Shown here: in pieces, positions 1 to 60,776 of the stretch
Layout: each line of letters opens with the position of its first letter
Position numbering within the stretch: position 1 is the first letter of the stretch
IMG/VR virus record: IMGVR_UViG_3300046739_000367
Coordinates: 1 to 60,776 of that record
Direction: 5' to 3' (one strand)
DNA: 60,776 nt
Origin: a virus
Lineage: Duplodnaviria; Caudoviricetes
Notes under the pieces: model-generated
What the model saw: the letters and a program-made list of their open reading frames with translations, nothing else
Databases searched by the model: none
Told to the model about the DNA's origin: nothing
Program-made: the position numbers and the translations under genes

Positions 1-127
1 CACCACCCCTTCTCGAAGGAGCAGCAGAAATGCCTCAGCCATCAATCGGACAGGTACACGTCAATCGCCCGCTGACGAACATCAGCGTGGCGACGATCCA
101 GGATCTCGACTACTTCGCGTGGACGCG
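1..127. repeat. terminal direct repeat, left copy (assembly overlap of a circular contig)
   Basis: 1-127 is identical to 60650-60776. The repeat cuts through the capsid gene start, and 127 is a common assembler k-mer size. Confidence 0.93.
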
Positions 128-1019
128 CGAAGGGATCCTGCCGTCGGACAAGAAATCCGACCTCTACTTCATCTACAACCAGAACGACTGGTTGCGTGAT
201 GAGGCTCAGCTGCGCGGCACGGCGATGGAGTCCGCAGGCGGCGGCTACAACGTTTCGACCACGCCGTTCAACTGCCAGGTCTACGCCTACCACAAGGACG
301 TGGACGAGCAGGTGCGCAGCAACACGGACGATCCGCTCGACGGCAAGCGGGACGCGATCAAGTTCGTGACGCGGAAGATGCTGATCCGCCAGGAGCGTCA
401 GGGCGTCAGCGACTTCTTCTCCACCGGTATCTGGACGGGTTCCAGCACCGGCGGCGACCTCACGCTCGGCTCCGGGTTTGCCCTCCGCTGGGACGATCCG
501 ACGTCGACCCCGATCGAAGACGTTCAGGTGCAGCAGGCCGCGCTGCTCACCAACTGCGGGTGGCTCCCGAACCGCTTCAACCTGGGCTTCCAGGTGTACC
601 AGAAGCTGATCCGTCACCCCGACGTCATCGACCTGATCAAGTACGGTGCGTCGCCGGGCTCGCCGGCCATCGCGAACGAGGCGGCCCTCGCGAAGATCTT
701 CTCGGTGGACGAAGTCGTCGTCTCCAAGAGCGTCTACGCGTCGAACGTCGAGAACGCGACCGCCGTGTACGCCCTCACCGCGGGGAAGAACGCGATGCTC
801 GAGTACCTGGCCGAGAAGCCCGGCCTGTACACGATGTCCTCGCGCTACTCCTTCATGTGGAAGGGCGTGTCGTACGGTCTCGGTGAGACCATCGGAGCGT
901 ACGAGATCCCGATGCCCTGGCTCGGCCTCACGACGAAGCGCTGCGAGGCGCAGATCGCGTTCGCCAACCAGATCATCAACGCCAACGCAGGCGCGTTCTT
1001 CTCGGCCGTCGTCAACTAG
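30..1019 (+). CDS. major capsid protein (HK97 fold, gpE-like)
   Basis: 329 aa, follows the scaffold and decoration genes across the junction. GAAGGAG RBS, LTNISV N-terminal motif, strongly biased codons. Confidence 0.85.
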   Translation: MPQPSIGQVHVNRPLTNISVATIQDLDYFAWTREGILPSDKKSDLYFIYNQNDWLRDEAQLRGTAMESAGGGYNVSTTPFNCQVYAYHKDVDEQVRSNTDDPLDGKRDAIKFVTRKMLIRQERQGVSDFFSTGIWTGSSTGGDLTLGSGFALRWDDPTSTPIEDVQVQQAALLTNCGWLPNRFNLGFQVYQKLIRHPDVIDLIKYGASPGSPAIANEAALAKIFSVDEVVVSKSVYASNVENATAVYALTAGKNAMLEYLAEKPGLYTMSSRYSFMWKGVSYGLGETIGAYEIPMPWLGLTTKRCEAQIAFANQIINANAGAFFSAVVN

Positions 1020-1034
1020 GCCGACGAGGAAACC

Positions 1035-1364
1035 ATGGCCGCCACGTACGTTGCGCTGAAGGACTTCAACGTAGGGAAGTCCTCCTACAAGAAAGGCCAG
1101 CCGGTCAATACAGACGGCTGGCCGTTCCGTCGCGATGTCCTTCTGGAATCGCAACGTTTCATCAAGCGTCTTCCATCGCCGAACCGGAAGTACCGGGCAG
1201 CTCGCGCGGGCCTCCGGATCGGCGACGTCATTCATGAGCAGGGGCAGATCGTCGATCACTCTAGCCTCACTCCGGAAAAAATCGACCAGCTGGTCGGGCT
1301 GAGACATCTCGTGATCGACGAGACAGCCCCTCAACAGCCGGCTTCGACGGGAAAGAAGGCCTAG
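1035..1364 (+). CDS. hypothetical head-module protein
   Basis: GAGG RBS, in the structural operon. Confidence 0.6.
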   Translation: MAATYVALKDFNVGKSSYKKGQPVNTDGWPFRRDVLLESQRFIKRLPSPNRKYRAARAGLRIGDVIHEQGQIVDHSSLTPEKIDQLVGLRHLVIDETAPQQPASTGKKA

Positions 1365-1365
1365 C

Positions 1366-1902
1366 ATGGCGATCAAGGAACGTGCAAAGACATTCTTCTA
1401 CTACCTCGGTGGCTTCAAGAAAGTCGTCATCGGGGGCAACGGTCAGGATGCTGGCGCGCAGACACAGGTCAACATCAGCAAGCTGATCACCGGCATGGCC
1501 GACGCCACGTTCGTCGACCTCTTCACCGTGACTGTGCCGAACTCGGCACAGGCTGCGACGATCGAGATCACGCTCATGGGCTCCCTCGGAGCCGGTGGCG
1601 CGGTCGGCGCCTTCGAATCGTCGAACGGTGCGTTCGGTCTCGTCACCGTCGCACGTACGGCCGGTGTCGCTACCGTCGCAGTCGCCGCTGCCCTCACCTC
1701 GTCCGCAGTCGCCAGCGTCGCCGGTGCGAACAACGCCGCGGTCGCCTACCAGGTCTCCGCGATCACGGGCGCGAACGGCGCGACTCAGACATTCACCATC
1801 CAGGCGAAGGTCACGAAGTCGCTCGGCGCTTCGGCAAACCATCAGGTCCTCGCGATCGCCGGACTCCTGAATTCGCAGGGCTCGGGCGTCACGATCGCGT
1901 AA
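1366..1902 (+). CDS. putative virion structural protein (Ala/Thr/Gly-rich beta protein)
   Basis: Position after the capsid gene and composition typical of decoration or fibre proteins. Confidence 0.55.
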   Translation: MAIKERAKTFFYYLGGFKKVVIGGNGQDAGAQTQVNISKLITGMADATFVDLFTVTVPNSAQAATIEITLMGSLGAGGAVGAFESSNGAFGLVTVARTAGVATVAVAAALTSSAVASVAGANNAAVAYQVSAITGANGATQTFTIQAKVTKSLGASANHQVLAIAGLLNSQGSGVTIA

Positions 1903-1914
1903 GGGAGAACGAAG

Positions 1915-2259
1915 ATGGCAGTTACCGCTGGCATCGCTTACTCCGCCACTCTCACGGGAGACGTGGCGGGGTCTCTTCCGACCCTCGCCGCGTTCAACAA
2001 CGCGACGTCACCGGCTCAGCGTCAGGTCATCGCACTGAGCGCCGGTGCAAACACAATCACGCCTGCAGCCGGCTCGCGCATGGCGATTCTCGTTCCGCCG
2101 TCCGGCAGCACGAACGGCAAGACCCTGAAGGGGATCACAGGAGACACCGGCGTTCCGCTCGACGCCGCTGCCGTCGCGTGCATTCCGCTTCCAGCAGGGC
2201 CCGGAACGTTCGTGATCACGTCGGTCGGAACCGAAAACCTCACGATCTACTGGTTCTAG
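1915..2259 (+). CDS. putative virion structural protein
   Basis: RBS, small beta-rich protein in the head module. Confidence 0.55.
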   Translation: MAVTAGIAYSATLTGDVAGSLPTLAAFNNATSPAQRQVIALSAGANTITPAAGSRMAILVPPSGSTNGKTLKGITGDTGVPLDAAAVACIPLPAGPGTFVITSVGTENLTIYWF

Positions 2260-2269
2260 GAGGACCGAC

Positions 2270-2698
2270 ATGAAACGAACGATTCTGCTCATCGTCTCGC
2301 TCTTGGCGCTGCTCGTCGCGACGCCGTCTGCCCAGACGATCTCGACCATCAAACCGATCACGGCGTCTGCCACGTTGACGACCAATACGTGCGCGGGCGC
2401 CTCGATCTCCAGCACCGGCTGTATCGGAGTCAACCTCGGCGGTTACTCCCGAATCGCAGTCGGCATCTCTGGAACATGGACCGGAACGATCACCTTCGAA
2501 ATCTCTGCTGACGCCGGCACTACCTGGAACGCTTTGAACGTGTTCCCGGTGTCCGGTACACAGACGGCGGTTACGACAGCTACCGCCAACGGCATGTGGT
2601 CGACCTCCGGAAACCCCGTACCAGGATCGAAGTTCCGGGCTCGCTTCTCGACAGCAACGAGCGGCAGCCCGGTCGTTACCATCATCGCGACGTTCTAG
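2270..2698 (+). CDS. beta-sandwich protein with a predicted Sec signal peptide
   Basis: MKR + hydrophobic core + PSA|QT. Mature part GTWTGTITFEISADAGTTW resembles phage decoration-type domains. Confidence 0.6.
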   Translation: MKRTILLIVSLLALLVATPSAQTISTIKPITASATLTTNTCAGASISSTGCIGVNLGGYSRIAVGISGTWTGTITFEISADAGTTWNALNVFPVSGTQTAVTTATANGMWSTSGNPVPGSKFRARFSTATSGSPVVTIIATF

Positions 2699-2707
2699 GA
2701 GGAAAAC

Positions 2708-2863
2708 ATGCTCCCACTCATCTCGCTCCTTCTCCTCGCGTTCGCGGTTTGCTGCTTCGCCTTCGCGGCGTGGCAGCCGACCTCTCCGACCTGGAACCGT
2801 GCGGTTGCAGTTGGCCTCACGTTCTGGGTGTTCGTGGAACTCCTGCGCTTCGCAGTGAAGTAG
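2708..2863 (+). CDS. small membrane protein (51 aa, two hydrophobic segments; not in the ORF track)
   Basis: AGGAGG RBS, then MLPLISLLLLAFAVCCFAFAAWQPTSPTWNRAVAVGLTFWVFVELLRFAVK; fills the intergenic gap. Confidence 0.7.
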   Translation: MLPLISLLLLAFAVCCFAFAAWQPTSPTWNRAVAVGLTFWVFVELLRFAVK

Positions 2864-2867
2864 GCTG

Positions 2868-3374
2868 ATGGCTCTCCACTGGACGTACAACGCCGCGTTC
2901 TACGATCAGACGGTCTCACCGTATCCGCAGCCGTCAAACCCTGCGGTTACGGTGGGAGTCCGTGATCAGGTTCGTTTCCTCATGCAGGATACGAACACGA
3001 ACCGGCAACTCGTGTTCGACGAAGAAATCGACTGGGTACAGTCGCAAGAGGCGAACGCCTACATGATGGCGGCCCGGTGCATCGAAATCTTCATCATCCG
3101 GAATTTCGGCCAGAACAAGAAGAAGGTAGGAGACCTCGAACTCGGGTACGATCTCCGCTTCTTCAAGTCTCTCGCCGCTGACCTTCGTGCACGCGGGATG
3201 ACGTACCAGGTTCCGTATGTCGGCGGGATCTCGATCGCCGACAAGATCGCTCAGGAGAACGATCCGGACTGGGTTGCGCCTCGCATTGGCATGACGACGT
3301 TCGACAATCCTGGGGCGGAGCAGCCGGGCACGATCACTTCGAACGATCAAAACCCGCCGTTCCCGCATAACTAA
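2868..3374 (+). CDS. head-tail adaptor (connector)
   Basis: RDQVRFLMQDT...DEEI...KKKVGDLEL motif typical of adaptors; synteny. Confidence 0.7.
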   Translation: MALHWTYNAAFYDQTVSPYPQPSNPAVTVGVRDQVRFLMQDTNTNRQLVFDEEIDWVQSQEANAYMMAARCIEIFIIRNFGQNKKKVGDLELGYDLRFFKSLAADLRARGMTYQVPYVGGISIADKIAQENDPDWVAPRIGMTTFDNPGAEQPGTITSNDQNPPFPHN

Positions 3375-3376
3375 CC

Positions 3377-3730
3377 ATGAGACTGACCGAGCTCTCTCCC
3401 CGCTGGTGTGCAGAGTATAACGCGCCTCCTGACGCGAAGCAAGGGGTGTCGTTTCTCTGTCCGCACTGCAAGGTGACGAGACTCGCGATCTTCTTCGCTC
3501 CGACTATCTGCGGGCGGGAACCGGTCGATATCAAGTTGGTACACAAGCAGCAGATCCTGTCCGATCAGGACCCTCAGCACGTCGGACATCTTGCAGACGA
3601 ACACGTTGGACGAATCGTCTGGACTCGCGTGAACGGAGAGACCTTCGACACACTCTCACTTCAGCCGTCAATCGACGCAAGCGCCTGGGGCTGCTGGCAC
3701 GGACACATCACGAACGGAGAAGTCCAGTGA
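3377..3730 (+). CDS. DUF6527-like metal-binding protein
   Basis: FLCPHC ... TLSLQPSI ... CWHGHITNG pattern. Confidence 0.55.
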   Translation: MRLTELSPRWCAEYNAPPDAKQGVSFLCPHCKVTRLAIFFAPTICGREPVDIKLVHKQQILSDQDPQHVGHLADEHVGRIVWTRVNGETFDTLSLQPSIDASAWGCWHGHITNGEVQ

Positions 3731-4062
3731 GTTACACCGACTTCCTCGACATGATGGCGGATACGATCACGATCTACGCGATGCTGCCGACTCTCGACTC
3801 GTCCGGCAAGCCGCAGTACGATCTGGCGCATCCGCAGGTCTTCCCCTGTCGCATTCAAATGGGGAACCACATCGTTGTCGATGCAAGCGGACGAGAAGTT
3901 ACCGCGCGCGGAACGATCTTCGTCGGAACGTTCGTCGCTCCTCCGCTGACGTCGAAGATCGTGCTTCCCCCGGACTACACGGTGCAATCCCCGCCGATCA
4001 TTGATTCGTCGTCCGTCCGTGACGAGAACGGACCGCACCACGTCAAGCTGGAGATCGGCTAA
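3727..4062 (+). CDS. head closure (stopper) protein
   Basis: 111 aa, synteny, overlapping GTGA start. Confidence 0.6.
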   Translation: MSYTDFLDMMADTITIYAMLPTLDSSGKPQYDLAHPQVFPCRIQMGNHIVVDASGREVTARGTIFVGTFVAPPLTSKIVLPPDYTVQSPPIIDSSSVRDENGPHHVKLEIG

Positions 4063-4682
4063 TGGCGAATACCATCCGCATCGACGCCACTACCGGGAAG
4101 AAGGTACTCCGCGTCTCCACGCCTCCGAAGAAGGCGGTGCCGAAGGTTGACTTCCAGTCCGGAGGGACCGGCGCAGACGTCTTCTACCAGGCCTCCGGCT
4201 TCGGTGCGATGATCGAGAACATCGGAAACCTTCCGAAGCTGTACAAGGATGCTGCCGGGTACGAAGTCGCGAACATCCTCGCCGACATCATCCAGGACTC
4301 GCGTGACAACTACGTCCCGTACCAGAACGGGCCGCTCCGTGACTCCGCGGGCTCCGACGAGTACGTTCCCGCTGCCGAAAACGTACTCGAGATGGGATGC
4401 TGGTATGCGTCGCCAGGAGGCCACATCGGACTGGGTTCTCAGACTCGACAGGTTGGTAAGAAGACTGCTCACCTCGCTGCGAAAGAGCAAGGCCTCCACG
4501 TTGAAGACCCCTCGCTCTACGCAATCGTCCAGCACGAAGACCCATCGTTCAAGCACCCGGTCCTCGGCCCGGTAGCGACTCCCCAGGACAAGTACCTGGA
4601 GAAGCCGTTCAACAAGATGATCCCGAACGTCATGCCGCGCGTGACGAAGGCAATCGAGGAAGCAGGAGGCTCCTGGGAATGA
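4062..4682 (+). CDS. neck / tail-completion protein (HK97 gp10-like)
   Basis: VPYQNGPLRDS ... YAIVQHE ... KYLEKPF motifs. Confidence 0.7.
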   Translation: MANTIRIDATTGKKVLRVSTPPKKAVPKVDFQSGGTGADVFYQASGFGAMIENIGNLPKLYKDAAGYEVANILADIIQDSRDNYVPYQNGPLRDSAGSDEYVPAAENVLEMGCWYASPGGHIGLGSQTRQVGKKTAHLAAKEQGLHVEDPSLYAIVQHEDPSFKHPVLGPVATPQDKYLEKPFNKMIPNVMPRVTKAIEEAGGSWE

Positions 4683-5098
4683 GCGTCGCTGCTGAACTCG
4701 TTTCCTTCGTGACCGGTGTCGGTGGGCGGACTGCCGGCACCAACCTCTTCTACGGTGAATTCAAGGAGATGTACCCCGATGACTGCGCCATTATTCGGGA
4801 GACCGGAGGAATTGCTCCGGAGCCGAATCTCGGTGAGGGAACGACTCCTGGCAAAAGTATTCGACTTCAATTTCCGTCGTGCCAGATCGTCTGTCGCGGA
4901 GTTCGTGATGACTACGACGGCCCGCGTGCGGTCGCTCTGGCCCTTTACACGAAGCTGACCTCCGTCCTGAACCAGACGATCGGAGGGATCTACTACGTCT
5001 CCGTCGACCCGATTCAAGAACCCTTTCTCATGCGAACGGACGAAACCTTCCGTTCGTACATCGCGTTCAACGTCCACGTCATAAAGGAGCTGTCGTGA
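4679..5098 (+). CDS. tail terminator (minor-capsid-like)
   Basis: ETGG..P, PSCQIVCRG, QEPF, FN motifs; synteny. Confidence 0.7.
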   Translation: MSVAAELVSFVTGVGGRTAGTNLFYGEFKEMYPDDCAIIRETGGIAPEPNLGEGTTPGKSIRLQFPSCQIVCRGVRDDYDGPRAVALALYTKLTSVLNQTIGGIYYVSVDPIQEPFLMRTDETFRSYIAFNVHVIKELS

Positions 5099-6105
5099 GG
5101 ATCGTTTTCGTCTGGCCCGTCGTCCGTATGTCGATCTGGGATGTTGCCAAAGGCCACCGTAAAGCGCTCGGCAAGGCCCTGGGCGAGGACAACATCAAGG
5201 ACTTCCACCTTGACAAACGGACCGCACTCTTCGTGAAGATGCTCGCGGAGGTCTTCGGCCGGGACGAGGCCCTCGTCGGGAAGATGGCGACGGAAGCCGT
5301 TCTCCCCGAGGCGCTCTACCACAACGCCGACGCCGTCCTCATCTTCAGCGGGCTGAACTTCCATCCTGCCGGCCTCTGGCTCCTCGAAAAGTGCCAGGTC
5401 CCGACCTCCGTCATCTTTACTGAAAGTCCGTACGAAGACGACCAACAGTACGAATGGGCGTCCACGTCGAATTCGCTGCACGTAATGACGAACGACCGCT
5501 TCTCCGCCGAGAAGTTCGGATGGGACTATCTCCCGCACGCGTACGATCCGGACGTTCACTATCCCGGCCCCCCGAACGACGTCTTCCCGCAGCACGACGT
5601 CGTGATCGTCGGCTCCGGCTGGCCGGAACGCCAGCAGTTCCTGGAAAAGGTCGACTGGACCGGGATCAACCTCGGGATCTACGGAATGTGGCCCGGGATC
5701 ACGGACGGCCATCCGTTCGAGAAGTTCTACACCCAAGGGAACATCCGGAACGAGGACACCGCCCAGCTCTACCGGAACTCAAAGATCTGCCTCAACTTCC
5801 ACCGAGGCTCGACGACCGGACGCAGCATGGGACCCCGCGCCGTCGAGATCACTGCCTGCGGAGCCTTCCAGCTTTCGGACCCCCGCGAAGAGCTCCTCCA
5901 GGTGTTTGAACAGAGCGTGCCGACGTTCGAAACCCCAGACGACTTGAGCGCTGCAATCCGGCACTTCCTTGCGGATCCGCTCGCTCGCACGACTCTCGCG
6001 AAAGAAGCTCACTCGCGTGTCGGAGCGCACACGTTCGACTCGCGAACCCCTCTCGTCCTGGATAATCTCCGGCGAGCCACCCGGTCACTGAAGGAGAAAG
6101 TCTAA
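5095..6105 (+). CDS. glycosyltransferase, GT-B, CgeB/Glyco_trans_1_2-like
   Basis: YLPHAYDP, VVIVGS...ERQQFL, YRNSKICLNFHR, PRAVEITACGAFQL, HTFDSR. Confidence 0.85.
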   Translation: MRIVFVWPVVRMSIWDVAKGHRKALGKALGEDNIKDFHLDKRTALFVKMLAEVFGRDEALVGKMATEAVLPEALYHNADAVLIFSGLNFHPAGLWLLEKCQVPTSVIFTESPYEDDQQYEWASTSNSLHVMTNDRFSAEKFGWDYLPHAYDPDVHYPGPPNDVFPQHDVVIVGSGWPERQQFLEKVDWTGINLGIYGMWPGITDGHPFEKFYTQGNIRNEDTAQLYRNSKICLNFHRGSTTGRSMGPRAVEITACGAFQLSDPREELLQVFEQSVPTFETPDDLSAAIRHFLADPLARTTLAKEAHSRVGAHTFDSRTPLVLDNLRRATRSLKEKV

Positions 6106-6545
6106 TGTCACATCCAATCCATGGAAAAGGCGCGCTCGTCATGCTCGGGACGACGAACGGCGGGGCGGCCAGCCCTGTCGCAAATCAGCTGAGCTGGTCC
6201 CTCGACTTCGACATGTCGATCGTCGACGTCAGCCCCCTGAACAGCTCGGGCACCGGCCAGGGCAACTGGAAGCAGTTCGTCAAGGGGATGAAGGGCTGGA
6301 CGGGCACGTTCGCGGGGAACTTCGACGAGGGCGCGACCCAGCTCTGGTACGCGTCGATCCTCGACAACTACGTGAACTTCTACCTGTACCCGAACTACTC
6401 GAACAACCAGGCCGAGTACTACTACGGTACGGCGTGGATCCAGCTCGGCAAGATCGCCGAAGGCTCGACGACCTCCAAGGCTTCGAGCGGGTTTAAGGCG
6501 ACCGGCGACGGTCCGCTGTTCACGAACCCGGCGTCGATCTTCTAA
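6105..6545 (+). CDS. major tail tube protein
   Basis: SWSLD...DVS...WKQFVKGMKGWTGTFAG...GDGPL is typical of tube proteins. Confidence 0.8.
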   Translation: MSHPIHGKGALVMLGTTNGGAASPVANQLSWSLDFDMSIVDVSPLNSSGTGQGNWKQFVKGMKGWTGTFAGNFDEGATQLWYASILDNYVNFYLYPNYSNNQAEYYYGTAWIQLGKIAEGSTTSKASSGFKATGDGPLFTNPASIF

Positions 6546-6550
6546 TCGTC

Positions 6551-6847
6551 GTGGTCACGCTCTCTGGCGGAGCGGGTCGTGCGTATGTCGGGCACCAAGA
6601 GGCGATGGTCCTTGGTGCCTGGCATATCGCGTACAACGATGTCGTGGATCTCGGGAACCGTCGATACGGCCTCGGATCCGCGACAATCGATCACGCGAAC
6701 GAGTTCTGGGCATTGATGCCGATCACTCACCTCGTCCTCCGGTCGGGGACCCAGGCATGGACGTGGAGGGAAGTCGAAGTCAAGTTAGGAATGCTTCTCG
6801 AGTTCAACGTCACAGGAGACCCTGAAATCTCAGAGTGGAGGGAGTAG
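6551..6847 (+). CDS. hypothetical tail-module protein
   Basis: Fills the gap between the tube and chaperone genes. Confidence 0.5.
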   Translation: MVTLSGGAGRAYVGHQEAMVLGAWHIAYNDVVDLGNRRYGLGSATIDHANEFWALMPITHLVLRSGTQAWTWREVEVKLGMLLEFNVTGDPEISEWRE

Positions 6848-6852
6848 TCAAC

Positions 6853-7332
6853 ATGGCGCACGATAGGTTCTGTTTTCCCGGTACCAAGCGCATCGATATC
6901 TCGGACGGCGATCACATCGTCGTCAAGACCGGACTCACTGCCGGCGAGAAACGGCGCATGGACAATCTTGCGGTCACGCCGATCATCGATAACGGCAAGT
7001 ACGTCGGCGACCGCGTCGACTTCACCGAGTACGAATTCCTCCGGACGGACCTCTGGATCACCGATTGGTCGATCACCCGTGAGATCGACGGGAAGGTCGT
7101 CAAGATCCCGAAGTCGGTTTCGTCATTGAAGGCGATGGAAGAGGAAGACTTCGAAGAGATCAACCAGGCCGTCTTCAAGCACATCATGGAGTGGATGCAA
7201 GCAAAAAAATCCCTGAGGGCCGCGAGGAACGCGGGCGGCAATTCGCTACCCTCGAAGAGTACAACTCTGCCGTCCTCCGAAGCGACATCTCCCTCATCAA
7301 GTGGCTCGGATTCACCTCCTACGACGCACTGA
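6853..7332 (+). CDS. tail assembly chaperone (gpG-like)
   Basis: Upstream of the tape measure gene, contains a slippery site; ATG at 6853 follows GGAG. Confidence 0.75.
   Translation: MAHDRFCFPGTKRIDISDGDHIVVKTGLTAGEKRRMDNLAVTPIIDNGKYVGDRVDFTEYEFLRTDLWITDWSITREIDGKVVKIPKSVSSLKAMEEEDFEEINQAVFKHIMEWMQAKKSLRAARNAGGNSLPSKSTTLPSSEATSPSSSGSDSPPTTH
7203..7209 (+). other. -1 programmed ribosomal frameshift site A-AAA-AAA
   Basis: In-frame GCA AAA AAA TCC. The -1 frame stays open to 7424, just before the tape measure gene. Confidence 0.8.
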
Positions 7333-7424
7333 TGAACGCGCCGGAGGAACTGATCGTCGAAGCGATCCGTTGGATGAACGACATCGAAGAAGAACGGATC
7401 CACGAGGAACTGCGTAACCTGTAG
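7209..7424 (+). CDS. frameshift extension of the tail chaperone (gpGT-like C-terminus)
   Basis: The -1 frame reads IPEGREERG...EELRNL. Confidence 0.7.
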   Translation: MPEGREERGRQFATLEEYNSAVLRSDISLIKWLGFTSYDALMNAPEELIVEAIRWMNDIEEERIHEELRNL

Positions 7425-7432
7425 AGGCATTC

Positions 7433-9931
7433 ATGCCGATTAGCGTAGGCGAGGTTAATGCAAGCATCCGCTTCGCAATAGCGAGCTCCGAGCTCGATGC
7501 GGCGAAGTCTAAGCTGAAGGAGCTCGCCGACGAATTCAACGCGACCGGTGGAGCGGCGACGATCTCCGGTCAACGCATCCTCGCGACGATGGGTCCGCTA
7601 CAAGAGCGGATTGAAGCCATCCGCATGGATGCGGAGAAGCTCCGGATCGAGATCGCCCAGTACGAGACGTCGACGGGCCTCCGGGCGATCAAGCAGCAGG
7701 CGGATCAGGCGTCTCAGTCGTTCGACCAGATGCAGATGCTCGCGTTGCGCATGGGCGAACGGATGCTCATGCTGTACGCGTTGAAGGCGTCTTTCGACTT
7801 CGTCAAGGGGATCTACGAAGCCGCAGACGCCCTCGTCACTCTGTCGGACAAGACGGGGATGTCGATTACGTACCTGCAACAGCTCCAGGCGACGGGGGTC
7901 GGTACCTCCGAGAGCACGAAGGAGCTGGGCTCTGCGATCGAACACCTTGACAAGAACCTCGAAGAGATGAAGGGTGGAGACGCCCTGAAGGAGATCGGGA
8001 TCACGTTCGGTGACATTTTTAAGATGAATCCGGACCAGCGCTTCGAGCAGGTTGCGTTGAAGATCGCAGCGATTCAGTCGCCTGCGGAACGGGCCCGCTT
8101 GGAGATCCAACTCTTTGGGACGGACGGCATCGATCCCCTGATCATGAAGATCGGGCAGTTGGGGCCGGCACTCACGAAGATGGACACCGCAATGGACGAG
8201 ACGACGGTCCGTGCACTGTCCGACGCGAAACGCTCGTACTCCGAGTTCGGCACGATGCTCGAGGGACTCGGGGCGAAGATGCTGGATACGGCATCGAAGT
8301 CCGTTGCGCTCGCCGCTTCGCCGATCTTCGTCCTCTGGAAAGCGGGCATCCCCGGGCTCATGGACGCGATCAAGAACTCGGATATGTTCGCCGCGAGCCT
8401 TGACCACGTCGCCGACTCCGCACATAAGGTCCCGCCGGTTCCTCCGCTCATGGGTCAGGCGTTCATCGACAGCCTGAAGGTTCAGATCCCCATGACGAAG
8501 GAGCAGACGGCTGCTCTTGACCAGCTCCGGGCGATGGGCGAGCTAACGTACCAGAACGCGGTGAAGGCGACAGCACAGAACCAGATCAGCGAAGCCCAGT
8601 ACAAGAACTACGAGAAGGCGGTCAAGGACGCGGCCGCTGCCGAACGTGCGCACGAAGCGGATATCAAGAAGTCCGTTGAAGCATACGAGCACTATACAAA
8701 GGTCATCGACGAAGTCCTTTCCGCCGGTACGTCCTGGAAGACCACCATCGCCGGGATGAACTCCGAACTTCACGAGCATGTGAAGACGCTCTTGGAAGCT
8801 GGAGTCGGTGAGAAAGCGATCGAAGAATGGACTGGTGCTACCGCAACGCAGACGCATGCGGTCGTCAAGGAACTGCACGACGAAGCGGAAGCCCGTGCTC
8901 TCGTGAGGCGCACCGCTGAGGACGAAGCGAAGGTCCTCGCTCAGCTCGCGATGATCAAGGCCGACTACGAAGCCTCTGACCTCCAGAAGGTCTTCGCGAA
9001 CAACGAGCGAAAGTACCAGGACGCCGTCGCCACCGCCCAGAAGATCGGGATCGTCGACGCGAAGTACTATAACGACCTCGCACGTCTACGCAACGCCGAG
9101 AACGACGCGGCTGAGAAGAACTTGGCGGACCGCGATCAGAACTCTCGGTCGCACTACGTCAAGATGTTGCAGGATGCGATCGACTACTACCAGGCTCTCG
9201 AGATGGACTCGTCAAATCACACAACCGCCGAAATCGCTCGGGCGAAGTTGGAGGTCGACGAGAAGCGGAAGCTCCTCCAGAATTGGAGTCGAGACGCAAC
9301 GACGCTGCTCTCACAGGGGACGAATGCTGCGACCGTCTTCGTCAGCAACTGGCAGGAAGGCCTGATGATGATGGATCAGGGGCTTGACGCCTCGAACATC
9401 AAGGTCCGAGGCCTGACGGGCGAGGTCGAGAGCCTCACCGACGCGATCAAGGAGTTCAACAGGGGGAACTCCATCACGTACGACATCTCGACAGCTAAAG
9501 GAGTCGCCGACCTCCACAAGATGAACCCGAAGCTGCGAGACAACTTGTCGGACAGTGATCTGATGGCCCTCGGTCAACAGGGGTTTACGATCCAGGACCT
9601 CGTCGCCGCAGGCTTCCTCGACTTCAACGCCGGACTCGCCGAGATGTTCGGTCAGACAGACCGGTACACCGGAACTCCGAACCCCGCGATCGACGCGGCA
9701 CTTCAGAAGATCCATGCGGGGACCGCATCGCCGAAGACGCCTCTCGTCACGCCAACGAACAGCCCACTCGCTCCGACGTCTGCAGGAGCCGGAGGTGCTC
9801 AGGTCGGGATGTCGAACACGTTCAACGTGAACGGAACGGCGGACGAAGTCGCACAGAAAATCGCTGACAAGATCAAGCAGCAGCTGATGGCGAAGGTTAC
9901 GCTTACTCGCAAATTCGGGACGGCTTCCTAA
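7433..9931 (+). CDS. tape measure protein
   Basis: 832 aa, helical and Ala-rich, LSDKTGMS..LQ and LFG motifs, follows the chaperone. Confidence 0.9.
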   Translation: MPISVGEVNASIRFAIASSELDAAKSKLKELADEFNATGGAATISGQRILATMGPLQERIEAIRMDAEKLRIEIAQYETSTGLRAIKQQADQASQSFDQMQMLALRMGERMLMLYALKASFDFVKGIYEAADALVTLSDKTGMSITYLQQLQATGVGTSESTKELGSAIEHLDKNLEEMKGGDALKEIGITFGDIFKMNPDQRFEQVALKIAAIQSPAERARLEIQLFGTDGIDPLIMKIGQLGPALTKMDTAMDETTVRALSDAKRSYSEFGTMLEGLGAKMLDTASKSVALAASPIFVLWKAGIPGLMDAIKNSDMFAASLDHVADSAHKVPPVPPLMGQAFIDSLKVQIPMTKEQTAALDQLRAMGELTYQNAVKATAQNQISEAQYKNYEKAVKDAAAAERAHEADIKKSVEAYEHYTKVIDEVLSAGTSWKTTIAGMNSELHEHVKTLLEAGVGEKAIEEWTGATATQTHAVVKELHDEAEARALVRRTAEDEAKVLAQLAMIKADYEASDLQKVFANNERKYQDAVATAQKIGIVDAKYYNDLARLRNAENDAAEKNLADRDQNSRSHYVKMLQDAIDYYQALEMDSSNHTTAEIARAKLEVDEKRKLLQNWSRDATTLLSQGTNAATVFVSNWQEGLMMMDQGLDASNIKVRGLTGEVESLTDAIKEFNRGNSITYDISTAKGVADLHKMNPKLRDNLSDSDLMALGQQGFTIQDLVAAGFLDFNAGLAEMFGQTDRYTGTPNPAIDAALQKIHAGTASPKTPLVTPTNSPLAPTSAGAGGAQVGMSNTFNVNGTADEVAQKIADKIKQQLMAKVTLTRKFGTAS

Positions 9932-12900
9932 TGGCGAAAGAACGTAACATGATCGGGTTCGAACTCGGGACGATCGACGAGTTCAGCATCTTCGCAGCGG
10001 GCTGTTCGCTCGTGAACGATCCTGCTGGAATCACGCCGCGCACGGGCCTGTGGTTCCTGCGGATGGCGCCGACGGCACAGCAATCGACGGTCAACATCGT
10101 TTCGGACGGAACAGTCCTGAACGGGAGCTACGCAGGATCCGGTCACCTGCGGATTCATGTTCGGATGTTTATCCGTATCAATACGTACCCGTCAAGCTCA
10201 CTTCAGTTCGCCGACTTCGGTACGATCTGCAACCTGTTCATTGGTACGACCGGGCAGTTGGCGGTCAACTTCACTGGGCATGCTGCAACGGCTGGTCCGA
10301 CGGTACCGATCGACGGTGCATGGCACCAGATCGATCTCGACTTCGACATGGACGGGAACACGCCGGCGACCTCGACATTCTCAGTCCAACTCGACGGCGG
10401 ATCGCTGACGACAGTCACCCAGGTGAACGCCGGTCCGTTCGGTTGCGGCGATATCAACCTGGGTATCAACACGAACAACACGTTCTCGATCGACGTAGAC
10501 GACTACGTGATGTTCGCCGCGAACCTGACAGACGCTGCAAGCACGCTTGTACTCCCGACGCAGAACCACATCGTCCCGGTACCGATCGTTACGCAAGGAG
10601 CGACGAATCAGTGGACAGGCAACTATACCGCGGTCGAGGACATTCCGCCGTCGACATCCCCCGACACGTTTCAGGCTGGAACTGCTGTTGGCCAAAAGGT
10701 CACGTGGCAGAAGGATCTGCACCAGTGGAACGACATCACGAATCTCGTCGCCGGGATCAAGATGTATACGTACGTCCGGATGCAGGGGAGCGGAACGAGT
10801 TCGGTCCAGGTCATAATCAATAACGTCATCGTCAACACGATCACGAACTTCCCGTTGATCCCAGCGGGGTACCCGACAGGAGCGAGAGTCCGAGGCGGCT
10901 TCGACTGGAACACGTACGATCCGGTTACATACGACGGCATCGAGCTCGGACTCATCCAGAACGGTACGCTCCAGGCGAACGCCGGCGGTATCTTCGCCGA
11001 GGTCCTGTGCGATGTCACAGCCACCCCGAACGTTAAGTTCGACACGCTCACTCCGAACAGTGGGTCGACGGCGGGAGGGACAGTCGTTACGTTCACTGGT
11101 ACGTTCTCCCGGAAGACCGGAGGGATCTCCTTCGGGGGATCTCCGTTCACAATTACGAACATCTCCGTAACGCAGATCGTAGGGACGACGTCAGGGCATG
11201 CTGCAGGAGTCGTCGACGTCACCGCGTACCAGACAACGGTCTTCCCTCAGGGGTATACCTACGTCAGTGGGATCGCCGGGATCGTCTTCGTCGAGCCGAA
11301 CGCCCGGTTCAATCCTGGGCACTCGGCGGAACGCCGTCTGGACAATACGCCGGGGCAGTTCAAGTTCGAGACGACGGCGGCTCTTGCTGCTGGGTCTCCG
11401 TTGAAGGTTGTTGGGCAAGGCTCTACGCAAATTGTCAACGGCGTAGCCGTCCGCAGCACGCGCATCGTCGAGGCGAAGCGTACGAGCCTAAAGACCTCGA
11501 TCGAGGGGACGGATCGGCAGTACTACCTGAACCGCCGACTCGTCTACGGCACGTGGGTAAACACCGCCGCAGACCAGGTCCTCACGGCAATCCTCGCGAC
11601 CTTCGCCCCAGACTTCAGCCCCGGCGGGATTCAGGGCGGGATGCCGTCGATCAGCGTTCAGTTCGCACGTGACGCAAACGTCTCCGAAGCGTTCTCGAAG
11701 ATCATGCAGGGGATCGGCGGACACTGGTTCATGGACCTGAACGGTGTCATGCACGCGTATATCGGAGTTCCGATCGGCATCGCCGCCCCTGACACGCTCG
11801 ACAACAATAATCGGAGCATCCAGTACGACCCGCAGATCCAGTGCGTAACCGATCTCTCGCAGATCCGGAATCGTGTATACGTACGTGGTCGTGGCAACCC
11901 GGCAGCGGTTACAACAGGGACTCCCTTCTTCAACGCCTGGTGGAACGTCAACGCCCCGCTCTTCGACTTTACTCTCGCACCGAAAGGCGCGGAGACGAAT
12001 GCGGGGGTGAACGTCCTAACGCTCAGCGGCTGGCGTCCGTCCTACGGCGGGTTCTACACCGGACCTAGCGGGCACGGTCAGTTCTCCTTCGCCACGAACT
12101 CCGGGATCTGGCGGAACTTCGCGAATACGCAGGCGATCGTTCCCGGGAATGGGTTCGACTACGTCGGAACGTTTCCGGGGTATGGCCCTGCGAGTATTAC
12201 GAACATCCACGCCCTAATCGCGATCGAGAACCCACACGATCCCCGGATCACCGGCTTCACCCTCTACCGGATGCGTCAGGCCGTCGACATGTCCACGTGG
12301 TACCTCGTCGGGACGATCGCAATCGATCCGACTGGAGCGAACCAGTACACGTTCCACGATGACATGGATGAAGCTTCGCTTCTGGCCGGAGGCGTTCCGG
12401 TTCCTCAGCCGAACACGACCGGCGACACCTCTCAGACGATCTACGTCATGCAGGAGGATACGGTCGCCCAGGGCAAGCTTGCAGCGATTGAAGGAGGCGA
12501 CGGAATTCACGAGTACCAGATCAATGACCCGTCGATCCAGACGACAGCGGATGCTACGTCGCGAGCCCTCGCAGAGCTCGCACTCTTCGCGAACCCGATC
12601 GTCACGTTCGACTACTACACCCGTGACCAGAAGTCGCTGCCAGGAGCGATCGTCCACATCAACCTGCCGGACATCGGGCCAGTCGGCGACTACCAGATTC
12701 AACAGGTGACGGTCGACCAGGTCAAGAACTTCAGGCGCGGAATCGACTTCCTCGTGGAACGGTACCATGTCATCGCATCAAGCGTTCGATTCACTATTGA
12801 TGATCTTTTCCGCCGCGTGCTCCTTACCGATACCCCTTCGTCGGCGTCGACGTCGGGGAACGTGGCGTCGGTTATTCCGCAGCCAGCTGCACCGACGACT

Positions 12901-13125
12901 GGGACAGTCACGCATATCGGTGAGGGTGTTACGGGAACCGTAAACGGGATTAATACGCTGTTCACGACACTGGCTCCCTACACGGCGAACAAACTCGCGG
13001 TGTACCGAAACGGTGTTCGCCAACAGCGGACTGCGGACTACACGGAGACGACGCCAGCATCCGGAACCTTCACCTTCGTAACCGCACCGACAACAGGAGA
13101 CGTTATCACGGTGGACTATGTTTAA
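9931..13125 (+). CDS. multidomain tail-tip / baseplate hub protein (lectin-like N-terminus, IPT/TIG domain, hub)
   Basis: TPNSGSTAGGTVVTFTG (IPT); DLSQIRNRVYVRG and hub-like C-terminal segment. Confidence 0.7.
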   Translation: MAKERNMIGFELGTIDEFSIFAAGCSLVNDPAGITPRTGLWFLRMAPTAQQSTVNIVSDGTVLNGSYAGSGHLRIHVRMFIRINTYPSSSLQFADFGTICNLFIGTTGQLAVNFTGHAATAGPTVPIDGAWHQIDLDFDMDGNTPATSTFSVQLDGGSLTTVTQVNAGPFGCGDINLGINTNNTFSIDVDDYVMFAANLTDAASTLVLPTQNHIVPVPIVTQGATNQWTGNYTAVEDIPPSTSPDTFQAGTAVGQKVTWQKDLHQWNDITNLVAGIKMYTYVRMQGSGTSSVQVIINNVIVNTITNFPLIPAGYPTGARVRGGFDWNTYDPVTYDGIELGLIQNGTLQANAGGIFAEVLCDVTATPNVKFDTLTPNSGSTAGGTVVTFTGTFSRKTGGISFGGSPFTITNISVTQIVGTTSGHAAGVVDVTAYQTTVFPQGYTYVSGIAGIVFVEPNARFNPGHSAERRLDNTPGQFKFETTAALAAGSPLKVVGQGSTQIVNGVAVRSTRIVEAKRTSLKTSIEGTDRQYYLNRRLVYGTWVNTAADQVLTAILATFAPDFSPGGIQGGMPSISVQFARDANVSEAFSKIMQGIGGHWFMDLNGVMHAYIGVPIGIAAPDTLDNNNRSIQYDPQIQCVTDLSQIRNRVYVRGRGNPAAVTTGTPFFNAWWNVNAPLFDFTLAPKGAETNAGVNVLTLSGWRPSYGGFYTGPSGHGQFSFATNSGIWRNFANTQAIVPGNGFDYVGTFPGYGPASITNIHALIAIENPHDPRITGFTLYRMRQAVDMSTWYLVGTIAIDPTGANQYTFHDDMDEASLLAGGVPVPQPNTTGDTSQTIYVMQEDTVAQGKLAAIEGGDGIHEYQINDPSIQTTADATSRALAELALFANPIVTFDYYTRDQKSLPGAIVHINLPDIGPVGDYQIQQVTVDQVKNFRRGIDFLVERYHVIASSVRFTIDDLFRRVLLTDTPSSASTSGNVASVIPQPAAPTTGTVTHIGEGVTGTVNGINTLFTTLAPYTANKLAVYRNGVRQQRTADYTETTPASGTFTFVTAPTTGDVITVDYV

Positions 13126-15013
13126 CAAACAGAAGCTCACGCGCCTGTACTTCCTCCACTTCCCGTGGATCGTTGTCGCGGTCCTCATGTGCTTCCTTCT
13201 CGGAGGCGCTGCTGCGCAGACTCTGATCAACGGGAACCAGATCCAATCGCATACAGTGAAGGCCCTCCAGCTGGACACTCCGGGCGTAACCGCTGCAACT
13301 TACGGCGACGCTACGCACGTCGGACAGTTTGCCGTAGCGGCAGATGGTCGACTGACCTCGGCAACGAACGTCGCGATCACGGGAGGCGGCGGAGGAACTG
13401 GAACGCCTGGAGCCCTCGTTCTGATCTCCCAGATCGTGACGAGCGGGTCGCAAGCGACGGTAGACTTCGCGAGTATTCCAGCAACGTACCGTAACCTCAT
13501 CGTCATGTGGCAGGCGGCGGATACGCAGGCGGGAACGAATTCCGTTTCGTTGAATATGAAGGTTAACGCCGACGGCACCGCTGCGAATTACACCGGCGTG
13601 TTCCGGTACGGCTCCCAGAACACGGCAACGTTCGGGTCGAACCAGGCACCGACTACATCAGGTATCCAGGTAGGGTTCATGCCTCAATCTGGGAACACGA
13701 GTATGCTCGGGTCGGGGGAGGTCAGCATCTTCGACTATACTAACACGTCGTTCCACAAGCGCGTGAACGGGTGGGCGAATGGTGAAGACGGTACAACTAA
13801 CGGTACAGAATGGTCGTTCAATTCCCGCTGGAAGAATACGGCCGCAGTCAACGAGCTCACGTTCCTCGCCGGAGGCACCGCCTTCCAGAACGGCACGGTG
13901 TTCTCCCTCTACGGCGTGACGTCTTCGACTTCCAGCTCGCCGACTAACGGGGCTCTCGTCCTTCTCGAGCAGCACACGGCAAGTGCGAGTGCGACAGTCG
14001 ACTTCACTCAGTTCTCGACGACCTACGACGAGTACATTATTGAGTACATGAACGTCGTCCCTGCGACGAACAACGTTTCGTTCGAACTCTTGATGTCGAC
14101 GAACGGAGGGTCGTCTTACGACACGACAGCCGGGCACTACAAGTACGCGAGTTACATCACGAACGATACAGGTGCGTTCTCGACGAACTCGGTCGGGAGT
14201 AATAGCGCCGCATTCATCCAGATGGCAGCGAACCTGAGCAATCTTGCCGACGGCACATCCGGTACGATGCGGCTCTGGAATCCCCAGCAGACGGCAAGCA
14301 ACCACGCGATCGACGGAAACTTCAACTACCTGAACAACGACACGAACCGCTATCGCGGGATGATGACCGGGTACTTCGCCCAGACGACAGCGTATAATGC
14401 CGTTCGCTTCGTAATGTCGGCGGGGAACGTTTCGAGCGGTACGTTCCGGATGTACGGCGTCTCGAACGTTCTGGGCTCAGGAGGAAGTGCGGCGGGGAAG
14501 GTTCTCCTCGAACAGCATACTGCGAGTACGAGCACGTCGCTGGACTTCACTACGTGTATCTCGTCGTCCTACGACTCGTACGAGTTCGAGTTCCTGAACG
14601 TTCTACCGGCGACGACTGGTTCCACCCTTAACCTCCGGATGTCGACGGATGGCGGGGTCACGTACGACGCGGGTGCGAATTACCGACACGCGTACACGTT
14701 CTCAAACACGAACAACGCGGGAGGCACGAGCGGTAGTAACGGTGAGACCGGTATGGTGTTCATGGGCGGAATCACTAACACCGCATCCGACGGAGGAGGT
14801 AGCGGGTACCTCCGGATGTTCAATCCCGCGAGTACGAACACGAGACAGTTCGAATTCGGAAGCTCGTTCCGATTCACCGACACGTTCTGGTACCACATTC
14901 ACGGTGCTGGGCAGTGGACGAATACTACGACCGCCGCCAACGCAGTTCGCTTTCTTATGAGCGCGGGAAACATCACTAGCGGTACAATCCGCTGTTACGG
15001 AATGGGCAAATGA
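13118..15013 (+). CDS. tail fibre / receptor-binding protein with three tandem ~180-aa beta domains and an N-terminal signal-peptide-like segment
   Basis: Three repeats of VL(I/L)xQ...(V/L)DF...Y...GT...YG(V/M); fibre-like TYGDAT..V..DGRLT motif. Confidence 0.7.
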   Translation: MFNKQKLTRLYFLHFPWIVVAVLMCFLLGGAAAQTLINGNQIQSHTVKALQLDTPGVTAATYGDATHVGQFAVAADGRLTSATNVAITGGGGGTGTPGALVLISQIVTSGSQATVDFASIPATYRNLIVMWQAADTQAGTNSVSLNMKVNADGTAANYTGVFRYGSQNTATFGSNQAPTTSGIQVGFMPQSGNTSMLGSGEVSIFDYTNTSFHKRVNGWANGEDGTTNGTEWSFNSRWKNTAAVNELTFLAGGTAFQNGTVFSLYGVTSSTSSSPTNGALVLLEQHTASASATVDFTQFSTTYDEYIIEYMNVVPATNNVSFELLMSTNGGSSYDTTAGHYKYASYITNDTGAFSTNSVGSNSAAFIQMAANLSNLADGTSGTMRLWNPQQTASNHAIDGNFNYLNNDTNRYRGMMTGYFAQTTAYNAVRFVMSAGNVSSGTFRMYGVSNVLGSGGSAAGKVLLEQHTASTSTSLDFTTCISSSYDSYEFEFLNVLPATTGSTLNLRMSTDGGVTYDAGANYRHAYTFSNTNNAGGTSGSNGETGMVFMGGITNTASDGGGSGYLRMFNPASTNTRQFEFGSSFRFTDTFWYHIHGAGQWTNTTTAANAVRFLMSAGNITSGTIRCYGMGK

Positions 15014-15528
15014 TCCCGGAGGTCCGCGGAATGTCGCACGAAGCACTCGGTGAACTGGTCGACGAACTCGATCGGAAGTATCAAGCTGGTCATCAGCGGC
15101 TCCGTCAGGAGCTGGAGGAACAGGGACAAAAGATCGAGTCGAACTACACCTTCTTCCGAGATCGTTCGGAACAGGACCGCCGTCGGATGTCCGAACTGGC
15201 AAAGGACATCGAAACTCTCGGGAGGGCCCCCGTGAATGTTGACAAGATCATCTTCTCACCCCGTGTGGTATTTACGATAGTCGTTTCTCTGTTGTCCATC
15301 TACGGGTTCTTCCTAGCGTCGACTTCCAGCATGAGGACAGACATCCACGACCTCGCGCAGAAGTACGACTCGCAGCAAATCGTGAATAAGGCCCACACGG
15401 AGCTTCAGGACATGCAGCAGCAGTCTCTGCAGACTGACGTCGCCGACCTGAAACACCAGCTCCAACAACAGCAGATCGAAATCGCGAACCTGAAGACTCA
15501 GCTCGCGCAGAAGGGAGTATCCCGATGA
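15010..15528 (+). CDS. membrane-anchored coiled-coil protein (lysis module)
   Basis: One TM segment (VVFTIVVSLLSIYGFFLA) flanked by coiled coils. Confidence 0.55.
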   Translation: MIPEVRGMSHEALGELVDELDRKYQAGHQRLRQELEEQGQKIESNYTFFRDRSEQDRRRMSELAKDIETLGRAPVNVDKIIFSPRVVFTIVVSLLSIYGFFLASTSSMRTDIHDLAQKYDSQQIVNKAHTELQDMQQQSLQTDVADLKHQLQQQQIEIANLKTQLAQKGVSR

Positions 15529-15728
15529 CCATCGAAACCGGAAACGCCCTCGGACTGGGATGCCCTCCTGGCTCCGCCACCCAGCTCACGTCCCTCGTCA
15601 ACCTGATCCAGGCGAAGAACGTCGGGCTTATGACCCGGACTCAATGCGTAGTCGCTGCAAAGCGGATTCTCGCCGCGTACAACGACTTCAAACTGGTCCC
15701 GTCGATCATCGAGGAGTGCAAGAAGTGA
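15525..15728 (+). CDS. hypothetical protein
   Basis: ATGA/GTGA overlaps on both sides. Confidence 0.5.
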   Translation: MTIETGNALGLGCPPGSATQLTSLVNLIQAKNVGLMTRTQCVVAAKRILAAYNDFKLVPSIIEECKK

Positions 15729-16183
15729 TCGCTGACGACCTCATCCGGGAGGCCCGGAGATTCCTCGACGTTCGGGAGACTGATCCGAACTGTGGGCTCT
15801 GGGTCGAGTTCTTCCAGAGGTTCTGTAACGGAACGTCCGGGACGAGTTGGTGTGCGGACTTCGTCTCGACTCTGCTGAACCTCGTATACTACGGGATTCC
15901 GCCGCTACCGCGGACCCAGTCGACGATTACGATGCTTCGCGTCGCCCAGCTGAAGAAGATGGACGTGACGGAGCCGATGGTCGGGGACCTCTTCTTCATG
16001 GTCACGCTTCCGACGAAGGTCCCGCATCACGTTGGAATCGTGACAGGCGTCTCCCCACTCACAGGCATCGCCGGGAATACCTCACCGAATGGGATGTCCT
16101 CGAATGGAACGGGAGTGTATGAACACCCGCTTACGGCGGATCCGGCGACGTACGTATTCGTCCGTTTGCCGGAGGTGAACTAG
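15725..16183 (+). CDS. endolysin, CHAP-type cysteine amidase/peptidase
   Basis: SWCADFVS ... GDL ... HVGIV ... IAGNTS; GTG start at 15725. Confidence 0.8.
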   Translation: MIADDLIREARRFLDVRETDPNCGLWVEFFQRFCNGTSGTSWCADFVSTLLNLVYYGIPPLPRTQSTITMLRVAQLKKMDVTEPMVGDLFFMVTLPTKVPHHVGIVTGVSPLTGIAGNTSPNGMSSNGTGVYEHPLTADPATYVFVRLPEVN

Positions 16184-18036
16184 TGCCTGAGATCAATGGC
16201 CTTGGGCGGCTCGGGGCAGGAGTTGCCGGTGGAACCATCTCAATCGACAACGGTGCAATTGCATCCGGCGGCGGCGCCTGCTGGATGGACGATGACAACC
16301 TCGTGTTCGGCGGGCCGAGCGCTGGTGGCGGCTGGTACTTTCGCAAGTATACGGTTTCGACAAAGACGTTCACGGACATCGACCCGAACGGACCGAACTT
16401 CGTGGCTGCGGGAGGTGGTCGCTACGCGTTTCAAGGAGCGGCTCTTGTTACGAACGGCTGGCCATTCACTCCGGCGACGTCACGCATGTCCCTCTGCATC
16501 ACAGACGGTCGCGGAGCGGCGAATCCTGAAGGACTGGTTGCCCTGTGCACGGACGGGTCGTGTACGAGATTCAACGTATACGCTCCCGGAATCCCTGAGC
16601 CGATCGACAGCGTGCCCGGTGCAGCCTACAACCTCTGCCTCGTGCGCCCCGGCGCCTACGTCTGGGACGGAGGAGAGTACGGGTATCACGTCGACCTCCC
16701 CATCGCATGTACTCGTCGACGAGTCGTTACCCTCAACGGCGTCGACTGGATCGTAGGCTGGTCCAACGCCCTCGGCGTGTTCGCCGCGCCCAACGGGTCA
16801 AAGGACGGATACATCATCGTCCCCTCCCCGGGGCTCGCCTACTACCACCAGGCCCGCGTCGTAGGCGGCCGCCTCCTCATCGCCTGGTCTACCACCCAAG
16901 GCGAAGCCCTGGGGACGAACGCCATCGTCGCGGTCGACATGTCGAAGCCGCTGCAACCTCTGGTTCCGACTCCAGTCGTTCCGACGTTCTCGTTCAACCA
17001 CCCAGTGATAGTCGCGCCGTTCAAGGATCCGCAGGGTGCGACGGCCGCTCCGATGGAAGTCGTCGTCAACCAGAATCAGCAGACGAAGACGAGACCCGCC
17101 TTCGGTGCGGAGGACTCGATCCTGCAGGTCCTACCCGGACAGCTCCAAGGAGTATACAGTGAGAATACCGCTTCCCCGGAAACTCCGCTCACAATTGCGC
17201 AGGACCTCCGGACGCGACTGGTCCTATGTCACGACGCGCAGTCTATCTGGACGCCGCCTCCAGGTCTACGTCCATACGACATACCATGCGTGGAACTGTA
17301 CCTGCTTGTCGGCGAGTCGGCGGCGTCAGCGTACACTCGCTGGGTCCACAACGTCGACGCAGTCCTGAACGCCTGGCGCTACTCGACCATCGCCGTCGTC
17401 CCGATGTTCTACTGTGAGGGCGGAGCCCCTCCGAACGAGACGTTCACGGTCGCCCAGGTCTGCGACGCTCTTCAGTACCTCTCGCAGATCGTGAACTCGT
17501 CTTCCCGGATCACCGTGATCCTCCCGTTCGAATACCTTCGGGCGAACGGCATCACCGGACACCCGGAACTACAACAGGCATTTGACAATCTCGAAGCCGC
17601 TGCAAAGGCGGCTGGTCTCGCAACGCTTCCGCCGATCTCGTCAACCTTCAAGCAACTGAGGAGAGTGAAGATGCAACCGTTCTCCGGCTTCGTCAAGATC
17701 AACCAGTGGGGCGCTCCGGAGCTCTACTACACGGGCGTGAACCCGAACGACCCGTCGAAGGCCGTTTACTTCAATCGGCCGAACGAACCGAATCAGGGCG
17801 GACCGTGGGAGCTCATCAACTTCACTCCTCAGGGGAACCTGTGGGCGGCGAAGTATGACGCCGCAAGCGTCTGGCTCTCCATCCAGAACAACGGAACGCT
17901 GCAGAGCCGGCCTGGTGGAAACAACCCCGGCGCCTTCGAACTCTTCCAGATCCGTCAGGAAGACGACAGTCAGCGGATCATCCTCTACCGCGACGACCTG
18001 ATCGGCTGCGAACTCTTGGTCGAGGTGAAGCAGTGA
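16183..18036 (+). CDS. multidomain hypothetical protein with a fascin/beta-trefoil-like C-terminus
   Basis: 617 aa; C-terminal GPWELINF / GAFELFQI repeats. Confidence 0.5.
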   Translation: MPEINGLGRLGAGVAGGTISIDNGAIASGGGACWMDDDNLVFGGPSAGGGWYFRKYTVSTKTFTDIDPNGPNFVAAGGGRYAFQGAALVTNGWPFTPATSRMSLCITDGRGAANPEGLVALCTDGSCTRFNVYAPGIPEPIDSVPGAAYNLCLVRPGAYVWDGGEYGYHVDLPIACTRRRVVTLNGVDWIVGWSNALGVFAAPNGSKDGYIIVPSPGLAYYHQARVVGGRLLIAWSTTQGEALGTNAIVAVDMSKPLQPLVPTPVVPTFSFNHPVIVAPFKDPQGATAAPMEVVVNQNQQTKTRPAFGAEDSILQVLPGQLQGVYSENTASPETPLTIAQDLRTRLVLCHDAQSIWTPPPGLRPYDIPCVELYLLVGESAASAYTRWVHNVDAVLNAWRYSTIAVVPMFYCEGGAPPNETFTVAQVCDALQYLSQIVNSSSRITVILPFEYLRANGITGHPELQQAFDNLEAAAKAAGLATLPPISSTFKQLRRVKMQPFSGFVKINQWGAPELYYTGVNPNDPSKAVYFNRPNEPNQGGPWELINFTPQGNLWAAKYDAASVWLSIQNNGTLQSRPGGNNPGAFELFQIRQEDDSQRIILYRDDLIGCELLVEVKQ

Positions 18037-19100
18037 TCACCTTCCCCAAGCTCATTCGATACGGAGGTTCGCCCACGCCGACGAATCCTCCGACACGGGA
18101 CGAGATCCTGAACCTGCAAGGGTCGTTCCAGGGGATCTGGTGCGATACCTCATACAATCAACCCGGATCTCGTTGGCGAGGACGCACTCCGCTGTTCGAC
18201 CCGGCAATCGGATGGTTCGCGCCGTCGGACAGGAAGAACGCATACGCTGCGAAGCGAGCTGCGGGAGATAAGCTCGTCGTTCTGGCCGTTACCGGACAGT
18301 ACCACGAGAACGACCCGTCGAACTTCTACGAGCAAGTTCCTGGAAAGGACTTCTTCCGTTCCGGCCTGAACGAACTCGTCGACCTGATCCTCGAAGCCGT
18401 CCAGCAGGAGGGCATGCGTGGAGTCCAGCTCTGGTGCGGTGGAGACGGACTCGGCGACGGAGTGAACTACAACGACTTCGGCGGAATGACCTACGGCTGG
18501 CAATGGCTCATGAAGAACTTCCCCGCAATCTACAAGGGGCTCGAGAGCGTGTCGCCGTGGATCATCTGGCAGGCCGGAGCAGATGGCGTGATCCCCGGAT
18601 GGGCCGGGCCGGAAAACAACTGGCACCGGGTGAATCAGTGGCTCACGTTCGCGCGAGGGATCATCGGCGACGGTGGGCACCTCGGCACGTACGAGTCCAG
18701 CGGGTACTGGGCATGGTCCGGAGAGACGAACGACTACTCCCACGACGAAGGGATGTTGGTCGATCAGATCTGCTTCGAGTTCCCGTATCCGATGGGACCG
18801 CCGACGTCGACTCCGCCGGCTGACTTCTGTAACCAGTCGGATGAAGTCCGCGGACCCTTCGATCAGGTCTGGCAGATCTCGAAGCGGGCACTCGGCCCGA
18901 ACTGGAACCGGCCGCCGGACGAACCCGTCTGCGACGACGGCGGGAAGTCGGGTGGAATTGGCCCCGGGAAGTACGGTCCGCGTTCGCTCCGTGGACAGGA
19001 GTACGACACGTACGGGCACGTTCGAAACTTCATCGCGGATGGCGTCACCCAGCAACGCCGTTCGTATCTTTCACAAATCGGTTGGGGCCTCGTAGGCTAG
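18033..19100 (+). CDS. hypothetical protein, possibly glycoside-hydrolase-like
   Basis: 355 aa, aromatic/Gly/acidic-rich, translationally coupled. Confidence 0.45.
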   Translation: MITFPKLIRYGGSPTPTNPPTRDEILNLQGSFQGIWCDTSYNQPGSRWRGRTPLFDPAIGWFAPSDRKNAYAAKRAAGDKLVVLAVTGQYHENDPSNFYEQVPGKDFFRSGLNELVDLILEAVQQEGMRGVQLWCGGDGLGDGVNYNDFGGMTYGWQWLMKNFPAIYKGLESVSPWIIWQAGADGVIPGWAGPENNWHRVNQWLTFARGIIGDGGHLGTYESSGYWAWSGETNDYSHDEGMLVDQICFEFPYPMGPPTSTPPADFCNQSDEVRGPFDQVWQISKRALGPNWNRPPDEPVCDDGGKSGGIGPGKYGPRSLRGQEYDTYGHVRNFIADGVTQQRRSYLSQIGWGLVG

Positions 19101-19108
19101 GAGGACAG

Positions 19109-19285
19109 ATGATTCACGTACAGAAGATCGAGGAAGGGCAGGACTCCGACGCGATGCTTCTCGGCAGCGTTCAGACCTGGCTCACGGGGATTCCTCAGCA
19201 GCGTCAGACGATCATCTCGATCGTCAAGACGTCGAAGGGGTACGTCACCGTCACGGAAGATCCCGAACCGCCGAAGGAGGGCTAG
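19109..19285 (+). CDS. hypothetical protein
   Basis: AGGAGG RBS before the ATG at 19109. Confidence 0.55.
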   Translation: MIHVQKIEEGQDSDAMLLGSVQTWLTGIPQQRQTIISIVKTSKGYVTVTEDPEPPKEG

Positions 19286-19857
19286 TGATCACACTCTTGC
19301 TTCTTACGGTTCTGCAAACGGCGCCGACGTGCGACGCCTCGCTTCAGGCCCACGTGTATCACCCTCAGCGTCTGAAGCAACTGCAGGAGTGCGTTGCAGT
19401 GTCCGGGACGATCGTCGACGCGACGAAGGGCGTACACAAGAACGGGCTACGCCATGAAGCCGACGGGGATACCCACGGATGGCTGAAGGTCGACCCCCAG
19501 TTCGAGAACCTCCTCAACGACGGGAACAAGTCGGCGGAAGGCGGGAACCTCGTGTTCGAGATCGTCTGCATGTACTCCGTACACCAGGCCGATGCGAAGA
19601 GCGCCTGTAAAGGGTACAAGTCGAAGATTAAGGTTCCTCCGGTTGGATCACAAGTCGTCATTACGGGCGTACTCGTCCAGGATCAGGAACACGCCCAGTG
19701 GAACGAGATACACCCGGTAACGTCTATCACGGTAGTGAAGGCCGCAGCCGGCCCGTGGAAACATCGTCTCGAAGACATCGCCTTAGGGGCAGTTGCCGTG
19801 ACGATCATCGTAGCGTGCGTTTACAGCGGCAGTTGTGCCGGTCTCACTGGAGGATAG
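19285..19857 (+). CDS. exported OB-fold-like protein with a C-terminal TM segment
   Basis: Signal-like N-terminus, EADGDTH and WNEIHPVTSI motifs, four Cys in the exported domain. Confidence 0.55.
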   Translation: MITLLLLTVLQTAPTCDASLQAHVYHPQRLKQLQECVAVSGTIVDATKGVHKNGLRHEADGDTHGWLKVDPQFENLLNDGNKSAEGGNLVFEIVCMYSVHQADAKSACKGYKSKIKVPPVGSQVVITGVLVQDQEHAQWNEIHPVTSITVVKAAAGPWKHRLEDIALGAVAVTIIVACVYSGSCAGLTGG

Positions 19858-20145
19858 ATGCTTACAAAGTTCCTGACGTCGCTCGGGTTCACTCGAGACT
19901 GGTTCGGGTGGTTGTGGCTCCGGATCATCTCCGCAGCCATGCTCATCGACAGCCTCGGACCGGATGTCGTCACCAACACCCTGAACTACATCGGCGTGCC
20001 ATGTTCGCCGACTACGGTTCATCGCGTAATGTTCGCGGCGGTCGCTCTGTTGTGGATCGCCGGGAAGCAAGCACACAGCGGACTGAAGAGCTCTGCGGAG
20101 ATGAACAGCGTCACCCCACCATCACAGAAGGAGACAGGAGTATGA
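19858..20145 (+). CDS. putative holin
   Basis: 95 aa, two hydrophobic segments, hydrophilic tail, lysis region. Confidence 0.5.
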   Translation: MLTKFLTSLGFTRDWFGWLWLRIISAAMLIDSLGPDVVTNTLNYIGVPCSPTTVHRVMFAAVALLWIAGKQAHSGLKSSAEMNSVTPPSQKETGV

Positions 20146-20543
20146 AGATGCCTATTCGCACCCTCGTGTTCGTCGCTCTGGCGACTTTCGCCGTCAGCTG
20201 TACGAAGACGCCCCCGGTCGTCAACCCACCGGCTCCGGGCGTGCTCACACCAGCGCAGGTCACGGAGATTCAGAAAGGACTCGACTCCGTCCAGGCGATC
20301 GCCGAGCTCGTGTCGGTCGCGTATCCTCAGGTCGTGACGGCGAAGGACGTTCAGGTGATCAACAAGTTCCACGATGCGGCAACGACGACGTTGACGGCAG
20401 CCGCAAGTGGGTGGAAGACGACACTTGACACGGCTCTCGACCAGGTCATCGCGAACCTCTCAGCGAATGCGAAGCTGAAGTTGACACCGTACTTCAACGT
20501 CGTGAGAGCCGCGGTCGACAACTTCGTTCCGGGACTTCCGTGA
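20142..20543 (+). CDS. lipoprotein (possible spanin-like)
   Basis: MKMPIRTLVFVALATFAVS|C lipobox-like; AGGAG RBS. Confidence 0.6.
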   Translation: MKMPIRTLVFVALATFAVSCTKTPPVVNPPAPGVLTPAQVTEIQKGLDSVQAIAELVSVAYPQVVTAKDVQVINKFHDAATTTLTAAASGWKTTLDTALDQVIANLSANAKLKLTPYFNVVRAAVDNFVPGLP

Positions 20544-20806
20544 CGTTCCCTCCTGGAGCGCTCAGCGCAGACGTGATCGCCGCGGCGGTCCACCGAGACC
20601 TGGACTCCGCGCTCAACACGATCCCAGCGGGTCAGCATGGGGCGCTCTTGCTCCATGTTAACCTCGAATCCGGCAAGCCGACAGGAGGGTTCACCGTCGC
20701 AGAGAAAGTCGGGGACAACTGGGCAGTCGCGTTCGACGGGTCCGTAGGCCAGTCGAACGGTCACCTCGATCCAGCTGTGGGACTCGCGGTGAAGGGATCC
20801 TGGTAG
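20540..20806 (+). CDS. hypothetical protein ending in an amphipathic beta strand and Trp
   Basis: Coupled GTGA start; C-terminus AVGLAVKGSW. Confidence 0.5.
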   Translation: MTFPPGALSADVIAAAVHRDLDSALNTIPAGQHGALLLHVNLESGKPTGGFTVAEKVGDNWAVAFDGSVGQSNGHLDPAVGLAVKGSW

Positions 20807-20836
20807 ATGAGCCGGAGGGCAGAAAGGTAGGTAGGG

Positions 20837-21034
20837 ATGCCGGAGAACAAACGGAAACAGGGCATGATCGCGATGTACAACCACCTCGCGTTCATCCACC
20901 TGTTCGAGCAGGAGTTCGCGAAGGACCCGAAGCTGACGCCAAACGGTCTTCGCGCGACTCTCTGGAACGCACACAAGGAGCGCATCGCGAAGGCGAAGGC
21001 GGCTCACGCAGCCAATCAGAAGGGAGGAAAGTAG
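20837..21034 (+). CDS. hypothetical basic protein
   Basis: ORF in operon orientation. Confidence 0.5.
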   Translation: MPENKRKQGMIAMYNHLAFIHLFEQEFAKDPKLTPNGLRATLWNAHKERIAKAKAAHAANQKGGK

Positions 21035-21036
21035 CC

Positions 21037-21378
21037 ATGGGCATCCTCATCGTCTGGATGGAAGAGGCGGAGCAGGCAGCAGGCGTCTTCGGTGAAGCGC
21101 AGGCGAGACTGGCGGCCGCGGAGCAGGATCTCATCGACACGGCGTTCGCGGCAGGCGCGACGGTGCTCGGCGGGATCTACTACTTCTTCGGTCAGCAGAA
21201 CGCAACTCCGAACATCGCGCAGTTCGGTCCGGGCTTCGGTCCGGTGTGCGTCGCGACGAGAGCCGACGGAAGCGTGGTGCCTCCGGGAGGAGGGGACGAG
21301 GATGACGACGTCCTCTTCGACTGGGACTACTACGACGACTGGTCGGATGATCCGGGCGGCGGACCTCCCGGAGTGTAG
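21037..21378 (+). CDS. hypothetical protein with an acidic tail
   Basis: GGAGG RBS; C-terminus DEDDDVLFDWDYYDDWSDD. Confidence 0.55.
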   Translation: MGILIVWMEEAEQAAGVFGEAQARLAAAEQDLIDTAFAAGATVLGGIYYFFGQQNATPNIAQFGPGFGPVCVATRADGSVVPPGGGDEDDDVLFDWDYYDDWSDDPGGGPPGV

Positions 21379-21478
21379 TTCGCGTTCGACGAGATCCTGT
21401 CGAGACTCGAAGAACTGACCGCTGGGAACCCTCGCTGCCCCGGTGAGGGAGGTTGGTGTCGACGATCGGCGGCAGGTA

Positions 21479-21518
21479 GGCGGGGAGGGCTGACAACCCT
21501 TCCCCGCCGATTTCTTCT
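21479..21518. terminator. GC-rich hairpin where the late (+) and early (-) transcription units converge
   Basis: GGCGGGGAGGG-CTGACAA-CCCTTCCCCGCC followed by GATTTCTTCT. Confidence 0.6.
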
Positions 21519-21561
21519 AGGTGACATTAGCTCCCGGTCACCATCATACGATCACCCCCGT

Positions 21562-21795
21562 TCAGATCTCCTTTTCGTCGACGAGTCCACCCTGCCAGTG
21601 GCCTCCATCGTCGGTTGTCGTTCCGTCCCACCGTACGGTGTACCAGAAGGTGTTCGAGTGCAGGTTGTACGACGAGTCCTTGCGAACGCCGACGACGACG
21701 CCTCTCTTCCACCCCGTTCGCTCCGCGAAGTTGTTTCGGTTGACGATTGCTCGGGCGACACGGTCCCCGATCTGCCAGCGCTGCGTCTCACTCAT
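21562..21795 (-). CDS. small SH3/KOW-like hypothetical protein
   Basis: IGDRVAR...RGVVVGV...YTVRWD. Confidence 0.55.
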   Translation of the reverse strand: MSETQRWQIGDRVARAIVNRNNFAERTGWKRGVVVGVRKDSSYNLHSNTFWYTVRWDGTTTDDGGHWQGGLVDEKEI

Positions 21796-22844
21796 ACGAG
21801 GTCCTCACGGAGGAAGTGGTCGGCCATGGGCGAGATGAAAGAGCCGGTCGTCGTCCGCCCTTGATGCTCGATGAAGAGGATCTGATGCAGGAAGCGCTGT
21901 GGCTCCGCCTCCATCGCCGCTCGCCAGGCGTCGTTCAGGTTCTTGACGGAGGTCGTTGCTCCGTGCTCGTCCATCAGGTCGATAACGGAGCAAGGGCCGA
22001 ATTCTCCAGCGGTGAAGCCGGTGATCATCATCGCATGGGAGAAGTATTCCTTCACCTTGATCCAGTCTTTCGACCGTTTAAGCGGACGGTACATCCCGTT
22101 CTTCCGCTTGAGGATCAGGCCTTCACCGCCTCGGGCTCGAATCTCCCGGAAGGCATCGGTTGAGACCGGGTGAAGCTGGGAGACGAAGACGATGTCTGAC
22201 GGCATCGTGGAGGCATGTCGTTGCAAGAGCGAACGTCTGTACGACTGATCGTAGTTCAGCGTGGTCTGTCGTCCTCCGGTCGACGTACACTCTTCCAGGA
22301 TGTCGAAGGCTGCAAGCACGAGCTTGTCCTCGTTCTCGAGGGCTTTCGTATCCGTCGAGACGCCGCCAGGTACGAAGAACTCTCCGTCGATGAGAGCGGG
22401 TTTCCAGCCGCGGAGCCCTTCCTTGATCTGCTCCGGGATCCCGACTTCGTTCCCGACGCGGGACCACGCCGTCATCTTCGCGATGTCGATGATCCGACGG
22501 TGTCCGTTGTACTTCTCCTCCGCGAACCAGCCGTCCGACGAGAAGTCTTCGACGGTCTTGCCCTCCGGCATCCCGCTCGCGAGCATCGGCTGAACCGGGC
22601 ACATGTTGATGTTCAACGCCGTCTTCGAAATCTTCCCGCCGTTGAACTCGCGGATCATCTCTTTCGTGTGCTTGCACTCTCTCGGAGTCGCCTTCGAGTA
22701 CTTATACCCCTTACACTCGTTCCCGGGGGTCATGTCGCACTCGCTCGTCCCGTCTTCGTAGAGCGTACACGTGTAGAACGTGCCCGGACTACTCTTGCTC
22801 TCGAACTTCTGCGTCCGGCGTACCTTCCGCTGGATCTCCGTCAT
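21792..22844 (-). CDS. ATP-dependent DNA ligase with an N-terminal SWIM-like Zn finger
   Basis: PMLA, EEKYNGHR (motif I), IDGEF, AFDIL, EGLILK, WIKVK; N-terminal C...C...CKH. Confidence 0.9.
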   Translation of the reverse strand: MTEIQRKVRRTQKFESKSSPGTFYTCTLYEDGTSECDMTPGNECKGYKYSKATPRECKHTKEMIREFNGGKISKTALNINMCPVQPMLASGMPEGKTVEDFSSDGWFAEEKYNGHRRIIDIAKMTAWSRVGNEVGIPEQIKEGLRGWKPALIDGEFFVPGGVSTDTKALENEDKLVLAAFDILEECTSTGGRQTTLNYDQSYRRSLLQRHASTMPSDIVFVSQLHPVSTDAFREIRARGGEGLILKRKNGMYRPLKRSKDWIKVKEYFSHAMMITGFTAGEFGPCSVIDLMDEHGATTSVKNLNDAWRAAMEAEPQRFLHQILFIEHQGRTTTGSFISPMADHFLREDLV

Positions 22845-23181
22845 TCGGCCTCCTTAAGTCAGCTACGCTGACGCCAATCTTCCGTAGACGCTTGTACAGC
22901 GTCGTGTACGAGAGCCCCAGCGATTTCGCGACCGCGAGCACTCCCTTCTCCTTCACCTGAGCGACGATGTCTTCGGGCAGTCTCGCCGTCCGATTCGCTC
23001 CTCCGCGTCCGCGGACCGCCGTCGCGCGTCGCCCCAGCGCCAAGCGGATCGTGTTCCGGCTTACGCCGAACCTCCCTGCTAAGTCGGCAATCGATAGCTT
23101 CTGCCGGTCGTACAGATCCGCCCACATCTCCTCCTCCGAGGCGAAGCCGAGGCGGGTCCAGGTCGTCGTCCAATCAATCAC
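22789..23181 (-). CDS. double helix-turn-helix DNA-binding protein
   Basis: SIADLAGRFGVSRNTIRLAL and VLAVAKSLGLSYTTLYKRL; GTG start after GGAGG. Confidence 0.75.
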   Translation of the reverse strand: MIDWTTTWTRLGFASEEEMWADLYDRQKLSIADLAGRFGVSRNTIRLALGRRATAVRGRGGANRTARLPEDIVAQVKEKGVLAVAKSLGLSYTTLYKRLRKIGVSVADLRRPNDGDPAEGTPDAEVREQE

Positions 23182-23357
23182 GGTTTCACCTCCGGAGCTT
23201 TCTCCCTCCAGTATCCACAGTCCCGGCACCTCCACCACGTTCCGTACACGTAATCGAACGTCCCCGACCAGCACCGGACGATGTTGAAGGCAGGTCCGAG
23301 TCGAAGAAGCTCCCTTCGATTCCGACGGGCAACGATGAGGACGGAGGAATGCTTCAC
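23178..23357 (-). CDS. small hypothetical protein (CxxC)
   Basis: GTGA coupled on both sides. Confidence 0.45.
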   Translation of the reverse strand: MKHSSVLIVARRNRRELLRLGPAFNIVRCWSGTFDYVYGTWWRCRDCGYWREKAPEVKP

Positions 23358-24769
23358 TCCCACCCTTCGGGCATCAGGGTATACCTCTTTGACGCCGCAT
23401 CCCACTCCACCAGCTTCGCTTCGCGCAAGGTTGTCATACATCGCTTGAAGTTCTCCACGTTCATCTTGTTCTTGTTGAGGCGGAGCAGAGCGACGTGTTC
23501 CAACGTGCCGCCAGCGTCCCGCAGCTGCCGGAGAATTCGTCCCTGGTCGATCCCCTGCGACGTCTCCGTCATTTCGTCGAAGGTGTTCGGAAGGTAGGTT
23601 TCCAGCCACTCGAGGATCTTGTCCGCGAGGATCAGGTCGGTGTCCGAGATTTCCAGAGCATCGATGTCGGCGGCAGTCCGCATGATCATCGCTAGGCGGA
23701 TGATGTGGTCCGGCTTACGCTCGTGATACCCCGCAAACTGCTTGTCTCCTCGCAGCGCCGGCCTCGTCTGATACCAGTGCATGTACCAGTCGTGGGCGGC
23801 TTTGGAGAACTTGAAGACCCCCTTCTTCCGCTTCATGCGGCTCAGGGCCGCCGTCAGCTCCTTCCTCTTCTCATCCGACATCGTCGGCGGAAGCGGGAAC
23901 ACCCGTGCCGTACTCTCCTGGACAACGAAGAGGAAGCGGGACATGAACCCACCGCCAAACGCGTCCTTCGGAATCGCCGTCTGAATCCAGTCGAGTGTGC
24001 TGCAGACGACAACGCTGAGTGCGACGTTGTTGAGTGACATCTCACCGCGACCAACTGTCCGGGAGGACCACGTCTTCGGGCAGTCGAGCAGGCTCGTCAG
24101 CAAGGGAATCATCCCCTCCTGATACTTCTGCTTCCCGAGGAAGACAGCAAGCTCCGGAGCGTAGACGAGGCCGACGGCGTTCGTCGAAGACTTCAACGCG
24201 TCGACGAGGGCCTCAGGTGTCGCCTTATCCGCGAGAAGGGTTCCTCCGGTCTTCTGGTACAGCTTGATCGCTAGGTTGCAGGCGGACGTCTTTCGACAGC
24301 GTCCGCTCGGCGCGATAATCATCACGCACATGTTCGGGAAGACTTCGTACGCTCCTTTGTCGAAGGCAACGTTCCGCCCTAGCGTCGCACCAATGACAGC
24401 GCAACCCGCGAAGAAGTGGAACACCGTCGGCGGCTCGGTTTGTCGGGTCCACTCGATATAATCCGCAATCCATCCGCTTCGCGGGACGAGAGCGTCGAAC
24501 TCCGTCCGTTTGTCAATCCGCTTGAGGGCGAGGTCGACGTCCTCCACTGTCTTGCCGAAGGCCTGCGCCACCGCACTGATAACAGACGCCGGCTGCTTCG
24601 CCCTAGGCAGTTCCAGAATCCACTTACATACGTCTGCAAAGAGATCCTCCGTCGCCGCTTTCTTCGGAAGTTTGTGCAAGAGCCGCATCAAGCGACTCAG
24701 CTTCTGCCCGGGTGTCTTCGGCTCCGTTCCGAGCTCGCTTAGTCGGAGCGCCTGGGGTATCCTCGTCAT
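23354..24769 (-). CDS. DUF3987-family P-loop helicase-like replication protein
   Basis: TEPP..FH, PNMCVMIIAPSGRCRKTS (Walker A variant), TPEAL, GGGFMSRFLFV. Confidence 0.8.
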   Translation of the reverse strand: MTRIPQALRLSELGTEPKTPGQKLSRLMRLLHKLPKKAATEDLFADVCKWILELPRAKQPASVISAVAQAFGKTVEDVDLALKRIDKRTEFDALVPRSGWIADYIEWTRQTEPPTVFHFFAGCAVIGATLGRNVAFDKGAYEVFPNMCVMIIAPSGRCRKTSACNLAIKLYQKTGGTLLADKATPEALVDALKSSTNAVGLVYAPELAVFLGKQKYQEGMIPLLTSLLDCPKTWSSRTVGRGEMSLNNVALSVVVCSTLDWIQTAIPKDAFGGGFMSRFLFVVQESTARVFPLPPTMSDEKRKELTAALSRMKRKKGVFKFSKAAHDWYMHWYQTRPALRGDKQFAGYHERKPDHIIRLAMIMRTAADIDALEISDTDLILADKILEWLETYLPNTFDEMTETSQGIDQGRILRQLRDAGGTLEHVALLRLNKNKMNVENFKRCMTTLREAKLVEWDAASKRYTLMPEGWE

Positions 24770-25506
24770 GCTTCTCCGTTACACACCTTCTTCAGGAACA
24801 TCGTGTTCTCGTACGCCAGATCCTTCTGCTCTTGCGTCACCTCCTCGATTTCCAAAAGCTCCTTCTGCGGGATCGACTTCCGCACGTCCTCGAGGTCTGA
24901 AAGACGCTTCCCGAGCATCGCCCACTTGAACGCTTTCCCCGTGTCGACGGACCACGTCACGCTAGTGTGTTGGTGCGAAGCCGCTGCAAAGTGCCGGAGC
25001 TCGTCAAGGGTGTTCACGCCGAGAAGGTGAATCCGGCGGAAGTGCGTCATCGCTTCCTGATGCTCCAGGAACCACCGGAGACGCGGAAGGCGGAATGGGA
25101 GAAGGAGCATGCTCGTGGTTTCGTAGTACGTCTCCAATGCGATCTGTCGGTCGATCGAGTCCTCTCCGCACATGACGCCGACGACGGCGATTCCCGTCTC
25201 GGAGAAGAGTCTCCGTGCCCGCTGGAACTGATACGTGTTCCAGGAGGTGTCACCGAGCCGATCCGGAGGGATGACGTAGTCAGCTCGGCATCGTGCTGCG
25301 GCATCCTTCAGCTTCTCAATCGGCAACGCCTCGCCGAGTTCGTGCATGGAGTTGTCCAGGATCAGCGTACGATCCCGATGCCTGTTCTTCAGGCGGAGCG
25401 CGTACGTTGCGTCGTCCAGGACCTTGTGCGCAAGTACGAAGTCGAGGTCCGCCCACGAGCTCAGGTGCCAGTGAGCAACTGGGATTTCCGTCGCAAGCTG
25501 GATCAC
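24766..25506 (-). CDS. divergent DpdA/TGT-like TIM-barrel transglycosylase (putative 7-deazaguanine insertion into DNA)
   Basis: ILDNSMHELG, IPPD, IHLLG and SVDT align with TGT-family motifs; the genome encodes FolE/QueD/QueE/QueC. Confidence 0.6.
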   Translation of the reverse strand: MIQLATEIPVAHWHLSSWADLDFVLAHKVLDDATYALRLKNRHRDRTLILDNSMHELGEALPIEKLKDAAARCRADYVIPPDRLGDTSWNTYQFQRARRLFSETGIAVVGVMCGEDSIDRQIALETYYETTSMLLLPFRLPRLRWFLEHQEAMTHFRRIHLLGVNTLDELRHFAAASHQHTSVTWSVDTGKAFKWAMLGKRLSDLEDVRKSIPQKELLEIEEVTQEQKDLAYENTMFLKKVCNGEA

Positions 25507-25961
25507 TTCGCCTCCTTCGGCTTGAAGAGCGAGATCGTGTCCGTCCCAGCGGACAGGAACTCGTATACAGCCAGGGCTTCCCGTCGAGGGTCGGATCCGA
25601 GGGCGGCTTGCAACGCGATCCTCGCCAGCGGCGGGAGTACACGATCCATCTTGTAGACGACGTGTGTCTTCCCGTTGCGGCTCCGCCAGCCGTCGTGCAG
25701 CTGAAGCTGAAAGCGTTCGCCGATGATCGAGCGGGCCCCGACTCCAGAGAGGTCGACGAAGTCTCCGAAGTTGATCTCGTCGAAGTCACAGAGGAGTTCG
25801 TCCTCCGCTCCTTTGTAGAGCGTGCACCCGACTGCTTCTGCAATCGCCTTCAGGTCTTCGAGACTGTTCACCTTGTACCCTTTCCCCTTCTCGAACTTGT
25901 CGACTGTGTCCACGTATCCCTCCTTAAGCGGCAATGCCAAGGTACTTCTCCAGTTCATCAC
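25503..25961 (-). CDS. minimal AEP-like primase candidate
   Basis: LLCDFD (motif I), SRNGKTHVV (motif II), GSD (motif III); between the polymerase and helicase genes. Confidence 0.45.
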   Translation of the reverse strand: MMNWRSTLALPLKEGYVDTVDKFEKGKGYKVNSLEDLKAIAEAVGCTLYKGAEDELLCDFDEINFGDFVDLSGVGARSIIGERFQLQLHDGWRSRNGKTHVVYKMDRVLPPLARIALQAALGSDPRREALAVYEFLSAGTDTISLFKPKEAK

Positions 25962-28611
25962 GCTGCTTGATCTTCTCCGGGTTCTTCGACTTGCACATCG
26001 CCCAGTCGGTACCAGCGTGAAGGTCCGCAGGGCAGAACCAGCCGTTCGGGTAGTGCTTCCGTACGTTCTCCGGGTGGTCGCTGAAGTTGACGATCAGGTC
26101 CCAAGGCTGTTGCATGACCGTCTTGATGCAGAGGGCGGCTTCCTTGACGACGTCCTTGTGACAGTGGACGACGACTTCGTCGTGAACCGTCAAGACGAGA
26201 TCCGCACCCTTCGGCAGCTGTTGGTCGAGCTGGATGACTTCTTCGTACATCATATCGGCTGCAGTCGATGACGGAGGGAAGTTGTAGATCTCCGTGATCT
26301 CCCTGGTGTACCACCAACGGCGCCGCATGAACGGATTGGCCAGGTACTGCTGCTTCTTCACGAGCTCCGGGAGACGCTCACGCCACTCGCCGAAGACCTT
26401 GAACCGTGCGAAGAAGTTCCGGATGAACGTTTCGACGTCGGTGAATGGGAGGTTATTCCCAGCCGCAATGCTAGCCGCTCCCCGACCGTAAGCGAGGCCG
26501 TAAACGATGAACTTCGTGAGGTCGCGCTGGGCCTTCGTGACCGAGGCGATAGGGACGCCGAACGCCTCAGCATACGATGCTTTGTGTATGTCAGCCCCGC
26601 TCGCGAGTAGCTCCAAGCCCACAGGGTCGCCAGACAGCACCATCGAGTTGCGCCATTCAATCTGAGAGGAGTCGGCGCTGAGGAGAACGTATTCGTCAGA
26701 ATCCGGGATCCACATATCCCGCATCTGCTCGGGCACGTTTTGAGCGTTCGGGTCCCAACCGTTGAATCGGCCATTGGCTGCCTTGCTCACTCCGAATTTG
26801 GGGTGCAAGCGTCCGAGCTCGAGGCCACGTCGGACGTATGTACTGTTCATCTTGTCCATGTGACGGATGTTCACGATGGACATCAGGATCGCGTTCTCGG
26901 GGGCGATCTGCGAGAGCCGTTCGATCGCGTCTTTGTCAGTCGTCGGGACCCGCCCCCGCTTCTTGTCGATCTTGTACTGGACGGGTAGGCCGAGCTTGTC
27001 GTAGAGGAGCGCCTTCAGCTGTTGGGGAGAATTCAGGTTGAGGAAGGGATCGCCCAGTCCCTCCTTCAAGACCTGCTCTTGTCGCCGGGCTTCCCGCTCG
27101 AGGACGATGCTCCAGCGGGCGGCTCGGTCTTCGTGGATCCGAACGCCTCGTGTGGTCATCTTCCGCAAGGGCCTGTGCACGGGAAGTACATGCTTGTAGT
27201 ACAGGTCGTACATTCCGTACGAGATCAGCTCCTGCTTCAGGCCCTGAGGGCCGTAGGCCGAACGGTCCGTCGCGATGACGTCAAAGCCACAGACTCCGCG
27301 CTTGTCGTTGCGATAGTTTTCCTTCGACTTCCAGTATTCGAGGTCTGTGTAATTCGACGCGATAAACGCGAGGTCTTTTTCCGTGCCCCGCGCTCCAGCA
27401 TAGGACCCTGAGTTCTGTGACGACACACTCACCTGTCCATAGGAGCTGTTGCACAGGTGCATCACGACCATCGTGTCGAAGATACGTTCGTCCCACCTTA
27501 CCTTTCGCCCCTTCGCTTCCGCATACGGGATGTCGAAGTAGAGTATGTTCTGACCGCAGATCTCGATGTCAGGGTCTGCAAAAACCTCATCGAAGAGCTG
27601 CTGAGCACCAAGGGTCCAATCGTACACGAAAGCTTTCTCTGGCTCCCCGACAAAACCGCACATTTCAATACCACTGGAGTCCGGTTCGAGACCAGTAGTT
27701 TCGAAGTCGAACGTGATGGCTCCCCGTCTTCGAGCAGCACTGAGCAGAGTCTCTCGAGTTCCCCCAAGGCTTGCCTGTCGGTCAACGACGAACGGTATAC
27801 GACGGATTTCCGGATACGAGCTCTCAACTTTCGCGCGCGCCAGGTCGTGGACGGCGAAGGCCCAGTTGTGCTGGCTCCGCATGATGAAGGCGGGGTGCCA
27901 GGTTGGGAAGACTTTGTATCGGTCTTCAACAAGGCCTGCGCCGCTGGCGACTGGAGGAGTGTTTCCCTTGCTTCCTTCACCTTCTGAGCGCTGTCCAGAT
28001 CCCCCATCAGAATGTTGCCGTCGCGGTCCGGAGGTAGGGACTCCTCGGTAGATCCCGATCTTCTTCTTCCCTGTGAGCGTTTCGAGGGCCGTGTCCCCCG
28101 CGGCGATGATGACGTTCGGGTCGACATCTTCGAGCTCCTCTAGGAGGAAGTGCGCGCAGCACGCGATTTCGTATTGCGTCGGCTTACGGTTGCCCGGCGG
28201 TCTGCACCGCACGCAGTTGGAGGTAAAAAGATGTACGTCCTTGTGCAGTCCGGCGTGTGCAAGCAGAGCGTTGCGGATGCGCCCCGATCCTCCAACAAAC
28301 GGAGCCATCCTCTCAGGTCGAAATCCGACGGTACTCGTGACAGGCTCACCGTCGCCGCGTACACGGAGGACGACTTGCATGTTCGCACGGGCGAACCCGT
28401 GCCTGTCCTCGTTGAACCAGATCGGCGTGTCAACTTCTTCGGCACCAGGTCCCTCCCCTAAGTAGAAGATACTTGCGTTGCGATTCCCGTGGCCCTTGAC
28501 CATCCCCGGTTCTTTGAACAGAGTACATCGCCGACACTCATCCGGCTTACCGAACGGATTGTCTTCGACCGGGTCGACCTCGACTCTTGCATTCTGGACA
28601 ACGTCGCTCAT
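25924..28611 (-). CDS. polA: family A DNA polymerase with an N-terminal family-4 uracil-DNA-glycosylase-like domain and a 3'-5' exonuclease
   Basis: UDG: CRRC, GEGPG, PFVGGSG, NCVRCRPPGNRKP, TWHPAF. Exo: FDFET, QNILYFD. Pol: ADSSQIEWR, R..TKFIVYGLAYG, TVHDE. Confidence 0.92.
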   Translation of the reverse strand: MSDVVQNARVEVDPVEDNPFGKPDECRRCTLFKEPGMVKGHGNRNASIFYLGEGPGAEEVDTPIWFNEDRHGFARANMQVVLRVRGDGEPVTSTVGFRPERMAPFVGGSGRIRNALLAHAGLHKDVHLFTSNCVRCRPPGNRKPTQYEIACCAHFLLEELEDVDPNVIIAAGDTALETLTGKKKIGIYRGVPTSGPRRQHSDGGSGQRSEGEGSKGNTPPVASGAGLVEDRYKVFPTWHPAFIMRSQHNWAFAVHDLARAKVESSYPEIRRIPFVVDRQASLGGTRETLLSAARRRGAITFDFETTGLEPDSSGIEMCGFVGEPEKAFVYDWTLGAQQLFDEVFADPDIEICGQNILYFDIPYAEAKGRKVRWDERIFDTMVVMHLCNSSYGQVSVSSQNSGSYAGARGTEKDLAFIASNYTDLEYWKSKENYRNDKRGVCGFDVIATDRSAYGPQGLKQELISYGMYDLYYKHVLPVHRPLRKMTTRGVRIHEDRAARWSIVLEREARRQEQVLKEGLGDPFLNLNSPQQLKALLYDKLGLPVQYKIDKKRGRVPTTDKDAIERLSQIAPENAILMSIVNIRHMDKMNSTYVRRGLELGRLHPKFGVSKAANGRFNGWDPNAQNVPEQMRDMWIPDSDEYVLLSADSSQIEWRNSMVLSGDPVGLELLASGADIHKASYAEAFGVPIASVTKAQRDLTKFIVYGLAYGRGAASIAAGNNLPFTDVETFIRNFFARFKVFGEWRERLPELVKKQQYLANPFMRRRWWYTREITEIYNFPPSSTAADMMYEEVIQLDQQLPKGADLVLTVHDEVVVHCHKDVVKEAALCIKTVMQQPWDLIVNFSDHPENVRKHYPNGWFCPADLHAGTDWAMCKSKNPEKIKQRDELEKYLGIAA

Positions 28612-28895
28612 GCTCCTGCGCTCCGAACGGCGTTGAGGATATCGTCACGGGTGTACCCGAGTTCCACGAGAGCCTCGTCGAACGTTTCGAGCGTGCAGGC
28701 GTGGCCGTTCATTACGGTCGAGAGCAGGCCTCGGGCGTAGTCCGGAGGAACGTCGACCTCGTGAATCTGCGGCGAGGAACCTCCTCGCGTAAACGACCAC
28801 ACCGTCGCGGTGAAGTCGGGATGCTCCCAGACGTCGGTCTGAGTCCCGATGTATTTGTACGAACGGTAGACGGCGAGAGTATGCCAGCGTTCCAT
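28608..28895 (-). CDS. hypothetical protein
   Basis: Fills the gap, coupled to polA. Confidence 0.55.
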   Translation of the reverse strand: MERWHTLAVYRSYKYIGTQTDVWEHPDFTATVWSFTRGGSSPQIHEVDVPPDYARGLLSTVMNGHACTLETFDEALVELGYTRDDILNAVRSAGA

Positions 28896-28896
28896 G

Positions 28897-29478
28897 TTAC
28901 ACCTGCCCTACGATATGGAGGAATTCCATGCGAGCAGCCGGGTTCAGCAGGAAGACGCCTTTCATCACGTCCGTGACGACGTCTCCATCGGACTCGACCC
29001 CGCGGAAGCGCATGCACCCGTGAACCCCGGAGAGGATGACGCCGACGCCCTTCGGCTCCAGGACACGGTCAAGGGATTCGGCGACGGCTGCGGCGAGGTC
29101 CTCCTGGAGCATCGGCTGCCAGAGTTGCTCTTCGACGACGCGGGCGAGCTTGGAGATTCCCAGCGTCTTCTTGTGTGGGATGTACCCGACGAAGCACTTG
29201 ATCTCGACGGGCTGAAGGTGGTGCGGGCAGATCGCGACGACCTTGTGATTGCGGAGCACGACGAGATCCGAGCTCCGTGAGGGAAACGTCGCCCAGTTGT
29301 TCGGCTGGGGAGTCAGCATCTCGGAGAACATTCGCGCTACGCGCTCCGGCGTTCCCACGTAATTCGGGTCTTTCAGGTCGCAGCCCATTCCTTCGAGGAG
29401 GGTGCGAACGCCCTTCGCCATCTTCACGATGTCGCGGTGAGGCGGATGTGGATTGTCAGTTGCACGACGATTACGCAT
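28897..29478 (-). CDS. folE: GTP cyclohydrolase I
   Basis: TPERVARM, CPHHL, GISKLAR, LQE, HGCM..RG; start moved to the ATG at 29478. Confidence 0.93.
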   Translation of the reverse strand: MRNRRATDNPHPPHRDIVKMAKGVRTLLEGMGCDLKDPNYVGTPERVARMFSEMLTPQPNNWATFPSRSSDLVVLRNHKVVAICPHHLQPVEIKCFVGYIPHKKTLGISKLARVVEEQLWQPMLQEDLAAAVAESLDRVLEPKGVGVILSGVHGCMRFRGVESDGDVVTDVMKGVFLLNPAARMEFLHIVGQV

Positions 29479-29965
29479 CAAAGGGTTCCTTTCGGGCGAC
29501 GGCGCGGATATCTTCTCCGCGAACTTCGATCTCGAGGATGTGAAATTCGGAGAGCCAGCTCGCGAGATCGGTTGCGCTGACGTTCCGGTAGAACTCGTTC
29601 TCTCGAAGGCCTCCGCCGTTGAAGGCGCTGTGCGGAGCACGTGCGAGGCCAGCTGCAGTAACGATGAAGTAACCTCCGGGTTTGAGAATCCTGAACACAT
29701 TGTGACATATGGCTTCTGCGAGGGGCGTGTGCTCGAAGACCTCGCAGCAGACGATGACTTCGGGAGGGGTCGGCGGCGTATACGTGCTGCCGCAGGCGAC
29801 GGTGTCGACGTACGCTCCGGGGAGGATGTCGATTCCATACGTCGTCGTGAAGAGGTCTCGGATCGTCCCGTTGATGAGACGGGAGCCGATCTCGAGCATC
29901 GGGAGGTAGCGGAGCTTGTACCGTTGGACGGACGCGTGGACGTAGTCATATGCTGCTGGATGCAT
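29471..29965 (-). CDS. class I SAM-dependent methyltransferase
   Basis: LEIGS, YGIDI, VD, CEVFEH, ILKPGG. Confidence 0.85.
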   Translation of the reverse strand: MHPAAYDYVHASVQRYKLRYLPMLEIGSRLINGTIRDLFTTTYGIDILPGAYVDTVACGSTYTPPTPPEVIVCCEVFEHTPLAEAICHNVFRILKPGGYFIVTAAGLARAPHSAFNGGGLRENEFYRNVSATDLASWLSEFHILEIEVRGEDIRAVARKEPFDA

Positions 29966-29967
29966 GA

Positions 29968-30174
29968 TTACTCCGGGACGACGGATGGAGCGTCGTCGAA
30001 CTGAATCGTGACAACTGCGGTTTCGGACCCTTCAGACGTGTCCAACTCGACGACTTTGCAATCCCACGAGAGGATGTGCTTGCGGGAGAGTGCCTTCGCA
30101 AACATGACGAGGTCTTCGGCTGCGTCCGGCTCATCCCGGTGGAGCACGACTTGGATTCGGGGCCCGCGAGTCAT
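29968..30174 (-). CDS. hypothetical protein
   Basis: AAGGAG RBS, MTRGPRIQ start. Confidence 0.5.
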   Translation of the reverse strand: MTRGPRIQVVLHRDEPDAAEDLVMFAKALSRKHILSWDCKVVELDTSEGSETAVVTIQFDDAPSVVPE

Positions 30175-30410
30175 TTCGTCTCCTTGATGTTCGGCGGGAG
30201 GAGCATAGCGTTTAGTGTGTTCTCCCGTAGCGTCAGAATGTACGCGTTTGTGTGAAGGTACCACGTATCGGTCTTCGGGTCGTAGACGGAAAGTCCCGGA
30301 GCCGTCTCTCCGTTGATCCGGATCGAGTCTCCAGGCCGACGGAAGTGGAGAGCCGTCTCGAGGAGAGTCGACTCTGGTCCGACCGGTGGGACGCGACCCG
30401 GATACATCAT
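30171..30410 (-). CDS. hypothetical protein
   Basis: Coupled ORF. Confidence 0.5.
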   Translation of the reverse strand: MMYPGRVPPVGPESTLLETALHFRRPGDSIRINGETAPGLSVYDPKTDTWYLHTNAYILTLRENTLNAMLLPPNIKETK

Positions 30411-30586
30411 GGTTTCACCCGGACGACTACACGAAGCGGCTTCCAGACTTCAAGACCACCTCCGCGTCGGAGACACTCGAGTCGGGCTTCATGCTCCGCC
30501 CAGTAGAGCTGAAGGTTCGAGTCTCCCTGATGCCAGCTGGCAGAAGGAATGTGGTAGATCGTCCACATGATCTTGGTATCTTCCAC
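30407..30586 (-). CDS. hypothetical protein (59 aa; not in the ORF track)
   Basis: GTG start overlapping the queE stop; reads EDTKIMWTIYHIPS...RVKP and fills the gap. Confidence 0.45.
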   Translation of the reverse strand: MEDTKIMWTIYHIPSASWHQGDSNLQLYWAEHEARLECLRRGGGLEVWKPLRVVVRVKP

Positions 30587-31329
30587 TACTGCACCTTCAG
30601 GATCTTATGCAGTTGAGTGGAGATCCTCAACTGCGGGTATTCCCGGATGAGATCGAGTACGTACATGAGGTTGTTCTTGTCGATCTCGACCTTCCCGTTC
30701 CGGGGTTGGAGGAAGACGACCTTGCCGGCGTCCGCCCAGCGGAGAGCGTCGGTGATGTTAGGCCACCGGAAACTGTCCCGTACTGCAAGAGGATGAATCT
30801 TATGATACGCTTCTCCTGCTGTCCGCTGAGCATCACGTTCCAGTGCTGTAGAACGTGTGGCAACGAGGCTGGCGTCTGTACCCAACCCGGGAACGATCAC
30901 CTTGACTTCGTCGGCGTCGGTGATCATCTGTTCGAGGAAACCAGGTTTCGGAGAGACGCAGATCCAAGGGCGGCGGATCGCGGAGCCGATGTAGAAGTAG
31001 TCGGGCATCGGTTTGGTGCCGCTCGTTTCGATGTGGACCATTACTCCGTTCTTCGTCATAAGCTCGTACAGTTCCTGGAGATCCTGGTCGAAGGGTTCGC
31101 CGCCCGTGAGGCAGACGTGACCGTAAGGCTTCGCCCATCGAACGAGTTCGTGAGCAGAGAACTCACCGCCCCCTCTCCAGTTCAGCATCGTGTCGAAGTC
31201 GGTGTCGCAGTGCTGGCAGATGGTCTTCCCGACGCTGCATCCGACGAACCGGATGAAAGCCATCGGGGTTCCCGTGTAGATCCCTTCGCCCTGAGGGCTC
31301 TTAAACTTCTCGGCGATTCGGTATGTCAT
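30586..31329 (-). CDS. queE: 7-carboxy-7-deazaguanine synthase (radical SAM)
   Basis: FKSPQGEG..TG.P..FIRF.GC, CQHCDT, LTGGEP, IETSG, VSPK, LQP, QLHK. Confidence 0.92.
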   Translation of the reverse strand: MTYRIAEKFKSPQGEGIYTGTPMAFIRFVGCSVGKTICQHCDTDFDTMLNWRGGGEFSAHELVRWAKPYGHVCLTGGEPFDQDLQELYELMTKNGVMVHIETSGTKPMPDYFYIGSAIRRPWICVSPKPGFLEQMITDADEVKVIVPGLGTDASLVATRSTALERDAQRTAGEAYHKIHPLAVRDSFRWPNITDALRWADAGKVVFLQPRNGKVEIDKNNLMYVLDLIREYPQLRISTQLHKILKVQ

Positions 31330-31524
31330 GATGCTCCAATCGTGAACGTGTTCGTCCGAGGCGGCGTGCGTCGTATGCTGCACGCATTCCACCTCGCCAG
31401 ATTCGGATAACGGCTTCCGTCGTACCGTAGGTCCGTTCAAGCTCGTAGAACTTCTGCGTAAGCGCCTCTCGCCACCGAAGGTAGCCGTTAGCCTTACGCC
31501 TCTCAAACTTCCCGCGCGGCACGG

Positions 31525-31962
31525 CTAGTTGGCGATGGCGGAGCCGTTGGGAGTCTCCCATACGCGGACGCCTTCGACGACCGGGTCGAACACGCCGAGT
31601 GCCGGGAACTCGATGCGAAGCAGGCGGAGGAGTTCTGCCGCGATGTTCTCCGCAGTCGGCATGAACGGGACGCAGACGATTCCGACGATTTCATTCGGAA
31701 GGATCCGGACTGCCCCTGCGAGCGGGTCCTCGTTATAGAGCATCGTCTTGTGGTCCCATTCATCGTCCACGATCTTCTTGAGCGCGGCCTTCAGCTCGTA
31801 GAAGTCGACGACCATCCCCGTCGCAGGCCCTTCCTTCTGGATGGGTCCGGTAAGGTGGATTTCTGCGACGTAGCGGTGACCGTGCAGCCTGCGGCACTTG
31901 CCCTGGTGCAGTGGGAGACGATGCCCCATGTCCCATTCGTGACGGTAGACCAGGCGGCTCAT
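31525..31962 (-). CDS. queD: 6-carboxytetrahydropterin synthase
   Basis: GHRL...CRRLHGHRY, GMVVDF, DH, PTAEN, VWETP. Confidence 0.93.
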   Translation of the reverse strand: MSRLVYRHEWDMGHRLPLHQGKCRRLHGHRYVAEIHLTGPIQKEGPATGMVVDFYELKAALKKIVDDEWDHKTMLYNEDPLAGAVRILPNEIVGIVCVPFMPTAENIAAELLRLLRIEFPALGVFDPVVEGVRVWETPNGSAIAN

Positions 31963-32147
31963 GATGCCTTCTCCTTCGCTGAGAGCAGACGACGAAGCTT
32001 GTCGTCGAGGTCGGTTGTCGCCTGCGTGATCGCGAGGCGGATGTCGTCCTTGTGCTTCTCGAGGAACTGTGCCCCGAGAGGTGAGCATTCGTTGATGTGG
32101 ATGGTGACGTCGACTCCTGTCCCCATCACGTATCGTTGTGCTTTCAT
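31959..32147 (-). CDS. hypothetical protein
   Basis: Coupled on both sides. Confidence 0.5.
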   Translation of the reverse strand: MKAQRYVMGTGVDVTIHINECSPLGAQFLEKHKDDIRLAITQATTDLDDKLRRLLSAKEKAS

Positions 32148-32488
32148 TTCGAGCCTCCATTCGGCGCCGTACGCAGTCGCCTGAGGAGTGCGACGTAGTC
32201 GACGTAGTTGTGAATGTCTACGACAGTATCATCAAACGACTCTCCGACCGTAGCCGGGTCCGCGTCGACGAGGGAGATCAACCTCATGAACTTGTCCGAG
32301 AGACGGACGAGAATCCCATGTTCCGCAGTCGGCGTGATCCCGAGGAGCTTGCACACTTGCAGGTTGAACAGGGTGTCCCCATCCATCTGCTGTTTGCGAT
32401 TATAGTCATGCCCCTTCGACTTGATCAGGGCGGTAGACCTCTCGTACATCTCCTGCCTGAACTTCACGACTTCGTCAATTGTCGGCAT
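32144..32488 (-). CDS. DUF1599 / nucleotide-modification-associated all-alpha (MazG-like) protein
   Basis: K.HDY ... VRLSDK..RL ... ESFDDT..D..NY. Confidence 0.7.
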   Translation of the reverse strand: MPTIDEVVKFRQEMYERSTALIKSKGHDYNRKQQMDGDTLFNLQVCKLLGITPTAEHGILVRLSDKFMRLISLVDADPATVGESFDDTVVDIHNYVDYVALLRRLRTAPNGGSK

Positions 32489-32524
32489 ATGTGCTCCTAC
32501 CGTAGTCCTAAGCCGCTGCAACTC

Positions 32525-32700
32525 TCTAGAGACGGCACCTGATGGCTTTCGCCGTTATGTCAGGTCGTTGGGGAATGTCCCTCTTGTATCTGACGGTGCC
32601 GTCTCTACAAAGTGCCGGGGAGTAACGCCCCCCGGCTTCACGCTGATGACCATTCCGAGCCTCGCTAAAGTCCAGCTAACGCTCCGACATCATCAGAGCT
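32525..32700 (-). ncRNA. candidate structured RNA in the SSB-DUF1599 intergenic region
   Basis: 13-bp perfect stem (32527-39/32595-607) enclosing sub-helices and a GAAA tetraloop, plus two more hairpins; G-U pairs favour the minus strand. Confidence 0.5.
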
Positions 32701-32706
32701 TGACGC

Positions 32707-33129
32707 CTACGCCTCGATCGCCTGGTAGCGACCGATACGGTTGCGCTCCGGGTACGTCTTCCCGGTCGCCTCGTCCTTCCGCTCCTTCTCGATGCCGACG
32801 ACGGCTGCCACTTCACGCTGAAGCAGCTGGTCGCTGTCCTCGAGGACGTAGTCGGCGTCTTCGCCCGACGCTTCGAGCAGCTGGCGCGTGCGGAACGCGC
32901 CATCGCCCGTGAGCATGAGGTTGTCGAAGACCTTCCGGCCGACGAACTCTTCGGCCTCGGCGGGACCGAAGACGGTGAGCGTGCACTCGATCATCGGAGT
33001 CTTCTTCTCCTTCGACTCCTTGTACACGGCCTTGTCGACGCGCAGGTGGTACACACCTTCCGGGATCGGCTTTCCGCCTTCCGGGAGGTCGCCGACGCGC
33101 TGCTGATGCTGCTGAGGAATCTGAACCAT
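32707..33129 (-). CDS. single-stranded DNA-binding protein (DUF669-like)
   Basis: PIPEGVY.L.V.KA..KESK...PM...GRKVFDNL. Confidence 0.75.
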   Translation of the reverse strand: MVQIPQQHQQRVGDLPEGGKPIPEGVYHLRVDKAVYKESKEKKTPMIECTLTVFGPAEAEEFVGRKVFDNLMLTGDGAFRTRQLLEASGEDADYVLEDSDQLLQREVAAVVGIEKERKDEATGKTYPERNRIGRYQAIEA

Positions 33130-33131
33130 GT

Positions 33132-33983
33132 CTACTTCTTCTCCTGTGCTTGCTGCACTGCGGGCTTGTTACCCGCCTGTGGTTTCTCCGGTACGAGGGC
33201 GGTGTACGCCGAACGATCCCCGGTCATGTACCGGATGAGTGCCGGGATGTCGTTGTTGCACTCGCGAGGAAGTGGAGGGAAGCCTGACGGCGTCCTCACT
33301 CCGCACGGTGTGTTACCTTCGGCTTGCGTGATCATCCGGTACCTGCCGGCGACTACGCGAAGCCGAATCGTTGCGTCGGGCCAACCTGGGACTTCTCGCG
33401 GGAGTTTCTGGCCAGGGAGCTCCGGAGCGGCGAAGAACGGAATTTCTTCCCCATTACCGAAGATCCCCTCACGGGCGATGACGTACACGTGACCGTGGAG
33501 AGCGAACAGTTCCTTGTACAGCTGTCGCCCCTTTTCTGCGAGGTATCCGTACGCGGAGCGAGGGTCTTTGGAGCTGGCCGGCGTAGCCAGGTCTCCCCAA
33601 CCCTTGATCTCGACGAAGCGATCGAGAGGCCAGTCTCCCCACTGGGTGATGCTGTCGAGAACGGCCATACCGAATTCGGTCTGCTCGTACTCGATCTTCC
33701 CAGGTTTGCGTTGCATCTCTTTCAGGACTTCGATGATCTCCGCGTGGCTGGTCACCTTGATGAATGCGATCGGTGAGGACGCCAACGAGAGCAGACCGGA
33801 GGTTTCGCCGAGCTCTGTTGCGATGATGACCGGGTTCAAGCCGGCTTCGTGACACCGTTCGACTGAACGAGTCTTCCCTCCACGGGCAGGGCCGTAACCG
33901 AGTATCGTCGCGTAGCTCGCCTTCAGCTCGTTTGTTCGCTGAAGCCTGGGGAGGCTCCCCTTCGTTGTAACTCCGGTTGCCAT
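33132..33983 (-). CDS. AAA_24 / Sak4-like ATPase (recombination)
   Basis: YGPARGGKT Walker A, VLDSIT Walker B; between SSB and exonuclease. Confidence 0.8.
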   Translation of the reverse strand: MATGVTTKGSLPRLQRTNELKASYATILGYGPARGGKTRSVERCHEAGLNPVIIATELGETSGLLSLASSPIAFIKVTSHAEIIEVLKEMQRKPGKIEYEQTEFGMAVLDSITQWGDWPLDRFVEIKGWGDLATPASSKDPRSAYGYLAEKGRQLYKELFALHGHVYVIAREGIFGNGEEIPFFAAPELPGQKLPREVPGWPDATIRLRVVAGRYRMITQAEGNTPCGVRTPSGFPPLPRECNNDIPALIRYMTGDRSAYTALVPEKPQAGNKPAVQQAQEKK

Positions 33984-33986
33984 GCG

Positions 33987-34199
33987 TTAGCCCTCCGACC
34001 CGGACGAGCCTTCGTTGCCTTCGGCGTTCTCGTCCTCGACGTCGGCCTCGTCTTCTTCCAGACCGTCGACGAAGTCCTTGAGGGCTTCGCCCGCGGGCCC
34101 GAAGTCGACGTTGCCGTCCGCGTCGGTGCCGCCCGCTTCCACGAACTCGGGGGACTCGACGTATTCCTTGATCTCCTGAAGCAGTTCTTCTTTCGTCAC
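33987..34199 (-). CDS. small highly acidic protein
   Basis: AGGAGG RBS + GTG; about one third Asp/Glu. Confidence 0.65.
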   Translation of the reverse strand: MTKEELLQEIKEYVESPEFVEAGGTDADGNVDFGPAGEALKDFVDGLEEDEADVEDENAEGNEGSSGSEG

Positions 34200-34216
34200 T
34201 CTGACCTCCTGAACGG

Positions 34217-34489
34217 TTAACGAACGCGGTGTACGAGCCTTCGCTCTCTCCTTTCCCAAGCGATGCGGGCCGGGCTGTAATCGGAGACGTCGCGGTGGTC
34301 CTGCAGACGCCATTCGATATACGCCCGGGCGAGCTCTCGCTTGATGAGATCCGGGTAGATGGATCCAGGGATCATCGGCTTGTGACCGACACGGTCCCAG
34401 GGGTAGGCGTCGTCGTTGTGCCGAGCGAGGAGCTCCATGAGGCCTTCAGGCGACACGGGTGAACTCCTCGATGAGTTTCGTGTGGGCAT
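34217..34489 (-). CDS. hypothetical protein (true start probably near 34438)
   Basis: ORF in operon orientation. Confidence 0.4.
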   Translation of the reverse strand: MPTRNSSRSSPVSPEGLMELLARHNDDAYPWDRVGHKPMIPGSIYPDLIKRELARAYIEWRLQDHRDVSDYSPARIAWERRERRLVHRVR

Positions 34490-35552
34490 CGTCGACGTAG
34501 TCCGGCTCGCGTTTGTCGTAGAGCCGGCGGCGGATCGGCGTGTCCTTCAGACAGACGTCGCGGTAGGGGCATGTGCCGTACCTGAAGCAGTTGTCCGTGT
34601 TCTTGTAGAAGACGGTCTTCCAGTCTTCGCCGGCCGCGACGCGTCGGAGCCGTTCCCGGAGCTCGTCGCAGAGCTCGATGAATTCGGCTTCGAACTCCCG
34701 GAGCTCGTCGACCGACCGGGTGAACATCTCACGCAGGAACTGAGGGACGATCGTCTTGACGAGGACGTCGATGATCGCTCCACGGATGAAGACCGGGTCG
34801 GCGTTCGGATCCCGCTTGCGGGCTTGCTCGGTGAGGTACTTCGTCAGCCCGTAGATGTACGACGAAAGCTGGTCGTCGAGCTCGTACTTCAGGAGGTCCC
34901 TCGGATCGTTTCGGCCTGCCGTCTTATAGTCGACGATGTAGAGCCCGCCTTTCGCCGTCGACAGGTTGTCTGTACGCCCGCGAAGGTAGGCGCCGGAATC
35001 GTCCGGGCCGACGGCAACGAGGAACTCGATCTCCTGGTTCAGAGGTTTCCAGACTTCGTCGGTGTCGGAGTAGTGCTTGATGTACGCGAGCAGAACGCGA
35101 GAGACGACCTCTTCCGCTTCGGGAAGCGACTTGTCCTCGAACGCCGTGTGGACTGTCTTCTTCAGCGACTTCCGGAGCGTCTGGATCGCGACATGGAGAG
35201 CCTGCTCCTGTGGTGATAGCGAGGCGATCTCACAGAGGGTGTCGTACTCATCCTGCTTCTCCGGGTCCGTAGGTGGTGTAGGAAAATCATGCTTAATATC
35301 GATCCCGCCAGCGTGGAAAGTAGCAAGGCCGGCATGAACGGCGGTACCAATCTCCAGAACGGAACGCTTACCAGGAGGAACAAGCTGTGGTAGCGAACGA
35401 AGGATGTCATCGGAAACCTCCGGGTTAAGGGCTTTGAGGATGTCGATGTACATCCCGAGCCGTTGCCAGGCGAAGTAGCGCTTGCAGTTGCGGAAGGCTT
35501 TCGCCGACGATTGGTTGAGGACGATCGGAAACTTCTTCGCGTGATCGATCAC
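34446..35552 (-). CDS. PD-(D/E)XK Cas4-like exonuclease
   Basis: C.R, GTAVH, GRTD...IVDYKT, QL..Y, C-terminal C....CPYRDVC. Confidence 0.88.
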   Translation of the reverse strand: MIDHAKKFPIVLNQSSAKAFRNCKRYFAWQRLGMYIDILKALNPEVSDDILRSLPQLVPPGKRSVLEIGTAVHAGLATFHAGGIDIKHDFPTPPTDPEKQDEYDTLCEIASLSPQEQALHVAIQTLRKSLKKTVHTAFEDKSLPEAEEVVSRVLLAYIKHYSDTDEVWKPLNQEIEFLVAVGPDDSGAYLRGRTDNLSTAKGGLYIVDYKTAGRNDPRDLLKYELDDQLSSYIYGLTKYLTEQARKRDPNADPVFIRGAIIDVLVKTIVPQFLREMFTRSVDELREFEAEFIELCDELRERLRRVAAGEDWKTVFYKNTDNCFRYGTCPYRDVCLKDTPIRRRLYDKREPDYVDDAHTKLIEEFTRVA

Positions 35553-36316
35553 TTGACCTCCGGTCCGTCGAGAAGACCGCTGTGAGCTTCGCAGAGGCCG
35601 GTGGTCTGAACGACGCCTCCGCGACAGTCTTCGTTGTTGTAGAAGCAGGTGTTGACGCCGTCACCCGGAGGAAGAGGCTCCGGGTGAGGCTTGTCCTTCC
35701 CGGTAATCTCCGAAACCGCATCCCGGACCCGACCATTCATCGGACGCACCAATCCCTGGAGAGGGACTTTGGTCACGCCATCTTTGCCGCGGAGCATGAT
35801 GGATGCTTTGATCATGCCGCCGAATCTCCGGAGTTGTAACCATCCCGCACTTCCTGCTAGGAGGTACGTGCCGATGAGGGTCGGGTCCGAGATGAAGTCC
35901 GTGTCGAACGAGGGAGGATCGTCCCGAGGCCAGAGTTCTTCTTGCAGAGGAGGCGTGCTCGGTTCGGGTGTGTCGTCTTCCTGGTAGGCTAGGCCCGTGA
36001 GGGCGATCGCCGAGAGGCCGGCAGTAACGTGGTCGATGTGAAGGTCGCACTCCAGGAAGCGGGCGGCAATCTGGCGTTCGCGGTAGCCGGTCCAGTGGTT
36101 GATCAGCCAGAGGAGGTATTCGCGAGCCTCCTCCGCGTTCCATCGTGCTGGGATGATGTGGACGCCGTACTGACGGAAGAGGGACGTTGCATCCTTCGGC
36201 GGTGCGAAGAACACGGTAAAGGCTGCGTCCTCGTCCTGACGGGGTTCGAGCCTCATCCAGAGACCGGGCATGTCCGATGACTCGACCCAGAGGTCGGCAC
36301 GCGAGCGCAAGTGCAT
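35549..36316 (-). CDS. hypothetical protein with a C-terminal Cys/His cluster
   Basis: Likely ATG at 36316; C...C...LCEAH. Confidence 0.5.
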   Translation of the reverse strand: MHLRSRADLWVESSDMPGLWMRLEPRQDEDAAFTVFFAPPKDATSLFRQYGVHIIPARWNAEEAREYLLWLINHWTGYRERQIAARFLECDLHIDHVTAGLSAIALTGLAYQEDDTPEPSTPPLQEELWPRDDPPSFDTDFISDPTLIGTYLLAGSAGWLQLRRFGGMIKASIMLRGKDGVTKVPLQGLVRPMNGRVRDAVSEITGKDKPHPEPLPPGDGVNTCFYNNEDCRGGVVQTTGLCEAHSGLLDGPEVK

Positions 36317-36356
36317 GAGAAGAGCCTCGTACTCCCACCAACACAGGTGGAGAACG

Positions 36357-36557
36357 TCAGTCGACGCTGGCGCGGTAGAACCTGGCGTCTTCTGCGATTT
36401 CTCGTTCATCGGTGTCTCCGTTGTCCTTGCACCACTCGAGGTATTCCTCCTTCGTCGCGGGTCCGAGAACGACGCCAACGACTTCCGCTCCGTCTCTGTC
36501 TCGAACGATCACGACGTGGGTCCCTGGCTTGATATCATCAAACGACCCGAAGATCAC
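36357..36557 (-). CDS. hypothetical protein
   Basis: GGAGG RBS, coupled. Confidence 0.5.
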   Translation of the reverse strand: MIFGSFDDIKPGTHVVIVRDRDGAEVVGVVLGPATKEEYLEWCKDNGDTDEREIAEDARFYRASVD

Positions 36558-36931
36558 TTCCGCCCTCCCCGAAGCATCACCCTCAACTCCGCGTGCGTCA
36601 ACTCATAGCTCTCTACCCTCGTCCGTACCTCAGGAGGTCTCGTTGGAGGTCGAGTGGTCCCTCGACTAAGCCGCTGCAAAAGCTTCTCGTACATCCGTGT
36701 ATGCGCCGCACGAGCATCAACCCTCGCTTTGATCCGGTCCTGGCGGATCGTAGCTTCCGATTTTATCGTAACGCTCGTTGGTAGCTTCACGGACCGTACA
36801 CCCGCACTTAAACCGAGGGATGAGGTGCTTCGTGCAAACGCCACACTGGAAGTGGCCCGGAGCGCCTGCACGTTTGCAAGCGATCCGGTCCTGACAGTCG
36901 CAGTGTCCCGACGTTCCGCACCAATTGCACG

Positions 36932-37618
36932 TCACGCCGCGTACTTCGTCGGATCGACGTCGAACGCTTCGGCCATTGCTTCCTTGCGTTCGACGCACGT
37001 CCCGCACTTGCCGCAGTGGACGAACATACCGGTCTCGAACTGCGGGTCGTAGCAGGACCAGGTGAGCTCGACGGGCACGCGAAGGCCCTTGGCCCGCTTG
37101 GCGATGTCACCCTTGGTGATCGTGCCGAACGGAGCGTAGAGCGTGACGCGACCGTCCGTCGCCTTGAAGAGCGTCTGAGCGCAGCTCTCGTAGAACTCCG
37201 GACGGCAGTCCGGGTAGATCGTGTGGTCACCAGCGTGGGCCGCATACGCGACGACTTCGGCACCGATCGTCTCCGCGAGGGCGCCGGCCATAGCCAGCAG
37301 CATCATGTTGCGGTTCGGGACGATCGTCGTCTTCATGTTCTCCGCGGCGTAGTGACCGTGAGGGACGTCGACCTTTGCTCCTACCTGGGAGCTCTGAGCC
37401 CCAGCGAAGAGCGGGCCGAACGCGGCTGACAGGTTCAGCTGCTTGAAAGGAACGTCGGCGGCCGCGCAGATGATCTGGGCGTTCGTCATCTCGATCGCGT
37501 GTCGCTGTCCATAGTCGACGATGAGGGCAGTCGGTTCGAAGCCCTCGAACTTGAGTTGGTAGAGGAGGGTGGTTGAGTCGAGACCACCGCTCAAGAGACT
37601 GACTGCGCGCCTGCTCAT
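36932..37618 (-). CDS. queC: 7-cyano-7-deazaguanine (preQ0) synthase
   Basis: SGGLDS PP-loop, YGQRH, VPNRN, YPDCR, TWSCY, HCGKCGTCVER. Confidence 0.95.
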   Translation of the reverse strand: MSRRAVSLLSGGLDSTTLLYQLKFEGFEPTALIVDYGQRHAIEMTNAQIICAAADVPFKQLNLSAAFGPLFAGAQSSQVGAKVDVPHGHYAAENMKTTIVPNRNMMLLAMAGALAETIGAEVVAYAAHAGDHTIYPDCRPEFYESCAQTLFKATDGRVTLYAPFGTITKGDIAKRAKGLRVPVELTWSCYDPQFETGMFVHCGKCGTCVERKEAMAEAFDVDPTKYAA

Positions 37619-37660
37619 CTGTGAATGCTCCTTGTAGATCAAAGCCTTCGTCAGCTCAAC

Positions 37661-37687
37661 AAGAAAGGGGCGGTGAAGCCCCTTCCC
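37661..37687 (-). terminator. intrinsic terminator-like hairpin
   Basis: Minus strand GGGAAGGGGC-TTCACC-GCCCCTTTCTT, downstream of 37700..38131. Confidence 0.55.
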
Positions 37688-37699
37688 TGTCGCCACGTG

Positions 37700-38131
37700 C
37701 TACGCCGTCGGCTGTTCGGCGGGTGCCGCTGCCGGCTCGCCGGTCTTCGGGTCGAGCCCGAGCTCCGCCGCGCGGGCGAGAATCGCCTTGATGGACGCCT
37801 GGCGCTTCTGGTGGTACTCCTTCATCCGCGCCTTGACTTCCGGCTTCTGGTGGTAGGCCTTCATCTTGGCCTTCACCTCGGGCTTCGCGAGCCGCGCCTT
37901 GTTGTACGCGGTACGCTTCGCACGCTTCTCGTCGTACGCCGCCTTCTGCTCGTCGGTGAGCGCTGCGTACTCCTCCGCCGTGAGCGCCTTCTGGTACTGG
38001 TGGGGCTTGCCCTTCTGGCGCTCCTTCTGCTTGGCCTTGTCCGCGTTGATCTTCGCGAGCTGGGCCTTCACGTCGTCCACGCTCAGGCTGTTGACCTGGT
38101 CGCGGATCTGGTCGAGAATGTTTCCTGACAT
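37700..38131 (-). CDS. basic helical repeat protein (paralog family A)
   Basis: Repeated KPEVKA(K/R)MK(A/E)YHQK, ends ILARAAELG; own promoter and strong RBS. Confidence 0.7.
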   Translation of the reverse strand: MSGNILDQIRDQVNSLSVDDVKAQLAKINADKAKQKERQKGKPHQYQKALTAEEYAALTDEQKAAYDEKRAKRTAYNKARLAKPEVKAKMKAYHQKPEVKARMKEYHQKRQASIKAILARAAELGLDPKTGEPAAAPAEQPTA

Positions 38132-38177
38132 CTGTCTCTCCTTGTGTTAACGATTTCCGTGTTCCGATTGTAGACCT

Positions 38178-38206
38178 ATTATATCACAGATCACTTTCGC
38201 AATCAA
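38178..38206 (-). promoter_or_regulatory. sigma70-type promoter
   Basis: TTGATT-17 bp-TATAAT with TG extension. Confidence 0.85.
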
Positions 38207-38697
38207 CCCCCGTCTTTTGTTTTCAGGACCCCAATGAGGACGAGGTCGGTCAGAGTCCGGCGAATCGTGTCACGGGTGATTGCGAAGACGAGGGAGTTGT
38301 GTGAGGCACGGTTCCCGGCGACGTTGACGACGGCGACGTTCGTGTGTTCACGGAGATAGATCCCGAGCATACGTTCGGTGTAGTTCTCGAGGAGGTCCTT
38401 GCCCATGTTCTGGCAGGCTTTCCAGGTGCAGAGGTAGCCGCGGGAGCCGCTGTTCCCGAACCAGAGAGTGATGTCGGCCATTTGGACGTTGGCCCAGGTA
38501 CGGTCGGCGTAGTCGGCCGATGGATGCTCGAGCAGGCCGTAGGTGTCGCGGAGGGCGTAGTTAGGACCCGCTTCCGTCTTGTAGCCCTTGGGCGCCCATC
38601 CGCCGGTCTCGATGTTTGCCAGGCGGGCACCTTCCAGTCCGCCCTGGTCCGCTCCGGTCTGGCCTCCCGAGATCACGCGAAGGTCACGAGGTTTCAC
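38203..38697 (-). CDS. SLOG-superfamily protein (MoCo_carrier / cpYpsA-like)
   Basis: ISGGQTGAD..GL.......TGGWAPKG, RT..NV..AD.TL, NVAGNR. Confidence 0.8.
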   Translation of the reverse strand: MKPRDLRVISGGQTGADQGGLEGARLANIETGGWAPKGYKTEAGPNYALRDTYGLLEHPSADYADRTWANVQMADITLWFGNSGSRGYLCTWKACQNMGKDLLENYTERMLGIYLREHTNVAVVNVAGNRASHNSLVFAITRDTIRRTLTDLVLIGVLKTKDGG

Positions 38698-41600
38698 GGG
38701 AGTCCTCCGGAGCTCTACAGAGTTCGATCTCGTCGAGAAGACGGATGCTGTCGGTCAAGGTGTCCATGTTCTCGAAGTGCCCGGCGCCGTCGACCGTAAG
38801 AAGCGTGGGGCGGCCGTTGAGTAGGTAGACCGCGACGATACGCCGGGGAATGGACTTCCCCTTCGTGTAGCGGACGCTACGACCGAGAAGGTTGGTGACG
38901 ATCATCGGAGTTTCCTCCCGATCATGATGCCTAAACAGACCAGGCAGATGTCCCAGAAGAGGGCGCTCACGCGAGCCTCTTCGCGATGCGCTCGACCACC
39001 TTCTCAGCGAGACGGTCGAGGTCGATCGGGGTGAGACACTCGTTGACGAGGACGGTTTCGGCGTCTTCGAACCGACGGTACCCGGAACGGAAGAGGATGA
39101 TCTTTCCGTTCGACGCTTCGAGGCCGATGCCCCATCCACCGGATCCGTCTTCACGGATGACGTACTGGTAGGTCACTTCCGTCTCCTGTTCCGCTTACGA
39201 CTTGCCTTCTCCTGCTTGCGCTTCCGGTCCGAGCGGAACGCCTTCTTCGCGAAGCGTTCCGCCTTGTGGAGGGGAATCTCCCCGAGGGTGACACCTGCGA
39301 TGGCAGAGGCGATGCCGGAGGGCTTCCCGGCTTGACGCAGGATCGACGCCCTGTGCCTCATCGGCGGGGCAAGCTTCATCGCGTCGACGAACTGAGCCTT
39401 CTGCGACGGAGCAGCCGGGTCGAGCACGTCCTCTTCGAAGCTAACCTTAAGCTCGTCGGTGTCCGGGATCTTCTCGTCGTCACTCACCGGTGGTATCCTC
39501 CTTCATGACGTTGGCGTATATGGTGGCTTTCTCGATGGCCTTCTTCGTCGCGCTGATCGCGTGCTGCGCTTGCACGTGCATGTGCTCGAGGAGCCGTGGG
39601 AAATTCTTGCACGCTTGGATCTGGAGTTCGATGGGAGCCTCGCGAAGCGGGTACTGCATACCGTCGTACGCTTGCACGTAGAACTCCCACCGCTTGGACT
39701 CCTTGTTCCGGGAGTAGCCGAAGCGGAAGGGTGTCGCGCCTCGCGGGACCTCGATCGAGCACCGGATCCCGAGGTTCAGGGACCCGAGATTGAGCTCGAG
39801 CTGGGAAGCGGTGGCGAGGGATTCGCCGAGAGCCTCTTTCAGGTTCTCTGAGGCTTTCACGAGACGGTGTCCGAGGTCGGTGTAGTCCTTCACTTCCGCT
39901 CCTCCATCGGCGGGATGAGTCCGCCCCGTGCGAGAGCGTGGACGTAATTCGTGACAGCGATCTTCCGGAGTTCGACCGGCGTAGGAGACGGACTGTCGAC
40001 GAAGCGTGCGAGCATCCGATACTTCGTCTCGAGGTCCTCGTCGAGGAGCGTGTAGCGGAGAAGCTGCCAGTACGTGTCGGAGACCGCCAGCTTCACCTCG
40101 GCGTGCGAGTACGAGCCGAAGACGAGACGGTTCCAGTCGAGAGTCACAGTTTCCCGCCTTTGAGGACGGAGTAGACGTGCTCGGGGTCCGAGATTTCCTT
40201 GATCCGTTCACTGCCGTCGTCGGACTTGACGTCGAGCGAGACGGTCGAGCCCTCGTGGTCGAACTTCTCGAGGAGGTCGAGAAGCGGTTTGAATTCGGAC
40301 GATTCCGCCGTCCAGTAGGTGTCGCCGTCGACGCACCCGACGAAGAGTTCATATCTCATATCTTTTCCTCCGCCTGCAGCTTCGCTGTTGCGATCTTTAC
40401 GGGGCGTTCCCCGTACGTGTCGATGAGGTACCGGTAGAAGTAGTTGTCGTTCCGAACGATGTTGTCCGGGCCGTTGTACGGGGCGAGGCCGAGGAGCTTT
40501 CGAACGTCGTCTTCGAGCTTGGCCCAGTCGACGAGGACGCCTTTCAGCTCGTGGGTACCGATGTCTCGGCTCACAGCGCTTCCTTCCCGACGATGTACAT
40601 GACCGCACGAGATGTCGCTTCCAGCATCTGTCCGAGTCCGTTGCAGAGCTGGGTGCGGGCGGCGATCATCCGATCGTCGACCTTCTGCGAGAGCTGGAGC
40701 TCGAGGGCCTTCGCCCGTCGGTAGAGCACGTCGTTCTCCTGGCGGAGGCGCTCGACGCTTTCGACACTCGCCTGGAGCTGTTTCTCCAGCTCCTTCTTCG
40801 TCCACTTACGGGGTCGGAGCTTCTTCACGCTTCTCCTCCTTCTCGAAAACCTTGAACTCCATCCCCCAGAAGAAGATGTGGCAGGTCCCGGACCACTTGC
40901 CGGTGGCATCGTCCTGCCACAGGGAGATTTCACCGACCGGAGCCCACCAGGTTTTACCCTGAGGGCCGACCGGTCGCTTGATCGCGAGCTTGATGTCAGG
41001 GCGCTTCGCCGGCATCAGAGCCGCTCGAGCCGGACTTCGAACCCGTCTTCGGGACCCTCGTAGATGCTCTGGAGCATCTTGCCGACGAGTGAGTCCCAGC
41101 CGTCGGCGTGGTGCACGGTTTTCTTGACGTGGCCGTCTCCGTTCTGCGCGACGACCGTGAGACGCCACGGAAGGTCACGAGCGACTTTCTGTCCGACGGA
41201 CTCGGTGAGAACGTCCTTCGGCGAGCGTCGACGCTTCCGCCAGTAGGCTGTCATTCGCTTGGAGATCGCTTCCTTCGCTTCCGCCGAGAGACGACGTCTG
41301 CGACGTACCATTACTCTGCCTCCTCGAGCGACGCTGCTCGGATGTTAACGTGGGGGTTTCCGTCCGGTGCGTTTACCCACCGGACGATGACGACGGTTCC
41401 GTTGAACGGGCCGAAGACCTTTATGTCGACGTTCCGCCCGACCAACGGAGTGAGGACCTTCTCGAGTTCACGACGACGATTGTGAGCGTCTTCGAGCTGC
41501 TTCCTGAGGACGGAAGCCCGTTCGTCGAGCTCCGCGATCTCACGTTCGGTGACGAGCCATTTGTGGGCGTCACGCGAGTGGTCGGTCGACGTCATCAGCC

Positions 41601-42432
41601 GATCTCCTCGATCGTAATGCGGATGCGCTTCGCGGTGCGGAACGAAGGCTTCGGGATGTAGAACGACGGGTTGAACTTGTCGTCGACGCCGGTGGGACGC
41701 CCGTTCGGGAACCCCTCGAAGTTGAACCGCGTCGAGTGTTTGGGCTGGTCCCCTTCCTTCGGGACCATCGTAAACGTGAGAGATGTTGACACACTGACTC
41801 CTTTCAGTTTGGATATATTATATCACAGTTCTTCGAAAAAGTCACCTACGTCCTTTGAGCTGGTCGACTTCGGTGCGGAGACGTAGGATCCACGAGACCG
41901 CGTCGGCGTTGTCGGAGCGAGCACGGATGAGTTCGGACCGGAGGTCGTCGACGGAAAGGGACGAGACGTCGAGGCGCGTTGTTGCAGTCCCCTCGAGAAT
42001 GGAGATTTGACGAACGTGTTCGTTGCGAAGACGTTCAAGGTGCGTGACCTTGTCCTTGAGCTCGATGATCTTGCGTTCGACGACTTCGAAACGGTCGGTG
42101 CCGCCGGTCTTCGTCTCCCAAGCGTCGAGCAGGCCGCGCACTCGCATGTACGCGTCGTGGAGTTCCTTGTTCGCCTTCTCGTACGCTTCGCGCTGGGACT
42201 CGGCCTTCTGAAGATGGTGAGTCGTCTGCAGGAGCTTCAGTACGCGAGGCGGGAGGTCCGTCGAGTCCCAGAGATGACGGATCTGGAACTCGTCTGCCTC
42301 GCGCGAGATCATCACGTGGCACTCGCCGACGGAGTCCCGGAAGAACTCGAGGAGAGCTTGCTGCTTTGATGTCTCCGCCGCGAGCCGACGGTTCTCGTTC
42401 ACGAGCTCTTCGTATGACGGAGTATCAGACAC
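38684..42432 (-). other. array of about 13 short, translationally coupled hypothetical early genes (e.g. 38967-39176, 39173-39487, 39480-39893, 39890-40147, 40144-40359, 40356-40574, 40571-40828, 40806-41015, 41015-41311, 41311-41595, 41595-41792, 41842-42432)
   Basis: Consecutive minus-strand ORFs with GGAGG-type RBS and mostly 1-4 nt overlaps. Confidence 0.65.
41817..41845 (-). promoter_or_regulatory. sigma70-type promoter
   Basis: GTGACT-17 bp-TATAAT with TG extension. Confidence 0.7.
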
Positions 42433-42925
42433 CAGAGGCCTCCTCCTGCGAGAGCACCCACTTGAGGTCTTGGAGGGCCTGATCGACGTTCTTATACTGG
42501 ATGAACGTACCGCCGGCTTTGACCCACGGCTGAATGTACTTCGCCCAGTCGTCGATCAGGATGTCGCCGGGTCGCGCGTGCTTGTACTTCTCACGGGACG
42601 CGGTGCAGATGACTTGGAAGAGGCCGAGGTGCTCTCGGACCCATTGCGTCTTCTGTTCGCAGGCTCCCTTGATCATTGGCATCCCGGTGAGGACGACGGG
42701 AGTGGGACACACTTCGCGGATCCCGTCCCAGAGACGGTGCATTTCTGGCATCTCTGGAAGCGCCGCGAAGAAGTTGCCGTGGTGGGCAATCGCCCGCCAG
42801 AGGCCGATCGGCTCGTTGTCTCGGGAGGTCTTGATCCCGAGGAGATGCTCGGCGCCCTTGTCGAAGTCGGCGAGGACTCCGTCAAGGTCGACGAAGACGC
42901 GGGGCGTACTACGAACGTGAGCCAC
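42425..42925 (-). CDS. HAD-family 5'(3')-deoxyribonucleotidase-like protein
   Basis: VFVDLDGVLADF, LTG, K..W, ILIDD. Confidence 0.85.
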   Translation of the reverse strand: MAHVRSTPRVFVDLDGVLADFDKGAEHLLGIKTSRDNEPIGLWRAIAHHGNFFAALPEMPEMHRLWDGIREVCPTPVVLTGMPMIKGACEQKTQWVREHLGLFQVICTASREKYKHARPGDILIDDWAKYIQPWVKAGGTFIQYKNVDQALQDLKWVLSQEEASGV

Positions 42926-43321
42926 GGGTCACCTTCTTCGGCGGGACGCCCGCCTGGATCCAGTGGACGAGGGCCTGACGACAGGATTGGCAGAGGCCGA
43001 ACTCCGCGCCTGTGTTCGTCGTCGACGACCCGTGATCCGGGAAGGTAACGAGGATCGGCGTGCTGAGGAAGGCTTCGTCGGTCCCCGTGTTCTTGCATCG
43101 GTCGCAGTGGTATGTGATCATTCCGTAATTCCTTTCTTCAGCTCTTCAGCGGCGAGACGTAGAAGCTTCATGAGAATTGGGTCGTGGAGGTCGAGCCGGT
43201 GTAATGTTGCACATCTCCGGCACTTCCGCCAGCCATGGTCGAGGGCGTTCACTCCCTGTTCGTGCCCTCCGTAGATCGTACGAAGAAGGAAGATCACGTC
43301 TCGCCGTTCGTCGAGAGTCAC
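42909..43321 (-). other. two small Cys-containing hypothetical genes (42909-43121, 43118-43321)
   Basis: Coupled ORFs with CxxC motifs. Confidence 0.5.
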
Positions 43322-43527
43322 AGGTCGATCCCGAGCTCACGGGCGCGTCGACGGATCTCTTGTTCCATCGTCCGTTGAATCTGTTGGCGAGTGAGCGGAC
43401 GCGTTGCTTCACGTGCACGGATGATCCTTTCGTTGAACTCCTGCGGGAGCAACGGCTCCCCGAAGTCGAAGTTCGTAATCGCTTCCTTGAGTGCGTCAGG
43501 GTTCACGAACGATGTCTGGATGGGCAT
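43318..43527 (-). CDS. hypothetical protein ending RRARELGIDL (family A-like)
   Basis: C-terminal motif shared with 37700..38131 and 50644..50898. Confidence 0.5.
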   Translation of the reverse strand: MPIQTSFVNPDALKEAITNFDFGEPLLPQEFNERIIRAREATRPLTRQQIQRTMEQEIRRRARELGIDL

Positions 43528-44584
43528 TTCGGTCCCTCAGTTGGTATTCGTCATGGAAATTGGCTTTGTCCCTCCACGTCTTCTCGTCACCGAGGAGGTA
43601 TGTGCGCATCGTAATGGCCCAGTCATACGTGTTCTGCTCGACCGTGTTGTCACGGGAGTGGATGCAGACGTACTTCGGACCTTCGGGAGTGAGGTCGACG
43701 ATCGCACGCGTGTTCGGATACCAGATGTAGGCGTGCTCGGCTGTAAAGAAGTAGAAGGCTTTGCCTGCGTAGACTTTGTCGTGCAGGCGGGAGTCGATTT
43801 CTTTCAGGAGGCGGCGAGCGCGCTCCGGAGCATCCGGCTCCATCGTGTGACGGCGATTGTCGTACGCGTGGCGACCGAGTCGACGGTTGTAGTCGTAGTC
43901 GAAGACTGCTTCAGCAGCACGTCCAACCGGTCGGGCTGCGCGAGCAGCGTTCGCCGCATCGATCGCACGGAATCGACGGATTGCATCGAGAGTCATGCGG
44001 CGGTCGAAGTAGACTTCAGGCTCCGGCTTGACCGCGAGACGAACGTACGTCGCCAGGTTCTGCGCGACTTCGACGTAATCTTCTTCGGTGAGGTCCTTCG
44101 GTACGAGTACGTTGAACCGACGGACCAGTGGCAGAGCCGTGTCCGGAATCGCGAAGAAGTCGTAGTGTGTCGCGTCGTGGTTCGCTACTTGAACGTAGCG
44201 GGCTGCCATTCGCAAGTCCTCCTGTGTCTTGAGTTCGACGAGGGGAGGCGGCTCCGGAGGTGGAGCTGGATCCCAGAAACCTTGAATCGTAAACGCGCGG
44301 CGAATGTTGTTGTCGAGGTCCAGAGCGTGGTTCACCAACTGATCCCACAGAGGACCGTCTACGTCCGTGAGTTCGTCGTAGATGACGAATGCTGGATCAG
44401 CACCCCGGATCTGTGCGTAGGTGCGATCGACTTCGTTCGAGAGGTCGACTCCGTGGATCTCGATCGCGACTGCATCCTGCACTGTCTCGATGTCGAGAGT
44501 CACGCGCTGCCAGCCTTCTTGGTCAGCCGGTCCGAGAGCACGACCGATAACGACGTTAGGATCGTTCGGATCTCGAACCGGCAT
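43496..44584 (-). CDS. hypothetical protein with a C-terminal single-Cys domain (partner of the GG-terminated protein)
   Basis: Starts 6 nt after the Ubl-like stop; C-terminal ERARRLL...YVCIH...D...L..DE..W...ANFH. Confidence 0.65.
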   Translation of the reverse strand: MPVRDPNDPNVVIGRALGPADQEGWQRVTLDIETVQDAVAIEIHGVDLSNEVDRTYAQIRGADPAFVIYDELTDVDGPLWDQLVNHALDLDNNIRRAFTIQGFWDPAPPPEPPPLVELKTQEDLRMAARYVQVANHDATHYDFFAIPDTALPLVRRFNVLVPKDLTEEDYVEVAQNLATYVRLAVKPEPEVYFDRRMTLDAIRRFRAIDAANAARAARPVGRAAEAVFDYDYNRRLGRHAYDNRRHTMEPDAPERARRLLKEIDSRLHDKVYAGKAFYFFTAEHAYIWYPNTRAIVDLTPEGPKYVCIHSRDNTVEQNTYDWAITMRTYLLGDEKTWRDKANFHDEYQLRDRNAHPDIVREP

Positions 44585-44590
44585 GACTAC

Positions 44591-44782
44591 TTACCCGCCT
44601 ACGAGCGGCGCGAGGGCAAGAACCTCCGCGTCGGGACGAACGCCGTTGAGCGAGCGAACCCGCTCATCGTCGACGAACATGGCGTAGCCCGACTTCACGA
44701 GCTTGTCGAACTCCGCCTGGATGTCCGTCTCGGTGGAACACATCGTCGTGTGCCCCGTGCGATCGAGAACGTGCAGCTTCAT
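44591..44782 (-). CDS. small ubiquitin-like / ThiS-MoaD-like protein with a C-terminal Gly-Gly
   Basis: 63 aa, strong AAGGAGG RBS, ends DAEVLALAPLVGG-stop. Confidence 0.65.
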   Translation of the reverse strand: MKLHVLDRTGHTTMCSTETDIQAEFDKLVKSGYAMFVDDERVRSLNGVRPDAEVLALAPLVGG

Positions 44783-45256
44783 CTACTCACCTCCTTCGTC
44801 TTCTGTTACAGCCCGCAGGAGACGCGCGAGGACAGGGTCTTCGCTTGCGTGCTCCGCGGCGACTTCCAGGACACGCTTCTGCTTGTCAGCGTATCTTTGT
44901 TGAGCCGCCTTCATCTTGTCGCGGTTCGCAGCGCGCCACCGCTTCATGTATTCTTTGGTCCCGGCTGGCACCCCGAAGGCGGAGCGCCTACGCGCATCGC
45001 CATTCGACGCCTTCGTTGCTAGGCCGACGTTCGCGAGCATCTCGTTCCGGTAGTTGCCGTCAACCCAGAACGGGAACTGATCTTCCTCCCACCCGGTTGC
45101 GTACTTCCGTCGTGCGAGTACGTCAAGGACCGGCGCTGTCGTTCCGTCATGCATCACTGCGATGCGACTCTTCTTGAAGTCGCTACGCGCCGTGAGCGGC
45201 TCGAGAAACTCTCGTGCTTGCTCCAGCAGGAACGGCTCTGTCATGCTCTGTAACAT
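44783..45256 (-). CDS. hypothetical protein with a basic KEYMKRWRAANRDK helix
   Basis: First gene after the 45283 promoter. Confidence 0.55.
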   Translation of the reverse strand: MLQSMTEPFLLEQAREFLEPLTARSDFKKSRIAVMHDGTTAPVLDVLARRKYATGWEEDQFPFWVDGNYRNEMLANVGLATKASNGDARRRSAFGVPAGTKEYMKRWRAANRDKMKAAQQRYADKQKRVLEVAAEHASEDPVLARLLRAVTEDEGGE

Positions 45257-45282
45257 CCTACACGTTGTGCCTGATTATTGCT

Positions 45283-45311
45283 ATTATATAACAAACAACA
45301 TTGAAAATCAA
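45283..45311 (-). promoter_or_regulatory. sigma70-type promoter
   Basis: TTGATT-17 bp-TATAAT. Confidence 0.85.
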
Positions 45312-45327
45312 CGACCGTCATTTGTTA

Positions 45328-45657
45328 TCAGTGACTCCAGTGGTGAGTCACGTAGTAGACGTACCCGATTCCCCAGAACAGCAGGCCGATCCCGTAGAGC
45401 GCTGCGACAGCGAGACCGGCGATTTTCAAGAACGTGGAGAACCGCTTTGAGATTCTCCCCTCGTCGCTTCGCACGCTCCCGCCCTTCGCCATGGGAGTGT
45501 ACGACCGTGCCAGCAACTCCTCAACGCTCTCCGTTTTTGCCTTAGCCGGGGTTTCCGCGACCGGCTCTGCCGGCGGAAGGCCGAGGGCGGCGGCTGCGTT
45601 AGGATTCTTCCGGACGAACGCGTCGATATCCTTCTGCGTCTTGAGTCGGAGTGCCAT
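45328..45657 (-). CDS. membrane protein with a C-terminal TM segment
   Basis: IAGLAVAALYGIGLLFWGIGYVYYV. Confidence 0.6.
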   Translation of the reverse strand: MALRLKTQKDIDAFVRKNPNAAAALGLPPAEPVAETPAKAKTESVEELLARSYTPMAKGGSVRSDEGRISKRFSTFLKIAGLAVAALYGIGLLFWGIGYVYYVTHHWSH

Positions 45658-45951
45658 TTAGTGCTTCGAAGTCGGGTCCGCCGGCTTGATATTCATCCCG
45701 CTGATCTCGACGAGATGGTCGAAGAAGTCGGCGAGGTTCCGGAGCATGTTCGCCTTGACCGGCGGAGTCGCGTGAACGAAGACGTAGCGGATTGCGTTGA
45801 CGAGGGCAGCGGTGATCTGTGCGGCCTCGAAGTGCGGAGCACGTTGCTCCAGGAAGATCGAGAGGTCGTCGAGGAGCGGCTTGATCTCCTCGGCTGTGAC
45901 CGGCGACTCGAGCGTCACCGTCCGGTTAGGCGTTTCGTCGCTTGAGCTCAT
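45658..45951 (-). CDS. hypothetical protein
   Basis: GGAGG RBS. Confidence 0.55.
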   Translation of the reverse strand: MSSSDETPNRTVTLESPVTAEEIKPLLDDLSIFLEQRAPHFEAAQITAALVNAIRYVFVHATPPVKANMLRNLADFFDHLVEISGMNIKPADPTSKH

Positions 45952-46546
45952 TCACCCTCCTGTCAACGTGGAGAAGCGTGTCTCCGGTTACCGTCGCTGT
46001 GAGGCCGCGTTCCTGAAGAGCGACCATCCAGGCGTGCGTATGCTGCTTGCTCTTGCTCCGGAGGAGTGCACGCCCGACGTCATCCTTCGGGAAGGAGTCC
46101 CAGTCGAGTTCGAGCAGGTCGAGCTGGTCCTCGTCGACTCCGTCCATCAACTGGAAGGCGTCGGCTCGGACTTCGGGCGTTGCCGGAGCCCCGATCGGCT
46201 TGTTCACGCGAGTACCGTCGAGCTGTTCCTGGAGCGCTCGGATGTTCGCCGCTTTCGTCTTGCCCTCGTCGGAGAGGTAGCGCTCGATCCGATCGAGGAA
46301 TTCGAAGAGGCCGGAGCCGTTCACCTGCCACCGGCACTGATCGATGCCGAATTGGTAGACCTTCCCGCCGAACTCCCGCTCGAGTTCGTTCGCAAGGGCG
46401 GAGCCGAAACGTAGGTTGATCATGAGGTTGATCCGCTTCCCCATGACATGGGCCTTGCCCTTCTCCTCGAAGACGAAGGCGGCTCGGACGAGGCGCCACA
46501 TGTGACGCTCTGCGTCAGTCGGAATGGACGGTTGTTGCTCAGTCAT
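45926..46546 (-). CDS. degenerate LAGLIDADG-fold DNA-binding protein, probably leaderless
   Basis: AAFVFEEKG in place of LAGxxDGEG; L...FGGKV....RWQV.G....FL..I..YL...K. Confidence 0.55.
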   Translation of the reverse strand: MTEQQPSIPTDAERHMWRLVRAAFVFEEKGKAHVMGKRINLMINLRFGSALANELEREFGGKVYQFGIDQCRWQVNGSGLFEFLDRIERYLSDEGKTKAANIRALQEQLDGTRVNKPIGAPATPEVRADAFQLMDGVDEDQLDLLELDWDSFPKDDVGRALLRSKSKQHTHAWMVALQERGLTATVTGDTLLHVDRRVNELKRRNA

Positions 46547-46553
46547 TATTTGT

Positions 46554-46582
46554 ATTATACCACAAAGTGCTTTGAAAATCAA
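46554..46582 (-). promoter_or_regulatory. sigma70-type promoter (predicted +1 at or next to the ATG at 46546)
   Basis: TTGATT-17 bp-TATAAT with TG extension; ATG 7 nt downstream, no RBS. Confidence 0.8.
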
Positions 46583-46587
46583 CGACG

Positions 46588-46703
46588 TGTTTCATGTTCT
46601 TTGGGGCCGGATTTACCCTTCTTATATTAATCTTTTTGTATTTTTCTATTAATACTTACATACTAGTTATATAACACAGCCCCGATAACAATAACATGAA
46701 ACA
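46588..46703. other. AT-rich island bounded by 11-bp inverted repeats (candidate replication origin)
   Basis: TGTTTCATGTT (46588-98) and AACATGAAACA (46693-703) flank the most AT-rich tract of the genome. Confidence 0.5.
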
Positions 46704-47165
46704 TCAGACATCAAGCCTTCGGCCGCCCGCGCGTAGCGTATCGCGCACTTCCATCAGGAGCGTGCCGAGGACGTTCTGTTTGGGGGTGCGCAGGCACTTC
46801 ATGCAGTCGCAAGCGCCCCAGAAATTGTCGTGCCAGTAGTTGCCCTCGACGAGTTCAGCGGAGCCGGTACGGAGAAGCTTCGAAGCCATCTCCGAGTCCG
46901 GCGCGAACTTCCGTTCGAGGAGCGTACGCATGATGCCGACTTTGACGGTGTCCCAGTCTCGACGGAGGCGTACCGCTCGTCCTCTCTGCTTCGCGAGACG
47001 GGGTGACGGGAGCACTTCGAAGACCCGGCGCACCTGCGGGTCCTCGCTCTTCGCCGCTTGATACGCGTGCTCTACCGTCGGGTACATCCTCCCGTCGAAC
47101 TCCACGGGTGTAGGCGCGAAGTTCGACAGGAAGTAGTGGTAGTTCGAGAACGAGACGATTCTCAT
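46704..47165 (-). CDS. NADAR (YbiA) family hydrolase
   Basis: FLSNF..TP....Y.TVEHAYQAAK, AK..GR...R.DW...K...M....KF, LL.TG..LVEGN..D.FWG, N.LG..LM.VR. Confidence 0.93.
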   Translation of the reverse strand: MRIVSFSNYHYFLSNFAPTPVEFDGRMYPTVEHAYQAAKSEDPQVRRVFEVLPSPRLAKQRGRAVRLRRDWDTVKVGIMRTLLERKFAPDSEMASKLLRTGSAELVEGNYWHDNFWGACDCMKCLRTPKQNVLGTLLMEVRDTLRAGGRRLDV

Positions 47166-47530
47166 CGACGCGTACGAGTACGGTGAACGGTGGAGTGCGA
47201 CGAGGACTTCCCTCCGGTCCTCTTCTCGTGGGCGTGGACCACAATCTCCATCCCGTTCGCTTGGAGCACGGTGTGGATCCTGTGTGCCTCGATCACGGTC
47301 GCCGTCACGTTCGTCAGCGTCTGCGCCTTCGCCGTGCTCTTGCACGTGTACGTCCCGTTCGCTTGGAGCGCGCACGTCACCCGAGACGCCGGAAGCATGA
47401 AGATGTCGGCGTTGCCGGCCACCTCCCCGACGGTGGGTCCGCTGAACGTCCCTCGCAGAGTGCTGCTTTGGGCGTTTACGCCGACGGGAAGGGTGCATGC
47501 GAGAGCGGCGCACCATAGTATGTTCCTCAT
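47162..47530 (-). CDS. exported protein with a signal peptide (VNA|QS)
   Basis: MRNILWCAALACTLPVGVNA|QSSTLRGT. Confidence 0.55.
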   Translation of the reverse strand: MRNILWCAALACTLPVGVNAQSSTLRGTFSGPTVGEVAGNADIFMLPASRVTCALQANGTYTCKSTAKAQTLTNVTATVIEAHRIHTVLQANGMEIVVHAHEKRTGGKSSSHSTVHRTRTRR

Positions 47531-47700
47531 TCTTCCACCAGATCGATGACAACGGTCTCCGCGTCTTCTGGGATATCCAGAGACACATATGCAGGTTCCC
47601 CTTCGAAGTCGCCGTCGTGCATGGAGGGCCTGTCGAACGTCGTTTCCTCGCCCGTAAGCTCGCCTCCAGCGTCGTAGAACCCGACTTTCAGCTTCTTCAC
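47527..47700 (-). CDS. small acidic hypothetical protein
   Basis: GGGAG RBS + GTG. Confidence 0.5.
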   Translation of the reverse strand: MKKLKVGFYDAGGELTGEETTFDRPSMHDGDFEGEPAYVSLDIPEDAETVVIDLVEE

Positions 47701-48677
47701 CGTGTTCTCCCTTCTGCCAAGTGTCGGAGCAGATGCTCCCGCTCCAGCGCCTCTCGACTCCGCACTTGCTCCACGACTGCGGAGAATGCCGCGCCAACCG
47801 CCTCCCGTGCCTGGTCGGGCGTCAGCTCGCTTGATTCGACCTTCGTCTCGGACATCGGAATCGGGCACGGCTCCTCCTGTGTTGCAGCGGCTTCGGATTG
47901 CGCACTCGCGTGGCGCAGTCGCATGTGCATCTCTGCTTCGGCGGCCTCGGAGCACTCGTCCGGGAGTTGGCTCTGGGGCGTCCCTGCCTCGTGCGGAGCC
48001 TTCTGGACAACGGGGACGGTCCCGATTTCGGGTGTGCCCAGAGGGATGTGGGGGAGATTGTAGTTCATGGCGCAGATGGGACCGTAGCCCACTTGCACGG
48101 AGCCCTCGTCCGTCAACGGCAGGTTGCAGAACGTGCAGCGGCCCGTGAGTGCGGCGTAGGTGTGAGCTGCTAGCGCCGGGTTCTTCTCGACCTCGCGCAA
48201 CGCGTCGAGGAGGTCCTTCCGGAACTTCAGGTCGTGAGTGACGTCGCCGCGAGGCGAGATCGTTCCCCGGAAGACTCCGTTCACGGTGACGACGATGTGC
48301 GAGGGATACGTCGCGTGGGTGACCTTGTTCAGCTTCAGCTTCATCTCACCGCCCTTCGGGGCGAGGAAGCGAAGCTTCGGCTCCACCAGGCCGTTCTCCC
48401 GGGCCTGTGCCAGGAACTCGGCGAGTGCGAGGAGCGGTTCGACGCTCTCGACCGCTGGACTCGACGCCACCGTCGACTCGAACGGACGTTGGTACGTCTG
48501 CGCAGCTGCTACGGGCGTCGCACCTTGCGGGCCATCCACGCGTAGCTCCCTCGGCGGGCAGGTGACGTGTGTGGTGATTCGGGTGTCCCTGTCCCAGTCG
48601 ATCTGTTGGCCTGGGGCGATTGCCCCGTCGCACGTTCCACATCGACCAGGGTAGCGAGCGGCCATCCGCTTCTTCAC
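47697..48677 (-). CDS. DUF6011-like Zn-finger protein
   Basis: ARYPGRCGTC..I..G N-terminus; GRCTFCNLPLTD..S...GYGPICA. Confidence 0.7.
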   Translation of the reverse strand: MKKRMAARYPGRCGTCDGAIAPGQQIDWDRDTRITTHVTCPPRELRVDGPQGATPVAAAQTYQRPFESTVASSPAVESVEPLLALAEFLAQARENGLVEPKLRFLAPKGGEMKLKLNKVTHATYPSHIVVTVNGVFRGTISPRGDVTHDLKFRKDLLDALREVEKNPALAAHTYAALTGRCTFCNLPLTDEGSVQVGYGPICAMNYNLPHIPLGTPEIGTVPVVQKAPHEAGTPQSQLPDECSEAAEAEMHMRLRHASAQSEAAATQEEPCPIPMSETKVESSELTPDQAREAVGAAFSAVVEQVRSREALEREHLLRHLAEGRTR

Positions 48678-48985
48678 AGATGCTCCTCCTTCGTCGTCCC
48701 CCACTTCGGAGCGACGACGGCGCTGATGCCGAACGACGACATCCGCTCTGCGTTTTGCTGGCACCAGACTTCAGCGTCCACGCCCTTCGGCGCCTCGAAC
48801 TCGAGCACCTCCGGCATGGCATCGTTTCCGGTGTACTCACGGAGCACGCGAACGTGCCCCATATACCGGAGTTGCTCGACCCAGACGCCGGCGAGGTGGT
48901 TCTTCGGGTAGTGTGTCTTGTCTTCGAAGTTCACGACGCGAACCGTCGGCACTCTCTTCACCGACACCTCCTGAATTGTTGACCT

Positions 48986-49014
48986 ATTATAACACAAACA
49001 TCGTTGGAAATCAA
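48986..49014 (-). promoter_or_regulatory. sigma70-type promoter
   Basis: TTGATT-17 bp-TATAAT with TG extension. Confidence 0.85.
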
Positions 49015-50643
49015 CGGACGTTCGTGTTCTCGGTTCCGGCCGCTTACGCCTTCTGGCCGAGCGACTGGACCAACGACACGGGTCTCCCGTCGAACGTCCC
49101 GCCGTTCAGGGGATCGCCTAACGGATCGTGGCCCTCAACATACAACTCGATGTAGTCGAGGGTTCCGTCCCCGTCGTAGACGTACCGGTCGGTCACAGAC
49201 CCCACGATGTGGTCGTGATCGACGACAACCGTCCCGCAGCCGCAGCTGCACGTACACCGTTCGCTCATGTCCCCTCCCTACGCCGGTTCGACCTTCGCGT
49301 CGCCGGCGAATGCCGCCGCCGTCCGCTCTGCGTCGTGGAGATTCGTGAACTCACGAGCCGCACGAACGCTCGGCGCCCAGTGTCCGTCCCGGTGGAGCCA
49401 GTACCACGTACGGGGAGTATCCGCGTTTGAGACTGCTCTGCAGTCCGTGATGAGCCGCTTGACGACCCACTTCATCGCTTCTTCCTTTCCGCCAGGCGAT
49501 AATCGCACTCGCGCGGCCAGGGGAGTTGTGCGCCCTTGGCATACGTCTGTGCGATGACCCAGCTTCTCGTGACGCCGTAGAGCCGAGCGACTTCCGCCGC
49601 GTGAACGGCGAGCTCCGGGATCAACGCTGTGAACGTAGGTTCCCGGTTCACGTCCTTCAGCCGTGGCTGTGAATGACGCTTGCGCTTCACTTTCGTCCTC
49701 CCTTCCTCTCGAGCGCGTACGGCGGAAGCTCCCCGTCGATCAGGACGAGGTCGCCCCGATCAATCGCCTGCATCAGCAGCGGCATCAACGCTAGGAAATC
49801 CCCCGCCGTCACGAACGTGTCGAGAACCGTCTCCTGCCCAGTGTTGACGATGACGTGTGTCGGTTGCAGCGGCTTCTCACGAGATGTGCCCTGCATCAGA
49901 AACACGTCCGCAGGATCTCTTCGCCCAGCCAGTCCAGGATCGCCGCGAGGCTGCGAGCCCGGCAGTGGCGACCGTTCCGGTGCGAGCGTTCGCACATCCA
50001 CTGGGCGTCTTCGACGTCGTGCTTGGGACTCCAGATGTGCCAGTCGCCGTCAGGCGTTCGCACGACGATGTCCGGCTCTTTTAGCAGCCGCGCCGCTTCC
50101 TCTTCCTGATGCGTCAGCATCCGTTCGATGTGCTCCCGTTTCTTGTCCGTCACTCCTTCTCCTTCGGGCCGTCCCAACGGGCCCATTGTCCGTTCGTTTC
50201 GTCGTACCAGTCGACGAGCGGGTGGTCGAACGACGGTTTGATCCACGTGCGTTCTTCACGGACGAACGTCGATCCGATCCCGGATGGATGCTTGCGGTAG
50301 ACGTAGATCGTCCACCCGGGCGCCGCCCTGAACGAGTTGCTCCGTGGCGTGAACTGTGAGAACTTTCGGTCGGGGTAGCGCGTGTGGTCGACCGCCGTCG
50401 TGACGTAGAGGACTTCGTACCCCTGTTCCACATCCCCGTTCGTCGCGACGTACCCAACTACGGTCCCGATGTCCCGTCCTTTGAACAGGACACTGGCGCC
50501 GAGCGGGAATTTCCGCTTCGCCTCTTCCCGTGACACGATCCGTCTCTTCGGCACGTACACCTCCTAGACGGCGTTCCGAAGAACGCCCTCTGCGAGGTGC
50601 GGACGGAGGAGTTGACAACTCCCCCGCCCGAGTCGCACCGCCG

Positions 50644-50898
50644 TTAGGCCTGTTCGTCGCCCGCCTCGTCCTTCGCGACCTCGTCCTGGATCCCCAGCTC
50701 CTTGGCGCGGCGGAGGACCTCGCGGATGCGGGCGTTGCGCTTCTGGCTGTACGCCTTCCGCTTGTCCTTGTTCCGCTGCATGTACGCCTTCCGCGCCGCC
50801 TTCGCCTTCTCCGCCTGCTGCGCCTGCTTCACGACGTACTCGCGCAGCTCCTGCTCCGTCATGTTCGCGACCGCCTCGACGATGGACTGCTTGGTCAC
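50644..50898 (-). CDS. basic helical protein (paralog family A)
   Basis: RKAYSQKRNARIREVLRRAKELG matches MKEYHQKRQASIKAILARAAELG of 37700..38131. Confidence 0.7.
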   Translation of the reverse strand: MTKQSIVEAVANMTEQELREYVVKQAQQAEKAKAARKAYMQRNKDKRKAYSQKRNARIREVLRRAKELGIQDEVAKDEAGDEQA

Positions 50899-50997
50899 CG
50901 CTCTCCTGCCTTCCGGGAGCTCTGCTCCCCGTTGCTCGCTCGCCGTGCCTGAAGGACGTTATTGTCTTCAGTGCACTGCGTGCGAATCAATAAAGAT

Positions 50998-51026
50998 ATT
51001 ATATCACATCTCCAGATGAAACTCAA
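50998..51026 (-). promoter_or_regulatory. sigma70-type promoter
   Basis: TTGAGT-17 bp-TATAAT with TG extension. Confidence 0.8.
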
Positions 51027-51770
51027 CCACGTACTTGGACGTACTAGCCGACCTGCTTGATCGTGCCGTCCTGGTCCACGATCCCGTGCAACCACTCCCA
51101 CTCCCCGTTGCGTACGCACTGGAACCATACGTCCGCCGACCTCGCGACGTGCTTCCGAATCGTCCGTGCGACACAGGCGTCGAACTTCCACTCCGACAGC
51201 CGGTGGGCCGCATGGATGACTAGGGCGTCCTCCCCAATCTTAGGACAGTGGCCCCACCAGATTCCGACCTCCAGGAATTCCATCCCGTCCGTTACTTTCA
51301 TCCGTCCTCCTTGCAGCGGCTTAGTCGCCGACGCACTCTAGATCCCTTTCACCTGCGCCTTGTCCGTGACGCAGTAGACTTGCCAGCTCGGCTGACCGTC
51401 TCCATTGGAGTCCAAGGACCACTTCTCCAGTTCGGCCGTCGGCAGGTCCTTGACGGCGCAGTTGAAGCCGTCGACGATTTCGCTTTGCGTCTCGACGTCA
51501 TCCGCCCCAATCAGGTGCAGGAGCAGTTCCCGGTACGTCCCGACGAACTCCTCCATCTCTGGAAAGACGCCCATGTACTCATCGTACGCCACGACGTACG
51601 TCTTCTTCTCTTCCACAGGACCTCCAATACCTTGTGACCCGTCCGACCCTAGCCGGCGTCCCTAGCACTCAAATTGCGTCGTACGCTACGGCCGTAGAGC
51701 GCAGCCGAAAGACGGCGTTAAGGTTGACCGCCGTCAATCAGCCGTGGTACACTCCGTGCATTCTGGGATT

Positions 51771-51799
51771 ATTATACCCCAGATCGTTCACGAAATCAA
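51771..51799 (-). promoter_or_regulatory. sigma70-type promoter
   Basis: TTGATT-17 bp-TATAAT. Confidence 0.8.
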
Positions 51800-53866
51800 C
51801 TACCGCCGATCAAACCGTCCAGCTTCAACGGACGGGGCGAGGCGGAGCGTGTAGCCTTGACGGAGCAAGGCGTCGACGATCCTCTTCCACTCACGCCGTC
51901 GCTGACGCAACGTACGGGGCAGAGTCACGGGACGGGATTGGGCCGAGCCCTTCATTCCTCGTCCTCCGTCGAGTCCACATGAGGCTCGATCAACTCGCCG
52001 AGACGTCCTTCGTGATCCCGTGCGATCGAATCCCGCAGGATCTGGATCGGGTCCTCGTCTGCGTCGTGCGTGATGACGATCGAAACCGTCACCACGCTGA
52101 TCTTGCCTGTCATCACCGCACCGCCAGCCGACGGGCTCGTGCGGCAGCGCGCCGCATGTTCAGCTTCCGCGCCTCGTACGTCCAACGCAGCTGCTCCCAG
52201 CGGAGGAGGCTCTGCGCCCGGAGGTGAGCGGCTTTCGCTTCATCGCCGTGCTCGTGACGGAACGTAGGCTGTGCCAACACTGCGTGCATTGTCATGACGG
52301 TCTCCTTCTCCTACTATCCTATTCTACTACACTACCCCGACGGCTTTGCAACGGACGTTAGAATCGATAGACGCCCTTCCTCACCCGCTTGAGTAACCCG
52401 AATTGGACGGCTGCGCTGATCCCGTTGCGGGCGGACATGTCCGTGAACTCACTTGGCCTCCGGACGTGTTGGGCATTCATCCGGACGTTCTGCTTCTGCA
52501 CGTCGTCGAACTCCGGGTGCTTGGCAATGTACGCCTCGATGTTGTCGGCGTTCGCGAACCACGCCGGTCGGGCCGACCTCGGACTCCCTTCCCAATGGTC
52601 CCGACGGTAAACCGCTTCCGCCTGCTTCGTAGTGAACTGCCGTCGGCCGAACTCCGCTTTCAGCGTACGGAGGAACCGCTTGTTCACTTGTCGTGGACGC
52701 CAGTTGCTCACTTGCCCCTCCTTGCCTGACGGTTCGCTCGGAGGAGTGCCGACGCGGCCCGATACGCTGCCGCGTGCTCCCGATTCCGAATCCCGTCGGC
52801 GATCGCCTGCGCTTGCGCCCACTTCTCCCGTTGCAGCGCGGCCTTCGCCTTGGCCTCGGCCGTCCTCGGGAACATCGGCCAGCTCCGCTCCGCGTCCGCC
52901 ATCTCCTGCGCCTCGTCCGCCGCCTTCCGGTGGAACTCGGCTTCCAGTGTGTTGAACACCGCCGTCAGCTTCTGACTCACTTGGCACCTCCACGTCCGCC
53001 TAGCTTCTTGAGTAGCTCTTCCATCCGCCGATCGCTTACCATTGTACTCCCTTTCGCTTTCACTTTCCACCTCCGTCCGGCTACTCAGAAGGGGGTTGAC
53101 AACCCCCGTCTCAGTGTCCCTGACTACTCGCTCACCTCCGTCGCATCGATCCCATCCGCCGCCGCATCCCGCGCCGCTCGGTTCCGCTCCGCCTGGGCTC
53201 TCCACTGCTTGGTCTTCCACGCGGCCTTGGCGAGCTTCACGAACGCCTCGCTCCCCCCGACCTTCCTGAACGCATCGTCCAACGCCTCGTCCATCGTCGC
53301 GTACGGGAACTCGATCATCTCCGTCTTGGGCTGGGGGAGCTTGGCGAGCGCCTCGTTCCACCGCTCTCTCCTGATCTCCAGCGCCTGCGCCTTGGCCAAC
53401 TCGATCCGCTGTTCCTGCGTCAGATTGCTCAGTCCGTTGCTCATGACACTCTCCTTGACGAGTTACGTGTTTCCGATCCGTCGCGTCTAGAACCTACGTG
53501 CGTTGCGTGCTTTGTCGAACCCCGCGCAGATCATCACGCTGACGAGTACGACCCACGCTGCTAGCATCACTACCATCTCACACCTCCTACTTAGTACGTT
53601 TTGATGAACTTTTTTCTTACTTTTTCGTACGTCCTACCCGGACGCGCTAGATTTGCGGATGCAGGTAGACCCTGGTCAGGCTGAATCCTACGGAGCCGAT
53701 TGCAGCGGCTTAGGGCCCCGCCCGATTTTTGTCCCACAATTTCCGTTGCAGGGTTATGCGATACCGCTTAGGCGGCTTCCGTGTCGAAGCCAAGTGCGTA
53801 CGTGCGAAGTCGCTGCAAGCCAGGAGAGAAAGGCTTTGAAGGGAAAGCTCAAGAGCGAACTGCCCG

Positions 53867-53896
53867 TTGATCGGCCCCTATGCCCTGTCGTATAAT
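53867..53896 (+). promoter_or_regulatory. sigma70-type promoter for the packaging/structural operon
   Basis: TTGATC-18 bp-TATAAT upstream of 53917. Confidence 0.65.
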
Positions 53897-53916
53897 ATCC
53901 CTAATAGAGACATCTC

Positions 53917-54216
53917 ATGCAAGTCGAAGTGGTTACCACAGTCCAACTGGACACGACAAGCAAGGTTGAGGATCTTGCGAGTGACACCCGCACTCGCTCC
54001 TACAACTCGCTTGCGTTCTTCCTGTCCCACGTTCTGAAGGTGAACGTACCGACGGAACTTTGCGTTGCGATGCAGCGGCTTCAGCGTCGAACGCTTTGTC
54101 AGGTGGTCGGCGGAACCGCGCTCTGGCTTGCCATCCACAAGTGCAAGATGACGAACTTCCTGGACCATGACGCGGTCCGCTGGCTCTTCCCGGAGGTCAA
54201 GGATGGCGCGAAGTAA
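53917..54216 (+). CDS. hypothetical protein
   Basis: First ORF after the plus-strand promoter. Confidence 0.5.
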   Translation: MQVEVVTTVQLDTTSKVEDLASDTRTRSYNSLAFFLSHVLKVNVPTELCVAMQRLQRRTLCQVVGGTALWLAIHKCKMTNFLDHDAVRWLFPEVKDGAK

Positions 54217-54703
54217 TACCGCATTCGCCCACGCTCCGACCTTTACGGAACCGGCGGATCCGTCCGGTGCGAACCTCCCGATATCGGCAGGACGGCCAAA
54301 GGGTTCTACCTCCCCGATCTACTCGACGAAGGCAGGACAGAACGAGGCGAAGACGTTCGCTCTGTCCATCCTCCGTTCCGAGGACTACCGTCAAAGCCTC
54401 CTCTCTCGAGCGAAGGCCGGCACGCTCCCCGCGAACATCGAAGCGATGCTGTGGGCTTACGCCTACGGTCGTCCGACCGAACGCGTCGAAGTCACGCACG
54501 TCTCCCCTGCGTCGCAAATGGCGGACATGCCGGTCGAAGAGCTCGCGAAACGCGCCGAGGTCATCGCCAAGGTCCTGAAAGAAGTCGGCGACATCGAAGC
54601 CGCCGACCAGGCCCTGAAGATGATGCACGAAGCCGACGAAAAGCGTATCATCGACGCCGTCGACGCCGAGATCATCGCCCGCAGCGAAGGGACCGTGCAG
54701 TAG
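54203..54703 (+). CDS. terS: terminase small subunit (putative)
   Basis: GRPKGS ... YAYGRP ... EEL; immediately upstream of terL. Confidence 0.65.
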   Translation: MARSNTAFAHAPTFTEPADPSGANLPISAGRPKGSTSPIYSTKAGQNEAKTFALSILRSEDYRQSLLSRAKAGTLPANIEAMLWAYAYGRPTERVEVTHVSPASQMADMPVEELAKRAEVIAKVLKEVGDIEAADQALKMMHEADEKRIIDAVDAEIIARSEGTVQ

Positions 54704-54704
54704 C

Positions 54705-56369
54705 ATGGGTGAGACTCCCGAACTCCTCACCGCCGACGAACAAGCCGCTCGGGAAGCCCTCTTCCGTCAGCGCGTCGAGGAGATCAAGTCTCAGTCGATT
54801 AAGGACCTGCAAAGCATCCGTGCGGAGCTCAAGCGTCGACAGTGGATGAAGAACCCCGCCCTATGGCTGAAGGAGCGTCTGGGCGAGGATCCGTGGTCGA
54901 AGCAAGTCGAGATCATGCTGGCCATGACCAAGCACCGTAAGGTGGAAGTCATGTCCTGCCACGACGTCGGGAAGTCGTTTATCGCCGCCCGCATCGCCGC
55001 GTGGTGGATCGACATCTTCCCGCCCGGTGACGCTTTCGTCGTCACAACGGCCCCTACAACCGCCCAGGTCAAGTCGATCCTCTGGCGTGAAATCGGCCGC
55101 GCTCATACAAAGGGCAAACTCGAGGGACGAGTCAATCAGACCGAGTGGTACGTTCCAGTCGAAGGCCGTGAGGAAATCGTCGCCTTCGGCCGTAAGCCTG
55201 ACGAGTACGACCCCGCCGCCTTCCAGGGGATCCACTCGCAGAACGTCCTCGTGATCATTGACGAGGCCAACGGCGTCCGAGGACCTCTGCATGACGCGGC
55301 CGACTCTCTCATCGCGAACGACACCGGCAAGATGCTGATGATCGGGAACCCGGATGACCCGTCCGGCGAGTTCTTCGAAGCGTCGAAGCCGAATTCGGGT
55401 TGGGAAGTTATCAAAATCAGCGCCTTCGACTCGCCGAACTTCACCGGCGAAGCCGTAACTCAGCGCGTCTCGAACGCCCTGATCGGCAAGGTCTACGTCG
55501 AAGAGCGCCGCAAGAAGTGGGCGCCCCAGTGGACGTGGAACGCTGAGAAGACCGCCGTTGTTCCTCCAGAGGGTAGTAAACCCGAGGACACTCACCCATT
55601 TTGGCAGTCGAAGATTCTCGGCCTCTTTCCACAGACACCTCAGGGCGTCCACCCACTCATCCCCATGCCGTGGATTCTCGCAGCACAGAACCGTTCTCTC
55701 GAAGAACAGGTTGCCGACGATCCGATCAACATGGGGGTTGACGTCGGTGGTGGTGGTGACGAAAGCGTGATCGCCATCGCCAAGGGCGGATTCGTTCGCG
55801 TCGTCAAGTCGGCGCAGTCCCCGGACACGATGCGCGTCGTCGACGACATCATCGCAATGAGGGCTGCCTTTGGGTGCAGAAGCATACGGGTCGACGTCAT
55901 CGGCATCGGCCGTGGTGTGGTCGATCGCGCAAATCAAGACGACCTCAACCTCGGGGTGCTCGGCATCAACGTCGGGCGTGCATCGCACGAGCCGGACCGC
56001 TTCAGCAACCTTCGTGCCCAGTTCTGGTGGTACGTTCGTACGCTCTTCGAACAGGGGATGGTCGACCTCGATCCCGAAGACGAGGATCTGGCAGCGGAGC
56101 TGGCGACCCTCCGGTACAAGCCCGCCGAAAAAGGCAAGATCCTGATGGAGTCGAAGGACGAGGCGAGGCGCCGCGGTGTGCGAAGCCCCAACAGGGCTGA
56201 CGCACTTATGCTCGCCTTGTGCAACCCGAATTTCGTCAGCGAACTCACTCTCGACGAAGTCTCGAACTTCGCCAACGCGAACGCCGAGCTCGTCGGGGAC
56301 AGCAAGTGGAACTTTAACTCGGGCGTCGACACGTCCCGGCCTGCACACAACCCGCTGCGAAGCAACTAG
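54705..56369 (+). CDS. terL: terminase large subunit
   Basis: SCHDVGKS Walker A, IIDEA Walker B, IGNP, GVDVG..GDES, SPNRADAL. Confidence 0.93.
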   Translation: MGETPELLTADEQAAREALFRQRVEEIKSQSIKDLQSIRAELKRRQWMKNPALWLKERLGEDPWSKQVEIMLAMTKHRKVEVMSCHDVGKSFIAARIAAWWIDIFPPGDAFVVTTAPTTAQVKSILWREIGRAHTKGKLEGRVNQTEWYVPVEGREEIVAFGRKPDEYDPAAFQGIHSQNVLVIIDEANGVRGPLHDAADSLIANDTGKMLMIGNPDDPSGEFFEASKPNSGWEVIKISAFDSPNFTGEAVTQRVSNALIGKVYVEERRKKWAPQWTWNAEKTAVVPPEGSKPEDTHPFWQSKILGLFPQTPQGVHPLIPMPWILAAQNRSLEEQVADDPINMGVDVGGGGDESVIAIAKGGFVRVVKSAQSPDTMRVVDDIIAMRAAFGCRSIRVDVIGIGRGVVDRANQDDLNLGVLGINVGRASHEPDRFSNLRAQFWWYVRTLFEQGMVDLDPEDEDLAAELATLRYKPAEKGKILMESKDEARRRGVRSPNRADALMLALCNPNFVSELTLDEVSNFANANAELVGDSKWNFNSGVDTSRPAHNPLRSN

Positions 56370-56419
56370 TCGAGCTGGCTATGATGCAGAATTCTTCTAC
56401 CCTGAAACGGATGAGCTAA

Positions 56420-58063
56420 GTGGCCGCAGACCCTACCGTCCTCAAGCTCGTTCAAGGCGCACAAGCCGACATTCCCGTCGACTTCGGTATCACCGGTGTC
56501 GCGAGGTACGGCGGGGTTTCCCGTGTGTACGAGGAGTGGCTACAAGCCCTCCAAGGCCCCACCGGGATGAAGCTGTATCGGGAGCAGATTGACAACTGCC
56601 CGATTACAGGTGCGTTCCTATTCGCCGCTCAGTTTCTTGCCAGGGGCAGCACGTTCCGTATCGATCCTGCCCGAGGTACGGGCGTCGACGACATGATGGC
56701 GCTTCAGATCGCTGAGCGCGTCCGCGGAGCGCTTTTCGACGACCTAGAAGTTACGTGGCCCGACCTGCTCTCCGACGTCATGTCCATGTTCGGGTTCGGC
56801 TGGTCCGTTCACGAAATGTCGTTCAAGCGATGTCGCGGAACCGATCCGACGAACCTGACGACGCTTCAGACGATTCAGCCGGTCGACCCCGGCGGTGAAG
56901 GACAAGGTCCGATTCCCACCCCGTTCACCCCGTCGAAGTACAACGACGGGTGGCTTGCTTTCCGCAACATCGAGATCCGCTCGCAAGAGACCCTCTTCAT
57001 GTGGGAATGGGACGCACAGTCCCACGCGATCGTGATGCAGCAGATGGCGCCGCCGGACTTCGGAATCCGCCGAGTCCCACTCGCAAAGTGCCTACACTTC
57101 CGGACGCAACTCGCGAAGAACAACCCGGAAGGGCGTTCACTCATCCGCAACGCGGTTCCGTCGTACCTCTTCAAGAAGAACATCCAGACGATCGAAGCGA
57201 TCGGCGTCGAACGCGATCTCGTCGGATACCCGTACTTCCAACAGCTTCCGCCGGATCAGACGAAGGGTTACGCCCCGATCGACCTGTGGAACCCGAAGGA
57301 TACGATGGCGGCTCTATACCTGCAGAAACTGCAAGGTATGGTCCGTAGCATTCGCCGAGACGAACAGGAAGGAATGGTCCTTCCGTGGCACATCGAGTTC
57401 AAGCTTGCGAGTACGGGCGGCAAGCGGAACTTCGACACGAACGCGATCATCCTGCGCTACGAGAAGGACATCGCCATGTCCGTTCTCGCCGACTTCATCA
57501 TGCTCGGCCATGACGCCCAGGGCTCGAAGGCCCTCGCGTCGACGAAGTCCCAGCTGTTTACGGCAGCCCTCAACAGCCTGCTCGACAGCATCTGCGCAAC
57601 CTTCAACCGCTTTGCGATCCCCCTTCTTCTCAAGCTCAACGGGGTCCCGGCAGTGCTCGCACCCACGCTTGGGCACTCAAATGTCGAGAATCTGCCCGCG
57701 GATGTCCTCGGCACATTCATTGCACGCCTGGCACAAGCTGGGGCCCCGTTGTTCCCGGATACCGACCTGACCGAGGCGCTTCTGGACACCGTCCACATGC
57801 CGACCTCCGGCATCGTCGATCCGGAAGCTACGCTTTCCGAAGGTGCACAGAGCGGAGAGTCTGTCGCCGAACCCGAACACAATGCTCCGACAGAAGTCCG
57901 TTCCGGGCCGCCTCGCAACGCAACGGGCGGAACCCGCCTGCCCCGCATGCGTCAGACACCCGGTCCTCGCACGCCTGGCGCAGCCAAACCGCCGGAACGG
58001 ATCGCAAACGACCCGAAGGCAAAGCCGCAAGGCTCCAACAACACGTCTCTCAGAGGAGTATAA
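56420..58063 (+). CDS. portal protein (DUF935-like)
   Basis: FGFGWSVHE, NNPEGRSL.R, IEAIGVERDL.G.P, GS.ALA. Confidence 0.85.
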   Translation: MAADPTVLKLVQGAQADIPVDFGITGVARYGGVSRVYEEWLQALQGPTGMKLYREQIDNCPITGAFLFAAQFLARGSTFRIDPARGTGVDDMMALQIAERVRGALFDDLEVTWPDLLSDVMSMFGFGWSVHEMSFKRCRGTDPTNLTTLQTIQPVDPGGEGQGPIPTPFTPSKYNDGWLAFRNIEIRSQETLFMWEWDAQSHAIVMQQMAPPDFGIRRVPLAKCLHFRTQLAKNNPEGRSLIRNAVPSYLFKKNIQTIEAIGVERDLVGYPYFQQLPPDQTKGYAPIDLWNPKDTMAALYLQKLQGMVRSIRRDEQEGMVLPWHIEFKLASTGGKRNFDTNAIILRYEKDIAMSVLADFIMLGHDAQGSKALASTKSQLFTAALNSLLDSICATFNRFAIPLLLKLNGVPAVLAPTLGHSNVENLPADVLGTFIARLAQAGAPLFPDTDLTEALLDTVHMPTSGIVDPEATLSEGAQSGESVAEPEHNAPTEVRSGPPRNATGGTRLPRMRQTPGPRTPGAAKPPERIANDPKAKPQGSNNTSLRGV

Positions 58064-58066
58064 GAA

Positions 58067-58405
58067 GTGGCCGAACGTAACCTCCCCGTTGCACAGCAGG
58101 CGGCTCTCGAAATCCTGCACAATGCGCAAGCAGCGACCCGTGCCGAGCTCGACGTCCTGCGTCGTACTCGCCCGCAGCGTGAAGTCGGCGCGTTGAAAGT
58201 GCCAGCACACCTTGCCGCAGCCGCTGCAATCCCGATCACGCTCGCGGGTCCGGTGTCGAACGACCCTCGCGTATGCTCGGGCTGCGGAAACGGGATCGAT
58301 GCGTTCGCACTCAGCCGGGGCGAGAAAGTCTGCTCCCGCTGCCTGAACAACCCGAACACGGACGCCGGCGTGGAAGCCCGCGCGACGATCCCGGCTGGCG
58401 CGTAG
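58067..58405 (+). CDS. hypothetical protein with two CxxC motifs
   Basis: CSGC...CSRC. Confidence 0.5.
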   Translation: MAERNLPVAQQAALEILHNAQAATRAELDVLRRTRPQREVGALKVPAHLAAAAAIPITLAGPVSNDPRVCSGCGNGIDAFALSRGEKVCSRCLNNPNTDAGVEARATIPAGA

Positions 58406-58435
58406 TTGCAGCGGCTTCGCACTTAAGGCACACCC

Positions 58436-59047
58436 ATGGCACCGACCGCAGTCGACAGCACGGCGAAGCTCGAGAAGGAGGATCCCCGCGTCTCCTACAT
58501 GGAGCCGGAGTCTGGCCCGTTCGAGTGCAACAACTGCCAGCACTTCGACCCGAAGGGTGCCTGCGAGATTGTCGACGGCAGCATCGACGCCTGCGGCTGC
58601 TGCAACTTGTACAAGCCCGGTGCGAAGCGCACGAAGCCCGAAGCCGCTGCAAGCAAGCGCTTCCAGAGCAACATCGTCAAGATCGACGACGCCCAAGGGA
58701 TCGTCTACGGCTGGGGGAACGTCTGCGTCGACTCGAACGGCCTCGTCACCGACCGCCAGGGCGACCAGTGGGAACCCGAAGAACTCGAGAAATCCGTCGT
58801 CGACTTCATGCTCAACTGCCGGAACTCCGGCGAAATGCACGAAGGCGGCGTGACCGGCACGGTCGTTGCGTCCCTCGTAACCACGCCCGACATCGTCAAA
58901 GCCTTCTTCGGTCCCGAAGCCGCTGCAACGACTCCTGTCGGCTGGCTCATCGGCGTGAAAGTTGACAAAGCGACCCTGGCCAAGGTCAACAGCGGGGAGC
59001 TCAAGGCCTTCAGCATCCAGGGTAGCGGAGATAGGATCCCGGTGTAA
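58436..59047 (+). CDS. XkdF-like prohead serine protease with an N-terminal HiPIP-like Cys domain
   Basis: IVYGW...DRQGD...GEMH...GWLIG.K...GELKAFSIQG; N-terminal CNNCQHF...C..V.G.I...GCC. Confidence 0.75.
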   Translation: MAPTAVDSTAKLEKEDPRVSYMEPESGPFECNNCQHFDPKGACEIVDGSIDACGCCNLYKPGAKRTKPEAAASKRFQSNIVKIDDAQGIVYGWGNVCVDSNGLVTDRQGDQWEPEELEKSVVDFMLNCRNSGEMHEGGVTGTVVASLVTTPDIVKAFFGPEAAATTPVGWLIGVKVDKATLAKVNSGELKAFSIQGSGDRIPV

Positions 59048-59049
59048 CC

Positions 59050-60207
59050 ATGCCGAACATTCTTCGTAAGGTCAAACTCAATCGAATCGACCTGGTCGAC
59101 GCCCCAGCGAACCCAGGCGCAACAGTCATGCTCGTCAAGCGGGAGGAGGGTGTCTCCAAGAAGATCCGTGAACGCAACGGGAAGTTCGAAGTCACGACTG
59201 AGGACGGCAGTCGTGTCCTCGGCACTCACGATTCCCACGCCGACGCCGCAAAGCAGCTCGCCGCGATCGAAGCTCAGAAGCACAACGCACAAAAGGACGC
59301 TCCGGGGATCGGAGCGGTCCACGTCAATCGCCCCGGTCCACGAAGGAGTACGTACATGACAGAGAAGAATCTCATGAAGCGGTTTCGTGAGTTCCTGAAG
59401 GCGTTTCCGCCTCCGGCAACCCACGCGACACCCGCAGACGGAAGCGACCTCGACACGCCTGGCTCGGAAGACCACGAGCAGGCGGAGATGGGTCACATCA
59501 ACGCCCTGGCCGAGATGCACAAGGCGATGACCGAGCACCTCAAGGGACTCCCGGCGGAGCACCCGATGCACGCGATGCACAAGGCTCTCGGCGAGCACAT
59601 CGCGGCGATGCACAAGATGAACGGCGCCCAGTTCCCCGAAGACAACCAGGACTTCGCCGAGGGCGGCGGCGCAGCCGGAGCCCACGAGGACGTCCACATG
59701 AGCGCAGCCGACAAGAAGGAAGTCGAGAAAGCGATCGCGAAGCGAACCGAAGACCTCCAGAAGCGCCTGGAAGCCGCGGAAGCGTCGCTCAAGGCCGCCG
59801 ACGTCATCGTCAAGGGCGAGGTCGCGAAGCGTGAACTCGGAGAAGTCCGCGTCGAGCTCGCGAAGTTCGCGAACCTCACGATCGACATCGAGAAGGAAGC
59901 GCCGGAGTACCTCATCCTCAAGCAGGCGTCGCCGAAGGCGTACGAGTCGCTCGTCGCGAAGCTCGCCGCTGCGAACGAGCAGGCGAAGCTCGCCAAGAAG
60001 CTCGAGGACGATCTCGGTTCGGGCATCCCGGGCGGTCCGCGCCCCAGCGCCTGGAAGGAGATCGAGGCGAAGGCGGCCGGCGTCCTCGCGAAGTCGACCG
60101 ACTCCAAGATGACCAAGGCGCAGGCCATCGACAAGGTCATGCAGGACCCGGAGAACTTCCCCCTCGTGAAGCGGTACTACGAGGAAGAGAAGCAGGTGAT
60201 CGCCTAA
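59050..60207 (+). CDS. scaffolding protein (N-terminal protease-like strand, His/Met-rich segment, coiled coil)
   Basis: IDLVDAPAN at the N-terminus, helical C-terminus, synteny. Confidence 0.65.
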   Translation: MPNILRKVKLNRIDLVDAPANPGATVMLVKREEGVSKKIRERNGKFEVTTEDGSRVLGTHDSHADAAKQLAAIEAQKHNAQKDAPGIGAVHVNRPGPRRSTYMTEKNLMKRFREFLKAFPPPATHATPADGSDLDTPGSEDHEQAEMGHINALAEMHKAMTEHLKGLPAEHPMHAMHKALGEHIAAMHKMNGAQFPEDNQDFAEGGGAAGAHEDVHMSAADKKEVEKAIAKRTEDLQKRLEAAEASLKAADVIVKGEVAKRELGEVRVELAKFANLTIDIEKEAPEYLILKQASPKAYESLVAKLAAANEQAKLAKKLEDDLGSGIPGGPRPSAWKEIEAKAAGVLAKSTDSKMTKAQAIDKVMQDPENFPLVKRYYEEEKQVIA

Positions 60208-60246
60208 CGGCGGTCACCCGTCACCCGTTCACGAGGAGAAGCAACC

Positions 60247-60648
60247 ATGGCATTCGAAGGACAGCAGCCAGTCAAGCGAATCGGCGCCGTTTCCGGTGCG
60301 GACTTGTCCGCGGCGTCGGTTCAGTACAAGTTCGTCAAGTACAACGGCACCGGCCAGCAGGTCATCCTCTGCAGCGGCGTCAACGACGTCCCCTGCGGAG
60401 TTCTCCAGGCACCTGCTCCCACGAGCGCGGTCGGCCAGCCCGTCGAAGTCGTCGCGGTCGGTCAGACGAAGCTCCAGGACGGCGGAACGCTCACAGCGGG
60501 CTGCGTCGTCGCCACCACCGCGTCCGGTCAGGGTCAACCGGCCGTCAGCGGTCAGATCGCCGCGGGTTCGTGCGACGTTATCGGCGGAGCCGCCAACGCG
60601 TACGCAGTTGTCACCGTCAACCTCTCTGCGCCGTCGATCAAGGCGTAG
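60247..60648 (+). CDS. capsid decoration / cement protein (DUF2190-like)
   Basis: ADLS...YKFVK...GVLQ...G..VEV...G; directly before the capsid gene. Confidence 0.7.
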   Translation: MAFEGQQPVKRIGAVSGADLSAASVQYKFVKYNGTGQQVILCSGVNDVPCGVLQAPAPTSAVGQPVEVVAVGQTKLQDGGTLTAGCVVATTASGQGQPAVSGQIAAGSCDVIGGAANAYAVVTVNLSAPSIKA

Positions 60649-60649
60649 T

Positions 60650-60776
60650 CACCACCCCTTCTCGAAGGAGCAGCAGAAATGCCTCAGCCATCAATCGGAC
60701 AGGTACACGTCAATCGCCCGCTGACGAACATCAGCGTGGCGACGATCCAGGATCTCGACTACTTCGCGTGGACGCG
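60650..60776. repeat. terminal direct repeat, right copy
   Basis: Identical to 1-127. Confidence 0.93.

What the first reader, a model, noticed from the sequence alone, without database searches (positions are those of the whole stretch)
13118..15013. Tail-fibre-like protein that begins with a cleavable Sec signal peptide
Seen: the N-terminus MFNKQKLTR-(hydrophobic FPWIVVAVLMCFLLGG)-AAA|QT precedes a fibre-like segment and three tandem ~180-aa beta domains. The gene overlaps the tail-tip gene by 8 nt. Known: tailed-phage virions assemble in the cytoplasm and their fibres normally lack signal peptides. Inference: the adhesin is exported and either attaches to virions after or during lysis, or is displayed on the infected cell (receptor masking, superinfection exclusion). 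Either would be an unusual assembly route.
Basis: partly seen in the sequence, partly recalled or inferred. Interest (0 to 1): 0.72.

Follow-up and report, generated by a model that had tools for sequence, protein, structure and literature searches.

The report
Phage tail fibre with export signal
A complete soil-type phage genome encodes, right after its tail-tip gene, a lectin-like tail fibre that starts with a conserved secretion signal, so it probably leaves the cytoplasm and joins the virus particle only when the cell envelope breaks, an unusual assembly route for a tailed phage.

Summary
ORF 13118-15013 (631 aa) overlaps the tail-tip gene by 8 nt (ATGTTTAA) and the next, lysis-associated gene by 4 nt (ATGA). 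It has a positive n-region, a hydrophobic core, GG-AAA|Q, one fibre repeat and three tandem ~180-aa beta-sandwich domains.

The window is a complete 60.8-kb siphophage genome. All six homologs that share the conserved motif after the signal keep a hydrophobic, positively charged N-terminus. Its sequence has diverged: 15% identity, against 72% in the next 20 residues.

Across 282 family proteins, signal-bearing members are cysteine-rich. They carry a specific Cys pair (odds ratio 47). 41 of 49 have an even number of Cys in the mature part, which points to folding outside the cytoplasm. The target has exactly this pair (C480, C626).

A 3:3 complex model docks the post-cleavage N-terminus (residues 34-43) on the C-terminal Ig-like domain of the tail-tip protein (score 0.87, best control 0.00). 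In other phages that domain and the lectin domain lie in one polypeptide.

Best reading, at about 0.45: a Sec-exported distal fibre that attaches to the tail tip at or after lysis. Export, cleavage and the assembly route are inferred, not shown. I had no SignalP, no proteomics and no host. It is a new variant of a known kind.

The parts
9931..13125 (+). Tail-tip protein (1064 aa), the proposed docking partner. Its last ~89 residues (12856-13122) form an Ig-like domain; the predicted contact residues 1026-1058 lie at 13006-13104.
   Evidence: It follows the tape-measure gene with a 1-nt overlap. TIG domain, E 1.4e-4. The C-terminus is homologous to N-terminal parts of signal-less fibres P0023 (E 7e-19), P0114 (6e-17) and P0016 (1e-11). 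Interface.
13118..13216 (+). Predicted Sec/SPase I signal peptide, residues 1-33. n-region MFNKQKLTR (+3), h-region LYFLHFPWIVVAVLMCFLLGG, c-region AAA, predicted cut before Q34.
   Evidence: Conserved in kind but not in sequence in 6 of 6 motif-sharing homologs. 2 of the 3 residue changes between strains fall here.
13217..13246 (+). Conserved mature N-terminus QTLINGNQIQ (residues 34-43), the predicted docking strand.
   Evidence: 72% mean pairwise identity over the first 20 residues from the motif in six homologs. All partner contacts in the complex model fall on residues 34-43.
13271..13381 (+). One fibre repeat unit (GVTAATYGDATHVGQFAVAADGRLTSATNV and flanks).
   Evidence: The same unit occurs in 12-34 matched stretches in giant homologs P0101, P0102, P0121 and P0127. 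It sits at the very N-terminus of signal-less relatives P0249, P0231 and P0240.
13382..13405 (+). Glycine-rich linker (GGGGGTGT).
   Evidence: Sequence. pLDDT below 50 in the model.
13406..13918 (+). Beta-sandwich domain D1 (residues ~97-267).
   Evidence: HMM domain 81-267.
13940..14464 (+). Beta-sandwich domain D2 (residues 275-449), phrog_14820.
14474..15010 (+). Beta-sandwich domain D3 (residues 453-631). It holds the only two Cys of the mature protein, C480 (14555-14557) and C626 (14993-14995).
   Evidence: pLDDT about 96. Laminin-G/galectin-like fold. The same fold occurs in 148 viral models at E<=1e-3, some named tail fibre. Cys positions. Cys-pair statistics.
15010..15528 (+). Downstream single-pass membrane protein with coiled coils (172 aa), lysis-associated. 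It overlaps the target by ATGA.
   Evidence: TM segment at 86-104. Weak PHROG hits to holin (1.8e-4) and Rz-like spanin (0.003). Overlap.
15560..16183 (+). CHAP/NlpC-P60-like endolysin candidate. The true start may lie near 15725.
   Evidence: Pfam CHAP 0.003 and NLPC_P60 0.008, both below the curated cut-offs. PHROG endolysin families 6e-4 to 1e-3.

Best explanation
The gene encodes the distal, sugar-binding part of the phage's tail fibre, made as a precursor with a cleavable Sec signal peptide.

Proposed sequence of events:
1. The gene is translated late, coupled to the tail-tip gene upstream and to a lysis-associated membrane protein downstream.
2. The n/h/c signal (residues 1-33) sends the chain through SecYEG. 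Signal peptidase I cuts after AAA and exposes Q34.
3. The protein folds outside the cytoplasm. A disulfide C480-C626 probably staples the first and last strands of the terminal lectin-like domain.
4. The new N-terminus QTLINGNQIQ is the docking element. It binds the C-terminal Ig-like domain of the tail-tip protein as a 3:3 assembly.
5. The particle is built in the cytoplasm, so docking can happen only once the lysis proteins open the inner membrane, or after lysis in the lysate.

Shown: the ORF and its coupling, the signal-like anatomy, its conservation, purifying selection, the domain fold, and the family-wide link between signal and cysteines.

Modelled: the docking.

Inferred: export (my odds about 0.8), cleavage (about 0.65), and joining the virion at or after lysis (about 0.55 given export).
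For: 1. Anatomy. Net +3 n-region, 12-21-residue hydrophobic core, GG helix breakers, A at -3 and -1, Q at +1.

2. Conservation of kind, not sequence. Six homologs share the motif T[LQ]I.G.QI. Each has a 22-34-residue leader with 1-4 K/R and at most 1 D/E in the first ten residues, and a 12-mer of mean hydropathy 2.09 or more. Leader identity is 15%, against 72% for the next 20 residues.

3. Strain variant L002. 100 nt changes but 3 residue changes, 2 of them in the leader (T8A; A31V, which keeps an allowed -3 residue).

4. Family-wide cysteine signature, 282 non-redundant proteins. Signal and Cys pair 32; signal and no pair 14; no signal and pair 11; neither 225. Odds ratio 47, Fisher p 5e-22. 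Cys content is 1.41% against 0.46%. Proteins with no Cys: 0 of 46 against 50 of 236.

5. Matched pairs. Each signal-bearing member was matched to its nearest signal-less relative. The pair is present only in the signal-bearing member in 26 pairs, only in the other in 1, and the state is the same in 18 (p 4e-7).

6. Cys parity. The mature part has an even Cys count in 41 of 49 signal-bearing members (p 2e-6). Among signal-less members with Cys, 82 are even and 110 odd. The target's mature part has exactly the two paired Cys.

7. Q at +1. A small residue followed by Q comes just after the core in 41 of 49 signal-bearing members, against 65 of 245 in a like window of signal-less ones.

8. Virion link. 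The complex model scores 0.87, best of 3 controls 0.00. The three runs agree in at least 100% of their contacts and partner pLDDT is at least 80. In the tool's calibration the mark was reached by 51 of 78 solved complexes and 2 of 108 mismatched pairs. Contacts fall only on residues 34-43 of the target and 1026-1058 of the tail tip. No solved relative of either part was detectable by sequence.

9. Fused forms. P0023, P0114 and P0016 carry the tail-tip C-terminal domain and the lectin domain in one chain. The tail tip here stops at ...VDYV, exactly where P0023 continues.

10. Recurrence. Signal-bearing family members sit in tail modules of other IMG/VR phages: L012, L022 and L056, with L029 likely (its TMP call rests on size alone). 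In L085 the one neighbour that matched was a head-closure protein.

11. One transcription unit. There are no promoter-like sites on either strand and no plus-strand terminator-like sites between 7000 and 21000.
Against: - No dedicated predictor (SignalP, DeepTMHMM) was available. All signal calls come from my own hydropathy and charge rule.
- The leader is 33 residues, the longest in the family (median 20, range 11-33). Its hydrophobic stretch is long enough to be an uncleaved membrane anchor.
- P0004 and P0006 lack a clean A-x-A just before the motif.
- In IMG/VR loci only 4 of 66 family members scored as signal-bearing, against 20 of 643 other ORFs, so phage-borne cases are a small minority.
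- The tree-based independent-pairs test of signal against Cys pair was underpowered. It found 11 pairs on supported branches: 2.5 went the same way, 0.1 the other way and 8.5 were unchanged (median p 0.5). Part of the association may therefore reflect cellular versus phage origin or shared descent.
- The complex job (3+3 chains, no alignments) is unlike the tool's calibration, and 7 of 44 blind neighbour pairs also passed it.
- There is no Shine-Dalgarno motif at a useful distance before ATG 13118.
- No mechanism is known by which a periplasmic fibre would efficiently find cytoplasmic particles.
- The host is unknown. Genome scans gave one distant hit only.
- I could not read the model's coordinates, so the C480-C626 distance is unchecked.
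Confidence: 0.45

Rival explanations
1. The protein is exported but is not a virion part. It works in the envelope of the infected cell. There its lectin domains bind the phage's own glycan receptor or a precursor of it. That blocks superinfection, or stops progeny from sticking to debris, by the same logic as T5 Llp or phi80 Cor, which are encoded beside receptor-binding genes.
For: All the evidence for export applies here too. The mature protein has no separate N-terminal adaptor domain; it begins directly with a fibre repeat. The fold is lectin-like. The gene is coupled to lysis genes. P. gingivalis phages are reported to encode secreted proteins of unknown function that follow the Q rule (PMC10367356, passages read). 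That Llp and Cor lie next to receptor-binding genes is recalled, not checked here.
Against: The conserved post-signal motif is predicted to dock on the tail-tip C-terminal domain (0.87 against 0.00). Other phages have that domain and the lectin domain in one chain. The gene sits in the late structural block with overlapping stop and start codons, not as a separately controlled early or moron gene. No other fibre gene with this domain exists in the genome; the own-genome search found 1 match. A periplasmic lectin cannot reach surface glycans without a further secretion step, and no T9SS C-terminal domain was found.
Confidence: 0.2
2. The hydrophobic N-terminus does not lead to productive export of the virion copy. 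There are two versions. In one, the leader is retained on the assembled fibre as a membrane-active or assembly element at the junction of tail tip and fibre. In the other, a second start (M24 here) gives a cytoplasmic isoform that is the one built into particles, while the long form is a minor by-product or has a separate role.
For: The hydrophobic stretch is TM-like in length (19-mer mean hydropathy 2.3). An in-frame ATG lies at codon 24, and P0004 has a Met two residues before the motif. Cytoplasmic assembly is the rule for tailed phages (established knowledge). The docking strand starts right after the leader, so a short N-terminal stub might be tolerated.
Against: A structural element should be conserved in sequence, but the leaders share 15% identity. 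No internal start is conserved across the six homologs. There is no Shine-Dalgarno motif before M24. Synonymous changes at codons 4 and 9 in the strain variant show that the region upstream of M24 is coding. Retention does not explain the Cys-pair, parity and content signature of signal-bearing members, because signal-less fibres also end up outside the cell yet lack it. By established knowledge, such a hydrophobic N-terminus would be taken by SRP or SecA.
Confidence: 0.2
3. Annotation artefact: the true start lies downstream of the hydrophobic segment, and the apparent signal is untranslated sequence.
For: No Shine-Dalgarno motif lies at a useful distance before ATG 13118. The next possible start after M24 is a GTG at codon 47.
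Against: A start at codon 47 would remove the QTLINGNQIQ motif, which is conserved at protein level in six homologs. The frame shows third-position substitutions from codon 4 on. The ATGTTTAA overlap fits translational coupling. Leaders with the same properties precede the motif in all six homologs.
Confidence: 0.03

Closest known systems
Side or central tail fibres encoded after the J-like tail-tip gene of lambda-like siphophages (Stf-type fibres)
   Same: Gene position directly after the tail-tip gene. A thin N-terminal part followed by distal beta-sandwich receptor-binding domains. BFVD models with the same domain fold carry names such as 'Tail fiber protein' and 'Stf side tail fibre-repeat-2'.
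   Different: Those fibres have no signal peptide and are attached in the cytoplasm. Here a Sec-type leader precedes the docking motif, and the distal domain carries a Cys pair typical of signal-bearing members.
phrog_14820 / the C-terminal domain family found in Pelagibacter phages HTVC010P, HTVC019P and HTVC034P
   Same: Sequence family: phrog_14820 at E 1.6e-47. 30-33% identity to hypothetical proteins of these pelagiphages.
   Different: The family has no assigned function. Most members lack a signal: 236 of 282 by my rule.
Filamentous-phage adsorption protein pIII (Inoviridae)
   Same: A receptor-binding virion protein made with a Sec signal peptide, disulfide-bonded outside the cytoplasm and joined to the particle at the envelope (recalled knowledge, not tested here).
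   Different: Inoviruses are extruded through the membrane and have no cytoplasmic particle. There is no sequence or fold relation. Here the particle is a tailed capsid with terminase, portal and tape measure.
Sec-exported or signal-anchor-release endolysins (for example the KMV45 type)
   Same: A late phage protein that uses the host Sec system through an N-terminal n/h region (PMC7696170, passages read).
   Different: Those are enzymes of the lysis pathway, not structural or adhesin proteins.
Phage-encoded receptor blockers and envelope morons next to tail genes (T5 Llp, phi80/N15 Cor, lambda Lom)
   Same: Exported phage proteins encoded beside receptor-binding genes (recalled). A T5 superinfection-exclusion paper appeared only in a search listing (PMC9586334).
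   Different: Those are small lipoproteins or outer-membrane barrels, unrelated in fold, mostly with their own expression control. The target is a 631-aa fibre-like protein in the late block, with a predicted dock on the tail tip.
Secreted proteins of P. gingivalis phages that obey the Bacteroidetes Q rule
   Same: Phage genes with SPase I signals that expose an N-terminal Gln (PMC10367356, passages; Q rule: PMC5837995, abstract).
   Different: Those five genes are of unknown function and were not described as tail fibres in the text I read. Their list is in a supplement I could not open. The present phage uses Shine-Dalgarno motifs at 25 of 53 presumed starts. From recalled knowledge that fits Bacteroidota poorly, so the host phylum stays open.

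Membership tests
Sec/signal peptidase I signal peptide | Positively charged n-region | tested here: met
   K4, K6 and R9, with no acidic residue in the first 10 residues.
Sec/signal peptidase I signal peptide | Uninterrupted hydrophobic h-region | tested here: met
   WIVVAVLMCFLL, 12-mer mean hydropathy 3.09. The whole stretch 10-30 is long, and its 19-mer scores 2.3, so an uncleaved anchor is not excluded.
Sec/signal peptidase I signal peptide | c-region with small residues at -3 and -1 after a helix breaker | tested here: met
   GG-AAA|Q. The strain variant has VAA|Q.
Sec/signal peptidase I signal peptide | Kept in homologs while the sequence drifts | tested here: met
   6 of 6 motif-sharing homologs. 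15% identity in the leader against 72% after it.
Sec/signal peptidase I signal peptide | Call by a trained predictor, and experimental export and cleavage | not testable with these tools
   No SignalP or DeepTMHMM at hand, and no proteomics.
Lipoprotein (SPase II) signal | Lipobox [LVI][ASTVI][GAS]C | tested here: not met
   The only leader Cys is C25, preceded by V-L-M. M at -1 does not fit. The lipobox pattern is recalled.
Tat signal | Twin-arginine motif in the n-region | tested here: not met
   No RR in residues 1-33.
Type IX secretion cargo | C-terminal sorting domain (TIGR04183-type) | tested here: not met
   0 NCBIfam families at E<=0.1 and 0 Pfam families at E<=0.01.
Tailed-phage tail fibre / receptor-binding protein | Encoded in the tail module next to the tail-tip gene | tested here: met
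   Order: tape measure, tail tip, target, with overlapping stops and starts.
Tailed-phage tail fibre / receptor-binding protein | Distal domain shared with known fibres | tested here: met
   phrog_14820 at E 1.6e-47. 148 BFVD models at E<=1e-3, some named tail fibre. 226 IMG/VR stretches encode the domain.
Tailed-phage tail fibre / receptor-binding protein | Physical attachment to the tail | tested here: inconclusive
   The model supports a 3:3 dock of residues 34-43 on tail-tip residues 1026-1058: score 0.87, best control 0.00, runs agree, partner pLDDT at least 80. Fused forms exist in other phages. A model is not a measurement.
Tailed-phage tail fibre / receptor-binding protein | Presence in purified virions; needed for adsorption | not testable with these tools
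   Uncultured phage, host unknown.

The most novel reading that the evidence does not exclude
Some tailed phages finish their particles outside the cytoplasm. The distal receptor-binding fibre is Sec-exported and oxidatively folded. Signal-peptide cleavage creates the very N-terminus that docks on the tail tip. Only exported, processed fibre can therefore attach, and it does so when the lysis proteins open the envelope. The same solution recurs in several unrelated fibre N-termini (L012, L022, L056, L085 and the target's group), which would make it an overlooked general assembly route and not a one-off.
Probability: 0.33. Interest if true: 0.85.

Novelty: new variant of a known kind. Interest (0 to 1): 0.72.

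Why it matters
Textbook tailed-phage assembly is wholly cytoplasmic. A fibre that must pass through the Sec system would add an extracytoplasmic step that depends on the timing of lysis.

It would explain why some fibre families carry paired cysteines. It would also bear on annotation, because fibres with signals are easily dismissed as host adhesins or morons. Recombinant production of receptor-binding proteins would be affected too, since such fibres may need periplasmic expression to fold. So would host-range engineering.

The hypothesis is directly testable, because the predicted mature N-terminus (Gln34) and the docking surface are specified.

Tried and rejected
- Lipoprotein, Tat and T9SS routes: motifs absent.
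- Read-through of the tail-tip stop, or a frameshift fusing the tail tip to the target. The frame after the stop gives an Arg-rich off-frame product (ORF 13165-13494). Substitutions between strains fall on third positions of the target's own frame.
- Related loci. With the full-length alignment, the viral scan found only the same phage, the genome scan found nothing, and the metagenome scan found the same contig.
- The domain alignment in genome contigs gave one Rhizomicrobium MAG locus, which is no host clue.
Names of homologs: the database was switched off. No tRNA genes.
- The terminase is only about 33% identical to those of actinobacteriophages. The tail-tip end is 37.5% identical to a Cellulophaga phage tail protein over 10% of its length. 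Neither decides the host.
- The ESM Atlas gave nothing usable for the 617-aa downstream protein.
- Sequence search of solved structures gave only chance-level hits for the lectin domain and for the tail-tip end.
- The tail-tip Ig-like domain was not found upstream of other signal-bearing family members.
- The tree-based independent-pairs test was underpowered.
- The first complex job, with an alignment for the partner, failed technically and was resent with the plain sequence.
- Six literature searches found no report of a Sec signal on a tailed-phage fibre. Candidate papers read by passage dealt with lysis proteins or eCIS cargo.
Full report
**What is there**

The window is a complete virus record of 60,776 bp with direct terminal repeats. 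It carries:
- a large terminase, a portal and a major-tail-protein-like gene;
- an 832-aa tape-measure-sized gene and a 1064-aa tail-tip gene with a TIG domain;
- on the other strand, a replication block with DNA polymerase A, a ligase and a preQ0 pathway.

The reported ORF runs from 13118 to 15013 on the + strand and encodes 631 aa. Its ATG overlaps the tail-tip stop in ATGTTTAA, an 8-nt overlap. Its TGA overlaps the ATG of the next gene in ATGA. Between 7000 and 21000 there are no promoter-like sites on either strand, and the three terminator-like sites all lie on the minus strand. The tape measure, tail tip, target and following genes therefore look like one late unit.

The next genes are:
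- a 172-aa single-pass membrane protein with coiled coils and weak holin and spanin matches;
- a 67-aa ORF;
- a CHAP/NlpC-P60-like endolysin candidate;
- two large ORFs with no family match.

**The protein**

Residues 1-33 read MFNKQKLTR / LYFLHFPWIVVAVLMCFLLGG / AAA, followed by QTLINGNQIQ. After that come one fibre repeat unit, a glycine linker and three tandem beta-sandwich domains. The domain comparisons gave D1-D2 E 3e-10, D2-D3 E 5e-33, and D1-D3 only 0.019.

Pfam and NCBIfam find nothing in the protein. PHROGs places it in phrog_14820, of unknown function, at E 1.6e-47.

The AF2 model is confident for D3 (pLDDT about 96) and D2 (about 85), moderate for D1 and poor for residues 1-100. 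Foldseek matches tandem laminin-G and galectin-type sandwiches in the PDB (2wjs at 3.3e-6, galectin-8 at 6e-4). It also matches 148 predicted viral proteins at E<=1e-3, a few of them named tail fibre, Stf repeat or collagen repeat.

The C-terminal domain is very common. 15,485 cluster representatives match at E<=1e-3, and 226 stretches in IMG/VR encode it. Among isolated phages it appeared only in pelagiphages and one uncultured Caudoviricetes record, annotated as hypothetical.

**Is the start right, and is the leader real?**

A strain variant of the same phage (L002) differs at 100 of 1896 nt but at only 3 residues. Nearly all changes are at third codon positions, including codons 4 and 9, which lie upstream of the only internal Met (M24). 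Two of the three residue changes are in the leader: T8A, and A31V, which keeps an allowed -3 residue.

The next possible start after M24 is a GTG at codon 47. That start would delete the conserved motif described below.

No Shine-Dalgarno motif lies at a useful distance before 13118, although 25 of 53 presumed starts in this genome have one (background 17%). The overlapping stop and start fits translational coupling.

Six homologs share the motif T[LQ]I.G.QI: P0001, P0003, P0004, P0006, P0107 and P0205. A seventh, P0092, is a near-copy of P0003. In all six a leader of 22-34 residues precedes the motif. Each leader has 1-4 K/R and at most one D/E in the first ten residues, and a 12-mer of mean hydropathy of at least 2.09. 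The leaders share 15% identity, right-anchored and ungapped. The first 20 residues from the motif share 72%.

This pattern is the mark of a signal peptide: the physical properties are conserved while the sequence is free to drift. A structural element of the particle would be expected to keep its sequence.

Signal-less relatives (P0249, P0231, P0240) begin with the same fibre unit directly at their N-terminus. The leader is therefore an add-on to an otherwise ordinary fibre start.

**An independent line: cysteines**

I built an HMM of the domain and found 333 domain copies. Two columns were of interest: the C of DFTTC and the C of IRCYG. Both are Cys in 43 copies, only the first in 24, only the second in 16, and neither in 250.

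At protein level there are 282 non-redundant sequences:

| | Cys pair | no pair |
|---|---|---|
| signal-like leader | 32 | 14 |
| no leader | 11 | 225 |

The odds ratio is 47 and Fisher p is 5e-22. Cys content is 1.41% in leader-bearing proteins against 0.46% in the rest. Proteins without any Cys number 0 of 46 against 50 of 236.

The predicted mature parts of signal-bearing members have an even number of Cys in 41 of 49 (p 2e-6). Signal-less members with Cys split 82 even to 110 odd.

Both kinds of fibre end up outside the cell. The difference therefore points to where they fold: signal-bearing members behave like proteins that form disulfides in an oxidising compartment.

The target fits this pattern. 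Its three Cys are C25, inside the leader, plus C480 and C626 at exactly the paired columns.

Controls for shared descent gave mixed results:
- On a FastTree of the last domain, with the two columns removed, the signal state changes at least 32 times and the pair state at least 18 times. The independent-pairs test on supported branches has only 11 pairs: 2.5 go the same way, 0.1 the other way and 8.5 are unchanged (median p 0.5). The direction is right, but the test is underpowered.
- Each signal-bearing member was matched one-to-one with its most similar signal-less relative (median 49% identity). The pair is present only in the signal-bearing member in 26 cases, only in the other in 1, and the state is equal in 18 (p 4e-7). 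These pairs are not strictly independent.
- Part of the signal could reflect cellular versus phage origin of the metagenomic proteins, because I could not see their contigs.

**Q at +1**

A small residue followed by Q comes right after the hydrophobic core in 41 of 49 signal-bearing members, against 65 of 245 in a like window of signal-less ones. Q is the first strongly polar residue after the core in 31 of 49.

The Q rule is described as specific to Bacteroidetes (PMC5837995, abstract). P. gingivalis phages are reported to encode five secreted proteins of unknown function that obey it (PMC10367356, passages).

From recalled knowledge, the frequent Shine-Dalgarno motifs here fit Bacteroidota poorly. 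I leave the host open.

**Is it a virion part?**

Two results say yes.

First, the last ~140 residues of the tail-tip protein are homologous to the N-terminal parts of signal-less family members: P0023 (E 7e-19), P0114 (6e-17) and P0016 (1e-11). In those proteins an Ig-like domain ending in ...VDYV is followed in the same chain by a collagen-like or other linker and then the lectin domain. Here the tail-tip protein stops exactly at ...VDYV, and the lectin part is a separate gene that begins with the leader. This is a fused-versus-split pattern, and it links the two gene products.

Second, I ran a 3:3 complex model of tail-tip residues 900-1064 with target residues 34-110:
- The median score was 0.87, and the best of three controls was 0.00.
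- The three runs agree in at least 100% of their contacts, and partner pLDDT is at least 80.
- In the tool's calibration the mark was reached by 51 of 78 solved complexes and 2 of 108 mismatched pairs.
- All confident contacts of the target lie on residues 34-38, 40-41 and 43. Those of the tail tip lie on 1026-1036 and 1050-1058.

The caveats are these. The job is unlike the calibration, being six chains without alignments. Seven of 44 blind neighbour pairs also passed. A model is not a measurement. On the other hand, no solved relative of either part is detectable by sequence, so a pass from memory is less likely.

The docking element is thus the conserved stretch that becomes the N-terminus after the predicted cut.

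**Recurrence**

Among 66 non-redundant family members in IMG/VR loci other than the target's own phage, 4 scored as signal-bearing. A fifth, in L029, has an uncharged leader. The background is 20 of 643 other ORFs of 150 aa or more. Phage-borne cases are therefore a small minority and are not enriched over background.

Their neighbourhoods are as follows:
- L012: the protein lies between a tape measure and a J-like 1536-aa gene.
- L022: it follows a J-like 991-aa gene.
- L056: it follows a tape measure and a 949-aa host-specificity protein.
- L029: it follows a 1035-aa gene called tape-measure-like from size alone and a 744-aa gene that matched no PHROG family.
- L085: the one neighbour that matched was a head-closure protein, so this is a structural block, not a proven tail module.

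In L056 and L085 the signal precedes N-terminal motifs that I recall as typical fibre starts. That is recollection, not a test.

**How it most likely works**

The best reading is that the protein is exported through Sec and cut before Q34. It folds, with a disulfide in D3, outside the cytoplasm. It docks by its new N-terminus on the tail-tip Ig-like domain once the lysis proteins breach the inner membrane, or in the lysate. Classic in-vitro fibre attachment shows that such late joining is chemically feasible; that point is recalled.

My odds are:
- export, about 0.8;
- cleavage, about 0.65;
- late joining given export, about 0.55;
- the whole chain, about 0.45.

The rivals are:
- an exported envelope-acting lectin that masks the receptor or blocks debris (0.2);
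- a retained leader, or a cytoplasmic isoform from M24 (0.2);
- a wrong start (0.03).

**Limits**

- I had no trained signal predictor, no access to the model's coordinates and no contigs for the closest homologs.
- The host is unknown, and there are no expression or proteomic data.
- The signal calls rest on my own rule: an uncharged 10-mer of mean hydropathy of at least 2.3 starting within residues 2-22, preceded by a net positive charge. I removed one obvious false positive, P0054, by eye from some counts.
- The literature statement rests on six full-text searches and on passages of five papers. Supplements were closed.

Noticed in passing
window 20148-20543 (+): A 131-aa ORF inside the longer ORF 19698-20543 starts MPIRTLVFVALATFAVSC|TKTPPVVNPP. 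It looks like a lipoprotein signal followed by a proline-rich stretch, and a strong Shine-Dalgarno motif (GAAGGAGACAGGAG) lies upstream. It could be an outer-membrane spanin placed away from the lysis genes, or a receptor-blocking lipoprotein. No family match.
   Followed up: partly
window 28897-29949, 30586-31506, 31525-32160, 36932-37696 (all -): A full preQ0 pathway: GTP cyclohydrolase I, a radical-SAM QueE-like protein (below the Pfam cut-off), the PTPS/QueD type and QueC. This suggests 7-deazaguanine modification of the phage DNA.
   Followed up: partly
window 25924-28611 (-): A DNA polymerase A with an N-terminal uracil-DNA-glycosylase-superfamily domain in one 894-aa ORF.
   Followed up: no
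window 16183-18036 and 18033-19100 (+): Two large ORFs (617 and 355 aa) directly after the endolysin candidate. They overlap at stop and start and have no Pfam, PHROG, NCBIfam or Atlas match. They may be further tail or envelope-acting proteins.
   Followed up: partly
window 15525-15728 and 15560-16183 (+): A 67-aa ORF overlaps the first ~56 codons of the 207-aa endolysin ORF in another frame. The CHAP/NlpC-like match starts near residue 90, so the endolysin probably starts near 15725.
   Followed up: no
L029:8087-8899, 8866-9516, 13863-14252, 16274-16585: This IMG/VR phage locus has four consecutive or nearby ORFs with short signal-like leaders, most ending in A-Q. Two of them lie directly after the tail genes. 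Secreted proteins may be common in phages of this unknown host group.
   Followed up: no
proteins P0101, P0102, P0121, P0127: Giant proteins of 1614-3049 aa carry 12-34 copies of the target's single fibre repeat unit. P0101 and P0127 start with signal peptides ending in A-Q. The repeat is thus shared with what look like secreted cellular adhesins.
   Followed up: no
window 12814-13122 (tail-tip residues 961-1063): The tail-tip C-terminal domain is 37.5% identical to part of a structural/tail protein of Cellulophaga phage phi17:2 (E 9e-6). That is the only hit of the tail-tip protein among isolated phages.
   Followed up: no

What the first reader, a model, noticed from the sequence alone, without database searches (positions are those of the whole stretch)
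43496..44782. Phage-encoded ubiquitin-like protein (C-terminal Gly-Gly) adjacent to a single-Cys partner: a candidate conjugation or decoy system
Seen: a 63-aa ORF with a strong RBS ends ...DAEVLALAPLVGG-stop. Six nt later a 362-aa ORF begins, whose only Cys lies in a C-terminal ~95-aa segment (ERARRLL...KYVCIH...YD...YLLGDEKTWRDKANFH). Both lie downstream of the 45283 early promoter. Known: an exposed hydrophobic-P-x-x-G-G C-terminus is the hallmark of ThiS/MoaD/SAMP/ubiquitin-type proteins that are adenylated by E1/ThiF enzymes, and bacterial defence systems (Bil, type II CBASS) use E1/E2 chemistry against phages. Inference: this is either a two-gene module that borrows a host E1 and passes the Ubl to the partner Cys (E2-like), or a decoy that saturates host ubiquitin-like defence. 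I saw no E1 or JAB gene in the genome, and no thiamine or molybdopterin context that would explain a sulfur carrier.
Basis: partly seen in the sequence, partly recalled or inferred. Interest (0 to 1): 0.85.

Follow-up and report, generated by a model that had tools for sequence, protein, structure and literature searches.

The report
Phage ubiquitin-like protein with cysteine partner
An uncultured soil phage carries a conserved two-gene unit, a tiny ubiquitin-shaped protein that always ends in Gly-Gly and a partner predicted to hold that tail beside its one invariant cysteine, which looks like a protein-tagging or sulfur-transfer pair with no activating enzyme of its own.

Summary
ORF 44591..44782(-) encodes 63 aa ending LAPLVGG-stop behind AAGGAGGTG. 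Six nt later ORF 43496..44584(-) encodes 362 aa with a single Cys, C307.

Both are real genes. 22 of 24 listed natural variants in the partner gene are synonymous in the minus frame, against 3 of 24 in the antisense 543-aa shadow ORF.

All 30 aligned small-protein homologs end [AV]LAP[LI]VGG-stop. C307 is invariant in 28 of 28 partner homologs. The two genes abut in all 6 readable contigs, from 4 lineages.

The small protein models as a beta-grasp, and two independent fold searches return almost only ubiquitin, SUMO, ISG15 and TtuB-type chains at weak scores.

A complex prediction supports binding: ipSAE 0.82 against 0.00 for the best control. The tail pairs with the strand after C307.

No E1/ThiF or JAB occurs in three complete phage genomes. 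No family library names either protein.

Verdict: an undescribed phage Ubl plus Cys-partner module. E2 identity, covalent chemistry and biological role remain untested.

The parts
45283..45311 (-). Sigma-70-like promoter (TTGATT, 17 nt, TATAAT) upstream of the operon
   Evidence: 10 of 12 hexamer matches. 4 such sites in 41500-46800 against a mean of 1.2 in shuffles. This is a consensus match only.
44783..45256 (-). Upstream 157-aa gene of unknown function; its stop abuts the start of the small gene
   Evidence: PHROG 34302 and 14214 (unknown function), E about 5e-6. A homolog sits upstream of the pair in L003. 7 of 8 listed natural variants fall on codon position 3.
44788..44796 (-). Ribosome-binding site AAGGAGGTG of the small gene
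   Evidence: read directly from the sequence.
44591..44782 (-). 63-aa ubiquitin-like (ThiS/MoaD-type) beta-grasp protein ending ALAPLVGG-stop
43496..44584 (-). 362-aa partner protein: variable N-terminal extension, middle alpha/beta domain and C-terminal Cys domain
   Evidence: Only 28 representatives were found among 1.84 billion proteins. No Pfam, PHROG, NCBIfam or PADLOC match. 22 of 24 listed natural variants are synonymous.
44210..44584 (-). N-terminal extension (residues 1 to about 125), absent from most relatives, with a diversified patch at about residues 55-101
   Evidence: present only in the window protein, P0005 and P0006. pLDDT below 50. Another metagenome carries an in-frame 138-to-135-nt replacement at 44281..44420.
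43937..44209 (-). Middle alpha/beta domain (residues about 126-216), conserved in the family
43529..43852 (-). C-terminal domain (residues 245-352) predicted to bind the small protein; order helix, four strands, two helices
   Evidence: One search gives the secondary structure. One search gives interface residues 245-263, 307-312 and 314-342. 10 of the 17 invariant or near-invariant residues lie in the interface, hypergeometric p = 1.3e-5.
43664..43666 (-). Codon of Cys307, the only Cys and invariant in the family
   Evidence: 28 of 28; residue 307 is in the interface; 308 and 310 pair with tail residues 60 and 58.
43318..43527 (-). Downstream 69-aa gene overlapping the partner's 3' end by 32 nt; position kept in relatives
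   Evidence: 24-27% identity to the genes in the same position in L002 and L003. No family match.

Best explanation
This is a phage-specific, translationally coupled two-protein module. The 63-aa protein is a ThiS/MoaD/ubiquitin-type beta-grasp with a free C-terminal Gly-Gly. The C-terminal domain of the next protein binds it and lays the LAPLVGG tail as an extra strand along residues 308-312, so the terminal glycines sit next to the invariant Cys307 and the invariant or near-invariant polar residues D312, N318 and D321.

The most likely mechanism, which is inferred and not shown, has three steps:
1. A host E1-like adenylyltransferase (MoeB, ThiF or MoeZ type) adenylates the tail, because the phage has none.
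2. The acyl group passes to Cys307 as a thioester, as on an E2.
3. It is then transferred to a host or phage target early in infection.

Shown here: real genes, the conserved pair, the beta-grasp fold class, the invariant GG and Cys, a predicted complex, and the absence of a phage E1 or JAB. Inferred: activation, thioester formation, transfer and target.
For: - Terminal GG: 30 of 30 homologs end [AV]LAP[LI]VGG-stop. The divergent lineage ends LAPLAGG-stop.
- C307 is invariant in 28 of 28. N318 and D321 are invariant and D312 is nearly so.
- Gene order, with 1-nt overlap to 6-nt spacing, is kept in 6 of 6 readable contigs from 4 lineages.
- Complex prediction: ipSAE 0.82 against 0.00 for the best of 3 controls. 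That mark was reached by 116 of 157 solved complexes and 2 of 215 mismatched pairs. The runs agree in 100% of contacts and the partner chain's pLDDT is 91. My own alignments were used, so these counts hold only roughly.
- The least-error pairs 310:58, 312:58, 310:60 and 308:60 indicate antiparallel pairing, which puts residues 61-63 at 305-307.
- Invariant residues concentrate in the interface: 10 of 17 in the partner (p = 1.3e-5) and 11 of 15 in the small protein (p = 1.8e-4).
- There is no invariant His. This fits E2-type Cys/Asn/Asp chemistry better than a Cys-His protease.
- The C-domain order of helix, four strands and helices is that of the UBC/RWD fold. The order comes; the fold's topology is recalled.
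- E1-like ThiF genes were found in 14 of 14 control genomes, so a host activator is generally available.
Against: - No ThiF or Prok-JAB match at E <= 1 in three complete phage genomes. Activation would therefore depend on an unidentified host enzyme.
- No Pfam, PHROG, NCBIfam or PADLOC family matches either protein. For the window pair this was tested in all four libraries; all members of both families were scanned against Pfam only. That covers ThiS, UQ_con and the Prok-E2 models.
- hhalign of the small-protein profile against E. coli MoaD and ThiS aligns the tails in register but is not significant: E 0.12 and 0.27.
- No conserved HPN motif. The Cys sits at the end of strand 4, not about 15 residues after it.
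- Fold searches with the whole partner model gave no E2 match, although the C-domain was barely tested.
- The single-chain models are of low confidence: pLDDT 60 and 54.
Confidence: 0.38

Rival explanations
1. Non-covalent heterodimer. The small beta-grasp is simply a tightly bound subunit or regulator of the partner. The Gly-Gly end is conserved because only small residues and a free carboxylate fit the pocket, and Cys307 is structural. The complex would act early in infection by binding, not by chemistry.
For: Almost all invariant surface residues of both proteins lie in the mutual interface. No E1, JAB or sulfur-mobilising gene is present in the phages. Translational coupling fits stoichiometric subunits.
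Against: An exact stop after GG in 30 of 30 homologs, plus three AGG-ended contigs, together with an invariant lone Cys beside it and invariant N318 and D321, is more than packing usually demands. Known GG-ended beta-grasp proteins that bind partners through their tails (MoaD, ThiS, TtuB, ubiquitin) are all chemically activated; this point is recalled knowledge.
Confidence: 0.25
2. Sulfur-carrier pair with MoaD-MoaE or ThiS-ThiG logic. A host E1 and persulfide relay convert the Gly-Gly end to a thiocarboxylate. The partner then uses it, with Cys307 as an acyl-disulfide or persulfide site, to thiolate a small molecule or nucleotide. This could be linked to the phage's 7-deazaguanine pathway.
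For: The tail resembles MoaD: PDAEVLALAPLVGG against DGDEVAFFPPVTGG, aligned in register. ThiS aligns over 34 columns. The small-gene-then-partner order with coupled translation is like moaD-moaE. TtuB and Mth1743 are among the fold matches. QueC, a PP-loop ATPase, lies 0.7-6 kb downstream of the pair in 4 of 4 lineages, and FolE, QueD and QueE are in the window.
Against: The partner shows no similarity to MoaE. No sulfur-transfer family matched the window partner in four libraries, or any of its 28 aligned relatives in Pfam. No cysteine desulfurase, rhodanese or Moco/thiamine gene is in the window. The hhalign matches are not significant. The QueC linkage may only reflect common descent of these phages. 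A search for '7-deazaguanine', 'phage' and 'MoaD' together found no paper.
Confidence: 0.15
3. Counter-defence trap or decoy. The pair mimics the Ubl (and E2) of host ubiquitin-like defence systems (Bil, type II CBASS, Bub) and titrates or poisons their E1 or E2.
For: The pair sits directly behind early-type promoters. Both families were seen only in phage or metagenome contigs. Neither was found in two scans of one genome for each of 185,579 prokaryote species or in 50,697 GenBank phage records. Bacterial Ubl defence pathways do exist (abstracts of PMC10557695 in the listing and of PMC11601596).
Against: No PADLOC defence-protein model matches the window Ubl, the window partner or two of the three other partner homologs scanned; the third, P0019, has only a chance-level DrmMII match, E 0.023. 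In the model the tail is occupied by the phage's own partner. The tail is invariant across phages of 51-62% GC, which fits one universal interactor better than diverse defence E1s. Literature searches found no phage-encoded anti-Bil Ubl.
Confidence: 0.12
4. Not a functional unit: chance ORFs, or the real gene is the 543-aa ORF on the opposite strand.
For: A 543-aa ORF (43391..45022, +) with GC3 of 0.69 spans the region and outscored the minus-strand ORFs in my crude GC3-based gene picker.
Against: 22 of 24 listed natural variants are synonymous in the minus frame, against 3 of 24 in the + frame. Homologs with 19-93% identity and in-frame indels exist for the minus-strand proteins. All neighbouring genes from 21562 to 52185 are on the minus strand.
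Confidence: 0.02

Closest known systems
ThiS / MoaD / CysO / TtuB / Urm1 / SAMP sulfur carriers and modifiers (Pfam PF02597 and relatives)
   Same: Small beta-grasp. The acidic-[IV]-hydrophobic-x-x-P/hydrophobic-x-G-G tail ends exactly at Gly-Gly and aligns in register with E. coli MoaD and ThiS. TtuB and Mth1743 are among the fold matches. The gene abuts that of the protein that binds its tail, as in moaD-moaE.
   Different: No significant sequence match to PF02597 or to MoaD or ThiS (E 0.12 and 0.27). No E1, MoaE, ThiG or other cofactor gene nearby. The N-terminal LDxTGH motif is invariant. The setting is a phage early operon.
E2/UBC-fold conjugating enzymes, including the bacterial E2-like proteins of Ubl-E1-E2-JAB operons (Iyer, Burroughs and Aravind 2006, PMC1779556; passages read)
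   Same: An invariant Cys with invariant Asn and Asp. The domain order of helix, four short strands and helices is as in the UBC/RWD fold (order; the fold's topology is recalled). It is predicted to hold a Ubl tail at the Cys. One clade has a His two residues after the Cys; notes a conserved His C-terminal to the Cys in some bacterial E2-like proteins.
   Different: No match to UQ_con or Prok-E2 profiles. No HPN motif. The Cys sits at the end of strand 4. There is no E1 or JAB partner gene. The fold itself was not confirmed.
Bacterial ubiquitin-like antiphage pathways: type II CBASS Cap2/Cap3, Bil, Bub (abstracts seen: PMC10097602 and PMC10557695; 10.1101/2023.09.04.556158; PMC11601596)
   Same: A prokaryote-world Ubl with a reactive C-terminus working with a Cys-type (or Ser-type) carrier protein in phage-host conflict.
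   Different: Those are host operons that always encode their own E1 and usually a deconjugating peptidase. This unit is phage-borne, has two genes and lacks an E1 and a peptidase. No PADLOC model matches the pair.
[quoted passage not shown]
   Same: A phage-encoded ThiS/MoaD-related beta-grasp with a conserved C-terminal glycine.
   Different: TAPI lies in the tail-assembly cluster, is fused to a C-terminal domain through a Gly-rich linker and is flanked by JAB/NlpC peptidase genes. This protein stands alone, ends at GG, lies in the early/replication arm and has no JAB.

Membership tests
Ubiquitin-like beta-grasp (ThiS/MoaD/Ub superfamily) | Beta-grasp fold (strand-strand-helix-strand-strand) | tested here: met
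Ubiquitin-like beta-grasp (ThiS/MoaD/Ub superfamily) | Gly-Gly at the mature C-terminus | tested here: met
   30 of 30 aligned homologs end VGG-stop. The divergent lineage ends AGG-stop.
ThiS/MoaD family (Pfam PF02597) | Significant sequence match to the family profile or to its members | tested here: not met
   No PF02597 match at E <= 10 for 6 of 6 members scanned. hhalign against E. coli MoaD gave E 0.12 and against ThiS E 0.27. A PDB profile search found nothing.
ThiS/MoaD family (Pfam PF02597) | Cognate E1-like adenylyltransferase (ThiF/MoeB) in the same operon or genome | tested here: not met
   PF00899 was found in 0 of 3 complete phage genomes at E <= 1, while 14 of 14 control genomes gave a match. 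There is no ThiF hit among 82 window ORFs.
ThiS/MoaD family (Pfam PF02597) | C-terminal adenylation or thiocarboxylate formation | not testable with these tools
   Needs mass spectrometry of the expressed protein.
E2 / UBC-fold conjugating enzymes | UBC fold (N-terminal helix, four-strand meander, C-terminal helices) | tested here: inconclusive
   The secondary-structure order H252-273, E277-280, E285-288, E295-297, E305-307, H314-331, H334-340 fits. Fold searches on the whole model were filled by the middle domain and barely tested residues 245-362.
E2 / UBC-fold conjugating enzymes | Invariant catalytic Cys | tested here: met
   C307 is present in 28 of 28 aligned family members.
E2 / UBC-fold conjugating enzymes | HPN motif upstream of the Cys and a match to UQ_con or Prok-E2 profiles | tested here: not met
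   There is no conserved HPN. 'YPN' occurs in only some members of one clade, 17 residues before the Cys. No Pfam match at E <= 10 for 28 of 28 members.
E2 / UBC-fold conjugating enzymes | Thioester with the Ubl C-terminus | not testable with these tools
   The model only places the tail beside the Cys.
Molybdopterin synthase (MoaD-MoaE) | Large subunit homologous to MoaE, in a Moco gene context | tested here: not met
   hhalign of A4 against E. coli MoaE gave E 0.83 over 17 columns. There are no Moco genes in the window.
Bacterial Ubl defence operons (Bil, CBASS type II, Bub) | E1, E2 and deconjugating peptidase encoded together; match to defence-protein models | tested here: not met
   No PADLOC match for the window Ubl, the window partner or two of the three other partner homologs scanned. 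The third, P0019, has only a chance-level DrmMII match, E 0.023. No ThiF or Prok-JAB in the three phage genomes.
Phage TAPI (lambda gpI) Ubl | Sits in the tail-assembly cluster next to the JAB/NlpC protein TAPK; Ubl fused to a C-terminal domain | tested here: not met
   The gene lies in the minus-strand early/replication arm, about 24 kb from the tail genes. There is no JAB and no fusion.

The most novel reading that the evidence does not exclude
Phages carry a minimal ubiquitin-like conjugation system of their own. A GG-ended Ubl and a new type of E2-like Cys protein hijack the host's housekeeping sulfur-carrier E1 (MoeB, ThiF or MoeZ) to tag host or phage proteins early in infection. The variable N-terminal extension of the partner would serve as the target-recognition part. 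This would be the first Ubl-E2 pair in a bacterial virus, and an E1-parasitic one.
Probability: 0.22. Interest if true: 0.9.

Novelty: new variant of a known kind. Interest (0 to 1): 0.7.

Why it matters
Ubiquitin-like conjugation in the prokaryotic world is so far described as a host activity: sulfur carriers, SAMPs, TtuB, and the CBASS, Bil and Bub defence pathways. It is always described together with an E1.

If a phage-borne, E1-less Ubl plus Cys-protein pair is chemically active, phages would also use ubiquitin-type chemistry, probably by parasitising a host E1. That would add a new family of tail-binding Cys proteins. Both families are absent from Pfam, PHROGs, NCBIfam and PADLOC.

The question is directly testable with two small genes. 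Even the non-covalent reading would define a new, tightly co-evolving phage protein pair.

Tried and rejected
- DNA search of the region against GenBank phages and protein searches of both proteins there: no match.
- Scans of one genome for each of 185,579 prokaryote species with the A7 and A2 alignments: no relative, so no prophage copy or host clue.
- PDB sequence-profile searches with A1 and A2: none at E <= 10.
- ESM Atlas. Partner C-domain: no usable hit by features, and TM <= 0.39 by structure. Small protein: the best named cluster is 'ThiS family' at 0.79, which is chance level.
- Pup mimicry was considered and rejected. Pup ends GGQ or GGE and is disordered (recalled), whereas this protein ends GG and folds.
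- A Cys-His protease or deubiquitinase reading was rejected, because no His is invariant in the partner and the Ubl needs no processing.
- I tried to obtain prokaryotic E2 reference sequences for a profile-profile test. The route through the genome search needs a G handle that a virus or a W record does not give, so the test was not done.
- Expression: no RNA holder was listed among 18 runs.
The length-unlimited HMM search for the partner found only proteins of 63-361 aa and no fusions.
- Literature searches found no description of this pair. Supplements were not consulted.
- Alignments A5 and A4 were too diverse for pattern scans. The closer alignments A6 and A7, and then A2, were used instead.
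Full report
**What the window is.** The window is a complete virus record of 60,776 bp with direct terminal repeats and about 60% GC.
- Structural genes lie on the + strand at both ends.
- A long minus-strand arm (about 21.5-52.2 kb) carries replication and nucleotide genes. These include a PolA fused to a UDG-superfamily domain, a DUF3987 primase/helicase, a ligase, a PD-(D/E)XK exonuclease, a Sak4-like protein, an NT5C-type deoxyribonucleotidase, FolE, QueD, QueE, QueC, a cpYpsA SLOG protein and a NADAR protein.
- The terminase is about 33% identical to those of Arthrobacter phages, and Microbacterium, Arthrobacter and Streptomyces phages are the commonest hosts among the 127 matching records. 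An actinobacterial host is therefore a weak inference.
- Near-identical DNA occurs in soil and rhizosphere metagenomes from several studies.

**The observation.** It is correct as written.
- ORF 44591..44782(-) encodes 63 aa ending ...DAEVLALAPLVGG-stop, with AAGGAGGTG seven bases upstream.
- After a 6-nt spacer, ORF 43496..44584(-) encodes 362 aa with a single Cys at residue 307.
- A sigma-70-like site lies at 45311..45283(-).

**Are these genes?** A 543-aa ORF on the opposite strand (43391..45022) overlaps everything, and a crude GC3-based gene picker preferred it. Natural variation settles the question.
- In contigs from other metagenomes laid on the region, 21 of the 24 listed differences inside the partner gene fall on codon position 3 of the minus frame.
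- 22 of 24 are synonymous there, against 3 of 24 in the + frame. The tool did not show 19 further differences.
- The two amino-acid changes are R360H and D357N, in the unconserved tail.
- Indels are in frame: a 3-nt deletion and a 138-to-135-nt replacement.
- In the upstream 157-aa gene, 7 of 8 listed variants are at position 3.

**Families.** Neither protein matches Pfam, PHROGs, NCBIfam or PADLOC or any PDB sequence.
- Small protein: a profile search of 5.8 billion proteins, limited to lengths of 33-116 aa, gave 29 clusters.
  - In the 30-row alignment A7 (those 29 plus the L002 copy), every sequence ends [AV]LAP[LI]VGG-stop.
  - D7, G10, H11, F25, L28, G32, Y33, A34, F36, L57, A58, P59, V61, G62 and G63 are invariant.
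- Partner: an HMM search of 1.84 billion representatives gave only 28 proteins at E <= 0.001. All are 63-361 aa and none carries an added domain.
  - Alignment A4 has 28 rows: the window protein, P0005-P0010, P0012-P0031 and P0033.
  - I left out P0011, a near-duplicate of P0010, and the fragments P0032, P0034 and P0035.
  - A252, L259, F277, Y278, L298, P303, C307, V315, N318, D321 and W322 are invariant. A256, L260, I287, D312, A341 and N342 are nearly so.
  - H309 is not conserved; it is Tyr or another residue in the divergent branch.
- Most relatives lack the window protein's first 125 or so residues.

**Pairing.** Wherever DNA could be read, the small gene is followed at once by the partner (6 of 6 contigs, four lineages).

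| Contig | Junction |
|---|---|
| window | 6-nt gap |
| L002 | 2-nt gap |
| L003 | 3-nt gap |
| L004, L011, L012 (one divergent lineage) | TAATG overlap |

- The lineages range from 51% to 62% GC.
- Matching contig lengths for P0006 and P0053 (2,548 nt) and for P0010 and P0038 (2,490 nt) suggest two more pairs. This is an inference.
- Neither family was found in one genome for each of 185,579 prokaryote species or in 50,697 GenBank phage records.

**Fold of the small protein.** AlphaFold2 on four sequences gave a low-confidence model (pLDDT 60) with the order strand-strand-helix-strand-short helix-strand.
- Foldseek's 50 best PDB matches are all ubiquitin, SUMO, ISG15 or UBX chains: E 1e-2 to 5e-2, prob 0.77-1.0, TMq 0.43-0.59.
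- The scores are weak, but both methods agree on the fold class. The chain reaches pLDDT 91 in the complex.
- hhalign places the tail in register with E. coli MoaD (PDAEVLALAPLVGG against DGDEVAFFPPVTGG) and aligns 34 columns with ThiS. Neither is significant, at E 0.12 and 0.27.
- The protein is therefore a Ubl of the ThiS/MoaD style by fold and tail. It is not a demonstrable member of PF02597.

**The partner.** The whole-chain model is poor (pLDDT 54), but residues 130-215 and 250-345 reach 60-88.
- The C-terminal domain has the order helix 252-273, strands 277-280, 285-288, 295-297 and 305-307, then helices 314-331 and 334-340. Cys307 ends the fourth strand.
- That order is the order of the UBC/RWD fold as I recall it.
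- No HPN motif is conserved.

**The complex.** ESMFold2 was run with my alignments on partner residues 125-362 plus the small protein.
- ipSAE was 0.83, 0.82 and 0.82, against 0.00 for all three controls.
- The mark was reached by 116 of 157 solved complexes and 2 of 215 mismatched pairs. Because my own alignments were used, these counts hold only roughly.
- The runs agree in 100% of contacts, and the partner chain's pLDDT is 91.
- The interface uses partner residues 245-263, 307-312 and 314-342, and small-protein residues 4, 6-11, 34, 36, 39-41, 55 and 57-63.
- The least-error pairs 308:60, 310:58, 310:60 and 312:58 indicate that the tail adds an antiparallel strand after Cys307. This would put V61 to G63 next to residues 305-307. 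I infer that; no distances were returned.
- Invariant residues pile up in the interface: 10 of 17 in the partner (p = 1.3e-5) and 11 of 15 in the small protein (p = 1.8e-4).
- The prediction supports binding but does not show it.

**What is missing.** ThiF/E1 (PF00899) and Prok-JAB (PF14464) give no match at E <= 1 in any of the three complete phage genomes, whereas the controls respond. The Pfam scans of 82 window ORFs show no E1, JAB, E2, cysteine desulfurase, rhodanese, thiamine or molybdopterin gene.

**Interpretation.** The conserved, translationally coupled pair, the strictly terminal Gly-Gly, the lone invariant Cys modelled beside it and the invariant Asn and Asp around it point to chemistry at the C-terminus.
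- I rank an E2-like acyl transfer after activation by a host MoeB, ThiF or MoeZ-type enzyme first, at about 0.38.
- Rivals: a purely non-covalent heterodimer (0.25), a sulfur-carrier/sulfurtransferase pair (0.15) and a trap for host ubiquitin-like defence (0.12).
- Main weaknesses of the leading reading: no activating enzyme is known for the pair, the E2 fold is unconfirmed, and almost all conserved surface is consumed by the mutual interface.
- QueC lies 0.7-6 kb downstream of the pair in all four lineages. That may reflect shared ancestry and not a functional link.

**Comparison with known systems.**
- Described bacterial Ubl pathways encode their own E1. I saw the abstracts of PMC10097602 and PMC10557695 in the listing, of 10.1101/2023.09.04.556158 in the listing and of PMC11601596.
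- The known phage Ubl, TAPI, sits with JAB/NlpC peptidases in tail-assembly clusters (passages of PMC1779556).
- Five literature searches found no account of this pair.
It agrees with my reading but is not independent evidence.

Noticed in passing
window 28897-29949, 30586-31506, 31525-32160, 36932-37696 (all -): There is a full preQ0 gene set: FolE with a 170-aa N-terminal extension, a QueE-like radical SAM protein, QueD and QueC. This implies 7-deazaguanine DNA modification, yet no TGT/DpdA match was found in any of the three related phage genomes. The unassigned 309-aa ORF at 35549-36478, between the exonuclease and QueC, is a candidate divergent DpdA.
   Followed up: partly
window 37696-43496; L002 4556-5566; L003 about 5693-8229; L004 829-2346: QueC lies 0.7-6 kb downstream of the Ubl-partner pair, on the same strand, in all four lineages. 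I could not tell a functional link from shared ancestry.
   Followed up: partly
window 44281-44420 (partner residues about 55-101): The partner's N-terminal extension holds a localised diversified patch. A contig from another metagenome is nearly identical on both flanks but carries an in-frame 135-nt replacement here, matching P0005. This could be a recombination patch or a target-recognition region.
   Followed up: partly
window 43391-45022 (+): A 543-aa antisense shadow ORF spans the upstream gene, the Ubl and the partner, with GC3 of 0.69. A GC3-based gene picker chose it over the real genes. Variant analysis shows it is not coding.
   Followed up: yes
window 43318-43527 (-): A 69-aa gene overlaps the partner's 3' end by 32 nt. 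Weakly similar genes (24-27% identity, starting MP..T..P..L) hold the same position in L002 and L003. It may be a third member of the module.
   Followed up: partly
window 25924-28611 (-): A family A DNA polymerase is fused to an N-terminal uracil-DNA-glycosylase-superfamily domain.
   Followed up: no
window 46704-47588, 38203-38697, 47697-48764 (all -): The same early arm carries a NADAR-domain protein, a circularly permuted YpsA SLOG protein and a DUF6011 protein. These are nucleotide or ADP-ribose-linked conflict-type domains.
   Followed up: no
window 5095-6105 (+): A Glyco_trans_1_2 glycosyltransferase gene sits inside the virion structural module, right after the tail-terminator gene.
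   Followed up: no
L003 4695-4724: A near-consensus promoter (TTGAAA, 18 nt, TATAAT; read by eye) lies directly upstream of the Ubl gene in the relative. This fits early expression of the pair.
   Followed up: no
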